Below are positions 1-64,000 of a DNA stretch of 64,000 bases, piece after piece. Every line of letters starts with the position of its first letter. Position 1 is the first letter of the stretch. Origin of the DNA: a virus (Duplodnaviria > Caudoviricetes); IMG/VR virus record IMGVR_UViG_642973512_000001, positions 68,563 to 132,562 of that record. One strand, given 5' to 3'. Position numbers and translations under genes: made by a program. The notes below the pieces were generated by a model. That model searched no databases, was not told the DNA's origin, and was given only the letters and a program-made list of their open reading frames with translations.

Positions 1-2
1 AT

Positions 3-1031
3 GAAAAATATGAGAAAAGGGTCACTGTAAGCACTGACACTAACACTATAGAAATTGGGATAACGGGTTACAACCGTGCTGAGGACATGTTGTGGGTATA
101 TCAAAACAGCACCTTTATTGCTCATGGAGGAGACTACACGTTTACCGAAGATGGTCTGTCTATTAAAAAGGTAGATGGGGTGTGGGAAGCAGGAACAGTA
201 ATTGACCTAGTAGCTTTAGTCCTCGTTCCGGGTAGCTCTGTAAACCCTACAATGGCTAGTATAGAAACTTTTTATACTATTACCCAAGATGGTGAGAGTG
301 AAATCACCATACCTATTCCTGAGTATAGTTACCTTACAGATCGACTACACCTATACCATGATAATTTATTCCTATATGAAGGGGATCAATGGAGTCTTAA
401 TGAAGATGGTACAAAAGTCATACTTAACTATTCAGTGATAGCAGGAGATAAGCTGTTGTTCACAGTTCTGAAAAAAGTTAAAGAGCCTGTATCAAACGGT
501 GCTGACGGTTCGACACTAGCACCTAACAGTGTGGCTGATTCTAAACTCGCACCGGATAACAAGGTGGGAAGCTTATCCACACTTAAGACAGCTAATAAAG
601 AAAGTGCAGTTAAAGCCATCAATGAGGTATATGACTCTCTACAAACCAATATAGGTAATGTGAGTACTAACACCGAGGACATCAATAAGTTGAAGTCCAG
701 AGCAGATGAAAACGAAGGACAACTTAGCAACATCAAATTTAGTCTAGGGGAAATGGACTCTACTGTGCAAGGCTTACAAACAAACGACCAAGAATACGAG
801 AGCCGGATTTCTAATCTAGAAAATGTAACAAATAGGGAAGGTGTTATCCTTAAGGCTCCTGACCAAAGTACGTGGAAACTTACTGTGGACAACACAGGTG
901 CTTTAGTGACTACTAAAACAGTCATATCAGGAGAATATGACGGTGTTGTAATTGTAGAAAGTCCTGACGGGTCGGGGTGGCAAGTAGGTGTGACAAATGA
1001 TGGAACTTTAGTAACAACTAAAATTCAGTAA
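3..1031 (+). CDS. Tail/baseplate-associated structural protein, 5' end outside the window
   Basis: The frame is open from position 3 up to the listed ATG at 87. It has beta-rich modules, a coiled segment and tail-fibre-like 'APDQSTWKLTVDNTG / SPDGSGWQVGVTNDG' repeats, and lies upstream of the spike genes. Confidence 0.75.
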   Translation, partial: EKYEKRVTVSTDTNTIEIGITGYNRAEDMLWVYQNSTFIAHGGDYTFTEDGLSIKKVDGVWEAGTVIDLVALVLVPGSSVNPTMASIETFYTITQDGESEITIPIPEYSYLTDRLHLYHDNLFLYEGDQWSLNEDGTKVILNYSVIAGDKLLFTVLKKVKEPVSNGADGSTLAPNSVADSKLAPDNKVGSLSTLKTANKESAVKAINEVYDSLQTNIGNVSTNTEDINKLKSRADENEGQLSNIKFSLGEMDSTVQGLQTNDQEYESRISNLENVTNREGVILKAPDQSTWKLTVDNTGALVTTKTVISGEYDGVVIVESPDGSGWQVGVTNDGTLVTTKIQ

Positions 1032-1057
1032 TACTATAGAGAAATGGGGGTTGACAA

Positions 1058-3148
1058 ATGACTGGAAAGATTACCCAGCATGAGTTGTCTCAAGAGTTGC
1101 TAGAGTATATTGCAAATCAGGTACAAGGTCCTGAAGACCTCAGAACAGCCATTTATACTCAAGCATTTACGGCAACCGAGGGACAGACTCAGTTTATCAT
1201 AGATGGTAAATACACTCCAAACACCAAGACTATATTCGTATATGTCTCTGGAATCAAGCTTATTTCTAGAGAAGGGTTTAGTGAATCTAGTGAGGATAGT
1301 ATAAACTTAGCCGAAGGTGTCCCAGCAGGTACTAAAGTAGAAATTACATGGCTTGGTAATGCCACCCCAATTAGTGGGTCTCATGCGGTAACTCATGAGA
1401 TAGGCGGGTCAGATGAAATAGACATGAGAAAGCTGTTAGGGTATGGTGAAATTGACAGCAGAATCTCTGAGATAGAGAAGACTTATCCTAATAAGATGAA
1501 CAACCTTGAAAATACTCTGTCAGAACAGATGACAAGTTTGCAAAACGATACCGAAACTAGGGTCAACCAAGTTGAACAGAACACAACACAGAGGATGGAT
1601 ACCATACAAGCTAATATGACTTCTTCTATGGACAACACATTTAAGAAGTTAACGGCATCGGCAGAACAAAAGGAGTATAACGTAAAAGACTATGGAGCTA
1701 AAGGTGATGGAGTGACAGATGATGCTCCTGCTATTCAAAAGGTCTTAAACATGGCTTTAACTCTTGGAGGTATTAAAATCCGCATACCTTCAGGAACATA
1801 TGCACTGAAGAGTATATTGTATGTATATTCTAACACTGAAATTGTGATGTCTAAGAATACCGTGTTATTAAGGGCGGCGAATACTAACTCTATGTTTTAC
1901 AATGCTGACCCAGCGTCATCAACAACTGCTACTTTATATAATGGTCATGGAAACATTACTATTATTGGTGGTACTTTTGACGCAAACATAGCTAACTTCT
2001 CTGCGGTAAATAACACCATTTGTGGAATAAACCACTGTAGAAATTTGCGATTTGAGGGCGTTACCTTCAAGAATATACGAGACAATCATGCCCTAGATAT
2101 AAACGCCACTGATGGTCTAGTCATTAAAGACTGTAAATTCTTAGGGTTCCGGCTCACCAACCAGAGTCGTAACTATGTAGAAGCCATTCAGTTAGACGTT
2201 TGTACACCAGGGTCCTTCCCTGCCTTTGGCACGTATGACAGGACTGAAACTAAAAATGTACTTATTGAAGGGTGTTATTTTGGTCCCAGTGATACAGAAG
2301 GCAGTTGGGCTACTGGGATTGGCAACCATGGAGCTGTTCATGACAAATGGAACCACAACATCACTATCAGGAATAATAGATTCGATGGTTGTACGTATGG
2401 TGGAATTAGAGCTTATAAGTGGTCTCAATTGCTAGTGGAAGGTAACGTGTTTGAAAACTGCAATCGACCGTTTGCCTATGTCATTCCTACTCCTAACTCT
2501 GTCAATACGGAGGATGCTAATGGGGTGCAATCTGGTGTCACTCAAGGTGGAGAAGACATTAAAGTTGTCAATAACACCATGATAAACTGTAATGACCACG
2601 GAATATATGTAGCAGGATATCGTGATGCCGATACCTCTAAGGTGGTCTCTAATAAGAGAATAACTGTGGGAGGCAACTCCATATATAATACCCCATCAGG
2701 GTACAACTCAATAGATGTAGTCTATGGTGAAGATGTGGTAGTCGGAAACAATATCTGTGAAGGTTCTAGGAGGTTATTCTATGGTGCGTACTGTACAAGA
2801 GCCACTATTACAGGTAATATATCACACAATGCTCTCAACCACACATACTTGGCAAATTGCACAGGAGCAACGATATCAGGCAACACAGGTCAAAAATGTG
2901 GTCAACATGGGATAAGAATTGAGGCTTGTAATTCTATAAATGTTGGCGGTAACACAATTCTTGACTGTTCAATAGATGCATCCCAAACTTATCATGGTAT
3001 ATGTGTAGTAACTGCAAGTAGTTATGTCATGGTAATAAATAATGTGATCACGGAAAGTTCACCACTAATGTTGTCAGCTGTAGCCATAACCACTGATAGT
3101 ACAAACTGCACACAGTCTAACAACTTAACTAACGTGACTTCATCTTAA
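1058..3148 (+). CDS. Tail spike / receptor-binding protein with pectate-lyase-like right-handed beta-helix
   Basis: 'NVKDYGAKGDGVTDDAPAIQ' Pectate_lyase_3 start motif, followed by Asn/Gly-rich beta-helix repeats; N-terminal attachment and coiled region. Confidence 0.85.
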   Translation: MTGKITQHELSQELLEYIANQVQGPEDLRTAIYTQAFTATEGQTQFIIDGKYTPNTKTIFVYVSGIKLISREGFSESSEDSINLAEGVPAGTKVEITWLGNATPISGSHAVTHEIGGSDEIDMRKLLGYGEIDSRISEIEKTYPNKMNNLENTLSEQMTSLQNDTETRVNQVEQNTTQRMDTIQANMTSSMDNTFKKLTASAEQKEYNVKDYGAKGDGVTDDAPAIQKVLNMALTLGGIKIRIPSGTYALKSILYVYSNTEIVMSKNTVLLRAANTNSMFYNADPASSTTATLYNGHGNITIIGGTFDANIANFSAVNNTICGINHCRNLRFEGVTFKNIRDNHALDINATDGLVIKDCKFLGFRLTNQSRNYVEAIQLDVCTPGSFPAFGTYDRTETKNVLIEGCYFGPSDTEGSWATGIGNHGAVHDKWNHNITIRNNRFDGCTYGGIRAYKWSQLLVEGNVFENCNRPFAYVIPTPNSVNTEDANGVQSGVTQGGEDIKVVNNTMINCNDHGIYVAGYRDADTSKVVSNKRITVGGNSIYNTPSGYNSIDVVYGEDVVVGNNICEGSRRLFYGAYCTRATITGNISHNALNHTYLANCTGATISGNTGQKCGQHGIRIEACNSINVGGNTILDCSIDASQTYHGICVVTASSYVMVINNVITESSPLMLSAVAITTDSTNCTQSNNLTNVTSS

Positions 3149-3168
3149 TACTTTAGGAGGAATATAAA

Positions 3169-3642
3169 ATGAGAGCGACTCAAAAAGATATCTACATTCC
3201 AAAGACCATCACTGAAAAGGTAACTGCTGTAAACGAGAAAATTAACAACATCATAGACAATAGGGACCGAAATACAGTTGATGTATCTGTTAGTTACTTA
3301 GATGCTGACAACAAAGTATTATCTAAGGAAAGCTATAGTATCTTCAATGAGAATTTTGACTTCCTGATGTCTCAACATTCTGTGTTTGGGGAAGGAAAAC
3401 CTAAGGATGCTTATCGTGAAAGCGATTTGTGGTATGTGGTTGATATCTTGAGAGGGGTAAAGCAGATGCCAGAACCAGACCCAGTTGAAGAAACCCCTCC
3501 TACTACAGAAGAACCTATAACTGAAGAACCTATAACTGAAGAGGAGCCGATAACAGGAGAACCTATCACCGAGGAACCAGCGAGTGACACTACTCCCAGC
3601 ACAGGAGACACCACTACTGGAGAAGGTAGCACAACTGATTAA
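3169..3642 (+). CDS. Hypothetical tail-module protein with acidic (EEPIT)n C-terminal repeats
   Basis: AGGAGG RBS; repeats visible at both DNA and protein level. Confidence 0.75.
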   Translation: MRATQKDIYIPKTITEKVTAVNEKINNIIDNRDRNTVDVSVSYLDADNKVLSKESYSIFNENFDFLMSQHSVFGEGKPKDAYRESDLWYVVDILRGVKQMPEPDPVEETPPTTEEPITEEPITEEEPITGEPITEEPASDTTPSTGDTTTGEGSTTD

Positions 3643-3656
3643 GGGGGTATTAGAGT

Positions 3657-3860
3657 ATGAAAAAGGTTGAGTACACAGATTCAATACATGATCTAACTGC
3701 TTCTCATAACAAGCTGATGGATAGACTTACAAAAGTAGGCTCTAGGGCTGAGCGCCCTACCAATCCCGACATTGGCATGATGTACTTTGATACCAATCTA
3801 GGGATACCTATATGGTGGAACGGCATGGCTTGGATAAACGCAACAGGGGCATTAGTATAG
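3657..3860 (+). CDS. Small tail-fibre-associated protein
   Basis: GGGGGT RBS; 'RPTNPDIGMMYFDTNLGIPIWWNG' motif typical of phage fibre/spike C-terminal modules. Confidence 0.7.
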   Translation: MKKVEYTDSIHDLTASHNKLMDRLTKVGSRAERPTNPDIGMMYFDTNLGIPIWWNGMAWINATGALV

Positions 3861-3869
3861 TCATAATCT

Positions 3870-3900
3870 AGCAGGTTAATATAACCTGCTTTTCCTTTTT
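3870..3900 (+). terminator. Rho-independent terminator
   Basis: AGCAGGTTA-AT-ATAACCTGCT hairpin followed by a T tract. Confidence 0.75.
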
Positions 3901-3948
3901 ATTCCTTGTCTGGATTTTTATAATTGACATTATACAAGGAGGTATACT

Positions 3949-5754
3949 ATGGACCACACACCAGATATACAAAGAGATATCAATAATATTCAAATTGATG
4001 TCACTAAGTTTGGGGTAAAAGGTGATGGAGTAACAGATGACACTGCCGCTATGAATAGGGCACTAAAATGGATCAAGGACAACGGGTATGACACAGCATA
4101 CATCCCCTCAGGGACATACATGATAGATGGGGTAAACAGGAGCACTCAGTATAATGTATGGCGCAATGGTGGAATAGTTGTACCTAGTGACGTCAATATA
4201 GTCATGGACTATGATACCATCATCAAAGTTATTCCAAATGATTCTTGGGGATACTCAGCATTTTATGTTGGCAGAGCATCCAATGTTACTATTAGTGGGG
4301 GTCAAATTATTGGAGATAAAGCCAACCACACCTATAACAAAACCCTGAACAAAGAAACAAATGAGTGGGGCTTTGGAATCTGTATAGAAGCCTCCAACAA
4401 CATAGTCGTGGAAGGCGTCAGGATCAGTGAGTGTATCGGTGATGGTGTTATAATCTCCCCTATAGGTTTAGCTACAGACCCCAATTATCGCACTAGTACT
4501 AATGTAGTTGTTAGAAGATGTATTATTGATGGCTCTCGCAGAAACAATATTTCTGTTACTGGGTGTGAGTATATCATCCTAGAGGGCAACACCCTAACTA
4601 ATGCTGGTGTTGAGGGAGTCACCCCGAAATTCGGTATTGATATTGAGGGTTACGGGGAAGGAGATATTGACTATGAATTCCCACTTAATATCACAGTAAA
4701 AGACAACTATGTGGTGGGTAGCAAAAAGGCTTCTATTTGTAACTTCAATGGTTATGGCGTAATCATTACCAATAACCATGTTGATAGCTACCTCTCTTAT
4801 GGATTTGGCACAGAAACTGTTATTTCAGATAACGTAGTCAAGAAGCTGGATAGCTTTGCTTGTGAAATTGATGTGGGCATCACAGGTCTAGGTGTCTCTA
4901 ATGGTTTTCCAGGCAATAACTCAGTTGTATCAAATAATACAGTAACAGGATTCTCCACAGGAATTGATACACGTGGGGCTGATGTACTAGTAACAGGAAA
5001 CAAAGTTTATCAATATGACAATGTTGGTATCGCTACTTGGGCGACAAATAAAGTAGTCATAAGCGGTAACGTAGTTAGTGGCTTTGTTACAACAAGTGAC
5101 ACTACAAAATATGGTCAAGGCATACGATTATTCACGGGATCAGATATATCTGTCTTAAGTAACAGAATATCCGAAACTAAGATGGGTGTCTACTCTCAAA
5201 GTACCTCAGACGTTGTTATTAAAGACAACTATATCAAGCGTGTGGGTATTGGTATCCAAGTGGGTGGAACCTCTGCAATTGTAGAAAACAATGTGTTAGT
5301 ACAGGGAGATATTAGTGATCTTGGATATAAAGCAGAGTATGCTATTCAAGCCACTGGTACAACTTTAAAGGCAACTATAAGAGGTAACTATGTCCAAGAC
5401 TTTACAGGAACTCCAATATACTCCTACAAAGCCACTTGTAAAGTCTTAGATAATACAATAGAAGGAGCTGTTTCTTATTCAGCCATACAGTTGAATGGGG
5501 ATAAACATTATGTTGTTGGTAACCGCATTAGTATGAACCGCTCCAATACCACTTGCTATGGTATCTATATAGAGTACTCAACAAATTCCTCCATTATAGA
5601 TAACACTATGTATAGTATATCTGGAAACGCCATGAAAAACGCAATCACTACCAACACAACTTCTACAGGCACTAAAATTATTGCTAATAAAATTATAAAT
5701 GGAACTATAGCTTCACACTCTACAGATACGGTAACGGGTAACCAATTGATATAA
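3949..5754 (+). CDS. Second right-handed beta-helix (pectin-lyase-like) protein, putative depolymerase
   Basis: 'DVTKFGVKGDGVTDDTAAMN' motif and parallel beta-helix repeats; AAGGAGGT RBS. Confidence 0.85.
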   Translation: MDHTPDIQRDINNIQIDVTKFGVKGDGVTDDTAAMNRALKWIKDNGYDTAYIPSGTYMIDGVNRSTQYNVWRNGGIVVPSDVNIVMDYDTIIKVIPNDSWGYSAFYVGRASNVTISGGQIIGDKANHTYNKTLNKETNEWGFGICIEASNNIVVEGVRISECIGDGVIISPIGLATDPNYRTSTNVVVRRCIIDGSRRNNISVTGCEYIILEGNTLTNAGVEGVTPKFGIDIEGYGEGDIDYEFPLNITVKDNYVVGSKKASICNFNGYGVIITNNHVDSYLSYGFGTETVISDNVVKKLDSFACEIDVGITGLGVSNGFPGNNSVVSNNTVTGFSTGIDTRGADVLVTGNKVYQYDNVGIATWATNKVVISGNVVSGFVTTSDTTKYGQGIRLFTGSDISVLSNRISETKMGVYSQSTSDVVIKDNYIKRVGIGIQVGGTSAIVENNVLVQGDISDLGYKAEYAIQATGTTLKATIRGNYVQDFTGTPIYSYKATCKVLDNTIEGAVSYSAIQLNGDKHYVVGNRISMNRSNTTCYGIYIEYSTNSSIIDNTMYSISGNAMKNAITTNTTSTGTKIIANKIINGTIASHSTDTVTGNQLI

Positions 5755-5895
5755 GATATGCTCATGACATCCTAGTGATTACTTATCAAAATTCTCCCCA
5801 TCTTCTGATTTTAAAGGTGTCACCAATCATTACTCTTTACGTACAGGGGTGTTGTTATGGAATATACACATGGAAGGCAGGCAGGAGGTGGGGAC

Positions 5896-6375
5896 ATGAG
5901 ATATTACTTTGGTCAGTTGTTTAACGATTTCCACACAAAAATGATACTCAGTTCAATCGGAGCAGTCATATCAGTCATAGAGAATTTTTATGGAGAAATG
6001 GTATGGGGTTTCCTCATGCTGTTTGTACTGGATTTCATTACTGGAATAATGAAGTCAAAATACAAAGGTGTCCCTATAAGCAGTAAAAGACTTAGAAGCT
6101 CTGTTTCTAAGTTAGGAGCTTATATGATTTTGCTGACTGCTGTTATTGTCACTAGTAAGTACGAAGCGTCTTTTGTCCCTATTATAGCCTTAATCTACTA
6201 TTGGTATATGTTTACAGAACTAAAGTCAATCTTTGAAAATGTGGGTGAAATGGGAATAAAGTTACCTAATTTTCTAAAGGTTAAGGTAGATCAAAAGCTA
6301 GATGAGATTGACCAAAAAGTAGACGCCGTAAAGGAGATTACAGATACATTAGAAAAAGACAATCATGAGAAATAG
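5896..6375 (+). CDS. Holin (phage holin 4 family)
   Basis: Several hydrophobic segments, 'LDFITGIMKS' and 'ELKSIFENVGEMGIKLP' motifs; AGGAGGTG RBS before ATG 5896 (alternative ATG at 5857); directly upstream of the endolysin. Confidence 0.85.
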   Translation: MRYYFGQLFNDFHTKMILSSIGAVISVIENFYGEMVWGFLMLFVLDFITGIMKSKYKGVPISSKRLRSSVSKLGAYMILLTAVIVTSKYEASFVPIIALIYYWYMFTELKSIFENVGEMGIKLPNFLKVKVDQKLDEIDQKVDAVKEITDTLEKDNHEK

Positions 6376-6382
6376 TATTATG

Positions 6383-6407
6383 TGGGCATATCTTATGCCC
6401 ATTTTTT
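6383..6407 (+). terminator. Rho-independent terminator between holin and endolysin
   Basis: TGGGCATA-TCT-TATGCCCA followed by TTTTTT. Confidence 0.6.
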
Positions 6408-6437
6408 ATTTTATAATATTAAAAGGAGGTATGTGAT

Positions 6438-7469
6438 GTGGGAGCACCATTTACACTACAGGAACTTATTGACAAGTCCAACAAAAGACTAGGTGTTTCA
6501 GGACTGAACAAGGTAGTATATGAGTCCGCCATTGAAGTCATCAAAAGAGCATACAAAGAAGGTATCTGGGTTCAGTATTCTGCTGGATACCGTTCCTATG
6601 CAGAGCAAAACGCCCTGTACGCCCAAGGTCGTACAAAACCAGGTAGCATTGTTACAAATGCTAGAGGTGGGTACTCTAACCACAACTTTGGATTAGCAGT
6701 TGACTATTTCTTGTATGACGACAATGGTAAAGCACACTGGAATGTTAACTCTGATTGGAAGCGTGTTGCTCAGATTGCTAAAGATCTAGGCTTTGAATGG
6801 GGTGGAGACTGGAAGAGTTTCTATGACGCTCCTCACTTAGAAATGACTGGAGGTTTATCTACAGCACAACTTCGTGCAGGTAAACGCCCTAAACTAGTTT
6901 CTAAAGTCAAAAATCCTGTAAGTAAGCCTAGCACATCTTCAAGCTCTTCTGGTTCTTCCAAGAAGAACTACTTGTCTAAGGGTGACAACAGCTCTGCTGT
7001 TAAAACCATGCAAGAAAAGCTTAATGCGGCTGGCTTCAGTGTCGGGAAGGCTGATGGTATCTTCGGAGCTAAAACTGAGTCTGCTCTAAAAGCATTCCAG
7101 AAATCTGTAGGTATCTCTGCTGATGGTCTTTATGGTCCAACCTCTAAGGCTAAACTTGAATCCTACAAAAAGCCATCTAGCTCAAAAAAGTCTAAGGGTA
7201 CTATTGTTCTCCCTAAAGGGGTTGTGTCTAGTGGCTCCAGTCACTCTGACATCAAGAATGTACAAACAGCTACCTCAGCTCTGTATTTCTACCCAGATAA
7301 GGGAGCAAAGAACAATGGTATTGATGGGTACTGGGGTCCTAAGACACAAGATGCTATTCGTAGGTACCAAAGCACTAAAAGTGGTCTGAAAACTGATGGT
7401 ATCTATGGTCCTGCTACACGTAAAGCCTTGGAAAAAGACTTAAAAGAGGCAGGGTACACTGTAAAGTGA
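6438..7469 (+). CDS. Endolysin: M15 (L-Ala-D-Glu) peptidase plus two PG_binding_1 domains
   Basis: 'GYRSYAEQNALYAQGRT..S.HNFGLAVD..WGGDWKSFYDAPHLE' catalytic motifs; 'DGIFGAKT..A.KAFQ..DGLYGP' binding repeats. Confidence 0.92.
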   Translation: MGAPFTLQELIDKSNKRLGVSGLNKVVYESAIEVIKRAYKEGIWVQYSAGYRSYAEQNALYAQGRTKPGSIVTNARGGYSNHNFGLAVDYFLYDDNGKAHWNVNSDWKRVAQIAKDLGFEWGGDWKSFYDAPHLEMTGGLSTAQLRAGKRPKLVSKVKNPVSKPSTSSSSSGSSKKNYLSKGDNSSAVKTMQEKLNAAGFSVGKADGIFGAKTESALKAFQKSVGISADGLYGPTSKAKLESYKKPSSSKKSKGTIVLPKGVVSSGSSHSDIKNVQTATSALYFYPDKGAKNNGIDGYWGPKTQDAIRRYQSTKSGLKTDGIYGPATRKALEKDLKEAGYTVK

Positions 7470-7497
7470 CCCTGACCCCCTAAAGGAGGAATAACAC

Positions 7498-7872
7498 ATG
7501 GAACAATTTGTAAACGCTCTTGTACAAGCTGGTGTTGAGATTATTGTGATTATTCTTGGTGCTCTGTTATCCCTTGTGTCTGCTAAAGCGGTCAAGGTAC
7601 TTAACACAATCAAGAAAAAGGATGAAACTGGAATCGTAGACGCAGTTACTGATGCTGTGGTTAACCTAGCTGAGAAAGAGCTATCAGGTGCCAAAGGTCT
7701 AGAAAAACGTGATTATGCTGTTAAGAAAGCTGTGGAAATCCTACACTCTAAAGGACTAAAAAGCATCACTGAAACCGAAATCCTTGCTGGGATTGAAGCG
7801 GGTGTTAAAAAGATGCCCAAAAAAATCGGCGCCACACTTTCAATTGATGGTCTAAGCCAGAATGTAGAATAA
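7498..7872 (+). CDS. Second holin-like membrane protein (LL-H type)
   Basis: N-terminal TM helix and 'AV..AE...G.EK..A...IEAGV' pattern; directly downstream of the endolysin. Confidence 0.7.
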   Translation: MEQFVNALVQAGVEIIVIILGALLSLVSAKAVKVLNTIKKKDETGIVDAVTDAVVNLAEKELSGAKGLEKRDYAVKKAVEILHSKGLKSITETEILAGIEAGVKKMPKKIGATLSIDGLSQNVE

Positions 7873-7880
7873 TGATAGGC

Positions 7881-7915
7881 AAAAATCCCTTGGAAATCCA
7901 TCCAAGGGATTTTTT
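7881..7915 (+). terminator. Rho-independent terminator ending the lysis module
   Basis: AAAAATCCCTTGGA..TCCAAGGGATTTTT inverted repeat with T tract. Confidence 0.85.
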
Positions 7916-8041
7916 ATTGGATAAGGATAATCGAAAAATTCACCTATCATTCCCCTACTGTCATCTTTATACATTGAAATCTTCACTGCCCGTACCCTAC
8001 TGATTTGACTACACTTCCCAGATGAGAAAAAATTAGGTCAA

Positions 8042-8072
8042 CGGTGAAAAGTTCGGTAAATTCAATTATTTT
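8042..8072 (+). promoter_or_regulatory. Putative gp28-dependent middle promoter
   Basis: CGGTGA-18 bp-TTATTTT compared with the SPO1 middle consensus AGGAGA-18-TTTnTTT. Confidence 0.45.
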
Positions 8073-8106
8073 TTATATGAAGAAATTAAAATGGAGGTGC
8101 CCTGCT

Positions 8107-9699
8107 GTGGCGATTATAGAGCTAGGTAATGTGCATTCAACCATAAAAGAAGCTTCTAAAGAAGCTATGCACCGCCTTAATGAAGCACTGGCTGTGGAAA
8201 AACCGGGGTTCTCGTTTTCTTCAACATACAATAGAGGGTTTTGGGATGGAAAAGTACGGTTCTTAAACAAGAAGACAGGACAGTTCCCTACGGGACTTTT
8301 ATCATATGTAGCTAAAACTCTTAAAAAACATGGAGAAGAATATGAGATAGTAGACAAAAGAACTCCGATTGAATACTCAGTTGGTAAAGAAATCATACTT
8401 AGTCATAAAAAACTGGGTCAGATTACCCTCAGAGACTACCAGTACGAATGTGTAGAAAAAGGTCTTGCCGCTTCCAGAGGAATTATAAATGTGGCTACCA
8501 ACGGAGGTAAAACTGAGATTGCTTGTGGCATAATCAAGTCTATATTACCTCACCTAAAAGAGGGTCAAAAAATAGCCTTCTTTACTCACTCTACTGAAAT
8601 CTTTAACCAGTCAGCTAAAAGGATATCTGAGAGGTTACAGATAAATGTAGGCAAGATTGGGGCAGGTACTTGGGATGAACAACAGGTCACTGTAGTAATG
8701 ATACCTACTATTCAAAAATACTATAAAAAGCCTAAAAAACCAACTGCCACAAAGAAATTAAAAGACCTACAGGCTGAGGCTAAAAGACTAAAAGAATTAT
8801 CCATAAGGGATAAGTCATATAAAGAAGAATATAAAAGTGCCCAAGAAGCTGTTAAGCAATACACCAAACAACAAATGGACAAGCTAAATGAGGGTTATAA
8901 TAAAGGTAAAAGTTTCCTGGATTCCCTAGTTGGCTTTATAGCTGATGAAGCTCACCACTCCTCCTCAGATACTTGGTATAATATCTTCATGTCCCTAGAA
9001 GACTGTTATTTCAGGTATGGTCTAACTGGGACAGTGGATGATTCAGAGGACTCAGATGAGATAAACATATTCAGATTATATGGGTGCACGGGAAAGATTA
9101 TCAAGAAAGTAACAAACAAGTTTCTAATAGATAATGGCTATTCAGCTAAGCCTACAGTATATTTCTTACCTGTGAACACTAAATCAGTTGATTATGTAGA
9201 CTATCAAACCGCTAGGGATCAAGGTATTATCAATAATCAAGAAAGAAACCAAGTGTTTGTTGATAAGGTACTGGAGAGAGCAAAATCAGGGAAACAGTGT
9301 TTAATTATTGTGAACGAAACAACTCATGGTGAGATCATCTTAAGCATGCTACAGAACCAAGGAGTAACAGTAGACTTCACCCATGGGGAAATGACTAAAA
9401 CACACAGGCAATCAGTTCTTGATAGACTGGATGAAGGTTCTCTAGATGTTCTGGTAGCAACACCTATATTAGATGAAGGTGTGGATGTGTCTGGTATTAA
9501 CTGTCTGTTTTTAATGGCGGGCGGCAAGAGTATGAGACAGATTCTGCAAAGAATTGGGAGGGGTCTACGTAAGAAAGAAGATGGTAGTGGTCTTGAGGTT
9601 TATGACGCTCTAGATTATCATAATGAATTTCTGGTGGATCACACAGCTAGGAGATATCAGACTTACAAAAACGAGGAATTTGAAGTTAAAAAGCTGTGA
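8107..9699 (+). CDS. SF2 DEAH-box DNA helicase (UvsW-like)
   Basis: LRDYQ, ATNGGKT, DEAHH, GLTGT and QRIGRGLR motifs; GGAGGTG RBS before GTG 8107. Confidence 0.9.
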   Translation: MAIIELGNVHSTIKEASKEAMHRLNEALAVEKPGFSFSSTYNRGFWDGKVRFLNKKTGQFPTGLLSYVAKTLKKHGEEYEIVDKRTPIEYSVGKEIILSHKKLGQITLRDYQYECVEKGLAASRGIINVATNGGKTEIACGIIKSILPHLKEGQKIAFFTHSTEIFNQSAKRISERLQINVGKIGAGTWDEQQVTVVMIPTIQKYYKKPKKPTATKKLKDLQAEAKRLKELSIRDKSYKEEYKSAQEAVKQYTKQQMDKLNEGYNKGKSFLDSLVGFIADEAHHSSSDTWYNIFMSLEDCYFRYGLTGTVDDSEDSDEINIFRLYGCTGKIIKKVTNKFLIDNGYSAKPTVYFLPVNTKSVDYVDYQTARDQGIINNQERNQVFVDKVLERAKSGKQCLIIVNETTHGEIILSMLQNQGVTVDFTHGEMTKTHRQSVLDRLDEGSLDVLVATPILDEGVDVSGINCLFLMAGGKSMRQILQRIGRGLRKKEDGSGLEVYDALDYHNEFLVDHTARRYQTYKNEEFEVKKL

Positions 9700-9708
9700 T
9701 GTTGCTAC

Positions 9709-9734
9709 AAAGGCTGGGGTTGCGCTCAGCCTTT
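9709..9734 (+). terminator. Terminator-like hairpin after the helicase
   Basis: AAAGGCTGGG..CTCAGCCTTT. Confidence 0.55.
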
Positions 9735-9843
<109 letters not shown>

Positions 9844-9916
9844 ATTTTTGTCCTACGAAGTAGGACAAAAAGAGCGCAACACAACAATATCGTCATACAG
9901 TATGGGGGTACTGAAA

Positions 9917-10690
9917 GTGGCAGAGAAGTTTATACGCAAACCTATTAAAATACCTAGGAAAAGTATAAAGTTGCCTTCTCGACTAAAATATTATATGAAG
10001 CTACGACAGATACAGTTAGAAACAAGGACTGAAGACATAGTAGAGATAGCAGAGCACTATAATATGTTAGTTCAGGAGACAACTAAGAAGGCAGGGCACA
10101 CAGCTTTGCCCTATAAAAATCCAGAGAAAGGTAAGCACTGGGTACATTTTGAAACTGTTTATGAAATATGCAGATTAAAAGAATGGAACCCTAAGGTATA
10201 TTTAGAAGCTCAGTTTAAAAGGTCTAAGGGGTGGAAGAAAATACCATATCCTTATCCAAACAGCTTGTATTCTGACAGTGCCTTAAAGTACTTTATAAGC
10301 TACTACGGGGAAATGCGAAGAAAATATGAAAAAGATGCCAATAAGCAACGTAGGGTAGTTGAAAAGAAGACTATAACCTTACAGGACAGAATTAAAACCA
10401 GCATAGAAAAGGACTGTGAGCTACTTAAGCGCAAACTAAAAGGCAGTGTCGACAGGGAGAAAGATAAGGCACTAATAATATTTCAGGGGTGGATGTCTTT
10501 TTCTCCTTTTTATTTGTGGAGCATCCCTTGGTTTCATGACATCACAGGAGACTTGAGAGGTAAGCACATGGATAAAATTAAGTTAGAGTTCGGGAGAATC
10601 AATAAGTCTCCTATGATGCAGGACGTCATCACTAAACACGTACAGCAAATGGAAAAGCAGAATAATATACCAGCTAACATCACCCTTTAG
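9917..10690 (+). CDS. Basic hypothetical protein upstream of the replicative helicase (possible loader/initiator)
   Basis: GGGGGT RBS before GTG 9917; function inferred from position only. Confidence 0.65.
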   Translation: MAEKFIRKPIKIPRKSIKLPSRLKYYMKLRQIQLETRTEDIVEIAEHYNMLVQETTKKAGHTALPYKNPEKGKHWVHFETVYEICRLKEWNPKVYLEAQFKRSKGWKKIPYPYPNSLYSDSALKYFISYYGEMRRKYEKDANKQRRVVEKKTITLQDRIKTSIEKDCELLKRKLKGSVDREKDKALIIFQGWMSFSPFYLWSIPWFHDITGDLRGKHMDKIKLEFGRINKSPMMQDVITKHVQQMEKQNNIPANITL

Positions 10691-10762
10691 TATATGGGAG
10701 ACAATTTTATGCGGACCCGATTGAATTAGTAGTGAGTATGATTCAAGGGGGTCCGAATTTTT

Positions 10763-12133
10763 ATGTCCGATACGTATGAGTTTTCAGAGAGTTTCCAGAG
10801 AAAGATACTGTCCATTATGGCGAGGGACAGACTGGCTTACACCTCTTTCCAAGAGTTACTAAAGCCTAGTTATTTCAAAAGTGAGATTCACATTGATCTG
10901 GCTAGGATAATTCATGAGCATTATGATAGGGAGTCTTCTCGTGCTAAGTCTAAAGGCACGGATGTCAACCCACCTACTATACATGTTCTCTTTGAAGAGG
11001 TGCGGAGACTTACAAAGAGCAATAAAAAGAAAGCTCAGCTTAAGGAGCAGTATGAGGAAGAAATAATTGACTTAATGGATGAAGATTTAACAGACTGTGA
11101 GTATGTCAAGGATAGTATTGTTAGATTTGCCAAGGATGCGGCAATAAAAGAAGCCATATTAGAATCAGTAGAAGACATTGAGAAAGGAGCCAATTCACGG
11201 GACGTTGACTACTCAGTAATAGAGGAGAGAATAAAAGAAGCTGTTCAGGTAGGAGAAGTAATGGAAGATTTGGGTGTCTCCTACTTTGATCGTGCTAAAG
11301 AGCGTATGGATGAGTATGCCCAAGGTACTGATGGGGTTAGACGCATACCAACTGGTATGGAGGGTGTTGATAAAACCCTAGGTGGTGGCTTAGGTGGGGG
11401 AGAACTTGGTATTGTTATTGCTCCTCCGGGGCGTGGTAAATCTATAGCCCTGACCAATATAGGAGCAGGAGCTGTCCTAGAGGGGTATAGTGTTGCCCAC
11501 TATACCATGGAAATGCCTGAGAGACAGGTAGAAAAACGATATGACAATAGACTACTGCAAAAAGATACCCAGTATCTTCTTGACCCAGAGAATGCTAGTA
11601 GGGCTTTTAAAGCTCTCCAGATGTTGCAAAAAACAGCAGGTTCTAATAGGGGTAAAAATGGTGACCTTATTATCAAAAAGTTCCCTGTAAATGGGTGCAC
11701 CATTAACACTATTAGATCACATTTAACTAAGTTACGTATGGAGAGAAACTTTGTACCAGATGTTATCATCATTGACTATGGTGATCTTATTTCTCCAAGA
11801 CGAACATACTCAGATAAACGTTTTGAGCTAGAGTCTGTATACTTAGATATGCGTGATTTAGCCGCAGAGTATGATTGTCCTGTGTGGAGCGCAAGTCAGG
11901 CTACAAGGGGTGCTCTAGATAAGAAAGTTATTACAATTGGTGACCTTGCGGAAGCATTTAATAAAGCCAACATTGCTGATTTTATGATGGCTCTATGCCA
12001 AACAGAAGAAGAGAAAGAAGATGGGGAAATGAGACTGCATGTAGCCAAACATAGATCAGGTACTTCTAGTATTACTATGTCTGGAGACATAGAGTACTCT
12101 ACTATGACATTGACTGCATATGCGGAGGATTGA
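10763..12133 (+). CDS. DnaB-like replicative helicase
   Basis: Walker A APPGRGKS, 'YTMEM', 'IIIDYGD', 'WSASQATR' and 'KHRSG' motifs. Confidence 0.93.
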   Translation: MSDTYEFSESFQRKILSIMARDRLAYTSFQELLKPSYFKSEIHIDLARIIHEHYDRESSRAKSKGTDVNPPTIHVLFEEVRRLTKSNKKKAQLKEQYEEEIIDLMDEDLTDCEYVKDSIVRFAKDAAIKEAILESVEDIEKGANSRDVDYSVIEERIKEAVQVGEVMEDLGVSYFDRAKERMDEYAQGTDGVRRIPTGMEGVDKTLGGGLGGGELGIVIAPPGRGKSIALTNIGAGAVLEGYSVAHYTMEMPERQVEKRYDNRLLQKDTQYLLDPENASRAFKALQMLQKTAGSNRGKNGDLIIKKFPVNGCTINTIRSHLTKLRMERNFVPDVIIIDYGDLISPRRTYSDKRFELESVYLDMRDLAAEYDCPVWSASQATRGALDKKVITIGDLAEAFNKANIADFMMALCQTEEEKEDGEMRLHVAKHRSGTSSITMSGDIEYSTMTLTAYAED

Positions 12134-12684
12134 TCTACATGATGTGTCCATTTTGTAAGTCAAAAGGTAGGGAGTCTGAAGTTTTTCAGACCCCTATTTT
12201 TAATCGTTGTTACAGATGCCTTGCTGATTTACCTACCGAGAAGCTTTTAAAGAAGGAAGTTTCTTTAAATGGAAAGGGCAAAGTGATGATTTGTTCTATC
12301 CATAACCGTAAAAGTGTAGAGGGAGCAGATGTTCATTTATTTGCTGTAGGTAAGCCCAAAGGGACGTTCTACTTTGAGTGGTGGGACCATACTCCGGGAT
12401 TAGCTCCAAGTAGGGAGCTTGTCACATTTACCAAAGAGTATAATAGAACTAAGGGTAAAAAAGAAGGTTGGTTTGAAAGATATACGGAACGACTGTTAGA
12501 TGAGTGGTCAAAACGTAAAGATTTTATGAAATCTATGAAAAAGCTTAGAAGGAACCTTGATGCTGGTAAGAATGTAGCAATAGCTTGCTATTGTCCTAAG
12601 TATAAGAGGGATGTGTGCCACCTATCTATACTAAAGGAATTACTAGAAGATATGGGTTATTATGTGGAGGAGGTAGAGGATTAA
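12130..12684 (+). CDS. Zinc-ribbon plus DUF488-like protein
   Basis: N-terminal CxxC..CxxC; 'LAPSRELV..F.RY' and 'IACYC..CHLSIL' patterns. Confidence 0.6.
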   Translation: MIYMMCPFCKSKGRESEVFQTPIFNRCYRCLADLPTEKLLKKEVSLNGKGKVMICSIHNRKSVEGADVHLFAVGKPKGTFYFEWWDHTPGLAPSRELVTFTKEYNRTKGKKEGWFERYTERLLDEWSKRKDFMKSMKKLRRNLDAGKNVAIACYCPKYKRDVCHLSILKELLEDMGYYVEEVED

Positions 12685-13778
12685 TGAAGATAGCAGTATT
12701 TTCAGACTTACATGCTCATAAGTACAAAGAGTTTGACAAAGTTAGTGACTTGACAGGTTCAACCAGACTTGACAGCTTGCTAGATGTTTTGGATCAGATT
12801 AAGGAACACTGTCTGGACATGGGTATTACTCAAATTTTATTTGCGGGTGATATGTTCCACGTTCGGGGCAGGGTAGACACAGTGGTGCAGAATCGCATAT
12901 ACGATAAGTTTAAGGAGATTTGTGCATCTGGTATCAAGGTCTTAGCTATTCCAGGTAACCATGATGACCATAATAACAAAGACCTACCAGAGCATTCTCT
13001 TCATATGTTTAAAGATATAGAAGGTATGACTGTAATAGATACTCTAGATCACTATATTCTAGATGATGGCACCCCTGTAGTGTGTTGTAGATACAGTAAA
13101 AATGCCCAAATGGTCAAGGACTATATTAATAGTATAGATCCATCCCAATTTGAAAACCAACCTTTACTACTAGCTCATCTAGGAGTGTCTGGTGGTCTAA
13201 TAGGAAAGTCCAGTTATGTTATGGCAGATGCGTTTTCTGTGGAGGATTTAAGACCCGACATCTTTAAGTACATTATTCTAGGACACTTCCACCGCAGACA
13301 GTTTCTTGGAGGATACAAACATGTTCTGTATACTGGGGCACCTTTACAACATTCATTTAGTGATGAAGGGGAGCATAAGGGATTCTACATTGTTGATACA
13401 GCCCGCAGATGTCAGATTGACTTCATGCCTTTAGAGAGTCCAATGTTTCATACAGTGACTAAAGAGATTATTGAAAAATCTGAAGAGTGTACTGGTGATC
13501 ATGTTCTAGGCAATATTTTGTATACAGGTCTGGAGAGGGGAGACTTTTTTCGAGTTTTGTTAAAGGAAAACGAGGTTGACTGGTTCAACTCTGTTGTCAG
13601 TAAGTATGAGGGTCTTCAGTACAAAATAGTACTTGAGAAGCAGTATACTCAGGAAACTAGGGTTGATGTGCAGGTGGGTATGCCTTTTGAAGAGATAGTA
13701 GCTAAATATGCAGAAGAGTTTAACCCAGATGCTAAAGAGGTAGGTCTTAAGATACTGAGTGCCGTACAGGACAAATAA
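12684..13778 (+). CDS. SbcD/Mre11-like metallophosphoesterase nuclease subunit
   Basis: SDLH, AGDMFH, PGNHD and LGHFH motifs; ATG overlaps the upstream stop. Confidence 0.9.
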   Translation: MKIAVFSDLHAHKYKEFDKVSDLTGSTRLDSLLDVLDQIKEHCLDMGITQILFAGDMFHVRGRVDTVVQNRIYDKFKEICASGIKVLAIPGNHDDHNNKDLPEHSLHMFKDIEGMTVIDTLDHYILDDGTPVVCCRYSKNAQMVKDYINSIDPSQFENQPLLLAHLGVSGGLIGKSSYVMADAFSVEDLRPDIFKYIILGHFHRRQFLGGYKHVLYTGAPLQHSFSDEGEHKGFYIVDTARRCQIDFMPLESPMFHTVTKEIIEKSEECTGDHVLGNILYTGLERGDFFRVLLKENEVDWFNSVVSKYEGLQYKIVLEKQYTQETRVDVQVGMPFEEIVAKYAEEFNPDAKEVGLKILSAVQDK

Positions 13779-13791
13779 GGGGGTCGGAACG

Positions 13792-14088
13792 GTGTGCCAA
13801 GAGTGTGTTAGAACACCTATTAAAATCAAAAGAAAACCAGTAACGGCTATATCTGAAGCAGGTCTTAAAATGGGTCTATGGTATCCAATGCCAAGACCAG
13901 AGGAGGATGAGCCTCCTAGGTGGAAAACTAAGAGTAATCAAAGGATTCTCTGGTGTCCTTGGTGTATGGACTGGGCTATTTTTAACAAGACAGCCGGAGG
14001 GTTACGATGGAATTGTACGGGTGTATGCGGTTGGGGTAACACAGATGAATTCCATACAAAAACTCAAAACAGGCTCTGGGGTGAATAG
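13792..14088 (+). CDS. Hypothetical Cys-rich (Zn-binding) protein
   Basis: CQEC, CPWC and CTGVC motifs; GGGGGT RBS. Confidence 0.6.
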   Translation: MCQECVRTPIKIKRKPVTAISEAGLKMGLWYPMPRPEEDEPPRWKTKSNQRILWCPWCMDWAIFNKTAGGLRWNCTGVCGWGNTDEFHTKTQNRLWGE

Positions 14089-14230
14089 GATGTCTGACTT
14101 TAAGATAAAAGCAATGGTAGAGCACGGAGGGTCTATATGGACTTTAAACCAGTTGTTTCAGAAAGTATCGGGGTATTCTGATCACTATGTAACGGATAAG
14201 AGAACAAATAGAAGGTGAGGAGGATGAAAG

Positions 14231-14449
14231 ATGAGTGACAACAGTAATAAGACCATAACTATTTCAGTGGAAGAGTATGACAACAGTATCAAGACTATAA
14301 CTATTCTCCTAGAGGAGTACCAGCATCTAATAGATCGTGTATCTTTCCTAGATTGCCTGGAGTCCACTGGGGTGGATAACTGGAGTGGGTATGGAGAAGC
14401 CCAAGAAATGTATAACGAGGACTCTGAGGAGGAGACAGGTGGATATTAG
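14231..14449 (+). CDS. Small acidic hypothetical protein
   Basis: AGGAGG RBS; internal duplicated KTITI..EEY motif. Confidence 0.7.
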   Translation: MSDNSNKTITISVEEYDNSIKTITILLEEYQHLIDRVSFLDCLESTGVDNWSGYGEAQEMYNEDSEEETGGY

Positions 14450-14747
14450 GCTTAATAATAAATGTCAGATTGATCTAGGTGATATAGTTGAGATACACGG
14501 AAAACCTTACCTTATTATCATGTTGAACCCTTCCACAGTTTTTACAGTAGGAGATCAGGAATACCCACAAAAAAGGTACTATCCTCAGGCTTTTGACGGC
14601 AGAGGGACCTATTGTGAGCCAAGGACTCTTAGTGAGTTAAATGCATATATCTACGATCAGGATAAAAAAGCAAGAGTGTACCCTAAAGAGAAATTCTTTT
14701 TACAGCTAGGGGTGAAGGACGTTCATGAAGATGGAAAAGTACAGTGA
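14439..14747 (+). CDS. Hypothetical protein
   Basis: AGGAGG RBS before GTG; coupled to both neighbours. Confidence 0.6.
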   Translation: MDIRLNNKCQIDLGDIVEIHGKPYLIIMLNPSTVFTVGDQEYPQKRYYPQAFDGRGTYCEPRTLSELNAYIYDQDKKARVYPKEKFFLQLGVKDVHEDGKVQ

Positions 14748-15075
14748 ATGTAAAAGAATGACAGTGCACGCTGTAGGGTTAGATAAAGACTACAATATAG
14801 TAAAAACAAGAAATGGAAACTACGGGGAATGTAAGAACATTCCTGGGGCGTGTGGTTGTACTCACGCTGAAATACAGCTTCTTAGCCATATGGCCAATCC
14901 AGTCATGGTATGTGTGAGTCATAGTCCTTGTTTGAATTGTGCTAGGGAGCTTGTTAAGGCAGGGGTGAAGTATGTTCACTATAGTGAACCCTATAGAGTT
15001 GCAGATGGGATTGAGTACCTAAAGAGTAGCGGTGTAACAGTTCGTCAAGTACCTAAGGAGCGATGGCAGGTATGA
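14725..15075 (+). CDS. dCMP deaminase-like protein
   Basis: HAE...SPCxxC Zn-dependent deaminase motif. Confidence 0.85.
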   Translation: MKMEKYSECKRMTVHAVGLDKDYNIVKTRNGNYGECKNIPGACGCTHAEIQLLSHMANPVMVCVSHSPCLNCARELVKAGVKYVHYSEPYRVADGIEYLKSSGVTVRQVPKERWQV

Positions 15076-16985
15076 AAATTAAACAGATAAGCATAGAAAA
15101 CTTCATGTCTATTAAAAAGACCTCTTTTAACTTTGATAATAGAGGTCTTGTACTAATCACTGGGGATAATCAGGACGCTTTTGATAGCAATGGGGCAGGA
15201 AAGTCTACAGCTTTCAGTGAAGCCCCCTGCTGGGCTTTGTATGGACAAACCATAAGAGGATACAAGGCTGACAAGGTGGTCAACAAAAATACAAAAAAGA
15301 ACACCGTTGTATCTCTGCAAATTGAGGATGATAATGGGGACCTATATGAGGTTGTCAGGGCACGTAAGCATAGCACTCTTAAGAACCATGTATATTTGTA
15401 CAAAAATGGAGAGAACATCACAGGTAAAAGTGATACTGACACCAATAACATGATCATTGATCTTTTACAAATGGATTTCTCAACCTTTACTAACTCTATT
15501 ATGTTTGGTCAAGGTGCTTCTAAGATGTTTGCCAACTCTACAGATACAGAGCAGAAGCAGATACTGGAGAGAATGTTGCAGATAGATATCTTTAAGGCTT
15601 GTCAGGAAGAAGCTAAGAACATGGTATTAAACTTGGAAGAAAAGATCAGAAGAATAGAAAGTGACAAAGAAAGTATTGAAAGCCGTTTGAGGGTACACAA
15701 GACCAATTTACAAGAGCTACAAGAGAAAGAAACACAGGCTATTAAATCTGCTCAGGAAAAGATAGACCAATATACGAAAGATATAGAAGAAAACCAAAGT
15801 GAGATTGAAAGTGCAAAAGGTGAGATAGAAGACCTAGAAAGTGATATCGAGGTTATGCAAAAAGCCATCAAAAAGAATCAAAAAACTCTGGAATTCTATA
15901 AAGAACAAGAAGAAGCCTATAACACCCTTGTTGGTGATAGGTCAGCTCTTCTTAGGGACTTTAAGAAATTGGAGAAAAAAGTACTTAAAACTAAAAGCGA
16001 GCTTGATGATCTTAGAAGTGGAAAAAGTGTGCCTGAGGTGTGTGATATGTGTGGGCAAGATTTACCCTTAGAAGACACCACTCACATGCAAAATCACCTA
16101 ACAGACAATATAAAAAATTATACAGAAGAAATCAAGGAGATCAAGGATGAAATCGCTGAACTCGATCCTCTGATTGAAAAATTAGAGAAACATCTGAAAT
16201 CTAAGGATAGGTATGAAAAAGATCGTATTAAATATGCTGAAACTGTAGCCGAATACAAAGGGGATTTAAAACTTGCCAATTCTAAGATTCAGTCTCTGGA
16301 GAAAGAAAACAGGAACCTTAATAAGCTTATCAAGGAGCAGAAGGAGGCACAGGAGGTACAGTACACAGACCTCATAGAAAAAGAGATCGAAAACATTAGG
16401 GTAGCAGAAGCAGACATTGAAACGAGGAGTAACAATATCACAAGGATGTCTGAAGAACTGGAAAAGTATAGTTTCTGGCATACTGCCTACGGTAACCAAG
16501 GTATTAAATCCATCCTGTTAGACAGTGTTACTCCTTTCCTTAATCGTAGAGCCAATTATTACTTATCTGCCTTGTCTGATTCTACTATGGAAGTAGAATT
16601 TAATACTCAAACCACCCTATCAAGTGGAGAGAAGCGAGATAAATTCTCTGTAGAGGTAAGAAATGAAAATGGGGAAGACGGATATAAAGGAAGTAGTAAT
16701 GGGGAGAAAAGACGTATTGATGTGGCTGTTAATATGGCGTTGCAAGATTTAGTAATGTCTAGATCAAATAAGAAAATTGATCTTATAGTATACGATGAAG
16801 TCTTTGAAGGACTGGATCAGATTGGGTGTGAAGCTGTTATACAGCTTTTAAACGAGAAAGCCAAACAGTGTGGTACAGTAATGGTAATCACTCACAGTGA
16901 ATCACTAAAACAACTGTTCAGTAACACCCTAACAGTTAAAAAGATTAATGGCAACACTGTGATTGTCGACGAATTGTCTATATAG
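15072..16985 (+). CDS. SbcC/Rad50-like ATPase nuclease subunit
   Basis: NGAGKS Walker A, long coiled coil with CDMC zinc hook, S.GEK signature, YDEVFEGLD Walker B, ITH. Confidence 0.92.
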   Translation: MKIKQISIENFMSIKKTSFNFDNRGLVLITGDNQDAFDSNGAGKSTAFSEAPCWALYGQTIRGYKADKVVNKNTKKNTVVSLQIEDDNGDLYEVVRARKHSTLKNHVYLYKNGENITGKSDTDTNNMIIDLLQMDFSTFTNSIMFGQGASKMFANSTDTEQKQILERMLQIDIFKACQEEAKNMVLNLEEKIRRIESDKESIESRLRVHKTNLQELQEKETQAIKSAQEKIDQYTKDIEENQSEIESAKGEIEDLESDIEVMQKAIKKNQKTLEFYKEQEEAYNTLVGDRSALLRDFKKLEKKVLKTKSELDDLRSGKSVPEVCDMCGQDLPLEDTTHMQNHLTDNIKNYTEEIKEIKDEIAELDPLIEKLEKHLKSKDRYEKDRIKYAETVAEYKGDLKLANSKIQSLEKENRNLNKLIKEQKEAQEVQYTDLIEKEIENIRVAEADIETRSNNITRMSEELEKYSFWHTAYGNQGIKSILLDSVTPFLNRRANYYLSALSDSTMEVEFNTQTTLSSGEKRDKFSVEVRNENGEDGYKGSSNGEKRRIDVAVNMALQDLVMSRSNKKIDLIVYDEVFEGLDQIGCEAVIQLLNEKAKQCGTVMVITHSESLKQLFSNTLTVKKINGNTVIVDELSI

Positions 16986-17016
16986 GAGAGAGATTTTGTC
17001 CTTCAGCCTTTAATTG
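16985..17016 (+). promoter_or_regulatory. Putative middle promoter for primase
   Basis: AGGAGA(GA)...TTTAATT. Confidence 0.45.
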
Positions 17017-17048
17017 GTTGAAGGGCTTTTTGGTGAGGTGAGCATCTT

Positions 17049-18083
17049 ATGATCAAGTTATACTTAGATACGATAATGGGAGAGGGAGTATACCACAATA
17101 CTAGTAAAGGAGACCAATACAGTTACAAGTGTCGCTTATGCAATGACTGGAAAGACAGGTTGTATGTTAGCTTTGATAAACAGGTATACAAGTGCCATAA
17201 CTGCGAAGCTAAGGGAACTGTAGTAGGTTTGCTCTCTGATGTAAACCATATCAGCTACTCTGAAGCCTTAAAGATTTTTCGGGAGTATGAAGGAGAGCGT
17301 AGATTACCCGAAGATATTGAGATAGAGGTATACAACAGGTTAATTGTAGGAACAACTGATGAACTGGAAGTGCCTAAAACTGCATTTGATTTGCCAGAGG
17401 AGTTTATCTTACTAGAGGATGCCAAAGGGGAAGCAGGACGTAAAGCAGTAAGGTATATTAAAAGTCGGGGTATCTCCCTGAAAACAGCCGAGCAGAATTA
17501 CCTTGGATACTGTGAGCATGGACAATACAAAAACAGGATCATCATGCCAGATTTTGAAAAGGGTGATCTAGTGTATTGGCAAGCCCGTACGTGGCTACCC
17601 AAGCCTAAGGACAGAATAAAGAAAAAATTCTATAGAAAGGTGCTTAACCCAAGCTTGTCAGAAGAGGACAAGGAGAGGGGCTTAAATGTATATCACAAGT
17701 CAGAAATCATAAGTAATATAGATAATGTGCTAGATTCAGGCATGGCTATAATTTGTGAAGGTAAGATGGATTCCCTAAAAATAGGTCCATTAGGTGCTTG
17801 TATTCATGGAAAATCCATGAGTGATACTCAATTTATCAAGCTTGTTAAAAACAAAGATAAAATACACACCATAGTTGTTATGCTGGATGGGGATGCTCTG
17901 CAACAAGCTCTAGATATATGTGAACGTTTAAGTAAGCATTTCTCTGATGTGTATATAGTAGTATTACCAAAGGATAAAGACCCTGGAGACTTATCCAGGT
18001 CTGAGATACTTTCATATATTGAGGGTGCGGAACTTTACACCCCTTACTTTACAGTTAAGGCTAGACTCAGAGGACTCTTATGA
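17049..18083 (+). CDS. DNA primase (Zn ribbon plus TOPRIM)
   Basis: CRLC..CHNC zinc ribbon, 'ICEGKMD', 'MLDGD' and 'KDPGD' motifs. Confidence 0.9.
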   Translation: MIKLYLDTIMGEGVYHNTSKGDQYSYKCRLCNDWKDRLYVSFDKQVYKCHNCEAKGTVVGLLSDVNHISYSEALKIFREYEGERRLPEDIEIEVYNRLIVGTTDELEVPKTAFDLPEEFILLEDAKGEAGRKAVRYIKSRGISLKTAEQNYLGYCEHGQYKNRIIMPDFEKGDLVYWQARTWLPKPKDRIKKKFYRKVLNPSLSEEDKERGLNVYHKSEIISNIDNVLDSGMAIICEGKMDSLKIGPLGACIHGKSMSDTQFIKLVKNKDKIHTIVVMLDGDALQQALDICERLSKHFSDVYIVVLPKDKDPGDLSRSEILSYIEGAELYTPYFTVKARLRGLL

Positions 18084-18143
18084 GAAGATTTTTGTCTCCA
18101 GTGTTTAATTTTGTCAGAACCCAAAAACAGGAGGAAAGAAAGT

Positions 18144-18659
18144 ATGGAAAGTAATAAACCTATGAGATACTATTCAAATGACCCAAAACATGATTTGTCC
18201 TATGGAAGTGAAGGGGCGGCAGGAATTGACCTACCTTACTATGATGATAAAAAACATGCTAATCTTGATAACCTAAAAGGTATCAAAAAGTGGTTTGCTG
18301 AGCGGAAATTTATCTTTCCTTTTAAAAGATACAAACTTCCAACAGGCATTCATGTAGAAATGGATAAAGGGGAGTATGGAGAGATTGACACTCGTAGTAG
18401 TACCTCTAAGAAACTGTGGCTTCCTTTGTGCCGGACTATCGATGAGGACTTTAGAGGTAATATTCATGTAGTGTTTATGAGTTTTTACCCATTTCCTAGA
18501 ATCATCAAGGCAAGAGAATGTCGTTTCCAGATGGTTGTGAAACCCTATAATAAAAAGAGCTTTGCTAAGGTAAGTTCTAAGGAACAGCTATCAAACACTA
18601 ATCGAGGAGAAAACGGATTCGGGTCCACAGACAATAAGGGGGATAAACAAATTGGCTAA
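18144..18659 (+). CDS. dut: dUTPase (trimeric family)
   Basis: AAGIDL, RSS, TIDEDFRG and RGENGFGST motifs. Confidence 0.9.
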   Translation: MESNKPMRYYSNDPKHDLSYGSEGAAGIDLPYYDDKKHANLDNLKGIKKWFAERKFIFPFKRYKLPTGIHVEMDKGEYGEIDTRSSTSKKLWLPLCRTIDEDFRGNIHVVFMSFYPFPRIIKARECRFQMVVKPYNKKSFAKVSSKEQLSNTNRGENGFGSTDNKGDKQIG

Positions 18660-18984
18660 GAACAAAAAGAACCTAACAGAGGAAGAGCGTAAGGCACAGA
18701 AAGAAAAACAGTATCTTAATAAAGTAGTAACCAGAGGAGAAGTCCTTGATGTTCTTAATGGAGCTTTAAAGCCCCATGCGGAAAATCAAGACAATTTGTG
18801 GCAACAACAAAGGTTGTTATATATTCAGTTACAGTGCGTGGTAGATGTGCTAATTGATAAGGGTATCCTCACAAAAGAAGAGTTAGAAAAGAAAGCCGAA
18901 AAGATTATTAAGGAAACCCAAGGCTTGGCGGCTGAGATTCTAGGTGAGCAAGAAGGAAACGGAGAAACAGATAAAACTGAATAG
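18652..18984 (+). CDS. Hypothetical protein
   Basis: GGGGG RBS, TTG start overlapping dut, followed by a terminator. Confidence 0.7.
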   Translation: MAKNKKNLTEEERKAQKEKQYLNKVVTRGEVLDVLNGALKPHAENQDNLWQQQRLLYIQLQCVVDVLIDKGILTKEELEKKAEKIIKETQGLAAEILGEQEGNGETDKTE

Positions 18985-18994
18985 GGATTTTAAT

Positions 18995-19027
18995 AAATAG
19001 GGCTGAAACTCATTCAGCCCTATTTTT
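18995..19027 (+). terminator. Rho-independent terminator
   Basis: AAATAGGGCTGAA..TTCAGCCCTATTT followed by T tract. Confidence 0.85.
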
Positions 19028-19098
19028 GTTTTTATGGGGATTGATATTCTATTAAAATGACATATAACATAAATGACCAAATGCTAGGAGTGAATAAT

Positions 19099-19620
19099 GT
19101 GGCTACTAAGAAGAAAATAAATAGTAAGGCTAAAGGTGCTGAGTATGAGCGTAGAATCGCTAAGTATTTAGGGGCTTGGTGGGGAGAATCCTTTCATAGG
19201 ACACCTCAGAGTGGAGGTCTTAATTGGGGCACCGATTCAAGGGTAGCTGGAGACATCACAACTCCAGTAGACTCAAAGTTTCCTTTTACAGTGGAGTGTA
19301 AGAAAAGAGAGGGATGGGACTTAGATCAGGTTATTAAAGGTACTGGTCAGGTGGAAAAGTGGTGGACCCAGTGCATTGGTGATAGCGAACGTGTTGAATT
19401 GCGTCCTTTCCTAATTTTTGCGAAGAACTTCAATCCAGATTACTGTATGTTGAAGTATGATGACTTCATTTCCCTTGCAAGGAAAAGAAAGGAAAACAAC
19501 TTCAATTATTTTATTATACACACGGTAGGTGTTCCTTACAAGAGGGTTGTGGTATCTCTAGATGACTTTACAAAAGCTTTTACACCTGAAGACGTGCTTG
19601 AAGCTCTTGGAGTTGAGTGA
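19099..19620 (+). CDS. Holliday junction resolvase (Hjc-like PD-(D/E)XK nuclease)
   Basis: 'KGAEYER', 'SGG', 'GDI' and 'VECK' motifs. Confidence 0.85.
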   Translation: MATKKKINSKAKGAEYERRIAKYLGAWWGESFHRTPQSGGLNWGTDSRVAGDITTPVDSKFPFTVECKKREGWDLDQVIKGTGQVEKWWTQCIGDSERVELRPFLIFAKNFNPDYCMLKYDDFISLARKRKENNFNYFIIHTVGVPYKRVVVSLDDFTKAFTPEDVLEALGVE

Positions 19621-19624
19621 ACCA

Positions 19625-19682
19625 AAAATAGGCTAGTGGAAATAGGGGATTGTATCTCCTAAGACCCACTAGCCTATTTTTT
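19625..19682 (+). terminator. Terminator hairpin
   Basis: AAAATAGGCTAGTGG ... CCACTAGCCTATTTT. Confidence 0.7.
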
Positions 19683-19696
19683 GTAGGAACCCCTGT

Positions 19697-19725
19697 TTGA
19701 ATTTTTCTGTGGAATGGGGCAAAAT
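19697..19725 (+). promoter_or_regulatory. Putative sigmaA-type (early) promoter
   Basis: TTGAAT-17-CAAAAT; near-duplicate at 52553. Confidence 0.55.
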
Positions 19726-19793
19726 GACTTCAACAGATGAACAACACCATGGAGCCAAGTGCTCAATAATAAAAAGGAGCTGTTTTGATAATG

Positions 19794-20417
19794 ATGGCAT
19801 ATGAAGTAGAAGGAAAAGTAGTTAGTACTCTTAAGGAACTATCTGAAGTATTGGGAGAGAAAGTCACTAAGAAAGATCTAAGTGAGGGTGGTAAGTTCCA
19901 TGATGTAGTGTCTTTGGTTGATGCTGATGATGAAACAGAAACAGAAACTGCACCTCAGGAAAGCAAAACTTCTGATGAGGAAAATGACCATGAAGACCAA
20001 GAGGTCTACACAGCTTTAACAGAAGAAGATTTTGCCAACCTTGAGGAAGTAACTGAAGAGGAGATCAAGGAAGGTCTACCTGAGTTTAAGGAGCTTGATG
20101 AGCTAAAGGATTTTATCAAAGACCTTGATACTAACACTCTGGAGTTCATGGCGGCAGGACTGGGTCTTACTTGGAACCCTACTTATCACAAGAACATTCA
20201 CCGCATGCGGGTGGCTATGTCGTTACAAAGATACTTCTTCCCAGAGAAGTTTAAAAAGACACCTAAAGAGACTAAAGCTAAATACGGTGATTACAGTACT
20301 GATGAGCTGTTTAAGATGGCTGAGGAAAATGGAATTGAGGTTAAGCGGAAAGGGAACGAGAAGATTGACCGCCTACAGGTTATCAACAAACTTAAGAAAT
20401 CCGGTCAATTGCAATAA
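19794..20417 (+). CDS. Acidic protein with Rho-N-like helical domains, partly paralogous to gp27
   Basis: AAGGAG RBS; 'W..TYHKNIHRMRVAMSL' resembles gp27 'W.DYNSPNITRMRLIMAL'. Confidence 0.75.
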   Translation: MAYEVEGKVVSTLKELSEVLGEKVTKKDLSEGGKFHDVVSLVDADDETETETAPQESKTSDEENDHEDQEVYTALTEEDFANLEEVTEEEIKEGLPEFKELDELKDFIKDLDTNTLEFMAAGLGLTWNPTYHKNIHRMRVAMSLQRYFFPEKFKKTPKETKAKYGDYSTDELFKMAEENGIEVKRKGNEKIDRLQVINKLKKSGQLQ

Positions 20418-20536
20418 GGAACATCACCTAGGGGTCCCTCATAGGGATTCCCATTTTTTATCCATTTTTATGGTACAAGACATACAGAAAAAGAGTCAGT
20501 AAGACGAATACCTAGTAATTCTCATGAAGGAAGCAC

Positions 20537-20565
20537 TTGCCAACCAAGGAAAATTATGTAATAAT
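20537..20565 (+). promoter_or_regulatory. Early sigmaA promoter driving the gene 28 operon
   Basis: TTGCCA-17-AATAAT upstream of the PC4-like gene and gene 28. Confidence 0.65.
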
Positions 20566-20619
20566 TTGTTCAGGGCAAGAGGAACAGCACCCAGTAGAAA
20601 GAAGGAGGAGAGGGTCAAT

Positions 20620-20886
20620 ATGAAGATCACAGACAAAGAAGGTAAGGTAGTATTAGAAGTTATCAAAGAGGTAGGGGTCCTTGACACATCTGCAACACAG
20701 GAGCTTAGAGTAAACATTGTAAAAGACGACAAAGGAAGAGTAAGAGTAGCTATTCAAAAGTTCTGGAGAAAACATAAGGATGAAGAGTGGAAGGTTGGTA
20801 AAGGTCTATTTGTAACTGGAAGAGACGCAGTAAATTTAAGCCCTTTATTGGAACAAGCGGGCAACGAGATTATACACATTAGATAA
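20620..20886 (+). CDS. PC4/YdbC-like ssDNA-binding protein
   Basis: 'VAIQKFWR...EWKVGKGL' PC4-type motif; GGAGAGGG RBS. Confidence 0.65.
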   Translation: MKITDKEGKVVLEVIKEVGVLDTSATQELRVNIVKDDKGRVRVAIQKFWRKHKDEEWKVGKGLFVTGRDAVNLSPLLEQAGNEIIHIR

Positions 20887-20951
20887 GACAAGCAACATGG
20901 GGGAACTGCGGTTGGAAAGAGACAAAATTAAAGCCGGAGGAGAAAAAGAAA

Positions 20952-21629
20952 ATGGTAGAAAATGTAACGTATTCAGAGGATGGTCAATTACTGAAACTGA
21001 AATGGGAAGATGTGTACGAACAATTTAAAAATCTCATCACATTTGCGGCTAGACAGCAGATGGAGAACAATGGAGCAGACACCATGATGTCTAGGCAGGA
21101 CCTAGAGCAGGAGGGTCTACTAAAACTGTATGACTGCTGGGAAAAATGGTGCTTCAAAGAGAATAAAGACATGGATGAGTTCGGTCCCATCTTCCGTAAA
21201 TCCCTATTTAGAAAAGTAAAACAAAGTGGGGGAACTGGTAGAGCACTTGGCTTTGTGGCTATTGATGATGAGGACAACCCCTTAGAGAACATGCTCAAAG
21301 ACGAAAACACAGTGGATGTTGTAGAGAAAATACACTTTTCAGAGGGTCTAGAAAAGCTCAAAGAGACATTAGAAAGTGATATCGCAAAATCACTGCTAGA
21401 GGAACTTATCAATCCTAGTGACCAGACCATTTATAACGTGTTGATTGATATTGAGCGTAAAAAGATGCTTAAGTCACAGGGTCATAGGGTTAATGTGCCA
21501 AAAGATACAACAGTACGCATGAAGCATATTGTCCAAACACTAGGCATATCCAACAAGCAATATGACTCAGCTATTGAAGAAATTCGTGAAGCGGCTCACT
21601 ATCTACACTATCTAGGAGTACTAGGATAA
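20952..21629 (+). CDS. 28: Phage sigma factor gp28 (middle transcription)
   Basis: Region 2 'QDLEQEGLLKLYDC'; sequence and order (28 then 27) match my recollection of SPO1. Confidence 0.88.
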   Translation: MVENVTYSEDGQLLKLKWEDVYEQFKNLITFAARQQMENNGADTMMSRQDLEQEGLLKLYDCWEKWCFKENKDMDEFGPIFRKSLFRKVKQSGGTGRALGFVAIDDEDNPLENMLKDENTVDVVEKIHFSEGLEKLKETLESDIAKSLLEELINPSDQTIYNVLIDIERKKMLKSQGHRVNVPKDTTVRMKHIVQTLGISNKQYDSAIEEIREAAHYLHYLGVLG

Positions 21630-21633
21630 GTAC

Positions 21634-21664
21634 AGGAGAAAAAACATAAACAGAGAATTTGTTT
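21634..21664 (+). promoter_or_regulatory. gp28-dependent middle promoter of gene 27
   Basis: Perfect consensus AGGAGA-18-TTTGTTT. Confidence 0.8.
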
Positions 21665-21698
21665 TATTTGAGAGAATTAGGAAAAGGGGAGAGTACAA

Positions 21699-22166
21699 TT
21701 GTCAATCACAGCCATGGATGCCAAGTTACAAAGAATCTTAGAGGAGAGTACCTGCTTTGGTATTGGTCATGATCCAAATGTAAAGGAATGCAAAATGTGT
21801 GATGTTAGAGAACAGTGTAAAGCAAAAACACAAGGCATGAATGTTCCTACACCAACTCGTAAAAAACCAGAAGATGTTGCTCCGGCTAAAGAGAAACCTA
21901 CAACTAAGAAAACAACCGCTAAGAAGTCTACAGCTAAAGAGGAGAAAAAGGAAACAGCTCCTAAGGCTAAAGAGACAAAAGCCAAGCCTAAGTCTAAGCC
22001 TAAAAAAGCTAAAGCTCCAGAAAATCCTAATCTTCCTAACTTCAAGGAAATGAGTTTTGAAGAGTTAGTAGAACTTGCAAAAGAGCGTAATGTGGAATGG
22101 AAAGACTACAACAGTCCTAATATCACACGTATGAGACTGATTATGGCATTAAAAGCTTCATATTAA
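21699..22166 (+). CDS. 27: gp27, needed for replication and late transcription; Zn-binding N-terminus, Lys/Ala/Pro linker
   Basis: 155-aa basic protein immediately after gene 28; C..H..CxxC motif and Rho-N-like C-terminus. Confidence 0.8.
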   Translation: MSITAMDAKLQRILEESTCFGIGHDPNVKECKMCDVREQCKAKTQGMNVPTPTRKKPEDVAPAKEKPTTKKTTAKKSTAKEEKKETAPKAKETKAKPKSKPKKAKAPENPNLPNFKEMSFEELVELAKERNVEWKDYNSPNITRMRLIMALKASY

Positions 22167-22207
22167 CATAAAGAAGGTGACCCTCATGGGGTTGCCTTTA
22201 TTTAGGA

Positions 22208-23077
22208 GTGGAGAATATAATGAGTATAGAGAGAAAACCCATAAAGTTTAGAAACCCTATTCAACTAGAGTATTGCACTTGTTGGGGAACAAAAGTAGTT
22301 TCTTACAATTCCAAACCCTTTCTAACCTTAACTGACCAAGCCAGCCTAACTCAGTTAGAAGAGTATATTCAGCAGGTCCCGTTTAGTACAGCCATGTATG
22401 TGACTTATGATGAAAATCAAGGTTGGGAGAAGATCAAACTTTTCCTTTCAAAGAAACTTCCAGTCTACGTAAAGACTTATGAATCTCTCCCACGGGAAGT
22501 TGTGGGTTTACTGAAGGAATCACAGCACTCTGCTGTTAGTCTTGAAGTTGCTGATTTCCTTGAACAAGACATTCCAGACGCTAGAAAAATGCTACATGAG
22601 CTAAAGTCATGGGGAGTCTCAACTGTATTGGAAGTCTCTTATATTGCCTATGAATCATTACTGGACACACTAGTATATATAGAAAAATTTAAAAATGTGG
22701 TGGGGCACGTAACAGTACACTTACCAGATGTAGCTGATGAGGATGTTCCTAGTTACCAACAACATCGTATGAATAGTTACTATAACCCTTGTGTGGAAAC
22801 TAGATCATGGGTTATGAAAGAGGATTATAAAAAGGTGGTTAATGAGAAGGTGTCTTCGTACCTAGAGACAAGAAAGATTAAGTTTGAGGAAGGGATTTCA
22901 GTAGACTCTGAAGACCGAGTCAGGCATATATCTTCTGTAGGCTCTGAATCTCCTTTTGGTCTTCCTGAGTTCATTTACAAGAACACGGGAGAAGGGTTTG
23001 AGGAGTATATCAATCCTTATAGGGATTCAGAAGAAGTAACTCTCGGTAACTGTCCAAGATGTGGAAAATTGTTATAG
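22208..23077 (+). CDS. Hypothetical protein
   Basis: 289-aa ORF with phage-like codon usage; C-terminal CPRC. Confidence 0.75.
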   Translation: MENIMSIERKPIKFRNPIQLEYCTCWGTKVVSYNSKPFLTLTDQASLTQLEEYIQQVPFSTAMYVTYDENQGWEKIKLFLSKKLPVYVKTYESLPREVVGLLKESQHSAVSLEVADFLEQDIPDARKMLHELKSWGVSTVLEVSYIAYESLLDTLVYIEKFKNVVGHVTVHLPDVADEDVPSYQQHRMNSYYNPCVETRSWVMKEDYKKVVNEKVSSYLETRKIKFEEGISVDSEDRVRHISSVGSESPFGLPEFIYKNTGEGFEEYINPYRDSEEVTLGNCPRCGKLL

Positions 23078-23089
23078 GGGGTAAGAAAA

Positions 23090-23233
23090 TTGCATGAGTA
23101 CAAGAAACCTGTATTGAGGAAAAACAAGTTCAAAAACTTATCAAAGAACGACTGGAAAGAGGCAAATGAACAGTCCAAAAAAGATCGGGGCATCCATGGA
23201 GTGACTTACCATAGTGTTTACCGAAGTAATTGA
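23090..23233 (+). CDS. Small hypothetical protein (47 aa, not in ORF track)
   Basis: GGGGGT RBS then TTG; reads MHEYKKPVLRKNKF...; stops just before the terminator. Confidence 0.5.
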   Translation: MHEYKKPVLRKNKFKNLSKNDWKEANEQSKKDRGIHGVTYHSVYRSN

Positions 23234-23239
23234 ATATAA

Positions 23240-23266
23240 AAAGAGCTAGGGAATCCCTAGCTCTTT
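23240..23266. terminator. Bidirectional terminator at the convergence with the leftward cassette
   Basis: AAAGAGCTAGGGA-A-TCCCTAGCTCTTT perfect hairpin with A/T flanks. Confidence 0.85.
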
Positions 23267-24081
23267 GCCATTTTGCCAAGTAAGTCTTTTAAATCACTGT
23301 GAAAGCCGAACCTGAATTTCACGCTCATGTCTTTTGTATATTCTGTGAGCGCTTTCACCCTTTTTGTTCGCCCCTCCTCAGTTAGGAATAGTACTCGTGG
23401 AAAGACTGGAGAACCAAATACACCCGCCCATTTTTCCCTTATCCATGCTTTGGAAGCATAGTATTTCATGTACGAATCAATCTTCTTTTTTACATAAGGC
23501 AAGTCTTCAGTGCCTAAATCCACTTCCACAAAATACATATATCCCTTTTTGTTACAAGATATTAGAAAAAAGATGTCTGGTATAATCTTTGTATCCCCAA
23601 AGGTCAGAGCCTTTTCCGTCTGGTACAATAACACTTTGCCTCCTAATTCACTTACAGTTTTCTTTATAAGGCATTCATAGTCATTTAGTTTAACTTTGTG
23701 TTCCCAGCCTAAAGGCAGACTCTTGACACCATTTTTGGTACTAATGGGTTTGCTATAATTTTCAAGTCCTAAAAGTATGGAACCTGCCCTGTCCAAACAT
23801 ATATGTTGCTTACTGCTTCCCTTACCTGGCTCTACAGCAGGATATATTCTATCTATGACGTGTTTATCATAAAGGAGCTTAAGACGCTTATTGAGATAGT
23901 CTGAGCTAGGAAATTCAGGATAAAGCACTTCTATCTGGTCCCTTCTCAGTATTCTCCTATTGTTGTCTATAAGCAACCTTATAAGACCCTTATCTCTTTC
24001 TGTGACGTTCTTACAATTCTCTCTCACCCATTGTTTGCTTACCTGTTTCACTTCTGGTCTATGATACTTACGATTAGTCAT
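23257..24081 (-). CDS. Replication-relaxation (Replic_Relax) family protein
   Basis: 'TERDKGLIRLL..LRRDQI..L....RLKLL' wHTH start, 'H', 'IPDIFF' and 'FVEVDLGTE..KK..Y..Y' PD-(D/E)XK-like motifs; GGAGGGTG RBS before ATG 24081. Confidence 0.82.
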   Translation of the reverse strand: MTNRKYHRPEVKQVSKQWVRENCKNVTERDKGLIRLLIDNNRRILRRDQIEVLYPEFPSSDYLNKRLKLLYDKHVIDRIYPAVEPGKGSSKQHICLDRAGSILLGLENYSKPISTKNGVKSLPLGWEHKVKLNDYECLIKKTVSELGGKVLLYQTEKALTFGDTKIIPDIFFLISCNKKGYMYFVEVDLGTEDLPYVKKKIDSYMKYYASKAWIREKWAGVFGSPVFPRVLFLTEEGRTKRVKALTEYTKDMSVKFRFGFHSDLKDLLGKMAKS

Positions 24082-26797
24082 CAAGATCACCCTCCATAAG
24101 CTCCTCATGGTGAAGCAGAAGATCATAGTCAGGCTCTTCTCCCCTGCTAATTTGCCTATCGAAAAACTTATTCATTTCGTGTTCAATCAGTTTCGTGGCT
24201 TGGTGGTCACTCAACAGCTCTTCCTCTATTTCTTTTGATATTTCTCCCTCCCCCTCAGGGCTAACAGGAACGCTAAAGTCTACTTGCTCAAACTCAGCCC
24301 CTGCTTTGTTTTTGTATATCTCTTCCATAACCTCTGTCTTAGGTCTTCCAAGCTCTAGCGCACATTGCTCATACAGGTCATTGTTGTTATGGTAGTCAAA
24401 TAAGTCTTCAGTTCTACCAAGGGATTTAGCCATGAATGCTGGTACAACGTCACCATCTTTACCGTACATTTTTAAACGTATAACTGCATGGTGTTGTGGC
24501 ATGCCTTTTGCAATGTCTTGTATCTTAAACTCAGGCTCGATAACAGGCTTCAACTCCATGAGGTTATCTTCATCCGTCTGGAAGATGACGTAGTGAGGAC
24601 CAGATTTTCTAACAATCTTTGGTAAGTCTCTGTCTGCTTCCTTAAGTTGTTGCCAGCCATGGAACAGTAGATTTAGACCACATCTATACTTTCTGAATCT
24701 AGTAAGCATATTTCTCCACTTTTCACTACCTTTAATATAATGGTCAGGTTCATCCCAAAGGGCAAAACATGGTCTTCTTTCATCTTCCTCCACCACATCT
24801 TCTCTGCTTATCATTGCTAGGTTGAATTTTGATATAGCAAAGGACACCAAGGCTGTTTGAAGAGTTTCTCCCAGTGACTCATTTGCTTTAACAAGTACTA
24901 GATATCCCTCATCCATCCACTTTCTGAAGTCTACTAGATAGTTGCCCTCTTCATCCTTTTTTGGTCTTTGTAGGATAAAGTTTTTAAGTGCCTTCTTCCT
25001 CATAACAGGTGACAATCTCCTAAAAGCTTCATCATATATGGTTCTACGTTCTTCAGGCTTCATAGAATTATGGTAGTATTCCCAGTCATTTCTAAGCTCT
25101 GGGTCTTCAATCCCTTGGATGGCTTTCTCTCTGTAGTCAGCATTATTCAGCATGTTTTCTACATCCTGTAGTACAGCATCAGCAGAAGTGTATACTACTT
25201 TTATAGCATTTTCAACCCACTGTCTGCTTCTCATGTTCAACGGAGTACCTGACACCAACTCTATATAAGACAATAGCTCATCTACAATTAAGTCTTCAAC
25301 AACGTCTGTATTTCCTCCCCGGAATATCTCATTCCACCCTAACCCTACTGGATTCTCAGTGTTTAGGAAATCTATGATTTTTACCTTGTGTCTTAGCTCA
25401 GGCTTCACCCTGTCCAAAATACGTTGTACCATCTTACCATCAGCAGCATCTACAGCAAATACCCCATATCCTTTGTTGAAGGCTTCTAGGGCAAAATTCT
25501 GTGCAAAAGTTGTCTTACCTGTACCCGGTTCCCCAATGATGACCCTTGGCATACAAAGTAAGTTGTTATTTTTAGCCGTAAAATATACAGTTTTCTCAAT
25601 CCCATCAGTGTCCTCATATTTAGCAAAGGGAATACCACCATCATCCACAAATATTTCTTTTGGTACCTCAGATTCCCCTCGATGCTGAACCAAGCTAAGC
25701 TCATTGTAATGCTCTATCTGCGCTTTTTGGTCAGGGACATTTATAATTTTTGATAGCTCAAGGGAGCACAGTATGTCTCCGTTGATCTTTACTTTCATCT
25801 TTCTGTCCCGAATCAACTTTACCGCCTTCTCAGTGTGCTTAGAGGGCACTACTTTGTCCTCTAGTTTATTGTCACCCTCCAAAGGATCAAAGCCGGAAGC
25901 CATAGCCCTACTTATTGATTTACGCCTGTGATCATCCTTGGACACTGACAATACCCGTATCTCTGTTTTAAAACCGTCACTTTTAGTCTTCTCTCGTGTA
26001 CTTCTGTTAGTGGTGTCTAGTTCACCGTTTGTGCCTTTACTTTCTTTCATAGTATCATCATTTTTCCATCCAGGTATTAGGAAATCCCCTACAAAGTTCA
26101 CTACTTCCTCAGTGACCACTCCAATGGCGTACAACAGCTTTTGTACAACTTCCCCTTTTGTAAGAGGTTTTCCTTTCTTACGTGGGACATTTGCTCCTTT
26201 CTTGATACTGCCATAGCTTTCTCTAGACTGCTTATTCCACTCATTACTAACAGGTCTCATCCCAATCTGAAGTAGAGCTAAATCGTCATCTTTTAGGTAG
26301 TGTTTCGCATTTAGAAGAGAGTCTAAGGGGGAATAATGCGTAGAGGTTGTATTGAGAGATAACACTGAATTATACTTTAGAGTCAGATTAGTAACCTCCG
26401 CATCCTCAGCATCAAATTCAGGTAAGTAGTCTATGTCCATTTCCTTGACACTAGATTGCTTCCAAGTTTTCATAATCTGTCTTTTTATACTATTTTTGAT
26501 GTTGTCTTTGTCAGGCACAACTATGCAAAATCTTATACTCTCTTTGTATAGAAATACCTCCCACCATACATCAAGTTCTGGTTGTATGGTGACCTTGTAT
26601 CCTGATAGAGATATACGCTGTGATAAAGGCTTATATAGTCTAGAAAACTCTGATATAAGCCATTTTACTTCCCTGTTAGAAGTCATTCGGCTGGGAATGA
26701 CCTCCAGTAGGCAATATTTAACTTTCTCTAGTTCAATAACTCTAGATATTTCTTTTGTTGCTTGATTAACAAAGTTAATGCGCTCTACAGTCATCAC
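24074..26797 (-). CDS. Large VirD4/VirB4/FtsK-HerA superfamily ATPase (coupling-protein-like)
   Basis: Walker A GEPGTGKT, Walker B 'ALWDEPDH', 'RFRKYRCGL..HGWQQL' arginine-finger region; one hydrophobic segment in the N-terminal half. Confidence 0.82.
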   Translation of the reverse strand: MMTVERINFVNQATKEISRVIELEKVKYCLLEVIPSRMTSNREVKWLISEFSRLYKPLSQRISLSGYKVTIQPELDVWWEVFLYKESIRFCIVVPDKDNIKNSIKRQIMKTWKQSSVKEMDIDYLPEFDAEDAEVTNLTLKYNSVLSLNTTSTHYSPLDSLLNAKHYLKDDDLALLQIGMRPVSNEWNKQSRESYGSIKKGANVPRKKGKPLTKGEVVQKLLYAIGVVTEEVVNFVGDFLIPGWKNDDTMKESKGTNGELDTTNRSTREKTKSDGFKTEIRVLSVSKDDHRRKSISRAMASGFDPLEGDNKLEDKVVPSKHTEKAVKLIRDRKMKVKINGDILCSLELSKIINVPDQKAQIEHYNELSLVQHRGESEVPKEIFVDDGGIPFAKYEDTDGIEKTVYFTAKNNNLLCMPRVIIGEPGTGKTTFAQNFALEAFNKGYGVFAVDAADGKMVQRILDRVKPELRHKVKIIDFLNTENPVGLGWNEIFRGGNTDVVEDLIVDELLSYIELVSGTPLNMRSRQWVENAIKVVYTSADAVLQDVENMLNNADYREKAIQGIEDPELRNDWEYYHNSMKPEERRTIYDEAFRRLSPVMRKKALKNFILQRPKKDEEGNYLVDFRKWMDEGYLVLVKANESLGETLQTALVSFAISKFNLAMISREDVVEEDERRPCFALWDEPDHYIKGSEKWRNMLTRFRKYRCGLNLLFHGWQQLKEADRDLPKIVRKSGPHYVIFQTDEDNLMELKPVIEPEFKIQDIAKGMPQHHAVIRLKMYGKDGDVVPAFMAKSLGRTEDLFDYHNNNDLYEQCALELGRPKTEVMEEIYKNKAGAEFEQVDFSVPVSPEGEGEISKEIEEELLSDHQATKLIEHEMNKFFDRQISRGEEPDYDLLLHHEELMEGDLDD

Positions 26798-26806
26798 TAA
26801 TACCTC

Positions 26807-27028
26807 CTATTTACTGAAGATATGCCATAAAGGTCCCTCTAACTGGAACCAGTTATCAATACTAACAGATTCCCAGAAGTACTCTTTTATACTGTCTCTT
26901 GATCCTGCCACTATACCCACTAAAATGTCTATCAGAAATACTACTCCTTTTGCAGGAAGAGCAGGAAATGTAAAAGCCACACCAACATATATCGCAGAGT
27001 ATATTAAGGACTTTTTATTTAATTCCAC
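26807..27028 (-). CDS. Small membrane protein
   Basis: GGGGAGGGG RBS then GTG; two hydrophobic segments. Confidence 0.7.
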   Translation of the reverse strand: MELNKKSLIYSAIYVGVAFTFPALPAKGVVFLIDILVGIVAGSRDSIKEYFWESVSIDNWFQLEGPLWHIFSK

Positions 27029-27161
27029 TAGATATCCCCTCCCCTATAAGCTCTCCAATAAGTAATCCTAATTCATAACCAAGGTGTGGGACTACTGTTT
27101 CAAGTAATCCCAACACCATTAGTGTCTTTAATATAGATAAAGCCATTCTTAGTATCGTCAT
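27015..27161 (-). CDS. Small hydrophobic protein (48 aa, not in ORF track)
   Basis: GAGGTG RBS; MTILRMALSILKTLMVLGLLETVVPHLGYELGLLIGELIGEGISSGIK. Confidence 0.65.
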   Translation of the reverse strand: MTILRMALSILKTLMVLGLLETVVPHLGYELGLLIGELIGEGISSGIK

Positions 27162-27163
27162 AG

Positions 27164-27310
27164 TTACACCTCAAATAAAAAGGCTACAGCAATATTAACT
27201 GCCGTAGCCAAGATTTTAATCGTGCCCATCCCAATAGTCACAATAACTGCCGAAGCCCCATAAATAAAAGCCTTACCCTTTTGCTCTTCGTTCAATTTGA
27301 TGTTAATCAT
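27164..27310 (-). CDS. Small membrane protein (48 aa, not in ORF track)
   Basis: AGGAGG RBS; MINIKLNEEQKGKAFIYGASAVIVTIGMGTIKILATAVNIAVAFLFEV. Confidence 0.7.
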   Translation of the reverse strand: MINIKLNEEQKGKAFIYGASAVIVTIGMGTIKILATAVNIAVAFLFEV

Positions 27311-27329
27311 GATGTGTCCCTCCTAGTTA

Positions 27330-27755
27330 TTATAAACCAAAGGTGATGTTGTCAAGAGCTTTATCTAAGTCGGGTCCATTATCGTCTTCAGTAACCTCAG
27401 TTGCTGTAATCATTGGTGGTTCGTCAAGGTCATCAGGTGTTACTTCAGTAACAATATTGTCTTCCTTTGGGATTACCTTTGTGATGCTATCGTCTTCCTT
27501 TTGTGTTGCCGTTGTTTCACCTTTGTCTTTCTTAGGTAATACTTCTGAAACACTAATGTCTCTCTTTCGTAGTACTCCTTCTCCTACCTGAAACTTAGGC
27601 TTAGTAACCTCTTGACTAACTAAGCCCAAAGCAACAGCGTATTCTGTGATAGCTGATCTAATGAAAAGAGACTTTTCTCCTTGACCCATTGAATCCAGTA
27701 GATCATCCATCCACTCTGTAGACCTTGTAGTCTTGAAATTATGTTGTTTAGCCAA
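27330..27755 (-). CDS. ParR-like adaptor (N-terminal ribbon-helix-helix-like domain, acidic tail)
   Basis: Overlaps the parM stop; strand-helix-helix pattern 'QHNFKT..WMDDLLDSM..KSLFIRSAITEY'. Confidence 0.6.
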   Translation of the reverse strand: MAKQHNFKTTRSTEWMDDLLDSMGQGEKSLFIRSAITEYAVALGLVSQEVTKPKFQVGEGVLRKRDISVSEVLPKKDKGETTATQKEDDSITKVIPKEDNIVTEVTPDDLDEPPMITATEVTEDDNGPDLDKALDNITFGL

Positions 27756-28767
27756 ACTTACGCACTCCCCATTTGTAGTACCCGTTAGCCACCGCCCATT
27801 GTGTATCTTCCAATATTTCAGCTGTAGGAAACTTCTCTTTGAGCCACTTAGACCAAGCCGCTCCAGTACCCCCAGCGATTAGAACCTTGTCTATTTCCTT
27901 AGAGTTGGCTTTCCATCTGTTTAGCACTTCAGTTACAAGTTGTGTAGATGCACTACGGAAAGCCCACTGTATAATGGCTGTAAGGTCATATTGTTTGCCC
28001 TCCACACGATAGTATTTGTTACTGACAGCCTTCTCCAGTTTGTAGTGAGCCAGACTAATTCCTGTTTGTTCTTCTATTTTATTTGCTATGAGATCATAGG
28101 CAAAATTCATTGCAGTTGGCGTTGAGAATGTAAGACGCTCAATCGGCGATAGGCTTCGAGACACATAGACATCCGTAGTCCCAAATCCAGGGTCAATAAC
28201 TGCTACTGTTTGCTTTGCTAGTTCTTTGTCAGCTATGTCTCCATCTTTGTCTAGAATTCTGTCTAGGAGGGCGCCAAAAGGCTGTGGGATGAACTCTGCT
28301 TCTACAACCTTAGCGGACCCCTTGATCTGGTATCCCTTAGAGGTAACGTCAAAGTTATGGATTTTATAGGACCCATCGCCAACAAACAACTTTTTAATCT
28401 CTTCTTGGTACTTAGAGTAGTGACTCACAGGTAAACCAGAAACTATCTTAGTTTCCACATGATCAGAGCCAAAACCCAAACCAAACGCAGTCAGTACTAA
28501 CTGCTTAGTAACTTCATTGGAGAATCTATCTGCTTCTAAAGAATGCAGAACAACATCTGATTGGTTGATGGCTAGATCAGATACAAAGTTAACATCCAAC
28601 CCTGTTTTAACAGTGATATTGTCCTCACTATTGTTCATGCCAAAGTCTAGATTTTGAAAATTTTGTTCTCTACCATTTCCTACTACTGATTTAAACTTAA
28701 CTTGCTTACCATCAATAATAGCTTTTGTATAAAGGAAACCGATGTCAATTGCGCTAATGTGTGTCAT
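27748..28767 (-). CDS. parM: ParM/StbA family actin-like ATPase
   Basis: Phosphate-1 'IDIGFLYTK', 'SGLP', 'PQPFGA', phosphate-2 'IDPGFGTTD' and adenosine 'AGGTG' motifs. Confidence 0.9.
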   Translation of the reverse strand: MTHISAIDIGFLYTKAIIDGKQVKFKSVVGNGREQNFQNLDFGMNNSEDNITVKTGLDVNFVSDLAINQSDVVLHSLEADRFSNEVTKQLVLTAFGLGFGSDHVETKIVSGLPVSHYSKYQEEIKKLFVGDGSYKIHNFDVTSKGYQIKGSAKVVEAEFIPQPFGALLDRILDKDGDIADKELAKQTVAVIDPGFGTTDVYVSRSLSPIERLTFSTPTAMNFAYDLIANKIEEQTGISLAHYKLEKAVSNKYYRVEGKQYDLTAIIQWAFRSASTQLVTEVLNRWKANSKEIDKVLIAGGTGAAWSKWLKEKFPTAEILEDTQWAVANGYYKWGVRKFG

Positions 28768-28867
28768 AATAATCCTCCCTGTAGTGAAATCACAGAAATA
28801 AACAACCCTGAGGATAATTTTTCTCTTGGCTATTCATATTCAGTTGTCAAAGAACAGTAAATCCATA

Positions 28868-29314
28868 CTAAAATGTGATAGAAGAGCTGACAATAGAGGA
28901 AACCCATCTTAAAAAGGAAAAGAAAGTTGGCAATAGTGCTATTCCTGCGTACGCATATCCTACATTTTTAAGTCTCTCCCATCCTGCATTCTTGTTTTTA
29001 GTAGCAATAAGGACACATGCTGTTAATGCATAAAACCAGAGGATAGGCTCTGCTAATGCTGTGAATACATCTATAATATCATGAAATCCCCTCCTAATCT
29101 TGTCTGCTGAGTCTACTCCTGCTGCTGCTAGGGCACCCGGAGATAGAGCCATTGTGAGCTTTGTAGCCAATCCTACTGGGATAATAATATCCAGCATTCT
29201 GTGGACTACTTTCTTTCTAGTAACTTCTAGTTCTCCTGTATATTTACTTTCGACTTTTACTGGTTGCGGGTCTACCACAACACCACCAATTTTCAAAACC
29301 ATTTGCTGATTCAT
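28868..29314 (-). CDS. Membrane protein, TrbC/VirB2 pilin-like architecture
   Basis: GAGGAGG RBS before ATG 29314; signal-like segment ending ALA-A, followed by two TM helices separated by a basic loop. Confidence 0.55.
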   Translation of the reverse strand: MNQQMVLKIGGVVVDPQPVKVESKYTGELEVTRKKVVHRMLDIIIPVGLATKLTMALSPGALAAAGVDSADKIRRGFHDIIDVFTALAEPILWFYALTACVLIATKNKNAGWERLKNVGYAYAGIALLPTFFSFLRWVSSIVSSSITF

Positions 29315-29786
29315 GGTTTTTCCTCCTCTTTTGTTGCAAATTTGACCATCACCATACACCCGAAGAAGAAATAAAACCAGCATCCTGTGAGGAGAGTCGT
29401 CTTGGTAGTAATTCTAACGAAGTACTAGCACTAAGGGGTCTTTATTAAGATAAGACGGGTCAAAATGATGGGTCGTTTTGACTGTTGTGAAATCAACATT
29501 ATTCCCTCCCAGCTTGTCATATGACTATGATTATCCAATAAGTGGAAAAGGAGAAATCTACCTGTGGATTCTCCCACTAAAAAGTCAAAAATGAAAGCAG
29601 GAGGTGTCAATATGAGACAATGGCTTACCAAAGTAGCTAATGCAGGAATAGGAGAAAAGATGCTTAAGCAATCCATTATAGGTTTAGCGATCCTTTATAC
29701 CATAAAGGCTTTATTTCATGTTTGATATTATGCCTTTCCCTGTGATCTGATATTAATATTAGATCATATTGTGGAGGTGTTTTGCG

Positions 29787-30302
29787 GTGTTATTTAAGTA
29801 TATTCATGATGTTAATGCTAAGGTCGAGGAAGGCAGACGCTACCTATCTGACGTTGTACGAGTCGCTCTTGATAAAGAAGAAACAACTGACCCAGATACT
29901 CAAGAAGTAACGTCTACATCTTATCGGGTTACTGCATATCCTGTTGTGCAAGTAGGGGAAGAGGAAGTACCTTACATCCCTGTGCATCCTAAGACAGCAG
30001 AACCGGGTCAAAAAGTAACTGTTCCTACGTATGACGTTCCAGAAAAGTTACCTGTCTTAGTACGTGGACGTAACCCAGAAGCAACTGGAGATTATGATGA
30101 TCATATCTGGGTAACTGAGGAAGTAGAGGTTCGTCCTCTAGTAGATGAAGTCTTTAAGGAAGACGAGTTTGAAAAAGCACGTCTATACTATGAAAATGTA
30201 GCGGCTCAATTAGCTGAAGGCGATGATATTCGTCACTATTACCGTAAGGATTTGGATAGAGAAGCTGGTCATTACTCTGTCAGCAGATATCCATCCTTCT
30301 AG
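29787..30302 (+). CDS. Hypothetical acidic protein
   Basis: GGAGGTG RBS; codon usage typical of highly expressed genes; followed by a terminator. Confidence 0.75.
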   Translation: MLFKYIHDVNAKVEEGRRYLSDVVRVALDKEETTDPDTQEVTSTSYRVTAYPVVQVGEEEVPYIPVHPKTAEPGQKVTVPTYDVPEKLPVLVRGRNPEATGDYDDHIWVTEEVEVRPLVDEVFKEDEFEKARLYYENVAAQLAEGDDIRHYYRKDLDREAGHYSVSRYPSF

Positions 30303-30309
30303 GATGCAG

Positions 30310-30350
30310 GAAAGAGGATACTTCGTATCCTCTTTCTTTTTTTTTTTTTT
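30310..30350 (+). terminator. Rho-independent terminator
   Basis: GAAAGAGGATAC-TTC-GTATCCTCTTTC followed by T14. Confidence 0.85.
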
Positions 30351-30420
30351 AATTTTTATAATAGTCTTTTAAAAGTCTTTTTTAAAGTCTTTTAAGAGAC
30401 TCTTTTTTATTTTTAATACT
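30337..30420 (-). repeat. Second AT-rich origin-like element, inverted homologue of 9735-9840
   Basis: Three AGTCTTTT(TT)AA repeats plus T14; reverse complement aligns with the element at 9735. Confidence 0.75.
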
Positions 30421-30537
30421 TGAGTTATACTTCAAAGTACTTTGTTCAGCAATACGGTACATAGGCATGAGGAGGAAAGTTTGGGTCTGGTCACTTAAAT
30501 TAAGGTGTAGCAATCACAAACCAACTGGAGGTATTTT

Positions 30538-31689
30538 ATGTACACATTTTCGGGTAGCAACCCAACACAATTGTATATGGACATCTTATCAACTGTTATC
30601 AAAGAAGGGGATGTCCTAGCACCTAGGGGTAAGAGAATCAAGGAAATTAGACCTGTTATGATTGAGTTTAAAAACCCTATTAGACGCACTACGTTTTTGA
30701 AGGGTAGGAACATTAACCCATTCTTCCAAGTAGCAGAATCATTGTGGATTCTAGCAGGTAGAAGTGATGTAGGATTCCTGTTAGATTATAATAAGAATAT
30801 GGGTCAATTCTCTGATGATGGGGTTTTCTTTAATGCTCCATATGGTGAGAGATTAAGATTCTGGAACAGATCAGATGCAAATAATTTCATTTACAATCCA
30901 TTGGATCAGTTACGGGATGTATATGAAAAGATTAAAGCCGACCCTGATACTAGACAGGCAGTAGCAGTGATTTACAATCCGCTGTTCGACAATATCAATA
31001 ATGATACTAAAGATAGACCTTGCAATCTTCTTCTGTCCTTTAAATTAAGGAATGGAAAACTGGACTTATCTGTATATAACAGATCGAATGACCTTCATTG
31101 GGGTACTTTTGGAGCCAATCTCTGTCAGTTCTCTACCATCCTAGAAGCAATGGCGACTTGGTTGGGTGTAGAGGTGGGTTCTTATTATCAGATAACTGAT
31201 TCTCTGCATGTATACCTAGATGACTACGGTGCAAAGATTACAGAGGACATTCAAAAAGTATATGGAGTAAACCTTGAAACAGATGAAGCACCTGTAGTGG
31301 AGGACTTTGAGGAGTTATTGGACCCTAACCCTAGGATGAGTTACACTATGAATGAGCTTAATCAGTTCTTAAATGAATACTTTGGAATCGTGGATTCTCT
31401 CATGAGAGACGATGAAACATATATGCACGATGGGGATTCTGCTCAAATGTTACTCAACCAGATCAGACATGTTCCAGATGAGTATATAAAAGTAACACTA
31501 CTATTGATGGTGGCAAAGCAAGCCCTGAATAGGGGTATGAAAGACACAGTAGCTACAGCCATGAATTGGATTCCTCTCTGTGAGGTTAAAGTATCCGCCC
31601 TCAGATTTTTATATAAGTCTTATCCAGAATACATTAACCAATATGATCTGGATGAGAAGCTTATGAAGTATATCAGACGGGAGGAATAA
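30538..31689 (+). CDS. 29: dUMP hydroxymethylase (thymidylate synthase superfamily), gp29
   Basis: 'YGERLR', 'DQL', 'TRQA', 'RPCN', 'RSND' and 'SLHVY' motifs; SPO1 gene order. Confidence 0.9.
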   Translation: MYTFSGSNPTQLYMDILSTVIKEGDVLAPRGKRIKEIRPVMIEFKNPIRRTTFLKGRNINPFFQVAESLWILAGRSDVGFLLDYNKNMGQFSDDGVFFNAPYGERLRFWNRSDANNFIYNPLDQLRDVYEKIKADPDTRQAVAVIYNPLFDNINNDTKDRPCNLLLSFKLRNGKLDLSVYNRSNDLHWGTFGANLCQFSTILEAMATWLGVEVGSYYQITDSLHVYLDDYGAKITEDIQKVYGVNLETDEAPVVEDFEELLDPNPRMSYTMNELNQFLNEYFGIVDSLMRDDETYMHDGDSAQMLLNQIRHVPDEYIKVTLLLMVAKQALNRGMKDTVATAMNWIPLCEVKVSALRFLYKSYPEYINQYDLDEKLMKYIRREE

Positions 31690-31691
31690 AA

Positions 31692-31946
31692 ATGGAGCAA
31701 GCAACTGTAGTATCTCAGGTAGCCATTGATGTAGGACCAGAGGGTATCAGGTTCTCCTTTGAGGGCATGGATAATGACTTAGCTGAGCTTATTAGTCAGG
31801 CTAAGGAATTTGAGGTCATAGAAAAAGGATTCCTCACAAATGATTCTAGCACCTTGACTATTCGGTCTAAGAAGAAGATTGCTTTTGTTGACAGATCAGC
31901 AGAAGAGCCTACAGAACCTGTAGAGGAAACCACTGATACAGTATAA
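31692..31946 (+). CDS. Hypothetical acidic protein
   Basis: GGAGG RBS. Confidence 0.7.
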   Translation: MEQATVVSQVAIDVGPEGIRFSFEGMDNDLAELISQAKEFEVIEKGFLTNDSSTLTIRSKKKIAFVDRSAEEPTEPVEETTDTV

Positions 31947-31978
31947 AAGGAGAGGTCTTTTGACTTCTCCCTTTTTAT
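31947..31978 (+). terminator. Terminator hairpin overlapping a middle-promoter consensus
   Basis: GGAGAGGTC-TTTT-GACTTCTCC plus T tract; the same bases give AGGAGA-18-TTTTTAT. Confidence 0.6.
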
Positions 31979-31996
31979 TATTCATGAGAGGGGGAG

Positions 31997-32407
31997 TTGT
32001 CTGTGGCAAAGACCTTTATAGAAAACAAAGTAATTATTGCTGTGGACTTTGATGGTACTATAACAACAGAGCCTGACATGGACCCCTATAGGGACTTAGA
32101 GCTGAGAGAAGGCTGTAAAGAAGCTCTGGAGTATCTAAGGGACATTGGGTGTGACTTACTGTTGTGGACTTGCAGAACAGGGGAAGCTCTTAGTGAAGCA
32201 TTAACTTTCTTACACACTCATGAAATGGGGTACCTGTTCCAAGCAATAAACAATCATCACCCTGATGTTTTAGGTAAGTATCCAGACATTGCTCGTAAAA
32301 TTGCCGCTGACTTCTATGTAGATGACAAGGCAATTATGGGAGAACTGGACTGGGGAAAGGTCTGTGACTTTATTAAGAAAAAGTATGGGAGTGATCTGTT
32401 TGTCTAG
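31997..32407 (+). CDS. HAD-superfamily phosphatase
   Basis: 'IAVDFDGT', 'LWTCR', 'RKIAADFYVDDK'. Confidence 0.85.
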   Translation: MSVAKTFIENKVIIAVDFDGTITTEPDMDPYRDLELREGCKEALEYLRDIGCDLLLWTCRTGEALSEALTFLHTHEMGYLFQAINNHHPDVLGKYPDIARKIAADFYVDDKAIMGELDWGKVCDFIKKKYGSDLFV

Positions 32408-33080
32408 AATTGGTCAAGTTTGTGAAGCATTCAGGGAAAATCATTGGGAACCCGCCACTATTATAAGTGAGAATGGGTCATTATCAGTAACAGTAAGATA
32501 TGAAGATGGTGAAACTGAGGAACTAATTAGTAATCTTGTTAGAAACTCAGAGCTGGGACACCCAGAGGTTAAAAAGGAAGAGACCACCCAGCAACCTGAA
32601 AAAGGGGAAGGGATGGCAGAGCCTAAGATTGAAGGTACTTGCTTAGATCATTTTCGTTGGTACAACACCATCACAGAGAAAAGACCAGATAACAGTAAGT
32701 TATTCCCAGTGGTTTCTGCTTTGATGGCGGTGCAGTACGATAAGGAAGGTACTTACGGGTCTTCTTGGGTTGGTAAAGGTGAACACAGGGGTATCATGCC
32801 AAATATTGATCGCAAATATGATAGACTAGATACTATGACTGCTAATGAGATTGAAGGGAAAGCTAAAACATTGGCACAACTAGAGTCTAGCTTTGATAGC
32901 ATGAACAGCAATGAGAAAGAAGCCGCTACAGCGGAGTCTAAAATTGATGCTGTAGCAGACTTAGCAAACTATTGTTTGTTGTACATGACGTTTATCAAGG
33001 ACAATTTTCCTAAAATGTACAATGCTTGGTTTGAGAAAAATGTACCTCAGTACCTACGGGACAAATTTCCTCGTCTATAA
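32400..33080 (+). CDS. 30: gp30; C-terminal Nmad1/DUF1599 (MazG-like) domain
   Basis: 'K..TYGSSW', 'NIDRKYDRL' and 'DAVADLANYCLL' motifs; lies between gene 29 and TF1. Confidence 0.65.
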   Translation: MSRIGQVCEAFRENHWEPATIISENGSLSVTVRYEDGETEELISNLVRNSELGHPEVKKEETTQQPEKGEGMAEPKIEGTCLDHFRWYNTITEKRPDNSKLFPVVSALMAVQYDKEGTYGSSWVGKGEHRGIMPNIDRKYDRLDTMTANEIEGKAKTLAQLESSFDSMNSNEKEAATAESKIDAVADLANYCLLYMTFIKDNFPKMYNAWFEKNVPQYLRDKFPRL

Positions 33081-33124
33081 GAAAGTTACTGTTAGTATAG
33101 GTGAAAGGAATTTTGGATACCATT

Positions 33125-33155
33125 TGGAGAGAAGTTTCAAACACCCGATTTTTTT
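33125..33155 (+). promoter_or_regulatory. Middle promoter of TF1
   Basis: TGGAGA-18-TTTTTTT. Confidence 0.7.
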
Positions 33156-33259
33156 ATTACGAACAGGTTGAGACGGGCAGAGCACTAAAGGGTGGCTGTC
33201 AAGAACAGCCTTGATATATATATATAAATTAAACTTACAAACACTAGGAGGAAATTAAA

Positions 33260-33559
33260 ATGAATAAAACTGAACTTATCAAAGCTATCGCACAGGACAC
33301 TGAATTAACACAGGTATCTGTATCTAAAATGCTTGCTTCATTCGAAAAAATCACTACTGAGACTGTAGCAAAAGGTGACAAGGTTCAATTGACTGGATTC
33401 TTAAACATCAAACCTGTAGCACGTCAAGCACGTAAAGGCTTCAACCCGCAAACACAAGAAGCTCTAGAAATCGCTCCAAGCGTAGGCGTTTCTGTAAAGC
33501 CTGGGGAGTCTCTTAAAAAAGCGGCTGAAGGTCTTAAATACGAAGACTTCGCTAAGTAA
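33260..33559 (+). CDS. TF1: Transcription factor 1 (HU/IHF-like, prefers hmU-DNA)
   Basis: 99-aa sequence MNKTELIKAIAQDTE...LKYEDFAK recognised as SPO1 TF1. Confidence 0.97.
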   Translation: MNKTELIKAIAQDTELTQVSVSKMLASFEKITTETVAKGDKVQLTGFLNIKPVARQARKGFNPQTQEALEIAPSVGVSVKPGESLKKAAEGLKYEDFAK

Positions 33560-33572
33560 TTGTAGAGTGTCT

Positions 33573-33610
33573 AAAAAGGACTTAGGGCTTAATGCTCTAA
33601 GTCCTTTTTT
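33573..33610 (+). terminator. Rho-independent terminator after TF1
   Basis: AAAAAGGACTTAGGGC..GCTCTAAGTCCTTTTTT. Confidence 0.85.
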
Positions 33611-33620
33611 ATGCCTACAT

Positions 33621-33651
33621 GGGTGTCAAGTTGTGGTGAATCAGTTTCTTT
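33621..33651 (+). promoter_or_regulatory. Putative middle promoter of the polymerase gene
   Basis: GGGTGT-18-TTTCTTT. Confidence 0.45.
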
Positions 33652-33678
33652 TTAGTATCAAGCAAAGGAGTGTTGTTA

Positions 33679-35469
33679 ATGGGAAGTGCTTTAGACACGC
33701 TAAAGGAATTCAATCCTAAGCCTATGAAGGGGCAAGGGAGCAAAAAAGCTAGAATTATAATCGTCCAAGAAAACCCTTTTGACTATGAATACCGTAAGAA
33801 GAAGTATATGACAGGAAAAGCAGGAAAACTTTTAAAGTTTGGGCTAGCAGAAGTGGGAATAGACCCAGATGAGGATGTGTACTACACTTCAATTGTTAAG
33901 TACCCAACACCAGAGAATAGATTACCAACACCAGATGAGATCAAGGAGTCTATGGATTATATGTGGGCAGAGATAGAGGTAATCGATCCTGATATCATCA
34001 TCCCTACAGGTAATTTATCCTTGAAGTTTTTAACCAAAATGACAGCCATTACTAAGGTTAGGGGAAAGTTATATGAGATAGAGGGTAGAAAATTCTTCCC
34101 TATGATTCATCCTAATACAGTGCTCAAACAGCCCAAATATCAGGACTTCTTTATTAAGGACCTTGAAATATTGGCATCCTTATTGGAAGGAAAAACACCT
34201 AAGAATGTTCTAGCGTTTACAAAGGAAAGACGATACTGTGATACCTTTGAGGATGCTATTGATGAGATCAAGAGATACTTAGAGCTTCCAGCAGGTTCTA
34301 GAGTGGTTATCGACTTAGAGACTGTTAAGACCAACCCTTTTATTGAAAAAGTAACTATGAAGAAAACGACTTTAGAAGCTTATCCAATGAGCCAACAGCC
34401 TAAGATTGTTGGTATCGGGTTATCTGACAGGTCTGGTTATGGATGTGCGATACCCTTATATCACAGGGAAAATCTTATGCCGGGTAACCAGATAGGAACC
34501 ATTGTAAAATTTCTAAGAAAGTTACTAGAAAGGGAAGATTTGGAGTTTATCGCACATAATGGTAAGTTTGATATAAGATGGTTGAGGGCTAGTCTGGATA
34601 TATATCTTGATACTCTGATTTGGGATACTATGTTAATACACTACTTATGCATTACAGAGGAGAAAGGTACTCATGGTCTAAAAGACCTAGCATGGTTAGA
34701 GACTGATATGGGTGGTTATGATGATGCCCTTGATGGTGAAAAACCTAAAGGGGAGGATGAAGGTAATTACGACTTGATACCCTGGGACATACTAAAAGTG
34801 TATCTTGCAGATGACTGTGATGTGACTTTCAGATTGTCAGAGAAATATATACCTTTGGTAGAAGAGAATGAGGAGAAGAAGTGGTTATGGGAAAATATAA
34901 TGGTTCCTGGATACTATACTCTCCTAGACATAGAAATGGATGGCATACATGTTGATAGGGAATGGCTTGAAGTTTTAAGAGTTTCCTATGAAAAGGAGAT
35001 TTCTAGACTTGAGGACAAGATGAGAGAATTTCCTGAGGTTGTCGCTATGGAGCGTGAAATGAGGGACAAGTGGAAGGAAAGAGTTATGATAGGTAACATC
35101 AAGTCCGCTAATAGAACACCTGAGCAACAAGACAAGTTCAAGAAATATAAAAAATATGACCCATCTAAAGGTGGGGATAAGATTAACTTTGGTAGTACTA
35201 AACAACTAGGAGAGCTATTGTTTGAGAGAATGGGATTAGAGACTGTTATTTTTACTGACAAAGGGGCACCAAGTACTAATGATGACTCCCTAAAGTTTAT
35301 GGGGAGCCAGAGCGACTTTGTAAAGGTTCTCATGGAATTCCGTAAGGCAAACCACTTATATAATAACTTTGTTAGTAAACTGTCTCTGATGATAGACCCT
35401 GATAACATTGTTCACCCTAGCTACAACATACATGGCACTGTGACAGGTCGTTTGAGTAGTAATGAGCCT
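33679..35469 (+). CDS. 31: DNA polymerase (family A) gp31, exon 1: UDG-like domain, 3'-5' exonuclease, start of the polymerase domain
   Basis: 'DLET', 'HNGKFD' and 'YLADD' exonuclease motifs; 'TVTGRLSSNEP' at the exon end. Confidence 0.95.
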
Positions 35470-36351
35470 AAAGAAGTTGGGCACCGCTATGGTAACATAG
35501 CGTGTTAAACCCAGTGAACCTATAAATATAGGGTGTATACTCCACGTGCAGGAGTGTCAGGAAATGGGCACTAGGGAGCGTGCTAACAGGGGAACTGAGT
35601 AGGGATGAGCGCCTACACAGCAATCCTGTGCCAAGACCCTTTGAGGGTAAGGTGCAACGACTATCGAAACCACTCAGAAATGAGGAAGGGAGTAGAGTAC
35701 CTTACAGGTGAAACTCCTGTAGGGGAAGCGCTGGGCAACCGTTGAGATATGTATAAAACATAAGGAGGTGAAGAATATGGAATGGAAGGACATTAAAGGA
35801 TATGAGGGGCACTATCAAGTATCAAACACCGGGGAAGTATACAGCATAAAGTCGGGAAAGACTTTAAAACATCAGATTCCTAAAGATGGGTATCACAGGA
35901 TTGGACTTTTTAAAGGTGGAAAAGGGAAAACGTTTCAAGTGCATCGTCTGGTGGCGATTCACTTTTGTGAAGGATATGAGGAAGGTCTAGTAGTTGATCA
36001 TAAAGATGGTAACAAGGACAACAATCTCAGTACAAATTTAAGATGGGTTACCCAAAAGATAAACGTAGAGAATCAAATGTCTAGAGGGACTTTAAACGTA
36101 TCTAAGGCTCAACAAATCGCCAAGATAAAAAACCAGAAGCCAATCATTGTGATCTCTCCAGATGGAATTGAGAAAGAGTATCCATCAACTAAGTGTGCTT
36201 GTGAAGAATTGGGATTAACAAGAGGTAAAGTAACTGATGTCCTGAAGGGACATAGGATTCACCACAAGGGATACACTTTTAGGTACAAACTCAACGGTTG
36301 AAGATATAGTCTAGCAGGTAGTATAATCGGGGAATTTTATACTACTTGTAG
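35470..36351 (+). mobile_element. Self-splicing group I intron, 882 nt
   Basis: Removing it after ...GAGCCT (U) up to the terminal G joins SSNEP/NAQQFP in frame. Core elements CAACGACTATC and AAGATATAGTCT are present, and the CAACCGTTGAG/CTCAACGGTTG stem flanks the internal ORF. Confidence 0.96.
35777..36301 (+). CDS. I-HmuI: Intron-encoded HNH homing endonuclease I-HmuI
   Basis: 174 aa: NUMOD4 'WKDIKGYEGHYQVSN', HNH 'VDHKDGNKDNN..NL', C-terminal HTH. Confidence 0.95.
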   Translation: MEWKDIKGYEGHYQVSNTGEVYSIKSGKTLKHQIPKDGYHRIGLFKGGKGKTFQVHRLVAIHFCEGYEEGLVVDHKDGNKDNNLSTNLRWVTQKINVENQMSRGTLNVSKAQQIAKIKNQKPIIVISPDGIEKEYPSTKCACEELGLTRGKVTDVLKGHRIHHKGYTFRYKLNG

Positions 36352-37338
36352 AACGCTCAGCAATTCCCACGTAAGGTGAACACGCCAACATTATTCCAGT
36401 ATAACTTTGAGATTAAGAAAATGTTTAACTCTAGGTTTGGGGATGGTGGTGTAATTGTACAGTTTGACTACTCTCAGTTAGAGTTACGTATACTTGCTGT
36501 TATTACTCAAGACCCTACACTTATTGATCTGTACAGATCAGGAGCTGACTTGCATAAAGCTGTAGCTTCTGACGCATTTGGTGTAGCTATTGAAGAGGTA
36601 AGTAAAGACCAGCGGACAGCAAGTAAGAAGATACAGTTTGGTATTGTTTACCAAGAGTCTGCACGAGGTTTATCTGAAGACCTGCGGGCAGAGGGTATCA
36701 CTATGAGTGAAGATGAATGTGAAATCTTCATCAAGAAGTACTTTAAGCGATTCCCTAAGGTTAGTAAGTGGATCAGAGATACCAAAAAGCATGTTAAAAG
36801 ACATAAGTACGTTAAGACTCTCACCGGACGTACTAGAAACCTACCTGATATTGACTCTATAGATCAGTCTAAGGCAAATGAGGCAGAACGTCAGGCGGTT
36901 AATACTCCTATTCAAGGAACAGGCTCTGACTGTACACTAATGTCTCTAATCCTCATCAATCAATGGTTAAGAGAGTCTGGGTTAAGAAGCCGTATCTGTA
37001 TTACAGTTCATGACTCCATTGTACTAGACTGTCCTAAGGATGAAGTATTAGAGGTTGCTAAGAAAGTTAAACATATCATGGAGAACTTAGGAGAATATAA
37101 TGAGTTCTATAAATTCCTTGGGGACGTACCAATCCTCAGTGAAATGGAGATTGGAAGAAACTATGGGGATGCTTTTGAAGCTACTATTGAAGATATAGAA
37201 GAACATGGAGTAGATGGTTTCATTGAAATGAAGGAAAAAGAGAAGCTTGAAAAGGATATGAAAGAGTTTACTAAGATTATTGAAGATGGTGGATCAATAC
37301 CAGATTATGCTCGAATCTATTGGGAGAACATATCATAA
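36352..37338 (+). CDS. 31: DNA polymerase gp31, exon 2
   Basis: Motif A 'DYSQLELR', motif B 'RTASKKIQFGIVY', motif C 'VHDS'. Confidence 0.95.
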   Translation, partial: NAQQFPRKVNTPTLFQYNFEIKKMFNSRFGDGGVIVQFDYSQLELRILAVITQDPTLIDLYRSGADLHKAVASDAFGVAIEEVSKDQRTASKKIQFGIVYQESARGLSEDLRAEGITMSEDECEIFIKKYFKRFPKVSKWIRDTKKHVKRHKYVKTLTGRTRNLPDIDSIDQSKANEAERQAVNTPIQGTGSDCTLMSLILINQWLRESGLRSRICITVHDSIVLDCPKDEVLEVAKKVKHIMENLGEYNEFYKFLGDVPILSEMEIGRNYGDAFEATIEDIEEHGVDGFIEMKEKEKLEKDMKEFTKIIEDGGSIPDYARIYWENIS

Positions 37339-37351
37339 GGAGGTTTTGTGA

Positions 37352-37528
37352 ATGAAACAGGACACCTTGATTAAGGGGTTGGTAGAGAGTTTAAAGCTCT
37401 CTACTGCCCATACTTTTGATATACATGTAGGGATGTTTAAGGACGCTTGGTATGACGTATTTAGGGAGGACCCACCACAGTCAGCCATTAATACCATAGA
37501 AAGAATGAGGAAGAAAGTACTTAGATAG
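37352..37528 (+). CDS. Small hypothetical protein (58 aa, not in ORF track)
   Basis: AAGGAGGT RBS; MKQDTLIKGLVESL... Confidence 0.6.
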   Translation: MKQDTLIKGLVESLKLSTAHTFDIHVGMFKDAWYDVFREDPPQSAINTIERMRKKVLR

Positions 37529-37659
37529 TGTTTTTGCCCTTTTCTGTACCTATTTTTCCTACTTTTAGGTTTGACCCAGTAATTTTTGGGAAAAATCACA
37601 AATAAATTCAAACGAGAGAACAATCAACCTACAAAGGACAGAGAAAGGGCGGTTTTAAA

Positions 37660-37830
37660 ATGACGGGACCAACTATGTTAGAGGGTAATGAGAATAAGAA
37701 CAATAATAAAATTTATGTGATGTACAATCCAAAAACAGGAGTAACCATAGAGAGCACCCCAGATTATGTATTAGCTTGGATGCGAAGGGGATTTGAGATA
37801 TATGAGATTAAAGAAAAAGAGAATAACTAA
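37660..37830 (+). CDS. Small hypothetical protein (56 aa, not in ORF track)
   Basis: Reads MTGPTMLEG...; followed by a terminator. Confidence 0.55.
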   Translation: MTGPTMLEGNENKNNNKIYVMYNPKTGVTIESTPDYVLAWMRRGFEIYEIKEKENN

Positions 37831-37835
37831 TAACT

Positions 37836-37869
37836 AAGCCCCTAAGGTTATAGCCTTGAGGGGCTTTTT
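37836..37869 (+). terminator. Rho-independent terminator
   Basis: AAGCCCCTAAGG..CCTTGAGGGGCTTTTT. Confidence 0.8.
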
Positions 37870-37942
37870 CGTGGGGAGAATTTTCAATCTCTCAGTTTAT
37901 TTTGATTGTGACGTGTCTCACAGGGACACCCACAGTAGTATA

Positions 37943-37973
37943 AGGGGAAAACTTTCAGACAGATGATTTATTT
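37943..37973 (+). promoter_or_regulatory. Middle promoter of the SSB gene (second candidate at 37874-37902)
   Basis: AGGGGA-18-TTTATTT. Confidence 0.6.
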
Positions 37974-38065
37974 AATGTGATCACTCTGAGAGTGAAACTA
38001 CAATACTAATGGCGTTAAAGTCCCTTGTGACGTGTAGCCAAGATAGCTGAGGAGGAAAAAAGAGT

Positions 38066-39055
38066 ATGGCATTCAACATGGATAAATTAAAGGAAAAATT
38101 AGAGGGTTTAAGCAACAATAGTGGGGGCAGTCAAGGTCCAACTAATCAGTTTGTAAAGATCGAAGATGGCAAAAACCGTATTCGTTTGTTACCAGCTGGT
38201 CCAGGACGTGAGCCGGAAGAGTTCTACGAGGAAGTGTGGGTACACTACGGAGTAGGTAAAAACCCTGAGAACAAAAATGGTACTATGGTAGTTTGTCCTA
38301 AATCTAGGGATGAGAATGCTAAATGTCCAGTGTGTGAGCTGTCCAAGCAGTACAATGATCTTTCTAAGAAGAAAGATGACAAATACCATAAGATGGCTAA
38401 AGACATCTATAAAAAGAAGAGAGTATACTTTAATGCTATCCCTCGTAACATTGACCTAGAAGACTTTGAGCTGAATGAGGATGGTAAATGGATCAATACC
38501 AAGGAGGAAGACAGAGAAGAATCCCCAATTAAAGTTCTGGGTGTTGGTATTGGGGTATTCAAAGAAATCTTGAAATTGGTAGTAGACCCTGAGTACGGTG
38601 AAGACCTAGTGAAAATTGAAGGTGGTCTTGATATCACCATTACTAAAGAAGGTTCTGGGCGATTCAATACTAAGTATTCTGTAGCCCCTGCTCGTAAAGA
38701 GTCAGATGCCTTTCCAGAAGATGAAGCTCCAGAGGGTCTAGCTGAGAACTTTGAAGAGTACTTAAATGATCTAGCTGAGTTCTCTAATGCAAAGTCATAT
38801 GATGAGATTGCTGATATCCTAGATGGTGGCGATACAGACTCAGATGATGACGATAAGGACGAAGAAGAGGAAGAAAAGCCTAAAAAGGGTAAGAAGGATA
38901 AAAAATCTAAGAAAAGCAAGTTAAAAGATTTAGAGGATGATGAAGATGAAGACGATTCTGAAGACTCTGAGGACGATGAGGATGAGGATGGGGACGAAGA
39001 CGATCTAGACGCCGATATCCAGAAAGCCCTCGCAAGAAAAAAGCGTAAGAAGTAA
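38066..39055 (+). CDS. Single-stranded DNA-binding protein (T4 gp32-like)
   Basis: 'IRLLP', H..C..CPVC zinc site, 'DITITK.G....TKYSV', very acidic tail. Confidence 0.82.
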   Translation: MAFNMDKLKEKLEGLSNNSGGSQGPTNQFVKIEDGKNRIRLLPAGPGREPEEFYEEVWVHYGVGKNPENKNGTMVVCPKSRDENAKCPVCELSKQYNDLSKKKDDKYHKMAKDIYKKKRVYFNAIPRNIDLEDFELNEDGKWINTKEEDREESPIKVLGVGIGVFKEILKLVVDPEYGEDLVKIEGGLDITITKEGSGRFNTKYSVAPARKESDAFPEDEAPEGLAENFEEYLNDLAEFSNAKSYDEIADILDGGDTDSDDDDKDEEEEEKPKKGKKDKKSKKSKLKDLEDDEDEDDSEDSEDDEDEDGDEDDLDADIQKALARKKRKK

Positions 39056-39417
39056 TGTCTCAAGGGGTGGCTCCGCTACCCCTTTTATTATACAATAAAT
39101 GGGAGGTACATGGAGTGGATCTAAGAAAGTATATCTCTCCTGGAGATAAATATGTGCATTACAATAATAACATGCAATATGTAGTCTTAGGTATCTCTAA
39201 AAATGCTACTAATGGATTTGAGGATGATGAGGACGATGTAGCATATATGGATGTCTTAACAGGTCAATTATATCACCGCAAAATCTCTGAATTTCTATCA
39301 GACGCAGAAAAAGAAATGCAGAAAGTTAAGAGATTTATTCCAAGCGGGTATGCTAATGTCCATTTCTTAGGAAAGAAGGGGGAAGTTGTAGTTGAGCAGT
39401 TATTCCTACGAGGTTGA
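39055..39417 (+). CDS. DUF1653-like protein
   Basis: 'Y.HY....Y.V......A.......VAY......LY.R...EFLS' pattern. Confidence 0.6.
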   Translation: MSQGVAPLPLLLYNKWEVHGVDLRKYISPGDKYVHYNNNMQYVVLGISKNATNGFEDDEDDVAYMDVLTGQLYHRKISEFLSDAEKEMQKVKRFIPSGYANVHFLGKKGEVVVEQLFLRG

Positions 39418-39976
39418 ACCAGTTGATGAATTTGCTAAGGAGCTTGTAGAGATCAAAAATGATAAAATCCGTTTATTAACAGCCATGGCATTAGAAAAAG
39501 CTCCTGAGTACTTTTTCTTTGTCCCTGCATCTAGTTCTGGAAAGTATCATTCTAAGAAGAATTTAGGTATGGGAGGTCTTGTAAGACATACCAAAGAGGT
39601 ATTTTGGTTAGGTCAAGAGCTTCTAAATCACCCTACATTTGGGGGCAAACTAACAGATGTAGAAAAAGACATCTGTAGATCAGCTATGATTCTTCATGAT
39701 TCCTGTAAGCAAGGGTTTGATAGTGAAGGCGGCACAGTAACAGAGCACCCTCTTTTAGTTAGTATGTTGTTAACTTTTGATGACTTAGATAATGCTACTA
39801 ACCTAAATTTGTGGAGACGTATCTGTAGTGTTATTTCTACTCACATGGGACCATGGACGAAGAATAAAGAAGGTAAAGAGGTCCTACCACCTCCAAAAGA
39901 TAATCTACAAGCTTTAGTACATCTGGCAGATTACTTAGCATCTAGAAAAAGAGTCTCAGTAGACTACCCAATTTAA
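39392..39976 (+). CDS. HD-domain phosphohydrolase
   Basis: 'ASSSGKYH..GGLVRHT', 'LHDSCK', 'HMGPW' and 'HLADY' motifs. Confidence 0.85.
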   Translation: MSSYSYEVEPVDEFAKELVEIKNDKIRLLTAMALEKAPEYFFFVPASSSGKYHSKKNLGMGGLVRHTKEVFWLGQELLNHPTFGGKLTDVEKDICRSAMILHDSCKQGFDSEGGTVTEHPLLVSMLLTFDDLDNATNLNLWRRICSVISTHMGPWTKNKEGKEVLPPPKDNLQALVHLADYLASRKRVSVDYPI

Positions 39977-40034
39977 TAGTTTTATATACGGAGAGGAGCC
40001 GATTTTGGCTCCTTTTGTTTTTTCTTTGTAGGAG

Positions 40035-40277
40035 GTGAGGGAATTGGCGTACATGTGTAGAGTGTCAGAGGACATGTGGATTAAATCTAGAGGAAAAACA
40101 GAAGAGGAAGCTAGAAAGGGATTTGCAAGAACTTATAGAGGAGACGCTCAAATTTTAGAGATTTTGCCTTATGAAGAATATAAGAAAAAGCACAAGATTA
40201 GTGACATAGCTTCCCCCTTTGGCAAGTGCACGAGTATCATAAAGGGTAAAAGAACTAGAAGGAAGGGAATGAGCTAA
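40035..40277 (+). CDS. Hypothetical basic protein
   Basis: AGGAGGTG RBS; exact start uncertain. Confidence 0.6.
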   Translation: MRELAYMCRVSEDMWIKSRGKTEEEARKGFARTYRGDAQILEILPYEEYKKKHKISDIASPFGKCTSIIKGKRTRRKGMS

Positions 40278-40278
40278 T

Positions 40279-40509
40279 ATGGAATTAGAGGTACAATTAC
40301 TGGATAGAGAAAGTGATTTTATCACAACAATATGTGATGCCGACAAAATGTTAGTGGCAAGTGAGGAATACAGGAACTTTTATAGGTCGGGGGCGACGGT
40401 AGAGAAGGTATTACAACACTATGATTGGATGCAAGAGTATGGGGATCTTGTTGATAGCGTAAATACTAAATTAACTCTATTTATGGCAAAAAACAGAGCG
40501 GAGGTATAA
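40279..40509 (+). CDS. Hypothetical protein
   Basis: Tightly packed in the operon. Confidence 0.65.
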   Translation: MELEVQLLDRESDFITTICDADKMLVASEEYRNFYRSGATVEKVLQHYDWMQEYGDLVDSVNTKLTLFMAKNRAEV

Positions 40510-40513
40510 TAAT

Positions 40514-41458
40514 ATGCACATGTTAATTGACGGTAACAACCTAGCACACCGAGTATTTCATACACCTCAAAGTTCCCTTACTAAGAAGGATGGTACCCCT
40601 AGTGGTGTTATTCTGGGGGTAATTAACTCTATCAAAGGTCTGCTAGAAAAGTTTCCAGATACAGAAGCTGTAACTGTAATGTGGGATGGTGGACGTTCAG
40701 AATGGCGTAAAGAACTTTACCCAGAATACAAGGCTCAGCGTGACTATGGTGAAGACGATGAGGAAAAGGCTGAAGCATATCAAGGGTTATGGGATCAGAT
40801 TGAGGAGTTACACAAAAACCTAGATAAACTGGCAATTGATAGTGTTAAACTAACAGGATATGAAGCAGATGACTTGATTGCTCTCATGACTAAGCAATTG
40901 GAGTCATTAGGTAAGAATGTTTTAATTGTTACAAGTGATAAAGATATGTTGCAATTGGTTTCAGAAAAAACTTCAGTGTATAGTCCTTATAGAGATATTG
41001 TAATTGGGTTGTCCAATTTTGTTGAGAATACTGGGGTTGAGCTTAATGCTTATATGGGTTATCGGGCGTTAGTGGGGGATACATCAGATAACATTATTGG
41101 TGTGCCGGGTATTGGAGAGAAAACAGCCCAGAATCTTATGAAAAAATATGGACATATTGATAACATCCTACAGTCTACAGGTTCAGTTAGAAAAGAGCTA
41201 ATGAAATCTAAGAGAAATGCTAGAATCTTTGAACCAGAGAATCTTAAGAGACTTGGTATCAACAATAAGATCATGAATTTCAACTATGTTCCAAAGGATG
41301 AAAAAGTAATGGAGTATATCCAATTGTTAAGTGAGTCCACTCCAGAACCTTTGAATACCTCCAAATTCAAGCGCTGGGTAATGGAATGGCAGTTCTTAAG
41401 TATTATTAGCAACTTCATGCCTTGGGTGACACCTTTTATGGCATTGGGGGAGGAGTAA
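40514..41458 (+). CDS. 5'-3' exonuclease / flap endonuclease (Pol I N-terminal-like)
   Basis: 'LIDGNNL', 'YKAQR', 'EADD', 'SDKD' and 'GDTSDNIIGVPGIGEKTA' motifs. Confidence 0.93.
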   Translation: MHMLIDGNNLAHRVFHTPQSSLTKKDGTPSGVILGVINSIKGLLEKFPDTEAVTVMWDGGRSEWRKELYPEYKAQRDYGEDDEEKAEAYQGLWDQIEELHKNLDKLAIDSVKLTGYEADDLIALMTKQLESLGKNVLIVTSDKDMLQLVSEKTSVYSPYRDIVIGLSNFVENTGVELNAYMGYRALVGDTSDNIIGVPGIGEKTAQNLMKKYGHIDNILQSTGSVRKELMKSKRNARIFEPENLKRLGINNKIMNFNYVPKDEKVMEYIQLLSESTPEPLNTSKFKRWVMEWQFLSIISNFMPWVTPFMALGEE

Positions 41459-41463
41459 TTTAA

Positions 41464-41730
41464 ATGAAGGGGTTTAGGGAAGAAGTCTTAGTCGTAGGTA
41501 CTAAATTTGCCATACTGTTTGGCGTAGTATGTATTCTATTCTTAACATTACCTATGCTTCTAATGAACCATTTTTATGGTTTGGATTGTTACCAGTACAC
41601 ATACCCGGAGAATATAAATTATTGTTTACAGCAAGATAACCTACTGGTGCTCATTGCTTGGCTAATACCAATCGTGGTCGTAGTAGCATCTTACGTAATA
41701 GGGCTGTTAATGTATCTTTTAAAGATGTAA
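41464..41730 (+). CDS. Two-TM membrane protein
   Basis: Two hydrophobic segments; GAGGAG RBS. Confidence 0.7.
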   Translation: MKGFREEVLVVGTKFAILFGVVCILFLTLPMLLMNHFYGLDCYQYTYPENINYCLQQDNLLVLIAWLIPIVVVVASYVIGLLMYLLKM

Positions 41731-41780
41731 ATCCATAAACTAATAAATTATCCCCTGTGATGATTTTCTTACATATAACT

Positions 41781-41811
41781 GTGAGAAGATTTACCGCAGG
41801 GGAGTTTCTTT
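41781..41811 (+). promoter_or_regulatory. Middle promoter of the ligase / gene 33-34 operon
   Basis: GTGAGA-18-TTTCTTT. Confidence 0.6.
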
Positions 41812-41848
41812 TTTATAGAAACTTCCTCAAATGGAAAGGGGTTAAGTA

Positions 41849-43120
41849 ATGGGTAATGTAAAGGAGAAAGTATTAAAAGCATTTGATATTCTGGAAAGAA
41901 TTAGCAAAACATCAGGAGCCAACAAAAAGAGGGAAATCCTATCAGAGGGATTAGAAAATGAGCCTTTGAAAGAACTTTTATACCAAACTTATAACAACTT
42001 TATTATTTTTGGTATTAAAAAGGTGCCAAAAGTTAAGCCCGTAGAGAAGAGTGACGTAGAGCTGAATTTTAAGTTATTTGGAGACTTACTAGATGATTTA
42101 GCCGCTAGAAGATTGACTGGTAATAAGGCTAAAGAAGCAGTACAGGTGTTCTTTAGTTGTTGTAATGAAACAGAGCAAAAGTGGTACACAAAAATCATAC
42201 AGCGTGACCTTAAAATTGGAATTACTGAAAAGACTATAAACAAAGTGTTTAACAACTACATTCCTATATTTGAGTGTCAGCTTGCAGAGCCATTCAAGGA
42301 AAAGAAAGTACCGGATGAGTACATCATTGACCCAAAATTAGATGGTTATAGAGGATTAGCATTTGCATATGCGGACCGCACAGAATTCCGAACTAGGAAT
42401 GGTAAAGAGCTTGAAGGGTATGACCTTATCCTTGAGGAGATTGAACACCATCTTCCTATAGGTTATGTGTATGACGGTGAAATTATGGCACCTAGTGGTA
42501 AATTCAATGATGTTCAGAAAATGGCTTTCAAGAAAGCCAAGAGTAAGGAAGGAATTTTCCACATTTTTGATATGGTACCTATTGAAGAGTGGGAGAACAA
42601 CAGCTTTTCTGAGGAGCTTTCTAAAAGAAAAGCTAAGCTTGCTGAAGTAATGAAGGACTGTGACAGTGAGCTTATCCAGTTAGTACCCATGCATGGTCCA
42701 TTCAAAAAAGGTCCTGAGAGTTGGGAAAAGGTACTAAAATTATATGATGAAGCATTGGATGAAGGTCTGGAAGGGCTTATGATGAAGGATACAAAAGCCA
42801 AATATAAGATGGGTAAGTCCTTCAATATCATGAAGATCAAGCCTTATGAGACTATTGATTTGAGAGTAGTTGGGGTACAGGAAGGTAAAGAAGGAACCCA
42901 ACATGAGGGTTCACTAGGTGCACTAATAGTTGAGTATAAAGGAAACACAGTAAATGTAGGCTCTGGTTTCTCACACCAGTTACGAGCCGAATTATGGGCG
43001 AACAAAGAAGCTCAGACAGACCGAATCATAGAAATTGAGTACAAGGAAGAAACAACAGACAAGAATGGTAAACATTCTCTAAGAGAACCTAGATTTAAGA
43101 GATTCAGGAATGATAAATAA
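41849..43120 (+). CDS. ATP-dependent DNA ligase
   Basis: KLDGYR, YDGEI, EGLMMK and K.K motifs; OB domain 'VGSGFS', 'SLREPRF'. Confidence 0.93.
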   Translation: MGNVKEKVLKAFDILERISKTSGANKKREILSEGLENEPLKELLYQTYNNFIIFGIKKVPKVKPVEKSDVELNFKLFGDLLDDLAARRLTGNKAKEAVQVFFSCCNETEQKWYTKIIQRDLKIGITEKTINKVFNNYIPIFECQLAEPFKEKKVPDEYIIDPKLDGYRGLAFAYADRTEFRTRNGKELEGYDLILEEIEHHLPIGYVYDGEIMAPSGKFNDVQKMAFKKAKSKEGIFHIFDMVPIEEWENNSFSEELSKRKAKLAEVMKDCDSELIQLVPMHGPFKKGPESWEKVLKLYDEALDEGLEGLMMKDTKAKYKMGKSFNIMKIKPYETIDLRVVGVQEGKEGTQHEGSLGALIVEYKGNTVNVGSGFSHQLRAELWANKEAQTDRIIEIEYKEETTDKNGKHSLREPRFKRFRNDK

Positions 43121-43177
43121 AACTAACAACATGTAGGGTGTCGGTTTGTAGCCCTACCGTTGAGGAGGGTCTACAAA

Positions 43178-43483
43178 ATGCAAAAATTCTTAGATGAGTT
43201 AGAAAAAGTCAGAAACCACACTGAAGATTACGATGTATATAATTCCGAAGCTGAGAGAACCTTTAGAGGGCTTAAGGCTAAGTTTCAGAAATTGATAGGA
43301 AAACGTGCTCTTTATATATGTAAGAGCACCAAGGAGTCTCGTGTAGTAACTATAGAAGCAGCATATGATAGATATATTGTGTTATCTTATAAATACTATG
43401 GGATGGATTACGAGGGGAGCACAAAAATGTCAGTCACATATCAAGCCCTATTATCTGGTGAAGATAGGCTGGATGTAGAATGA
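43178..43483 (+). CDS. 33: gp33, late-transcription accessory factor
   Basis: 101 aa (MQKFLDELEK...) overlapping gene 34; GAGGAGG RBS. Confidence 0.8.
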   Translation: MQKFLDELEKVRNHTEDYDVYNSEAERTFRGLKAKFQKLIGKRALYICKSTKESRVVTIEAAYDRYIVLSYKYYGMDYEGSTKMSVTYQALLSGEDRLDVE

Positions 43484-44073
43484 GTGGGAGAAAGAAACTT
43501 ACCCCTCCCACTCATTTTGACCCAGAGTATCTTTTTAAAAAATATGAACTTCTTAGAAAATCAGTATACAAGAAGTTTAAAGACAAGATGATTAACCAAT
43601 CAGATAGGGAAGACCTGATGGGAACGATAGATCAGATATTCTTACAACTTGTATCCGAATACAACCCTAATAGGGGTGTTGATTTCCCTTATTACATTAA
43701 GCGTATGCTTGAGTTAAGAACTTATCACCATATTACAAAATATCTCAAAAGAATAAATGGGGAGACCTCTCTGTACGTAAAGAACGAAGATGGGGAGGTA
43801 CTTGAATTACAAGATACTATAGCTGACATGCATGCTGAAGAGATATTTTCTAGGATTGTTGACCTGCACAGTATTAACCCATATATGGAGTTAGGTGAAA
43901 AGCACAGGAACCTAATGATAGGTCTTTTTATACGGAAAAAGACTTTACAAGAACTTGCACAGGAAGAAGGGGTTCCTCTTGACAGACTTCATGCTAGGTT
44001 ATATTTCCTTATTAGGAAGTTTGAAAAAGAGCACCAGATAGATACTGAAATATTTGGAGAGGACCTATATTAA
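43480..44073 (+). CDS. 34: Phage sigma factor gp34 (late transcription)
   Basis: Region 2 'EDL...YNPNRGVDFPYY' and region 4 HTH 'TLQELAQEEG'; 197 aa. Confidence 0.88.
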   Translation: MSGRKKLTPPTHFDPEYLFKKYELLRKSVYKKFKDKMINQSDREDLMGTIDQIFLQLVSEYNPNRGVDFPYYIKRMLELRTYHHITKYLKRINGETSLYVKNEDGEVLELQDTIADMHAEEIFSRIVDLHSINPYMELGEKHRNLMIGLFIRKKTLQELAQEEGVPLDRLHARLYFLIRKFEKEHQIDTEIFGEDLY

Positions 44074-44084
44074 GGAGGATAATC

Positions 44085-44462
44085 ATGAGTAATGCACACT
44101 TAGCGGCGGTTATTCGAGACAGAAAACAAGCTATAGAAAGGGTATCAGAAGTAAAGAAAGTAGATACTCTAAATGGTATGATGGATCATGTCGAAAGAGT
44201 AATTCATGCGTGTGGTGGAGATCAAAGGTGTTCTTTTTTAGATGTTAGTAGAGACTTTATAAAAATACACTCTAGGATAACTTCAAAGATGAATGTCTTT
44301 CCAGACACCTCAGTTCCAGATTCAGAGAACCCCAGAATTCATAAGACAGTAGCTAAGATTCTGATGGACCTTGAACAGATTCAGAGTGTAAGGTGGCTTC
44401 CAAGGGAAGACGGAGCATTTCTTATTGTTAGCTTTGACCTTGACAAAAAAGGGGGAAAGTAG
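44085..44462 (+). CDS. Hypothetical protein
   Basis: AAGGAGG RBS. Confidence 0.7.
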   Translation: MSNAHLAAVIRDRKQAIERVSEVKKVDTLNGMMDHVERVIHACGGDQRCSFLDVSRDFIKIHSRITSKMNVFPDTSVPDSENPRIHKTVAKILMDLEQIQSVRWLPREDGAFLIVSFDLDKKGGK

Positions 44463-44464
44463 AA

Positions 44465-44698
44465 ATGTCAACATACTATACTATAGCTTGCCACACATGT
44501 AAAAAGAAAATAGACTGTGCGGGATACACAAGAGAAGCAGTTGCTAAGCGGGCTGGTGAGTGGGCTATGTGGGGTCACATTGCACATGATATATCTATAT
44601 ATCATGACATCACTGGATGGGACGAAGAGTATGATGAAAAGTGGTTCAAAATGGATAAGTATGATGAGGTGGAATTTGATGCCGCATATGATTCCTAG
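44465..44698 (+). CDS. Small Zn-binding hypothetical protein
   Basis: CHTC...H..H pattern. Confidence 0.65.
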   Translation: MSTYYTIACHTCKKKIDCAGYTREAVAKRAGEWAMWGHIAHDISIYHDITGWDEEYDEKWFKMDKYDEVEFDAAYDS

Positions 44699-44706
44699 TT
44701 CCTAGT

Positions 44707-44738
44707 AAGGAGACAACATTTGAGTTGTCTCCTTTTTT
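44707..44738 (+). terminator. Rho-independent terminator
   Basis: AAGGAGACAAC..GTTGTCTCCTTTTTT. Confidence 0.85.
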
Positions 44739-44790
44739 ATTTTTGAAGCATGGCTCCTTTCTAGAGATTTACAAGGTAACCCTACTGTTG

Positions 44791-44819
44791 TTGACTTTTT
44801 CACTGTTTCAGGTAATAAT
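44791..44819 (+). promoter_or_regulatory. Early sigmaA promoter
   Basis: TTGACT-17-AATAAT. Confidence 0.7.
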
Positions 44820-44866
44820 TTCTTCAGGAGGACAATCTCACTAGATGTAAAAGGAGTGCGAGATAC

Positions 44867-45130
44867 TTGAAGGTATTAATTAACTACCGTTCAGACAGAA
44901 GAATTAAAGTAGTTGAGATCAAAAGTGGGAGTAAATTGTTCTTAACTGATCTTGAAGTCTTCATGCAAGAAACAGGTATAAACGATTTCACTGAATCACA
45001 TACTGGAAAAGTAGCAGTTAGTGTAGGAGTTTTTAAATCACTCTGGAAAGGGTGTGTGGTGCATGCAGAACCAAACTCATTCAGATTTAGAAGAAATGCA
45101 AAGAAAACTGAAGAGACAGTGGGCATCTAA
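44867..45130 (+). CDS. Hypothetical protein
   Basis: AAGGAGTG RBS then TTG, downstream of the early promoter. Confidence 0.6.
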   Translation: MKVLINYRSDRRIKVVEIKSGSKLFLTDLEVFMQETGINDFTESHTGKVAVSVGVFKSLWKGCVVHAEPNSFRFRRNAKKTEETVGI

Positions 45131-45314
45131 GGCTAAGAAGAAAGCAGAAAATGACCCCAACACCGTAAAGCCTACAGACTCACTAATGGTTTTACATGCT
45201 GAGGAGCTGGAGTTTATAGAAGACCTACTATATGAGGTTCTCGAATCTCCTACAACCAAGGAGAAGAAAAAGATGGCTCTGAACATTTTGAACCATATCC
45301 AAGAGGAGGACTAA
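45096..45314 (+). CDS. Hypothetical protein
   Basis: Fills the gap before pghP; start uncertain. Confidence 0.55.
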   Translation: MQRKLKRQWASKAKKKAENDPNTVKPTDSLMVLHAEELEFIEDLLYEVLESPTTKEKKKMALNILNHIQEED

Positions 45315-45316
45315 AC

Positions 45317-45937
45317 ATGGCAGATACTTACAAAAGTTACAATGAAATGGCGGCAGTAGAAGGACCAGGAGCATTTAGAATCAGATATGTGCATTATGGA
45401 TACCTAGGACTAATTGTTCTAGCAATACATGGTGGGGGTATAGAAGGGGGTACTAGTGAGATTGCTGAGGAAGCGGCTCATGGTATTTATTCCTTATATG
45501 CGTTTGAGGGGCGTAAGGCTTCAGGCAACTCTAAGTTACATTTGACTAGTACTGTGTTTGATGCACCTTATGCTAGGGATATCGTTAGACAACATGATAA
45601 GACCCTATCAGTTCATGGGTATGAAGGGGAAGAGGGAGTAAAGCACACTCTAATTGGAGGAACAGATAGATTAGCAGTGCAAAGAATGTATGAATTTCTT
45701 ACTGACTTTGGGTTCTCAGCATCTATTGTGGAAGAGGGAGGACATCTTGGAGGTACTGACCCTGATAATATCACCAATCTAGGGGTTACTGGATGTAGTG
45801 TACAACTAGAGATTAGCCTAGCACAGCGTAAGGCTATGTTTGATAGATTTACTTTAGACGGTAGACCTCAGTCTAAGAATGCTGAGTTTGATCAGTATTT
45901 ACAAGCTATTCATATGTTTAGCGAAACTTTTGAGTGA
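45317..45937 (+). CDS. pghP: Poly-gamma-glutamate hydrolase (PghP/DUF867)
   Basis: 'AIHGGGIEGGTSE', 'LHLTST.FD', 'SVHG' and 'QLEIS..QR' motifs. Confidence 0.88.
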   Translation: MADTYKSYNEMAAVEGPGAFRIRYVHYGYLGLIVLAIHGGGIEGGTSEIAEEAAHGIYSLYAFEGRKASGNSKLHLTSTVFDAPYARDIVRQHDKTLSVHGYEGEEGVKHTLIGGTDRLAVQRMYEFLTDFGFSASIVEEGGHLGGTDPDNITNLGVTGCSVQLEISLAQRKAMFDRFTLDGRPQSKNAEFDQYLQAIHMFSETFE

Positions 45938-45949
45938 GGAGAATTAACT

Positions 45950-46435
45950 GTGTTATTAACACTAGGAGAATGTCGGTTATTCTTGGCCAGTAAATGTCTA
46001 AACTCCTATCCAGATGTTAAGGCTATGGTTACAGGATGGGCTTCTGAAGGAAGGGCACAAGAAGATACAACTTTGGGGTTATCCATAAATAAGAAGGAGC
46101 GGGATGAGATCATAGAATACCTCAGTGAAGAGGACTGTGAGTTCATACGATCAGCTCTTAGAGAGGAGTGGGTTGGGGATGAATTCTCCACCCGCTCTTA
46201 CACTAAAGTTAGATGTGATTTATGTAATAAGAAGTCTGTACGTAACTGTTTTTATCTGCGTAACAGGTTCACGGGTGCGGTTGCTGAATGCGGGTATACG
46301 TGTTACTCTAGGTTTATTGGTAGGGAACTTCCAAAAGAAGAACCTTTGTCAAAGGAAAGGTTATCCAAGGATGAAATTCAGAAATTGGCTAAGGAAAGGC
46401 TATTAAAAGATGTAGTCCAAGGGAGGAGAATGTAA
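45950..46435 (+). CDS. Zn-finger hypothetical protein
   Basis: CDLC...CGYTC. Confidence 0.65.
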   Translation: MLLTLGECRLFLASKCLNSYPDVKAMVTGWASEGRAQEDTTLGLSINKKERDEIIEYLSEEDCEFIRSALREEWVGDEFSTRSYTKVRCDLCNKKSVRNCFYLRNRFTGAVAECGYTCYSRFIGRELPKEEPLSKERLSKDEIQKLAKERLLKDVVQGRRM

Positions 46436-46810
46436 ATGGGATGGTTGCCAGTAGATAAAGAAACATTTATTAAGCATGTGGAGGACAATAAATTAAAAAG
46501 GCAAGTGAAGGCACCTCTAGATCAAAATACTATTTATCTTAATGAAGCAGGTAACTCCATTTTAGCTTTTGAATATGTGGCACCGGATAATGAAACTCAT
46601 TATAGGATATGGGGATGTGAGAAGGACATCCTAGAGAGACTTCGCAACATTGCCGACACTCAGGCACGAGAAGGTGAATACGATTATGATGAATTTATGT
46701 ACGGTATGCATATAGGTTGTGAGTTAATGTTAGCTACAGCTGAAAATAGAGATCCTGTATACAAGCCTAGACCTGATGTGTGGGCAAAAGGTAACGATGA
46801 TGAACTGTAA
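46436..46810 (+). CDS. Hypothetical protein
   Basis: GGAGG RBS. Confidence 0.65.
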   Translation: MGWLPVDKETFIKHVEDNKLKRQVKAPLDQNTIYLNEAGNSILAFEYVAPDNETHYRIWGCEKDILERLRNIADTQAREGEYDYDEFMYGMHIGCELMLATAENRDPVYKPRPDVWAKGNDDEL

Positions 46811-47108
46811 GAAAAAGGTAGAGGTCACCCAGACACAGGCACAGGCTATTGAGGAAGGTAAAAAGCACTACCTAAAAATGGCACACGAAGACTCAGAAAA
46901 AGTTATAAGAATCTGTGGTGAATTTAAGCCATGGGAGTTCATGAGACTGGTATTTGTAGCAGAGCATTTCTTAGCTGATATTGGGGCTAAGCCACCTTGG
47001 GAAGAGTCTTTTGCGCCCTTAAACAGCATAAGTCCGCTTGATCTCAGAAGAGCAATCAAATATGGGTATGTTATTAAGGAGGACGTAGAAAATGGAAAAG
47101 CTGCATGA
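46797..47108 (+). CDS. DUF1642-like hypothetical protein
   Basis: 'KVEVTQTQA.AIE...AIKYGYVI'. Confidence 0.6.
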   Translation: MMNCKKKVEVTQTQAQAIEEGKKHYLKMAHEDSEKVIRICGEFKPWEFMRLVFVAEHFLADIGAKPPWEESFAPLNSISPLDLRRAIKYGYVIKEDVENGKAA

Positions 47109-47481
47109 CGCTCAGTATTTGACTCATGACTTGATTGAACTGACAAAGGCACAGTCTGATGCCCTTAAAAACTACTTTAGACACCATGACGGTGATGTTT
47201 ATACGGCAGTAGGTTACATCTGCCAGAACCATGGAGGTCTGCAAGGTCCTGGGGGTGCATGGGGATCTTTAAACGAAGTACCTCAAAGTGATCTTGTGCA
47301 GATACTTTTGAGAGGTGTATACAATGTGCAACCTACTTACATTCAGTGGCTTGAAGAGAGATTAGAGTATTTTCGAGGGATGGAAAAAGAGGATAAATAT
47401 GAAACCTATGGTGAAGTTGAAATCCTAGAAGAAGCTATAGATAGGTTTCAGGAAGCAAGAGAGCAAGGAACATTATATTAA
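47092..47481 (+). CDS. Hypothetical protein
   Basis: AAGGAGG RBS. Confidence 0.65.
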   Translation: MEKLHDAQYLTHDLIELTKAQSDALKNYFRHHDGDVYTAVGYICQNHGGLQGPGGAWGSLNEVPQSDLVQILLRGVYNVQPTYIQWLEERLEYFRGMEKEDKYETYGEVEILEEAIDRFQEAREQGTLY

Positions 47482-47483
47482 AA

Positions 47484-47512
47484 AGAGAGCCTTCCATATG
47501 GAAGGCTCTTTC
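47484..47512. terminator. Bidirectional terminator between the rightward genes and the SASP gene
   Basis: AGAGCCTTCCAT-ATGGAAGGCTCT palindrome. Confidence 0.75.
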
Positions 47513-47571
47513 TAATCCCAAAAGAGACAAAATATGGAAAAGGTAGAGGTAATAACAATGTGTCTGGACAC

Positions 47572-47814
47572 CTAGTGATACTGATTGACGTTTTGGACAG
47601 GTGACTGTGAAATTGTGGAAGCGGTTCCAGACAATTGTTGTTGCGCTAGAGCGATCATGCGCTTGGTCATCATACCGCCCACTATCCCGTTCTGACGTGC
47701 GGTGGCATCTGCACCAAGGTTCACCCCAAACTCATTAGCAATTTCTAGTTTCATTCGATCCATAGCTTGTTCCGCTTCAGGTACCACTAATTGATTACGA
47801 CTATTGTTACTCAT
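47572..47814 (-). CDS. Alpha/beta-type small acid-soluble spore protein (SspA/B/C-like)
   Basis: '[46 protein letters not shown]...AQQQL' SASP signature, including the EIANE GPR site; GGGAGTG RBS. Confidence 0.93.
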
Positions 47815-47929
47815 ACTCAATCACTCCCTGTAAGTTTTTGGGTGAAGCTGTGGTGCTTGAACAAAGTTTCTCATGAAACAGACAACAAAACAATTGGTAA
47901 AATCAGGAAACAGGGAGATAACTCTACTC

Positions 47930-47960
47930 AGGAGAATTTCTTTGTTTCCTTTGTTCTTTT
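47930..47960 (+). promoter_or_regulatory. Middle promoter
   Basis: AGGAGA-18-TTCTTTT. Confidence 0.65.
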
Positions 47961-47995
47961 GTTACATAGACTTCTTTCCTGAGGAGGTATGTAAT

Positions 47996-48145
47996 ATGAT
48001 GGACTTGTTTTTTAAGCTTAAAGTAATTGACCAGATTCTTGAATGGGCTATACCACTTTTAGTGATTCTTACTATGGTTATCTGGGTGTTAGTTGCTATA
48101 GAAACCTACAAAGAGAAAAAGGCTAAAAGAAACAAGGGGAAATGA
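47996..48145 (+). CDS. Small membrane protein
   Basis: GAGGAGGT RBS; single TM helix. Confidence 0.65.
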   Translation: MMDLFFKLKVIDQILEWAIPLLVILTMVIWVLVAIETYKEKKAKRNKGK

Positions 48146-48336
48146 AAATGGTATACACTTTAGAATCTAAGCATGAGGGTTATAGTACTTGGTGGGAACT
48201 AGAGGATGTTGGGTGCTCATTATGGGAGATATCACTCAAAGCAATAGAAAAGAATCTCCTCCAATTTAGGATTCGTACGTGGGTAGAAGGAATAGTGGTA
48301 CATGAACGTAAATACGAAGGGGAAAGTAGTAGGTAA
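48142..48336 (+). CDS. Hypothetical protein
   Basis: ATGA overlap with the upstream gene. Confidence 0.6.
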   Translation: MKMVYTLESKHEGYSTWWELEDVGCSLWEISLKAIEKNLLQFRIRTWVEGIVVHERKYEGESSR

Positions 48337-48685
48337 CTGGGGTGGAAGGGATGAAAAGTATATATATATATATATAAAAAGTAGGTTTAAGGAATGGAAT
48401 AAAAGAAGCTGTCCTAAGTGTGGCTGTAAACAAACTAAAGATGTGGATCATGTTATGTACACTGAAAGCATTGTAGGTGAATACACAATAGCTTGCGCCA
48501 ACTGTGGTCAGCATATGAATTACTGGGCACAAGGAAGTACCAGAGAACCAGAAACTAGAACAGGTTATATGAAGTATTGGTTGAGCCACCATAATCTTGT
48601 ATTTAAAATAAAGAGGTGGAGGTTCCGAGTTAAACTGGAGAGGTTTAAAAGGAAGCAAGAAAAACTCAGGGAAAGAGAAAACTAG
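48302..48685 (+). CDS. Zinc-ribbon protein; likely true start (48351) is frameshifted by a (TA)9 tract
   Basis: CPKC..CANC; TA dinucleotide run at 48359-48376. Confidence 0.6.
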   Translation: MNVNTKGKVVGNWGGRDEKYIYIYIKSRFKEWNKRSCPKCGCKQTKDVDHVMYTESIVGEYTIACANCGQHMNYWAQGSTREPETRTGYMKYWLSHHNLVFKIKRWRFRVKLERFKRKQEKLREREN

Positions 48686-48818
48686 GCAAACTAAGAAAAG
48701 AGATAAACAACATAGATATAGCTATACTGGACAAAGACAATACCATAGATTTTCATTTGAAGGATCATGACAAAGAGTAGAAAATCAAGGTACCGGACTT
48801 GATTGGGAGGAGAACCAT

Positions 48819-51755
48819 ATGAACGCACAGGAATGGCTAGATGAAATACCAGAGGATTTAACTGAAACAGTCTTAGACTTGCCCCCTAAGACTATTAAAA
48901 AATTAATTGGGCTAAATAATAGTCAGCTTAGGGCAGTTCTAACACTAGAGGGACCTGTACAGATTAACGCTGTGGCAGGGAGCGGAAAAACGAGAGTACT
49001 TACTAGCAGAATTGCCTACATGTTAAGTACAGGAATTAAAGCAAGACATATTTTATGTACAACATACACTAAAAAAGCTACGCAAGAAATGACAGAAAGG
49101 TTATCAAAGCTTATTTCCAGTTTACAATTAGCTCAGATAACTATTGGCACTACTCACTCAATTGGATATCGCATTCTTGCAGAGGAATTAGAAGGAGTAG
49201 GTCACCCACTATCAGATGCTTTTAAATACAATAATGTTATTATGGGAACTAGACATAAGATTTTCGCTGAGAAAATCGTAGAGTCTATGGAGAGAGATAG
49301 ACATGTACCGTTTAGCATAAAACAAGAAATGTGTGATATTGGTCTAGGTCAGTACATTGGGGCTGTGTCTCGGGCTAAGAATGAGGGAATTAGCTGGGAT
49401 CAATATGATTCTATGCATGGAGGATCATCGGATAGGCAGGACGCTTATATTGAATTCTACAAGAGATATGAGAAAAAGAAAGTAGAAGAGTGTGTTATTG
49501 ATGGTGATGACATGTTGTACCTACTTTGGTGGCTGTTTAAACAGCATCCAGATGTTCTAGCTAGGTACCAAAAGAAATTTAAATATCTTCTAGTAGATGA
49601 AGCACAGGATAACAATGGTTTACAGTATGAAATCATTAAGATGCTGGGCAAACCTGAGAACAACCTGTTCTTAGTTGGTGACGATGATCAGTGTCAGCCA
49701 GCAGGGGAGCAGGTATTGACTACTGAGGGCTATGTGAACATAGAAGACCTAAATCCTGAAAAGCACAGGGTTGTGTCCTATGATAAGTCAGCTTCTAATG
49801 TTGTCGGACTTCAGAAGGGGTATGACTTTAAAATTGCTAGAAGACCATATATTGGGGAACTCCTTAAAGTTACTGCAAAGAACAAAAGCACACTATGTAC
49901 TCCTAACCATAAGTGGATTGTTAAATGGGATAAAGAAAAAGCCCAAAACCTTAATGCTGTATATTTGATGCAAAAAGGGGAGGACTTCCGTGTGGGGTGG
50001 TGCAAACTGTTTAAGTCAAGTGGGGAATCTAACGTGACCATTAGAGCTAGAAACCAGAAAGCAGACAAAGCATGGGTACTATCAGTTTTTAAATCAGAAG
50101 AGGAAGCCTCACTCATGGAGTCTATAGTGTCAGCTAATTATGGAATTGCGACAATTCCCTTTGTAGAGCCTCCAAATACAAAATATTATAAGCAGGATAA
50201 GCTCAATTGGGCTTTTTCTAGGCTTATCAATCAGAAAGAAAAAGCTATTAACTGCCTTAAGGAACATGGGAGACGATATGAATTTCCTTTCTACGACTCG
50301 GGTGAGATGTTTAAACGCAGAGGTGGGAACACAATTAATGAGTTCCATGCATGTAATCTAATTGCGGAGTGTATGAAAATACCTGTTCACTTGGGAGGAA
50401 AAAAGGTTAGTTGGGAGCCTATATCCTTAGACACTGATATGTATGAGGGTTATGTGTATAGTTTGGATGTAGATGTTCATGAATTATACATCGTTGAAGG
50501 ATTAGTTACCCACAATTCCATGTATTCATTCAGGGGCGCTAAGCCAGAAGAGTTTATTGATTTTACTAAGACTTATAAGGGTGCTCAGCAAATTTCTATG
50601 GAGGATAATTACCGTAGTAATCCTCACATTCTTGAAGTAGCTAACAACCTTATCAAGAATAACCAAAAGAGATTACCTAAGAAGTTAGTAGCAAATAAGC
50701 AAAACGATGAGACTTGTGTGTCTTTTGAAGTTCATGAAAGCGAGATAGAAGAAGCTAAGAAGGTAGTAGAGGAGATTAAGCTTCAGGTAGAGCAGGGAGG
50801 AAAAAATCCTAAAGACATTACTATCCTCTATAGAACAAATGCTCAATCTCGTGCTCTAGAAGATTACCTTATTATTAGTGGAATTCCTTATGTCATTCAT
50901 GGAGGAACTTCATTCTATGAAAGAAAAGAGATTAAAGACCTAATCTGCTACCTTAGACTAGTAGCTGACAGTAATGATGACGAAGCTTTTAAGAGAGTAA
51001 TCAATACTCCAAGTCGTTATCTTGGTAAGGCTTTTATGGAAAAAGTTAAGCGCTTTGATGGGTCTCATTGGGAAGCTATTACTGAACCTTCAATGTCTTG
51101 GAAGAACTACGAGCAAAAAGGTATCAATGAGTTTGTAGACCTTGTTGAGGAATTGAAGTCAGTAGCGGAACATGGAGCAGGAGATTTTGGGGAAGGGTCG
51201 CCAACAGAAGTCATTGACTATCTCTTAGACAATTGCTATAAGAAACACATGAGCAATGAGCTGACCAGTGATGACTTCTCTTCTCGCATGGAGAATGTAG
51301 AAACCCTTAAGTTTGTCATGGAACAGCATGATTCTATAGAGTCTTTCCTAAAACATATTAGTGATCTTATGTCACAGGCTAAACACGATATAGACGGTGT
51401 TCAGCTAATGACAATCCATAAGTCTAAGGGTCTAGAATTTGATACTGCCTTTGTAATTGGGGTGTCTGAAGGATGTTTGCCACACTTCAGAGCCATTGAA
51501 AGTTACAATGATGGTAGAAAGCAAGCAATTGAGGAAGAAAGACGCTTGTTATATGTAGCCATTACACGAGCTGAGTCAGTGTGTCATATTTCAGCACCTA
51601 AGACCTTCTTGGGAAAACCAGCACCAGTAAGCAGATTTTCTAAGGAACTAGGAATTGAAATACTGGACATGTCGGGAACAGATGTTGACTTAGAAGATGC
51701 TGATGTAGACACCTCGGATTTAACAGAAAATCTATTACAATGGGGAGGAAATTAG
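48819..51755 (+). CDS. UvrD/PcrA-family SF1 helicase precursor containing an intein
   Basis: AGSGKT, DEAQD, GDDDQ/SMYSFRGA, NYRS, TIHKSKGLEF and LLYVAITRA motifs. Confidence 0.93.
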   Translation: MNAQEWLDEIPEDLTETVLDLPPKTIKKLIGLNNSQLRAVLTLEGPVQINAVAGSGKTRVLTSRIAYMLSTGIKARHILCTTYTKKATQEMTERLSKLISSLQLAQITIGTTHSIGYRILAEELEGVGHPLSDAFKYNNVIMGTRHKIFAEKIVESMERDRHVPFSIKQEMCDIGLGQYIGAVSRAKNEGISWDQYDSMHGGSSDRQDAYIEFYKRYEKKKVEECVIDGDDMLYLLWWLFKQHPDVLARYQKKFKYLLVDEAQDNNGLQYEIIKMLGKPENNLFLVGDDDQCQPAGEQVLTTEGYVNIEDLNPEKHRVVSYDKSASNVVGLQKGYDFKIARRPYIGELLKVTAKNKSTLCTPNHKWIVKWDKEKAQNLNAVYLMQKGEDFRVGWCKLFKSSGESNVTIRARNQKADKAWVLSVFKSEEEASLMESIVSANYGIATIPFVEPPNTKYYKQDKLNWAFSRLINQKEKAINCLKEHGRRYEFPFYDSGEMFKRRGGNTINEFHACNLIAECMKIPVHLGGKKVSWEPISLDTDMYEGYVYSLDVDVHELYIVEGLVTHNSMYSFRGAKPEEFIDFTKTYKGAQQISMEDNYRSNPHILEVANNLIKNNQKRLPKKLVANKQNDETCVSFEVHESEIEEAKKVVEEIKLQVEQGGKNPKDITILYRTNAQSRALEDYLIISGIPYVIHGGTSFYERKEIKDLICYLRLVADSNDDEAFKRVINTPSRYLGKAFMEKVKRFDGSHWEAITEPSMSWKNYEQKGINEFVDLVEELKSVAEHGAGDFGEGSPTEVIDYLLDNCYKKHMSNELTSDDFSSRMENVETLKFVMEQHDSIESFLKHISDLMSQAKHDIDGVQLMTIHKSKGLEFDTAFVIGVSEGCLPHFRAIESYNDGRKQAIEEERRLLYVAITRAESVCHISAPKTFLGKPAPVSRFSKELGIEILDMSGTDVDLEDADVDTSDLTENLLQWGGN
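49692..50516 (+). mobile_element. Intein (275 aa) in helicase motif III
   Basis: Starts at Cys (CQPAGEQV), has block B 'CTPNHKW' and block F 'VYSLDV', ends HN followed by Ser+1; removal restores GDDDQSMYSFRGA. Confidence 0.93.
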
Positions 51756-51756
51756 G

Positions 51757-52302
51757 ATGAATAAGGATGGATTGCAGGAGAGAATTGAGCTGTTAGTTAA
51801 AGAGGGGTACGTAAAAGATGAGTTTGGGTACTATGTGAAAAGGCTATCTGAGGGTAACTGCCATATTGTGGACTGCTTACACCTGACTGAGGTTTCTGAG
51901 CATCCAGACTTAGACGCCTTGAGTATGTACATTAAAAATAAAGAAGACTATATGAAAGGAAGACTACGCACAGCTGGGTATAATCATTCCCTCAAAATGG
52001 AGCCTGTTCCTAGCCTGCAACAGCTAATCGGGGTAGAGGAAATAGATGTTTTATGGTTGTTGCGAGGGTCTTGGCTAGACTTCCAAATCCAGTGTAGAAC
52101 TGACTTTATCGTAGGAGACCTATCAAAAGTATCAGGCAAACCTTACTATGTAGCTCTAAAGCATAAACTAGGCAAACCACTAGAGATTCTTCCTAAAGAG
52201 GGTGTCTTGTATTATCAAAACATGGTTAATACTACTATCATTATTGGTCCCGTAGAAATGAAACGGCAGTTAGAAAATATGTATGGAAGAAGGTTTAACT
52301 AA
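51757..52302 (+). CDS. Hypothetical protein
   Basis: GGAGG RBS. Confidence 0.7.
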   Translation: MNKDGLQERIELLVKEGYVKDEFGYYVKRLSEGNCHIVDCLHLTEVSEHPDLDALSMYIKNKEDYMKGRLRTAGYNHSLKMEPVPSLQQLIGVEEIDVLWLLRGSWLDFQIQCRTDFIVGDLSKVSGKPYYVALKHKLGKPLEILPKEGVLYYQNMVNTTIIIGPVEMKRQLENMYGRRFN

Positions 52303-52347
52303 ACAACCTTTAATACTACTAGTATTACTATAAAAGGAGGAATCACT

Positions 52348-52503
52348 ATGGAAAACCAAACTAAAAAAGATATGTATGAGGAATACTTGAAGGAACGTAT
52401 TGAACATTTTAGCAACCTGCCAGAAGGTGACTCAGGTGCTAGAGAATGTGCAATGGTACTGCAAAGAGCACTTGATAAATACCGTAAAGTAATCAAGAGC
52501 TAG
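52348..52503 (+). CDS. Small hypothetical protein (51 aa, not in ORF track)
   Basis: AAGGAGG RBS; MENQTKKDMYEEYL... Confidence 0.65.
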   Translation: MENQTKKDMYEEYLKERIEHFSNLPEGDSGARECAMVLQRALDKYRKVIKS

Positions 52504-52552
52504 TCAGCTTTTCTACCCACTATCCCAAACCCCTACTCCTATGAGCAGGGGT

Positions 52553-52581
52553 TTGATTTTTTCTTGAGAATGGGGAAAAAT
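52553..52581 (+). promoter_or_regulatory. Putative sigmaA-type promoter
   Basis: TTGATT-17-AAAAAT; shares downstream sequence with the promoter at 19697. Confidence 0.5.
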
Positions 52582-52639
52582 GACTTCAACGGACAACAAG
52601 TCCACCAAAAATATTGAGAAAGCAAAAGGAGAGATAATC

Positions 52640-53044
52640 ATGGCAGTAGTGAGCAAAGCAATGAAAAACAAAGTGGAAGTTTACATTCAAAAGTACTCTG
52701 AAATGAAGGCACTTGAAGCTCAGCTTAAAATGATGAGAGCTGAGATCGAAGAATATATGGAGAAAAAGAATCTCCCAATCATTGAAGCCCTGAATGGTTC
52801 TGTTAGTTTCCAAACCTCAACTAGACCTGTAAATTCAGCCTTATATACAACCTACGACATTGGTGTTGTTTCAGTCCTTTCAGAGGAAGTTGTTGAAGAA
52901 GTCATAGCAACAGTAATTGATAGGGATAAACTTAATGCTTTCGTTAAGGCTGGTAAAGCTGACCAGAAAGAAGTTGAAAAGTATAAATTGGGTAAGACGA
53001 CTACCTCTTTCAGGGTTAAACCAGGCATTACTACGGAGGTGTAA
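52640..53044 (+). CDS. Hypothetical protein with N-terminal coiled coil
   Basis: AAGGAG RBS before ATG 52640. Confidence 0.7.
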   Translation: MAVVSKAMKNKVEVYIQKYSEMKALEAQLKMMRAEIEEYMEKKNLPIIEALNGSVSFQTSTRPVNSALYTTYDIGVVSVLSEEVVEEVIATVIDRDKLNAFVKAGKADQKEVEKYKLGKTTTSFRVKPGITTEV

Positions 53045-53047
53045 CCT

Positions 53048-53401
53048 ATGATGTACTTCCTGTTCAAACTGGTCTATGACTTCTTTGGGTACTTAACAGG
53101 AAGACCAAGGAAGTCAGATGAGCCTTATGTCAGTAGGTTCAGTGGTGAATGGGTAAGGAGAAATAAAAATGGGGCAGAGCACTGGGAGTGGGTTGAAAAG
53201 ACTCGCTCCATTAGACCCCTTTATGTAAGTGTATTCAATATGGCAGATGATTACATCATAAAAGTGGGGTATAACAGAAGGGGAGCGGCTATTGAAACAC
53301 ATGAGTGTAAAGATAGCAAAGAAGCAAAGATAGCCGTAGACTTATTAACAGCTTATTATAAACCGTTAGGGAACGTATTTACTTCTGAAGAACTGGAGTG
53401 A
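53048..53401 (+). CDS. Hypothetical protein
   Basis: GGAGGTG RBS. Confidence 0.65.
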   Translation: MMYFLFKLVYDFFGYLTGRPRKSDEPYVSRFSGEWVRRNKNGAEHWEWVEKTRSIRPLYVSVFNMADDYIIKVGYNRRGAAIETHECKDSKEAKIAVDLLTAYYKPLGNVFTSEELE

Positions 53402-53425
53402 CCATTTCAGGTTCGGGGGATTAAA

Positions 53426-53689
53426 TTGTTTCACAAACACTCTGAGAGGATGAAAAACATGGCGAAAGTAGTACCTTATAGAGGGAAAATCGAAAAGGTG
53501 AGGAGGGCTGTACCAAGTCCCCCGAAGTACAATTTTGAAGATGCATTGCAAAATGATATAGACAATTTATGCTCAGCCACAGGCTTAGGTGAGAGAGAAG
53601 CGGTTCAGATGGCTGATGATTTTTACAGAAAGTACCCAGCCTTAATTGAGCACGTTCGTAGTGCCGAATTTTTAACTAGGGGGAGATAA
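53426..53689 (+). CDS. Hypothetical protein
   Basis: ORF in operon orientation; start uncertain. Confidence 0.55.
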   Translation: MFHKHSERMKNMAKVVPYRGKIEKVRRAVPSPPKYNFEDALQNDIDNLCSATGLGEREAVQMADDFYRKYPALIEHVRSAEFLTRGR

Positions 53690-53758
53690 CATGGACACAA
53701 GTCAAGTAGATAATCCTAAGTTAAAAGGTTTTCTGAGTAGGCTATAGGAGGTTTTAAA

Positions 53759-54304
53759 ATGACCAAACTAATTGATACCGTTAGGTTGTACAGTGAGCAT
53801 CCTGAGGCAACAAGTATACTACACCTCGATAAAAACAAGTATGGGCAAAAGCCTAAATTGAACATCCTATGTACAGGTAGCCGTAACTGGACGGATAAGA
53901 AGCTAGTAAAGTCTGTTCTTAGCGCTTACAAGTCATATGATGTAACCGTGATCCAAGGCACTTCAAAGGGATTAGATACTATTGCAGGTGAGGTAGCTGA
54001 AGAATTGGGTATGAAAACCGTAGGGATCTCAGCCGTCCAAAAATATGATGCTAGAGACTTACTGTTAAGAAATACAGTGATGGTAAACAAATTAGAACCT
54101 AGCAGAGACTTGGTGTTGGCGTTCAGAACTTCAAGAATGAGTAAGGGAACTAATGATGCTGTGCAAAAGGCTGTGGGCAGAGGATTGAGGGTTGTTATGT
54201 ACACGTTGGATGATAAATATCCAGGGGGTATAAAGTGCTCAGATTTTAACTTGTCTACAGGTGCTGACCTACCTATTGTAGAGAATCCTGAGGTTACGGA
54301 GTAA
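53759..54304 (+). CDS. SLOG superfamily protein (YspA/DUF2493-like)
   Basis: 'CTGSRNWTD', 'IQGTSKGLD..A', 'RN..MV' and 'LAF...SKGT' motifs. Confidence 0.78.
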   Translation: MTKLIDTVRLYSEHPEATSILHLDKNKYGQKPKLNILCTGSRNWTDKKLVKSVLSAYKSYDVTVIQGTSKGLDTIAGEVAEELGMKTVGISAVQKYDARDLLLRNTVMVNKLEPSRDLVLAFRTSRMSKGTNDAVQKAVGRGLRVVMYTLDDKYPGGIKCSDFNLSTGADLPIVENPEVTE

Positions 54305-54319
54305 AAGAAAATACAGAGA

Positions 54320-54841
54320 TTGGGGAGATATAATATGAGGATCATATCTGGAGAAGCGGGATCAGGAAAAACTTTTGTGGCGGCAAGGTTACTATTAGAT
54401 GATCTTATGGCAGGTAACAAAGTACTATTATGTACTGAGGACCCTATTTTGTTTGAACACATGTACAACATCATTGAAAGTAATGATATAGACCCTATTG
54501 CTTTAGAATGGAAGCAGGTAAGCTCATCAAATGCTAGGGAGCATCTGGTGAGTATAGTAGATATGATCAACAATGGAAAATACGATAGCTTTTCTCGAAT
54601 TCACTTTGATGGAATCTACTTAGAAAAGAAAGATGACCTTTTGAATATACTGGATGGCTTAAAAGACCCTGAGAAGGTGTCCGTAGCTTTACAGACTATG
54701 CATAGTGGATGTAAATCAGTTAGGGTTATATTCCATAGCAAGGGGTCTGGAAAACTTGAAAAAGTAATACCTGCTGAGGACATGAGAGCTGAATTTAATA
54801 AGCTGGAGTGTCATCTTAAAAAGAAGTACAAAATTACATGA
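54320..54841 (+). CDS. Small P-loop NTPase
   Basis: 'IISGEAGSGKT' Walker A. Confidence 0.7.
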   Translation: MGRYNMRIISGEAGSGKTFVAARLLLDDLMAGNKVLLCTEDPILFEHMYNIIESNDIDPIALEWKQVSSSNAREHLVSIVDMINNGKYDSFSRIHFDGIYLEKKDDLLNILDGLKDPEKVSVALQTMHSGCKSVRVIFHSKGSGKLEKVIPAEDMRAEFNKLECHLKKKYKIT

Positions 54842-55048
54842 TTCTAAATGTCTTCAACACGAGGAGTACAGCATTCAGACTTGTGAAACAATTTAAAACA
54901 ATACTATTTGTGCAAAAACGTAGGGTTAACTCAGATAAAATATTGTAAAACCACACCACACTCTAAGTAGAGCTTTACATAAACTAGGAGAAAATTTTCG
55001 GGAAATTACACCAGAGTTACCCCTCTAATATTAGGAGGTATAAAACAC

Positions 55049-55375
55049 ATGATAAAGAAAGTGACGATTGCTTCCCTAGTCTTTTTTGTAGCTCTCCTTG
55101 GGGGATGTAGTCAAAAACCTTCAAAAGATGTTGCGGTAGAACAAGCCCAATCTTTCATACAAGAAAAGGTGGACCTAGAGTCTCTTAAGTTCAAAGACTA
55201 TGAAGTAAAAGAAATTGGGGAGGATTCCTACAGAATTGTGGGAACTTTTACTATACAACCACATGGAGTAGTGCGTACTATCATATACTCTATTGATGTG
55301 ACATATGATGAATCTACTGGAGAATGGCTCTTTGAGAACATACAAGTTCATGACCTTGCGGATTTAAACAGATGA
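55049..55375 (+). CDS. Lipoprotein
   Basis: Signal peptide with lipobox LGGC; AGGAGGT RBS; followed by a terminator hairpin. Confidence 0.8.
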   Translation: MIKKVTIASLVFFVALLGGCSQKPSKDVAVEQAQSFIQEKVDLESLKFKDYEVKEIGEDSYRIVGTFTIQPHGVVRTIIYSIDVTYDESTGEWLFENIQVHDLADLNR

Positions 55376-55480
55376 GAGTAGTCAATAGGCTACTCTTTTC
55401 TATTGGTCTTCCATTGATTTCTTGAGCAGTTCAGGAAAAAATAAAAGCAGGACAAGCATATTAAAGGGAGAGGAATTACA

Positions 55481-55666
55481 GTGTTGGCAACTATTATTCT
55501 ACTAGGATTCTTAGGACAAATACTAATTTACGGAGGTTTACTATCTTATATATTGAGTTACCATTTAGCATCTTTTAGGGTACCTAAGAAGGTTTCAATT
55601 AACCTAATGGTAGTGGGAGGAGTCTTATTCTGGATAGTTTTCCTCATTACACCAATTATCAAATAA
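55481..55666 (+). CDS. Small two-TM membrane protein
   Basis: Hydrophobic; GAGG RBS. Confidence 0.65.
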   Translation: MLATIILLGFLGQILIYGGLLSYILSYHLASFRVPKKVSINLMVVGGVLFWIVFLITPIIK

Positions 55667-55725
55667 CCCTACAGGAGAGAAGGGTTTCCTGAAAAAGGTT
55701 TTTTATTAACAAAGGAGGTCACAAA

Positions 55726-55953
55726 GTGAACAAGAAAGGAACCACTATTACTATTTGTGCCATGTTTGCAGTTATTATCGGAATTACTGGTTTTCTGTTA
55801 TTCTGTGGTGTGTTAATGGGTTTGCTGATTGGTGGTACGTTTATGGATATAACATCAACAGCTATGCTAGTTTGGCTAGGTGTGTCAATGCTTGGTACTA
55901 TCATTTTAGTTCCTACTATCTATCTTAACTCTGGGGAGGGTGATAAAAAATGA
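55726..55953 (+). CDS. Small two-TM membrane protein
   Basis: AAGGAGGT RBS; middle-promoter-like sequence at 55673-55705. Confidence 0.7.
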   Translation: MNKKGTTITICAMFAVIIGITGFLLFCGVLMGLLIGGTFMDITSTAMLVWLGVSMLGTIILVPTIYLNSGEGDKK

Positions 55954-56516
55954 GTATTAAAAAAGCTGATCTTAAAGATTTTGTGACACAACGTATTGGA
56001 GAAAAGGTTGCTAGGGAGCAAAAGATGAGAAAGCAAGCTATCAATATGGCAATTACAAAATACATTGAAACATATTTTGATGGTAGTGACCTACAGGTCA
56101 TCAATAGATTTACTCAAGACCTGCATCAAACTATTACCTTTTTTATGGGTCTGGTTAAAGACTCTTACCGTATGCATTCCCTGTCTGGAGCAAAAAGCAC
56201 CTTAGAACAGATCACGGAGAGGGGATTGAAAACCTTCCTTATTGACACTTTAACGCAGTATATCAATGTGGGAGTTCAGCTCGAAGACTGTGAGCTTAAT
56301 AGGTTAGTAGTGAATGCTAGTAGCACCCATGACCAAAAAGTATCTGAATTGAGCAAGCTAGAGAAGGAGTTATTGAAGATCATCAGTGCCAACCGCACAG
56401 GAGACAAGGCATATAAGCAACTAGTAGAGCTTGGAGTTGATCTGGAAGGTTTTAAGAAGGAAGAATTACAGTTACCTTCAGTAGTGAAAATTGATGCTGA
56501 TGTTAGCTTGTTCTAG
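55950..56516 (+). CDS. Hypothetical helical protein
   Basis: ATGA overlap with the upstream gene; 188 aa. Confidence 0.7.
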   Translation: MSIKKADLKDFVTQRIGEKVAREQKMRKQAINMAITKYIETYFDGSDLQVINRFTQDLHQTITFFMGLVKDSYRMHSLSGAKSTLEQITERGLKTFLIDTLTQYINVGVQLEDCELNRLVVNASSTHDQKVSELSKLEKELLKIISANRTGDKAYKQLVELGVDLEGFKKEELQLPSVVKIDADVSLF

Positions 56517-56526
56517 GGTGCACAAA

Positions 56527-56784
56527 ATGGGTAATTTTTGCACCAGATACTATAGTGAGTATGGAGAACACTTGTGGACCAGCACAAAACTACCAAAATA
56601 CCGTCCATTTAAGTCAAAGAGTAAAGACAAGCATACAGAATATATCCATCTAACAACAGGTGGGGGCATTATGGCAACAGATTACTTTGTAAAGTTCTGT
56701 AGGGCTAGTGGAAAAATAGTGCATATAAAAAACGATGGGCGCTACTCCCCACTAAGAAAGAGGATTTATAGAAGGCGGAGGTAA
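56527..56784 (+). CDS. Hypothetical basic protein
   Basis: ORF in operon; start uncertain. Confidence 0.5.
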   Translation: MGNFCTRYYSEYGEHLWTSTKLPKYRPFKSKSKDKHTEYIHLTTGGGIMATDYFVKFCRASGKIVHIKNDGRYSPLRKRIYRRRR

Positions 56785-56788
56785 TAAT

Positions 56789-57079
56789 ATGAAAAGGTTA
56801 TTTTTTCTAGTACCCTTGTTGGCTTTAACCCTATCAGGGTGTGGGGGAGAAGAGGAAGAAAAGCAGGAGAAAAAGCTACCAGAAAGACTCGTAGAAGTAT
56901 CTCATGATGAAGTAAGCGAAGAATCTGATAGTATTTATACCATACAGGACAAGGAGACTGGATGTCAGTACCTTCTTATCAAGAGGTATTCGGGAGGCAC
57001 AGCTGTATCCCCTATCCTTAAGCCAGATGGCAAACCATATTGTGTGGAGGTAAAACATGAAAAGACTAGAGGAAATTAA
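56789..57079 (+). CDS. Lipoprotein (DUF6440-like)
   Basis: Lipobox LSGC; 'DKETGCQYL...PILKPDGKP'. Confidence 0.75.
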   Translation: MKRLFFLVPLLALTLSGCGGEEEEKQEKKLPERLVEVSHDEVSEESDSIYTIQDKETGCQYLLIKRYSGGTAVSPILKPDGKPYCVEVKHEKTRGN

Positions 57080-57416
57080 GCAAAAACTGTCATATAGAGA
57101 AAGTACTTCTGCCACTGAAGAGGGTCAGGTACCCTTTTTAACAAAGTTTTTAACAAAGTCTGATATTGAATTTCTAGTTACCCATGCATCTACAGCAATT
57201 CAGATATACGAAAATCTATACAACCTTGGGTGGTCAATGCAGGATGCTCCTTTCTTTGGGGTGAACAAAGACGCACGAAATGGGGTAGACTTTGCTATTG
57301 AAAAAGTTCTTCAAGGCACAGGAGTGTCCATGAAAAGTATTATTGAGCAGAAATCAGTAGAAGATCAAAACGAAAGAATACGAAGAGCCTTTAAAGGTGA
57401 GGAGGATGAGGAGTAA
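57057..57416 (+). CDS. Hypothetical protein
   Basis: GGAGGT RBS. Confidence 0.65.
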   Translation: MKRLEEIKQKLSYRESTSATEEGQVPFLTKFLTKSDIEFLVTHASTAIQIYENLYNLGWSMQDAPFFGVNKDARNGVDFAIEKVLQGTGVSMKSIIEQKSVEDQNERIRRAFKGEEDEE

Positions 57417-57547
57417 TGGAAAGTATTATTTGCCCTGCCTGTGGTGAAAGCGAGTTAGAGCTATGGCACATGGGTATCTATGAGTGCCCAAAGTGTGGAA
57501 ATATGATACCAAGAGAAGTATGGGAGGATGAGGAGTATGGAGAATAA
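57416..57547 (+). CDS. Small zinc-ribbon protein (43 aa, not in ORF track)
   Basis: MESIICPACGESELELWHMGIYECPKCG... Confidence 0.65.
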   Translation: MESIICPACGESELELWHMGIYECPKCGNMIPREVWEDEEYGE

Positions 57548-57890
57548 ATCGTATTTGGCTCACACAGTTTTGGAAAAGGGTATGATTATCTATAGTATGG
57601 ACGGTGGGGGTTCAGATATTAATAAAGCTACTATGACCAGAGAGCATATTATTGATATTGGACCATACAAAGAACTACAAAAGATTCACAAGGACTATAT
57701 TGATGAGTTAGTAAAAGTTAAGCCTAGTAAAAAAGATGTAGAAGTATGGATCATTATGGAGCCTGTAACTAGTGAGGGACCTAAGTCTTTTGTAGATATT
57801 CGAGACTTTGGTAGGTGGGCTGTAGTAGATTGGCGAGAGAAATGGAAAAAGGAACAAAGGATGGATGAAAATGACAAAGCATCTGAGTAA
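57537..57890 (+). CDS. Hypothetical protein
   Basis: ORF in operon with RBS. Confidence 0.6.
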   Translation: MENKSYLAHTVLEKGMIIYSMDGGGSDINKATMTREHIIDIGPYKELQKIHKDYIDELVKVKPSKKDVEVWIIMEPVTSEGPKSFVDIRDFGRWAVVDWREKWKKEQRMDENDKASE

Positions 57891-58149
57891 TCCTAGGCTG
57901 ACAACGGCTGATAATTTGCGTGCAGGGGAATTGATAGAATTTAGAAATGGGTACAAAGAGAAACGAGGGTTTCTATGGCGTAAGAAGAAGGTAGTAAAAA
58001 GGAGTCTTTACAGGGTTGAAAATATAAAAAAGGAGTATAGATCACCTACTGTTAGGATACACCTAGAAGATTATCAAACAGGAGAGCAAAGAGTAGTCAC
58101 GCTAGCTTGTGAACGTGAAATGTATGCCTTTGTTATGGAGGAGTACTGA
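57865..58149 (+). CDS. Hypothetical protein, paralogue of the next gene
   Basis: Aligns by eye with the C-terminal part of 58149-58559. Confidence 0.65.
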   Translation: MKMTKHLSNPRLTTADNLRAGELIEFRNGYKEKRGFLWRKKKVVKRSLYRVENIKKEYRSPTVRIHLEDYQTGEQRVVTLACEREMYAFVMEEY

Positions 58150-58559
58150 TGAACCAAGCAGAACAAATAGTGGTATGGATGATATTCATTCCTTATATGC
58201 TAGGTCTATTAGTTATAATTTGGGGCGGTTGTCTAATAAGTAGAGACTTGATGAGTGGTAAGGAAAAGAAAGTTAAAAGGGTACCCGGCCTAGGACCGGG
58301 TAGAATTACTAGGGTTGGTAACTTGAGTGAAGGAGAGGTAATACCTCTAGAACAAGGTTTTGTAGAGAAGAGGGTTCTGTTTGTAAAGAAGAAGATTCCT
58401 GTAGTAAAGCTATATGAAGTAAAAGCAAAGAGGTTTTTTAGAGACCCAACTGATAGACTAGTCGAGCTTGACCTTGAAAATATAGAAACTAATGAACAAA
58501 AAGAAGCTAAGTTGGAAGGTGACCGTAAAATCTCAGCCTACACAATGGAGGTATACTAA
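58149..58559 (+). CDS. Membrane-anchored hypothetical protein
   Basis: N-terminal TM helix plus a domain shared with the previous gene. Confidence 0.65.
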   Translation: MNQAEQIVVWMIFIPYMLGLLVIIWGGCLISRDLMSGKEKKVKRVPGLGPGRITRVGNLSEGEVIPLEQGFVEKRVLFVKKKIPVVKLYEVKAKRFFRDPTDRLVELDLENIETNEQKEAKLEGDRKISAYTMEVY

Positions 58560-58828
58560 TGAAAACTAAAATGAGTTTCGGAGAAGCATTAGAGGTTCTT
58601 AAGCAAGGTATGCAAGTATATAGGTCTGGGTGGAATGGTAAGAACATGTTCCTATTCCTTAAGAGTTCTGATGCACTAGCTTCTGATTTTGGATTTGGAT
58701 TTGGAGAGTATATTAATGAACCCGTGTTTGGGAACATCATCTTTATCAAGACAGCAGATAACAAAATACATGCCTGGGTGCCTTCTCAAACAGACGTTCT
58801 AGCAGAGGATTGGGACATTGTATCATAG
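58559..58828 (+). CDS. tad2: Thoeris anti-defence protein Tad2 (DUF2829 nucleotide-signal sponge)
   Basis: 89 aa; 'FGEALE.LK.G..V.R.GWNGK.MF' and 'WVPSQTDVLAEDW' DUF2829 signatures. Confidence 0.9.
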   Translation: MKTKMSFGEALEVLKQGMQVYRSGWNGKNMFLFLKSSDALASDFGFGFGEYINEPVFGNIIFIKTADNKIHAWVPSQTDVLAEDWDIVS

Positions 58829-58855
58829 AGGTCCTAGGTAAAGGAGGTAAGGAAA

Positions 58856-59083
58856 ATGGAATGGGTCTATTGGGTAGTAGGAGGGTACATTATACCTACT
58901 GTGCTTTGTTATCTACTGACTCGTAAAGCCATAATAATGGGATTGTATAACGCCAGCTTAGAAGCATTACTGCACTGTATTACACCTGTGGTTAATATTA
59001 TATTCACTTTGTACTTTTGCCAGTCTCTACCTAAGTACGCCAGTAAGAAAACATTTAGGAAAATATTCCTACTAAAGGATTGA
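58856..59083 (+). CDS. Small membrane protein
   Basis: Two hydrophobic segments; AAGGAGGT RBS. Confidence 0.65.
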   Translation: MEWVYWVVGGYIIPTVLCYLLTRKAIIMGLYNASLEALLHCITPVVNIIFTLYFCQSLPKYASKKTFRKIFLLKD

Positions 59084-59084
59084 T

Positions 59085-59273
59085 ATGAAGGCACATATCT
59101 TCAAGCAAGTCTATGATGGTTATAGGGAAATTGAAGTCTCTCCTGAGGAAATGTTTTGTACACTTCCTTGTGAAGATTGCTCAGGAGAAGGCTTCTTTTG
59201 GATAACGGATGAAGATTATCAGGTTTGTGTAGAGTGCAAAGGCTCTGGTTCGGTGTACGTAAGTCTTGTATAA
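59085..59273 (+). CDS. Small DnaJ-type zinc-finger protein
   Basis: CEDCSGEG..CVECKGSG (two CxxCxGxG repeats). Confidence 0.7.
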   Translation: MKAHIFKQVYDGYREIEVSPEEMFCTLPCEDCSGEGFFWITDEDYQVCVECKGSGSVYVSLV

Positions 59274-59288
59274 GGGAGGTGGGTTAGT

Positions 59289-59558
59289 ATGTATTTAGAC
59301 CAAGAGTGGTTAAGGGAAAACTTCATTGAAGGAACTACAGAAAATACCAAAGTAGGAGATAGAGTCTACGTGAGCGGTATTGATGGGGTGGACGAGGTAT
59401 TGTATGAGCATACAGTACATGAGGTACTTGACAATTCCATTCGTTCAACAGAAAATAATGACATGATCCTTCCCTACGTCGACCATCCAGTTAGTAGGGG
59501 ATTAGAGGAGCACCGATTCTGGTACTTAAAAAGAAAACCGATAGGAGAATTGTTATGA
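59289..59558 (+). CDS. Hypothetical protein
   Basis: GGAGGTG RBS. Confidence 0.65.
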   Translation: MYLDQEWLRENFIEGTTENTKVGDRVYVSGIDGVDEVLYEHTVHEVLDNSIRSTENNDMILPYVDHPVSRGLEEHRFWYLKRKPIGELL

Positions 59559-59695
59559 AAGTAAAAGACGTAATTAAAGAGTTATCTAAATTTGACTCTG
59601 AGGCTATTGTGACGGTCTCAGTAGGTGAGGAAGTACCATTAGCAGATTTCAAAGTGACCGAGGGCTATGATGATCAGGTGCATATAGGAGACTAA
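59555..59695 (+). CDS. Small hypothetical protein (46 aa, not in ORF track)
   Basis: AGGAG RBS; MKVKDVIKELSKFDSEA..., same N-terminal pattern as 61809. Confidence 0.6.
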   Translation: MKVKDVIKELSKFDSEAIVTVSVGEEVPLADFKVTEGYDDQVHIGD

Positions 59696-59719
59696 AAGAA
59701 ATCATAAGGAGTGAGTATA

Positions 59720-60031
59720 ATGAAATTTATTTATGCAGATAACGATAACTTTGGTAAGGCAATTAACGAGGTACGCAAAGAGCAGGGTTTAGACCCTATT
59801 GAAGGTGGAGAAGCAAGATTACCTTCAAATATCCTAGTTGCTTTCTGTAAGGAAGATGACTTCCGTAGAGGAAAAGATGGTATTTTTAGACTAGGAGTGG
59901 ATATGGTAACTTCCCTTGAAGATGGAGATACTATACAAGTGATACATGAGGAATCCGGTATAGAGCAAGTAGGTACTGTTCACTTACAAACAGATGGCAG
60001 TTTTCAGTTTGTACCGAAAGAGGATAAATAA
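59720..60031 (+). CDS. Hypothetical protein
   Basis: AAGGAGTG RBS. Confidence 0.65.
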   Translation: MKFIYADNDNFGKAINEVRKEQGLDPIEGGEARLPSNILVAFCKEDDFRRGKDGIFRLGVDMVTSLEDGDTIQVIHEESGIEQVGTVHLQTDGSFQFVPKEDK

Positions 60032-60190
60032 TAGATACAGTTAGATTTACCCCCACATATCATCATTTGTGGGGGGATAGCTACTATATAGGCTCCATAC
60101 TTGCTTTTACACCACGTCCATGCTGTAGGTGTGGAGAAAGACCTACACAAATGAGAGCCGAGTGTAACCAGTGTTACAAGGAGGATATTT

Positions 60191-60364
60191 ATGGAGAGAC
60201 CACACATTTATATGCTCATAGGTAGCATACTTGGAATTATTGGGGCAATTATCTTAGCTTTTTACTATACAAGTAACTCACTATTTGTAGGGATATGCTC
60301 TCTAGTGGTTTTTATACTTGGAGCAGTACTCTGCTTGATAGGTGTAGTAGATGAGTTCTCATAA
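60191..60364 (+). CDS. Small two-TM membrane protein (57 aa, not in ORF track)
   Basis: AAGGAGG RBS; MERPHIYMLIGSILGIIGAIILAF... Confidence 0.6.
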   Translation: MERPHIYMLIGSILGIIGAIILAFYYTSNSLFVGICSLVVFILGAVLCLIGVVDEFS

Positions 60365-60394
60365 CTTGTGCTATGATCTGTAAGGAAGGTATTT

Positions 60395-60616
60395 ATGGAA
60401 AAAGTTAAAGTAAGTAAAGAGATAGCTGAGTTGCTGGATAGACAAAGTAAGGATGATTGGTGGAAACAGTTCAATCTTATTGCCCACTGTGGAGGGTACT
60501 CAGGTAATGGCATACAATATAAGAGCATCTATACCGAAGAGTTCAGACCTCTGGAGAAACTAAAGCCCCTAGATTATGCGAAATGTATTATAATTGGGTA
60601 TGAAGTAGAGGAGTAG
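60395..60616 (+). CDS. DUF1642-like hypothetical protein
   Basis: 'EKVKVSKEIAELL...IIGYEVE'. Confidence 0.65.
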   Translation: MEKVKVSKEIAELLDRQSKDDWWKQFNLIAHCGGYSGNGIQYKSIYTEEFRPLEKLKPLDYAKCIIIGYEVEE

Positions 60617-60624
60617 GATACAGT

Positions 60625-60909
60625 ATGAGTCTACAGAGTAATGAAAGTAACCCTATTATCCAGTTTATGGAAAGTCTAATTGAAGATATGGGTGACATGA
60701 CTTGGAATGTTGTAAGCATAGAAGAGTATAAAGAAGTTAAGAGTGAAGATGGTACTGTATATGCTGAACTGTCTGATGGGTCTAGGTTTGAGAAACAGGA
60801 GAACATCTATATCCACCAGATGCAAGGATTCTTTGAAGATGACTACAGCGGCACTGTGATTAAGCCTGTAACTGATACCATGGCGGTTGTTGTTTCTTAT
60901 CGTAGCTAA
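60625..60909 (+). CDS. Hypothetical acidic protein
   Basis: ORF in operon. Confidence 0.65.
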   Translation: MSLQSNESNPIIQFMESLIEDMGDMTWNVVSIEEYKEVKSEDGTVYAELSDGSRFEKQENIYIHQMQGFFEDDYSGTVIKPVTDTMAVVVSYRS

Positions 60910-60925
60910 GGAGGAGGAAAACAAA

Positions 60926-61204
60926 ATGACTAAATTCAGAAAGAAGCCCATTGAGGTAGAAGCGGTTGAGTTTAAAGGATGGAACAGCAAGCAACAGGTA
61001 GAATTTAGTGATCGCCCAGAATGGCTAAATGAAGCTATTGGAAAAGAAATTCTTTTCTTCGGAGAACCTAGAACAATAACTATCAAAACACTTGAAGGAA
61101 GTATGATTGCAAACGAAGGCGATTTTATCATCAAGGGTGTAAAAGACGAGCTATACCCATGTAAGCCTGACATATTCCACAAAACATACGAGGAGGTAAA
61201 ATAA
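60926..61204 (+). CDS. acb4: Probable anti-CBASS sponge Acb4 family protein
   Basis: 92 aa 'KFRKKPIEVEAV...TLEG.M.A..GDFIIKGVKDELYPCKPDIF.KTYE'; family link recalled, not searched. Confidence 0.65.
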   Translation: MTKFRKKPIEVEAVEFKGWNSKQQVEFSDRPEWLNEAIGKEILFFGEPRTITIKTLEGSMIANEGDFIIKGVKDELYPCKPDIFHKTYEEVK

Positions 61205-61205
61205 A

Positions 61206-61442
61206 ATGAGTAAATTTATTGAGGTTACACTAGATTCAGGAACTATGTTTAAGGGGTTAAAAGTTGCACGCTCATCTATTAGGAAGGATGCCATCATGGA
61301 AGTATCTGAAGTGGAAGCAATCCGTGGGGAGCAAAAGGGAGAAAAAAGGTGCAAGATTAGGATGGCGGATACTCTAGGTACTAAGGTGTACTACCTGATA
61401 GACTCATACGATGAAATTATGGAGAAATTGGCTCATGAATAA
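61206..61442 (+). CDS. Hypothetical protein
   Basis: GAGGAGGT RBS. Confidence 0.65.
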   Translation: MSKFIEVTLDSGTMFKGLKVARSSIRKDAIMEVSEVEAIRGEQKGEKRCKIRMADTLGTKVYYLIDSYDEIMEKLAHE

Positions 61443-61812
61443 GAGAGATAAAAGACGTAGAGCCGCCCAACTCAGGAAGGCAGAGCAATCCAAGCACAAA
61501 AAGTACCACAGTCTTGCTGAGTATAAAGGGGTAACCGAGGAAGAGTTTGATGCATATGTAAAGGAGCATAACCTTAAAGAACGTCCTATGTTCGCTGACA
61601 AGGTTCTGTACCTAGATAACGAAGGTATCCCAAAAGCTTATAAGTGGTTACCTTTTTATGACCAAGAGACTTCAGTAGAAACCTACTATGTCTATGATGG
61701 CGGGGATAACTTTGAGAGATCAGTACGACAACATCTAAAGGAGTCTGTATACTGGAGTCGTGAGTTTAATAAAGATGGTAAGCCCATGAAGCTAAGGGAG
61801 AGGCAGAAATGA
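61435..61812 (+). CDS. Hypothetical protein
   Basis: ORF in operon; core resembles 46436-46810. Confidence 0.6.
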   Translation: MNKRDKRRRAAQLRKAEQSKHKKYHSLAEYKGVTEEEFDAYVKEHNLKERPMFADKVLYLDNEGIPKAYKWLPFYDQETSVETYYVYDGGDNFERSVRQHLKESVYWSREFNKDGKPMKLRERQK

Positions 61813-62030
61813 AGATCAAACATGCTATTGAGGAATTAAAAAAGCTTAACCCTGAGAAAGACCTCTATGTAGAAGCGAATCGGGAACTTGGAATGGTCAC
61901 TGGTCTAGTAACTGACCCTACTGGAGACGCCATGTTTGTGGACTGGGAGAGACCCTTAGAGAAACAAAAACATGACTTATACAAGTATACTAAGTCTACT
62001 GAGGGGGAGGAGGGTCCCCATGAATCTTAA
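61809..62030 (+). CDS. Hypothetical protein
   Basis: ATGA overlap; GGAGAGG RBS. Confidence 0.65.
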   Translation: MKIKHAIEELKKLNPEKDLYVEANRELGMVTGLVTDPTGDAMFVDWERPLEKQKHDLYKYTKSTEGEEGPHES

Positions 62031-62379
62031 TAACCTAGAGAAGTACTCCAAGAAAGAGTTAATGCAGATATACAGGAACTTGAATAACTGGAAGTGGGAT
62101 TATAGGCTGGGAGAGAAGCCCAAGGGGTGGGACAATCTTCCAAATAAAGGGGCAAAACTTGGGCTTGCAAGTAAACAGATATATACCCTATCAGCTATTC
62201 AAAGGATTCAAGAGCACATGGGAATTAAGCGTCTGCATCTGAAGCCTAGTGTGATAATGTCACATAGGAAAGGTCTAGCATTTGAGATATGGTGGATACT
62301 GTTCAGGCTTAGAGATAAGATAGAATATCGTAAGTATAAAAAGAAGCTGATTGAAGTGGAAGAATTTGGTGATCTCTAG
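62020..62379 (+). CDS. Hypothetical basic protein
   Basis: GGAGGAGG RBS before ATG 62020. Confidence 0.65.
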   Translation: MNLNNLEKYSKKELMQIYRNLNNWKWDYRLGEKPKGWDNLPNKGAKLGLASKQIYTLSAIQRIQEHMGIKRLHLKPSVIMSHRKGLAFEIWWILFRLRDKIEYRKYKKKLIEVEEFGDL

Positions 62380-62463
62380 GACAATCCTAGGGATTTTCTA
62401 TTTGATTCTATTAATTTCCTAAAGATTTTTGTAAAGGTAAATAAAGGAAATTAAAGGAGGAAA

Positions 62464-62829
62464 ATGGAAATGGTTAATGATCCATACACTAACCCATTAG
62501 GTGGATTGTTTGATGTAGGGGAAGGGCTAAAGGCTAGGTTTGATGGTGTAAGCTTTGATTGCACTACTGTTCGCAAAACTATTGATAGGAGCGGGAATTA
62601 TATTCTGGTTGATGATTTAGTAGGTAAAGGGTATGTGTGGGTTGAGGATTATAGAGGACTTGCTGTGTGTGAAGCCTTTGGAAAGTCTACAAGTATCAAA
62701 ACTACTACTAGCTTGGAGTTTGATCTTCGTAAGCTGTCTGAAGAAACTAAACAACTTATGGTAGAGGTTTATGCTAGGATACAGGATGAACTAAAGGCTG
62801 ATATCAAGGCTACTATAGAGACTAGATGA
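62464..62829 (+). CDS. Hypothetical protein
   Basis: AAGGAGG RBS; followed by a hairpin at about 62861-62888. Confidence 0.7.
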   Translation: MEMVNDPYTNPLGGLFDVGEGLKARFDGVSFDCTTVRKTIDRSGNYILVDDLVGKGYVWVEDYRGLAVCEAFGKSTSIKTTTSLEFDLRKLSEETKQLMVEVYARIQDELKADIKATIETR

Positions 62830-63181
62830 TCTTAGTATTCAAATATTTCTTATACAAAATTCCCCTAGATTTTCCTAGGGGATTTCTTCTGCCCACAAAA
62901 GACACTGAACGTAATCAAACTTGGTAACAAGTTGCTATTTAATTTGTGTGGGCTTTTCAGCGTTTGATCAGGATTATTTTTGCAATATTTTTGTAGTTGT
63001 CCCGCCTGAATTACGGCTTGTAAATCAAATATTAAATTTATTTAAGCTAAGCGGCGGTAGACTTTTACAAGCCCTGCAACATCATATCCTGAGTATCTTG
63101 AAATTTCTTTTTACGTAACTTTTTACAACCCCCTTAACATCCTACTGTAAGTATCTTACAATCCAATATTTACAAGACTAC

Positions 63182-63212
63182 AAGAGGTACATTATACAAT
63201 GTCCTCTTTTTT
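63182..63212 (+). terminator. Terminator-like hairpin
   Basis: AAGAGGTACATT-ATAC-AATGTCCTCTT followed by T tract. Confidence 0.5.
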
Positions 63213-63339
63213 GTATGCCTTTTTTACCCTATAAACCACTTCCCCAAATCATAAATTCAATATACAAAGTGTATTATTTTCATATAATTTTGACCTCCGA
63301 TTTTTATACTCTTTCTTAGGATTTGAATTCATATGAGTA

Positions 63340-63700
63340 GTGACGATATTTAAGGGCGAAGCACCCGAAAGGGTGATGCTTATCGACCCTGATAAGTATC
63401 AAGCGAAGGTACTCCGAAGGATACCTACTAGCGACCTGAAGGGATTAGCGAAGTCCTACCGAGGTACTCCGAAGGGGCTACCGAGTGGTAACCTGAGGGT
63501 TACATGTAGGACTACGATAATACGAGCGTATAGCGATGTTGCTTTGGAATGGTTGGGCGATACACTTTTGTGTATAGGGGTACTCTGTATCCCCTACTAC
63601 AGTGCAAAAAAGGGTATCGGAGGAGTACGAAGTACGGGGGTAGCTGGGTACGGCAGGAGCTATGCTCTCTGCACAGTGTAATAGGGAACTGAGCGGGCAG
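63340..63700. ncRNA. Candidate structured non-coding RNA (or structured DNA) element
   Basis: GC-rich island densely packed with hairpins and repeated GCGA/CCGAAGG motifs. Confidence 0.45.
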
Positions 63701-63710
63701 ATAACTTATA

Positions 63711-64000
63711 TCTGAAGAGTATAGGCTTTAATGCCTAGAAAAGTTCAGGGGCACCAGAATTTAGAGCATATCTGAAGAGTAATGACATTACATGTTCACA
63801 AAACTCAGGGGGCTAGATTTCAAAGTCCTATCCGAAGTGTACGTTGATACAGCATTCACAAACATATTCGGGGACCAGAATTTAGAGTCCTTACCTGAGG
63901 TATATTGGCGTATACGTCCAAACAAACTTCAGGGACCAGAATTTAGAGTCCTTACCTGAGGTATATTGGCGTATACGTCCAAACAAACTTCAGGGACCCT
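63711..64000 (+). repeat. Degenerate 60-63 bp tandem array of hairpin units (at least 5 copies, runs to the window edge)
   Basis: Units start at 63711, 63771, 63831, 63894 and 63955; the last two are exact copies with a 61-bp period. Confidence 0.92.

Follow-up and report, generated by a model that had tools for sequence, protein, structure and literature searches.

Toward the right-hand end of the window, by which we mean the whole 64,000-nucleotide (nt) stretch of viral DNA analyzed here, a block of small genes is closed by a terminator-like hairpin with a T run (positions 63183..63215). Beyond it lie a promoter-like site (63261..63288), a hairpin-rich non-coding element (63318..63700) and, directly downstream of that element, a tandem array of structured units (63708-64000); these features, including the units and linkers of the array, are on the plus strand. 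The stretch from 62800 to 64000 matches 13 phage records at 86-98% identity, every one a Bacillus subtilis myophage of the genus Okubovirus (SPO1-like), and judged by sequence the window is itself an SPO1-like Okubovirus, a Bacillus phage. In the annotated relatives, the region sits between the gp34.91 homologue and gp36.1. Our comparisons cover the window and 12 of the 13 matching records; SPO1L2, whose match is identical to that of SPO1L1, was omitted. No tRNA was found. Literature searches, which did not cover the SPO1 genome paper and so leave room for the array to have been described already, found no paper treating the array, and searches of the SPO1 transcriptome and ribosome-profiling literature gave none treating this region.

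The array consists of five head-to-tail units of 60-63 nt each, with start-to-start spacings of 60, 60, 63, and 61 nt. A first-pass annotation of this DNA had claimed at least five hairpin units here, and both that number and the outer stems it quoted are borne out by the sequence. Within each unit, the outer stem encloses an A-rich internal loop and an inner hairpin that varies between units, and a conserved linker leads on to the next. A 5' arm (TCTGAAG, TCCGAAG, or CCTGAGG) comes first, followed by the inner hairpin, a stretch rich in A, a 3' arm that closes with a run of G, and the linker. The unit cores occupy 63708-63751, 63768-63812, 63828-63873, 63891-63934, and 63952-63995, and the linkers between them occupy 63752-63767, 63813-63827, 63874-63890, and 63935-63951.

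The units belong to four types, named for their inner hairpins. Unit 1 with its linker (63708..63767) is of type A, with the inner hairpin TAGGC/GCCTA and a predicted RNA folding energy of -13.3 kcal/mol (z, -3.0). Unit 2 with a diverged linker (63768..63827) is of type B and has a weak hairpin (RNA, -4.6 kcal/mol; z, +0.2), while unit 3 with its linker (63828..63890) is of type C, with the outer stem CCGAA/TTCGG (RNA, -9.3 kcal/mol; z, -2.0). Unit 4 with its linker (63891..63951) is of type D, with values of -16.1 kcal/mol (z, -4.3) as RNA and -7.1 kcal/mol (z, -3.4) as DNA. Unit 5 (63952..64000; RNA, -15.0 kcal/mol) is of type D as well, and its last bases, CAGGGACCCT, are the unique-side flank of the left cut site described below. 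The cores of units 4 and 5 are identical, as had been noted on first inspection; a comparison in the 61-nt register gives 98% owing to one base in the preceding arm. The linker ACCAGAATTTAGAGTCC stands at 63874..63890 and again at 63935-63951, is diverged at 63752-63767 and 63813-63827, and carries a copy of a motif from the right terminus.

Because the inner parts of the units differ, Tandem Repeats Finder misses the other units and detects only the last 2.3 copies (period 61, 96% matches). A repeat search recovers the linker and stem families shared across units. A pattern describing the unit has 8 matches in the window against 0.97 expected, of which six lie in the array and two are coding coincidences. 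The array occurs once per genome, and in three whole relatives the unit pattern is absent elsewhere, save for two coding coincidences. Counts of the simple motif YYGARG showed no enrichment in the region, and a collection scan with a 14-nt linker word returned 118 unrelated viral contigs with one match apiece, which is the level of chance.

Among the relatives, the array varies in both length and composition. Phages phi18 and Goe16 have a single unit; SPO1L1, Goe2, SPO1L3, SPO1L5, and Adastra have two, with an extra remnant linker in Adastra; Goe10, Goe9, SP8, and phiBsKO1-1 have three, the last of which is cut in phiBsKO1-1; Goe19 has four; and the window has five. Six types of inner hairpin are found across the 33 units, their order differs between phages, and any type may stand last. 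In phiBsKO1-1 (920-975 of the fetched region), about 95 nt are missing, a gap that reaches from the end of the last unit across the cut site into the beginning of the terminal repeat and that may be an assembly fault or a real deletion; the same region also has several single-base indels.

The end of the array adjoins the first base of the long terminal repeat (TR), that is, the physical left end of the packaged DNA. In 11 of 11 relatives that continue past this point or stop cleanly there, the array ends with ...CAGGG(G/C)ACCC(T) and is followed by GTCCCGCCCCCATAGG, and the final bases of the window, ...GGGACCCT, represent the same border. The Goe10 record, which includes both TR copies, begins exactly with GTCCCGCCCCC (GTCCCGCC...) and ends with ...CCTTAGGAGTC; the Adastra record begins with TGTCCCGCC, and those of Adastra and SP8 end with ...CAGGGACCC. 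The first TR gene, the gp36.1 homologue, starts at base 125-127 in eight records. The borders of Goe2 were mapped by Sanger run-off on virion DNA (PMC5490822), and the annotation of the Adastra record gives primer walking as the source of its repeat. The left cut lies at the edge of a small palindrome, GGGAC-CCT-GTCCC, between CCT and GTCCC. Since the end of the array coincides with record starts, record ends, and the start of the TR, no unique DNA intervenes between the array and the left cut site.

The likely orientation of this border can be considered in light of a related phage. Packaging of phage 812 begins with the left end, which then remains attached to the portal, whereas the right end is the first to be ejected (PMC12886913). 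If this polarity holds here, the left cut would be the packaging start and the array would enter the cell right after the right-hand TR.

Such an order of entry would suit a signal, like that of T5, at which injection pauses or stops on reaching the inner edge of the first-entering TR, a reading that we regard as quite unlikely. On the phage 812 model, the right TR with its early genes would go in first and the array next (PMC12886913), and the T5 stop region, too, is an extensive non-coding stretch of repeats and palindromes that lies at the edge of a TR and exceeds nearby genes in conservation (bioRxiv 10.1101/866236). Duplex DNA moving through the tail, however, cannot form hairpins, and a copy number of 1 to 5 with any type at the border is odd for an essential signal. 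To our knowledge, two-step injection has not been reported for SPO1-like phages. The T5 injection stop signal (Repeat Region 3) also differs from the array in lying mostly inside the left TR and in carrying paired DnaA boxes, whereas a search of 63200-64000 for a DnaA box at up to one mismatch found none.

The linkers of the array resemble the opposite end of the genome. Within the 64-kb window, the pattern TTAG[AG]?AGTCC is confined to two linkers, at 63882 and 63943, and its one occurrence in bases 1-16000 of Goe10, at 14436, is the right terminus of the TR. This terminus, ...AGGAGTCCCGTTTCCTTAGGAG(TC), is identical in five of six Okubovirus records, with a slight variant in Goe16, and that of the B. 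cereus phage JL nearly matches the Okubovirus form. The linker corresponds to the sequence preceding the left cut (CAGGGACC) joined to a near-copy of the TR end, and it does not have the CCT found at the real sites. When the first 20 bases of the TR are compared with the last 20, they are alike at 14 of 20 positions, a likeness for which an equal chance match exists elsewhere in 16 kb; both ends may come from one kind of staggered cut.

Further small elements accompany the right terminus. About 30-40 nt inside it, both Okubovirus and JL have a G-rich/C-rich hairpin (for example, GGAGGGGG...CCCCCCC) whose arms differ while the pairing is kept. Some 60 nt outside the right border of the TR, at 14500-14570 in Goe10, there is a short tandem repeat, TTCGTAGTGC, in two to three copies plus degenerate ones.

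The explanation we favor, to which we give about an even chance of being right, is that the array is a variable series of "hairpin + pseudo-terminus" modules forming the unique-side flank of the cut and packaging-start site. Cutting of the concatemer at the palindrome, between CCT and GTCCC, would make the left end and leave the array as the flank on the unique side. Each module would consist of a hairpin-forming segment and a linker resembling a disabled terminus motif, with the last module meeting the real cut site. The modules would act in cis, presumably as recognition or loading sites for terminase or the end-processing machinery, which would then start packaging at the left end. One module would suffice and additional ones would be tolerated, and unequal recombination through the conserved linkers would allow modules to be gained, lost, and shuffled. 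What ties the array to end formation is its position, its uniqueness in the genome, its terminus-like linker, and a parallel in Staphylococcus phage K that is described below. The genome-end or injection-signal alternative offered by the first-pass annotation fits these same observations, namely, an array that ends at the TR start, a linker like the right terminus, and the phage K parallel. Protein binding, the action of the hairpins as DNA or as nascent transcript, and the chemistry of the cut are parts of this scheme that we infer. The array as such is dispensable, as CP-51-like phages are without it and two Okubovirus phages have a single unit.

Among the observations that count against a packaging flank is that a terminase that binds double-stranded DNA needs no hairpin potential, yet pairing in the units survives sequence change. 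We examined the folding of the 33 units from the window and 12 relatives, which reduce to 30 distinct cores, with z scores calculated against dinucleotide shuffles. As RNA, about 24 of the 30 cores adopt the full structure of outer stem, internal loop, and inner hairpin. The z scores of the 30 cores average -1.9 and range from +0.2 to -4.3, and their mean energy is about -10 kcal/mol, compared with -5.5 kcal/mol (standard deviation, 3.3) for 1,500 random 45-mers of the window. By this measure, unit 2 folds no better than chance (-4.6 kcal/mol against the random mean of -5.5). Among the inner hairpins, types A, C, and D are strong in complementarity, and types B, E, and F are weak and singly no better than chance.

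Several differences between units preserve pairing. One pair of the outer stem, C-G in type C, is T-A in most types, and a hybrid unit of SPO1L3 has T-A once more; in type D, an inner pair that is G-C in the window appears as A-T in both Goe10 and Adastra. When the 5' halves of the six types were matched with all 3' halves, the sum over cognate arms ranked 5th among 720 permutations, with the cognate arm being the best partner in only three of six rows. The covariation is real, though it rests on few events. Of the earlier claim that the outer stems co-vary while the inner pairing is kept, the compensatory changes and the fit of cognate arms stand, with the qualification that the events are few and the hairpins of unit 2 and of types B, E, and F weak.

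This pairing bears on a reading in which the array has little function and is a by-product of slippage or unequal crossing-over at a repeatedly nicked and copied site, with its internal cut motifs disabled by selection. A copy number that ranges from 1 to 5, with two phages having one unit, is what such a process would give, as are the exact duplicate in the window, internal linkers without the CCT of the real site, and CP-51-like phages without an array. On the other hand, all six inner types keep a hairpin at the same place, cognate arms rank 5th of 720, compensatory changes occur within types, and phage K has an independent array at the same border. We consider a by-product unlikely.

The state in which the hairpins would act is suggested by their energies, which also count against a packaging flank. 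With DNA parameters, the units of the window reach only -2.6 to -7.1 kcal/mol, and just one of the four, type D, has a z score below -2. The units are thus weak as DNA hairpins, and their large internal loops make cruciforms unlikely. The plus strand folds better than the minus strand in 24 of 28 distinct cores, compared with a background of 58% for random 45-mers, and G-U pairs across these 28 cores number 43 on the plus strand versus 16 on the minus; this comparison leaves out the units of phiBsKO1-1, which have indels. That the hairpins are kept, that they are weak as DNA, and that the plus strand is favored all argue for the importance of a single-stranded form, of which RNA is the simplest. 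The proposal that conserved pairing with divergent sequence points to a single-stranded form thus holds.

The main alternative is that the array is RNA. A long non-coding transcript, beginning at about 63296-63350 and including the upstream element, could have the array as its 3' domain; equally, the array could belong to a long leader that precedes the gp36.1 operon, both in the right-hand copy of the TR and in concatemers. We treat this as a possible explanation, though a tentative one. In either form, the hairpins would serve transcript stability, processing, or protein binding, and adjacency to the TR would be incidental or loosely coupled, a role to which we attach the same tentative standing. 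It would account for hairpins that fold far better with RNA than with DNA parameters and for the bias of the plus strand in both folding and G-U pairs. A fold of the whole 63296-64000 region is also more stable than expected (plus strand; z, -5.3), although the minus strand folds well too (z, -4.4).

Features of the sequence upstream of the array are in keeping with its transcription. The hairpin at 63183..63215 (RNA, -10.8 kcal/mol; z, -2.8), which closes the small-gene block, was not listed by a consensus scan, as its stem is bulged. The site at 63261..63288, of the sigma-A type (TATACA-16-TATAAT), follows this hairpin, points toward the upstream element and the array, and is conserved as the same site in Goe10; the count of promoter-like sites in the region is not above that of shuffles, and we regard this site as a lead only. 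Inspection of the sequence shows no terminator separating the upstream element from the array. Just before the hairpin, at 63060-63165, there are two tandem copies, each of about 45 nt, of another promoter-like sequence (TTTTACAAG/CC...GTATCTT), one of which scores as TTAACA-17-TACAAT.

The upstream element itself (63318..63700) is near-invariant across the window and 12 relatives, and CP-51-like phages have a homologue of it. In place of its hairpin at 63374-63401, the phages JL, CP-51, and Shanette have other sequences that again are complementary, and a second hairpin at about 63578-63597 occurs as three haplotypes in which pairing is kept. RNAalifold analysis of a 13-sequence alignment of the element gave 118 pairs on the plus strand with 0 compensatory, a result explained by the near identity of the sequences; on the minus strand, the 2 compensatory pairs among 95 both belong to the hairpin at about 63578-63597. 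In the collection scan, a 23-nt word from the element was found in 0 viral contigs, and a 19-nt word was found only in 2 unrelated metagenome contigs. We also considered a coding reading of 63340-63681, a 113-codon open reading frame (ORF) that the record of one relative labels a gp34.92 homologue, and rejected it. Indels interrupt this ORF in SPO1L1, it belongs to no Pfam family, and it is probably not a gene.

RNA contigs cover this element. Two metatranscriptome runs from two studies gave contigs over 63372-63640 (270 nt at a depth of 6.5) and over both 63322-63472 and 63542-63681 (each 151 nt), with the caveats that the runs were selected for holding this stretch, that the contigs are strandless, and that DNA carry-over is possible. 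Contigs of the same two runs cover neither the genes at 62200-63300 nor the array, and two raw-read RNA runs, which yielded 0 reads, carry no weight either way. These contigs weakly suggest that the upstream element is a stable RNA, and we view it as a candidate new structured RNA or dense cis element. A search of 60000-64000 against Rfam gave 0 matches at E values up to 1, and one of 63230-64000 at E values up to 10 gave only two chance matches, one to a snoRNA and one to a CRISPR-DR family.

For the array as RNA, then, coverage of 63322-63681 but not of the genes at 62200-63300 is favorable, and the lack of any contig over the array in these same runs is unfavorable. A transcript of this kind would also leave unexplained both the likeness of the linker to the right terminus and the array of phage K, and it must contend with an array that is hypervariable next to an upstream element that is near-invariant. 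The packaging flank and the RNA may both be partly true. In one such combination, which we think doubtful, the element at 63318-63700 and the array would form one plus-strand transcript of about 700 nt directed toward the TR border and aiding end formation or packaging start. The transcript or its synthesis could bring terminase to the cut site or keep the border in an open state. If true, this would be a packaging-linked RNA in a large myovirus, loosely like the phi29 pRNA or the transcription-coupled junction processing of T7.

A more specialized role in RNA had been the leading idea of the first-pass annotation, which proposed a processed small-RNA array of decoys, antitoxin mimics of the pseudo-ToxI type, or a protein sponge. 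ToxI-type antitoxin units are about 34-36 nt and are cut into monomers by a partner endoribonuclease. The array shares with ToxI and pseudo-ToxI a phage-borne tandem arrangement of a structured unit and an expansion in copy number, including a recent exact duplicate, and a variable inner segment flanked by constant parts would also suit a CRISPR-like guide array. It differs in that its units are 60-63 nt rather than about 36 nt, no toxin partner is seen, and the array is tied to a genome end. No match to a type III antitoxin family (ToxI, CptI, or TenpI), for which a covariance-model comparison had been suggested, or to any other Rfam family was obtained, and no CRISPR family reached threshold within the array. 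The three neighboring ORFs scanned have no Pfam family. A search for the inner segments that allowed up to four substitutions found no further copy in the rest of the window and none in the TR region of Goe10. Anti-defense decoys or guides would also leave the TR-border position and the terminus-like linker unexplained, and with no RNA contig over the array, we find a small-RNA array of this kind very improbable.

We return to the array as a flank of the packaging-start site. How ends are recognized and duplicated in phages with long exact TRs, which include SPO1, phage K, T5, and many therapeutic Herelleviridae, is still poorly understood. A structured and variable array placed exactly at the packaging-start border of a classic model phage would offer a concrete cis element for this process. 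As a landmark, the array is also of help in placing the genome ends correctly when new Okubovirus genomes are assembled.

Several known systems have elements in comparable positions. The CP-51-like phages (JL, Shanette, and CP-51) share the general layout of the region, with a terminator, a conserved block, a structured element, a terminus palindrome, and a homologous TR start. Their left terminus lies at the palindrome CACCC-GTTTG-GGGTG, with 5-bp arms, where Okubovirus has GGGAC-CCT-GTCCC, and the arms differ. No 60-nt tandem array was found at the equivalent border of these three phages.

The concatemer junctions of T7 and T3 have short repeat arrays beside the TR as well as pac signals, and a hairpin intermediate has been proposed in the formation of their ends; in T7, the terminal repeat is 160 bp and the repeats of the array are about 7 bp. 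The likeness to our region lies in exact direct TRs, cut sites of fixed sequence, and repeat arrays with symmetry elements beside the repeat. The difference is one of scale, with a TR of 160 bp in T7 versus about 13-14 kb here, and the hairpin intermediate is a proposal for those phages. The pRNA of phi29 is likewise a structured non-coding element beside the genome end of a Bacillus phage, a comparison that bears only on the possibility of a packaging RNA; phi29 belongs to another phage family with another packaging system, and there is no pRNA match among the Rfam results.

The closest parallel in arrangement comes from Staphylococcus phage K, which, like the Okubovirus phages, belongs to the Herelleviridae. 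In K-like (Kayvirus) phages, a 12-bp motif pair, TAAGTACCTGGG / CCCAGGTACTTA, separates the long terminal repeats (LTRs) from unique DNA (PMC6022877); the passage of that report dealing with the borders describes the 12-bp motif and leaves tandem units unmentioned. Directly before the right LTR of phage K (841-945 of the fetched stretch), we found two full tandem units and one partial unit of 35 nt. Each carries CTAAGTACCTTTG, a near-copy of the boundary motif CTAAGTACCTGGG, together with a small inverted repeat, and the third copy runs into the border. The border motif has an inverted copy at the other border. Elsewhere in phage K, just outside the right border of the left LTR (260-380 of the fetched stretch), there are four iteron-like repeats of AAAGTCAACA.

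The K-like borders and the array of the window thus have in common a short motif at the borders between unique DNA and TR and, in phage K, tandem near-copies of it with an inverted repeat. They are nevertheless distinct in sequence: the units are 35 nt in phage K and 60-63 nt in the window, they are non-homologous and not alignable by eye, and TAAGTACCTGGG is absent from the window array. The two border motifs of phage K are inverted copies of each other, whereas in the window the clearest sharing is the direct copy of the right terminus in the linkers. Non-homologous arrays of pseudo-boundary units thus occur at the same border in two distant genera.
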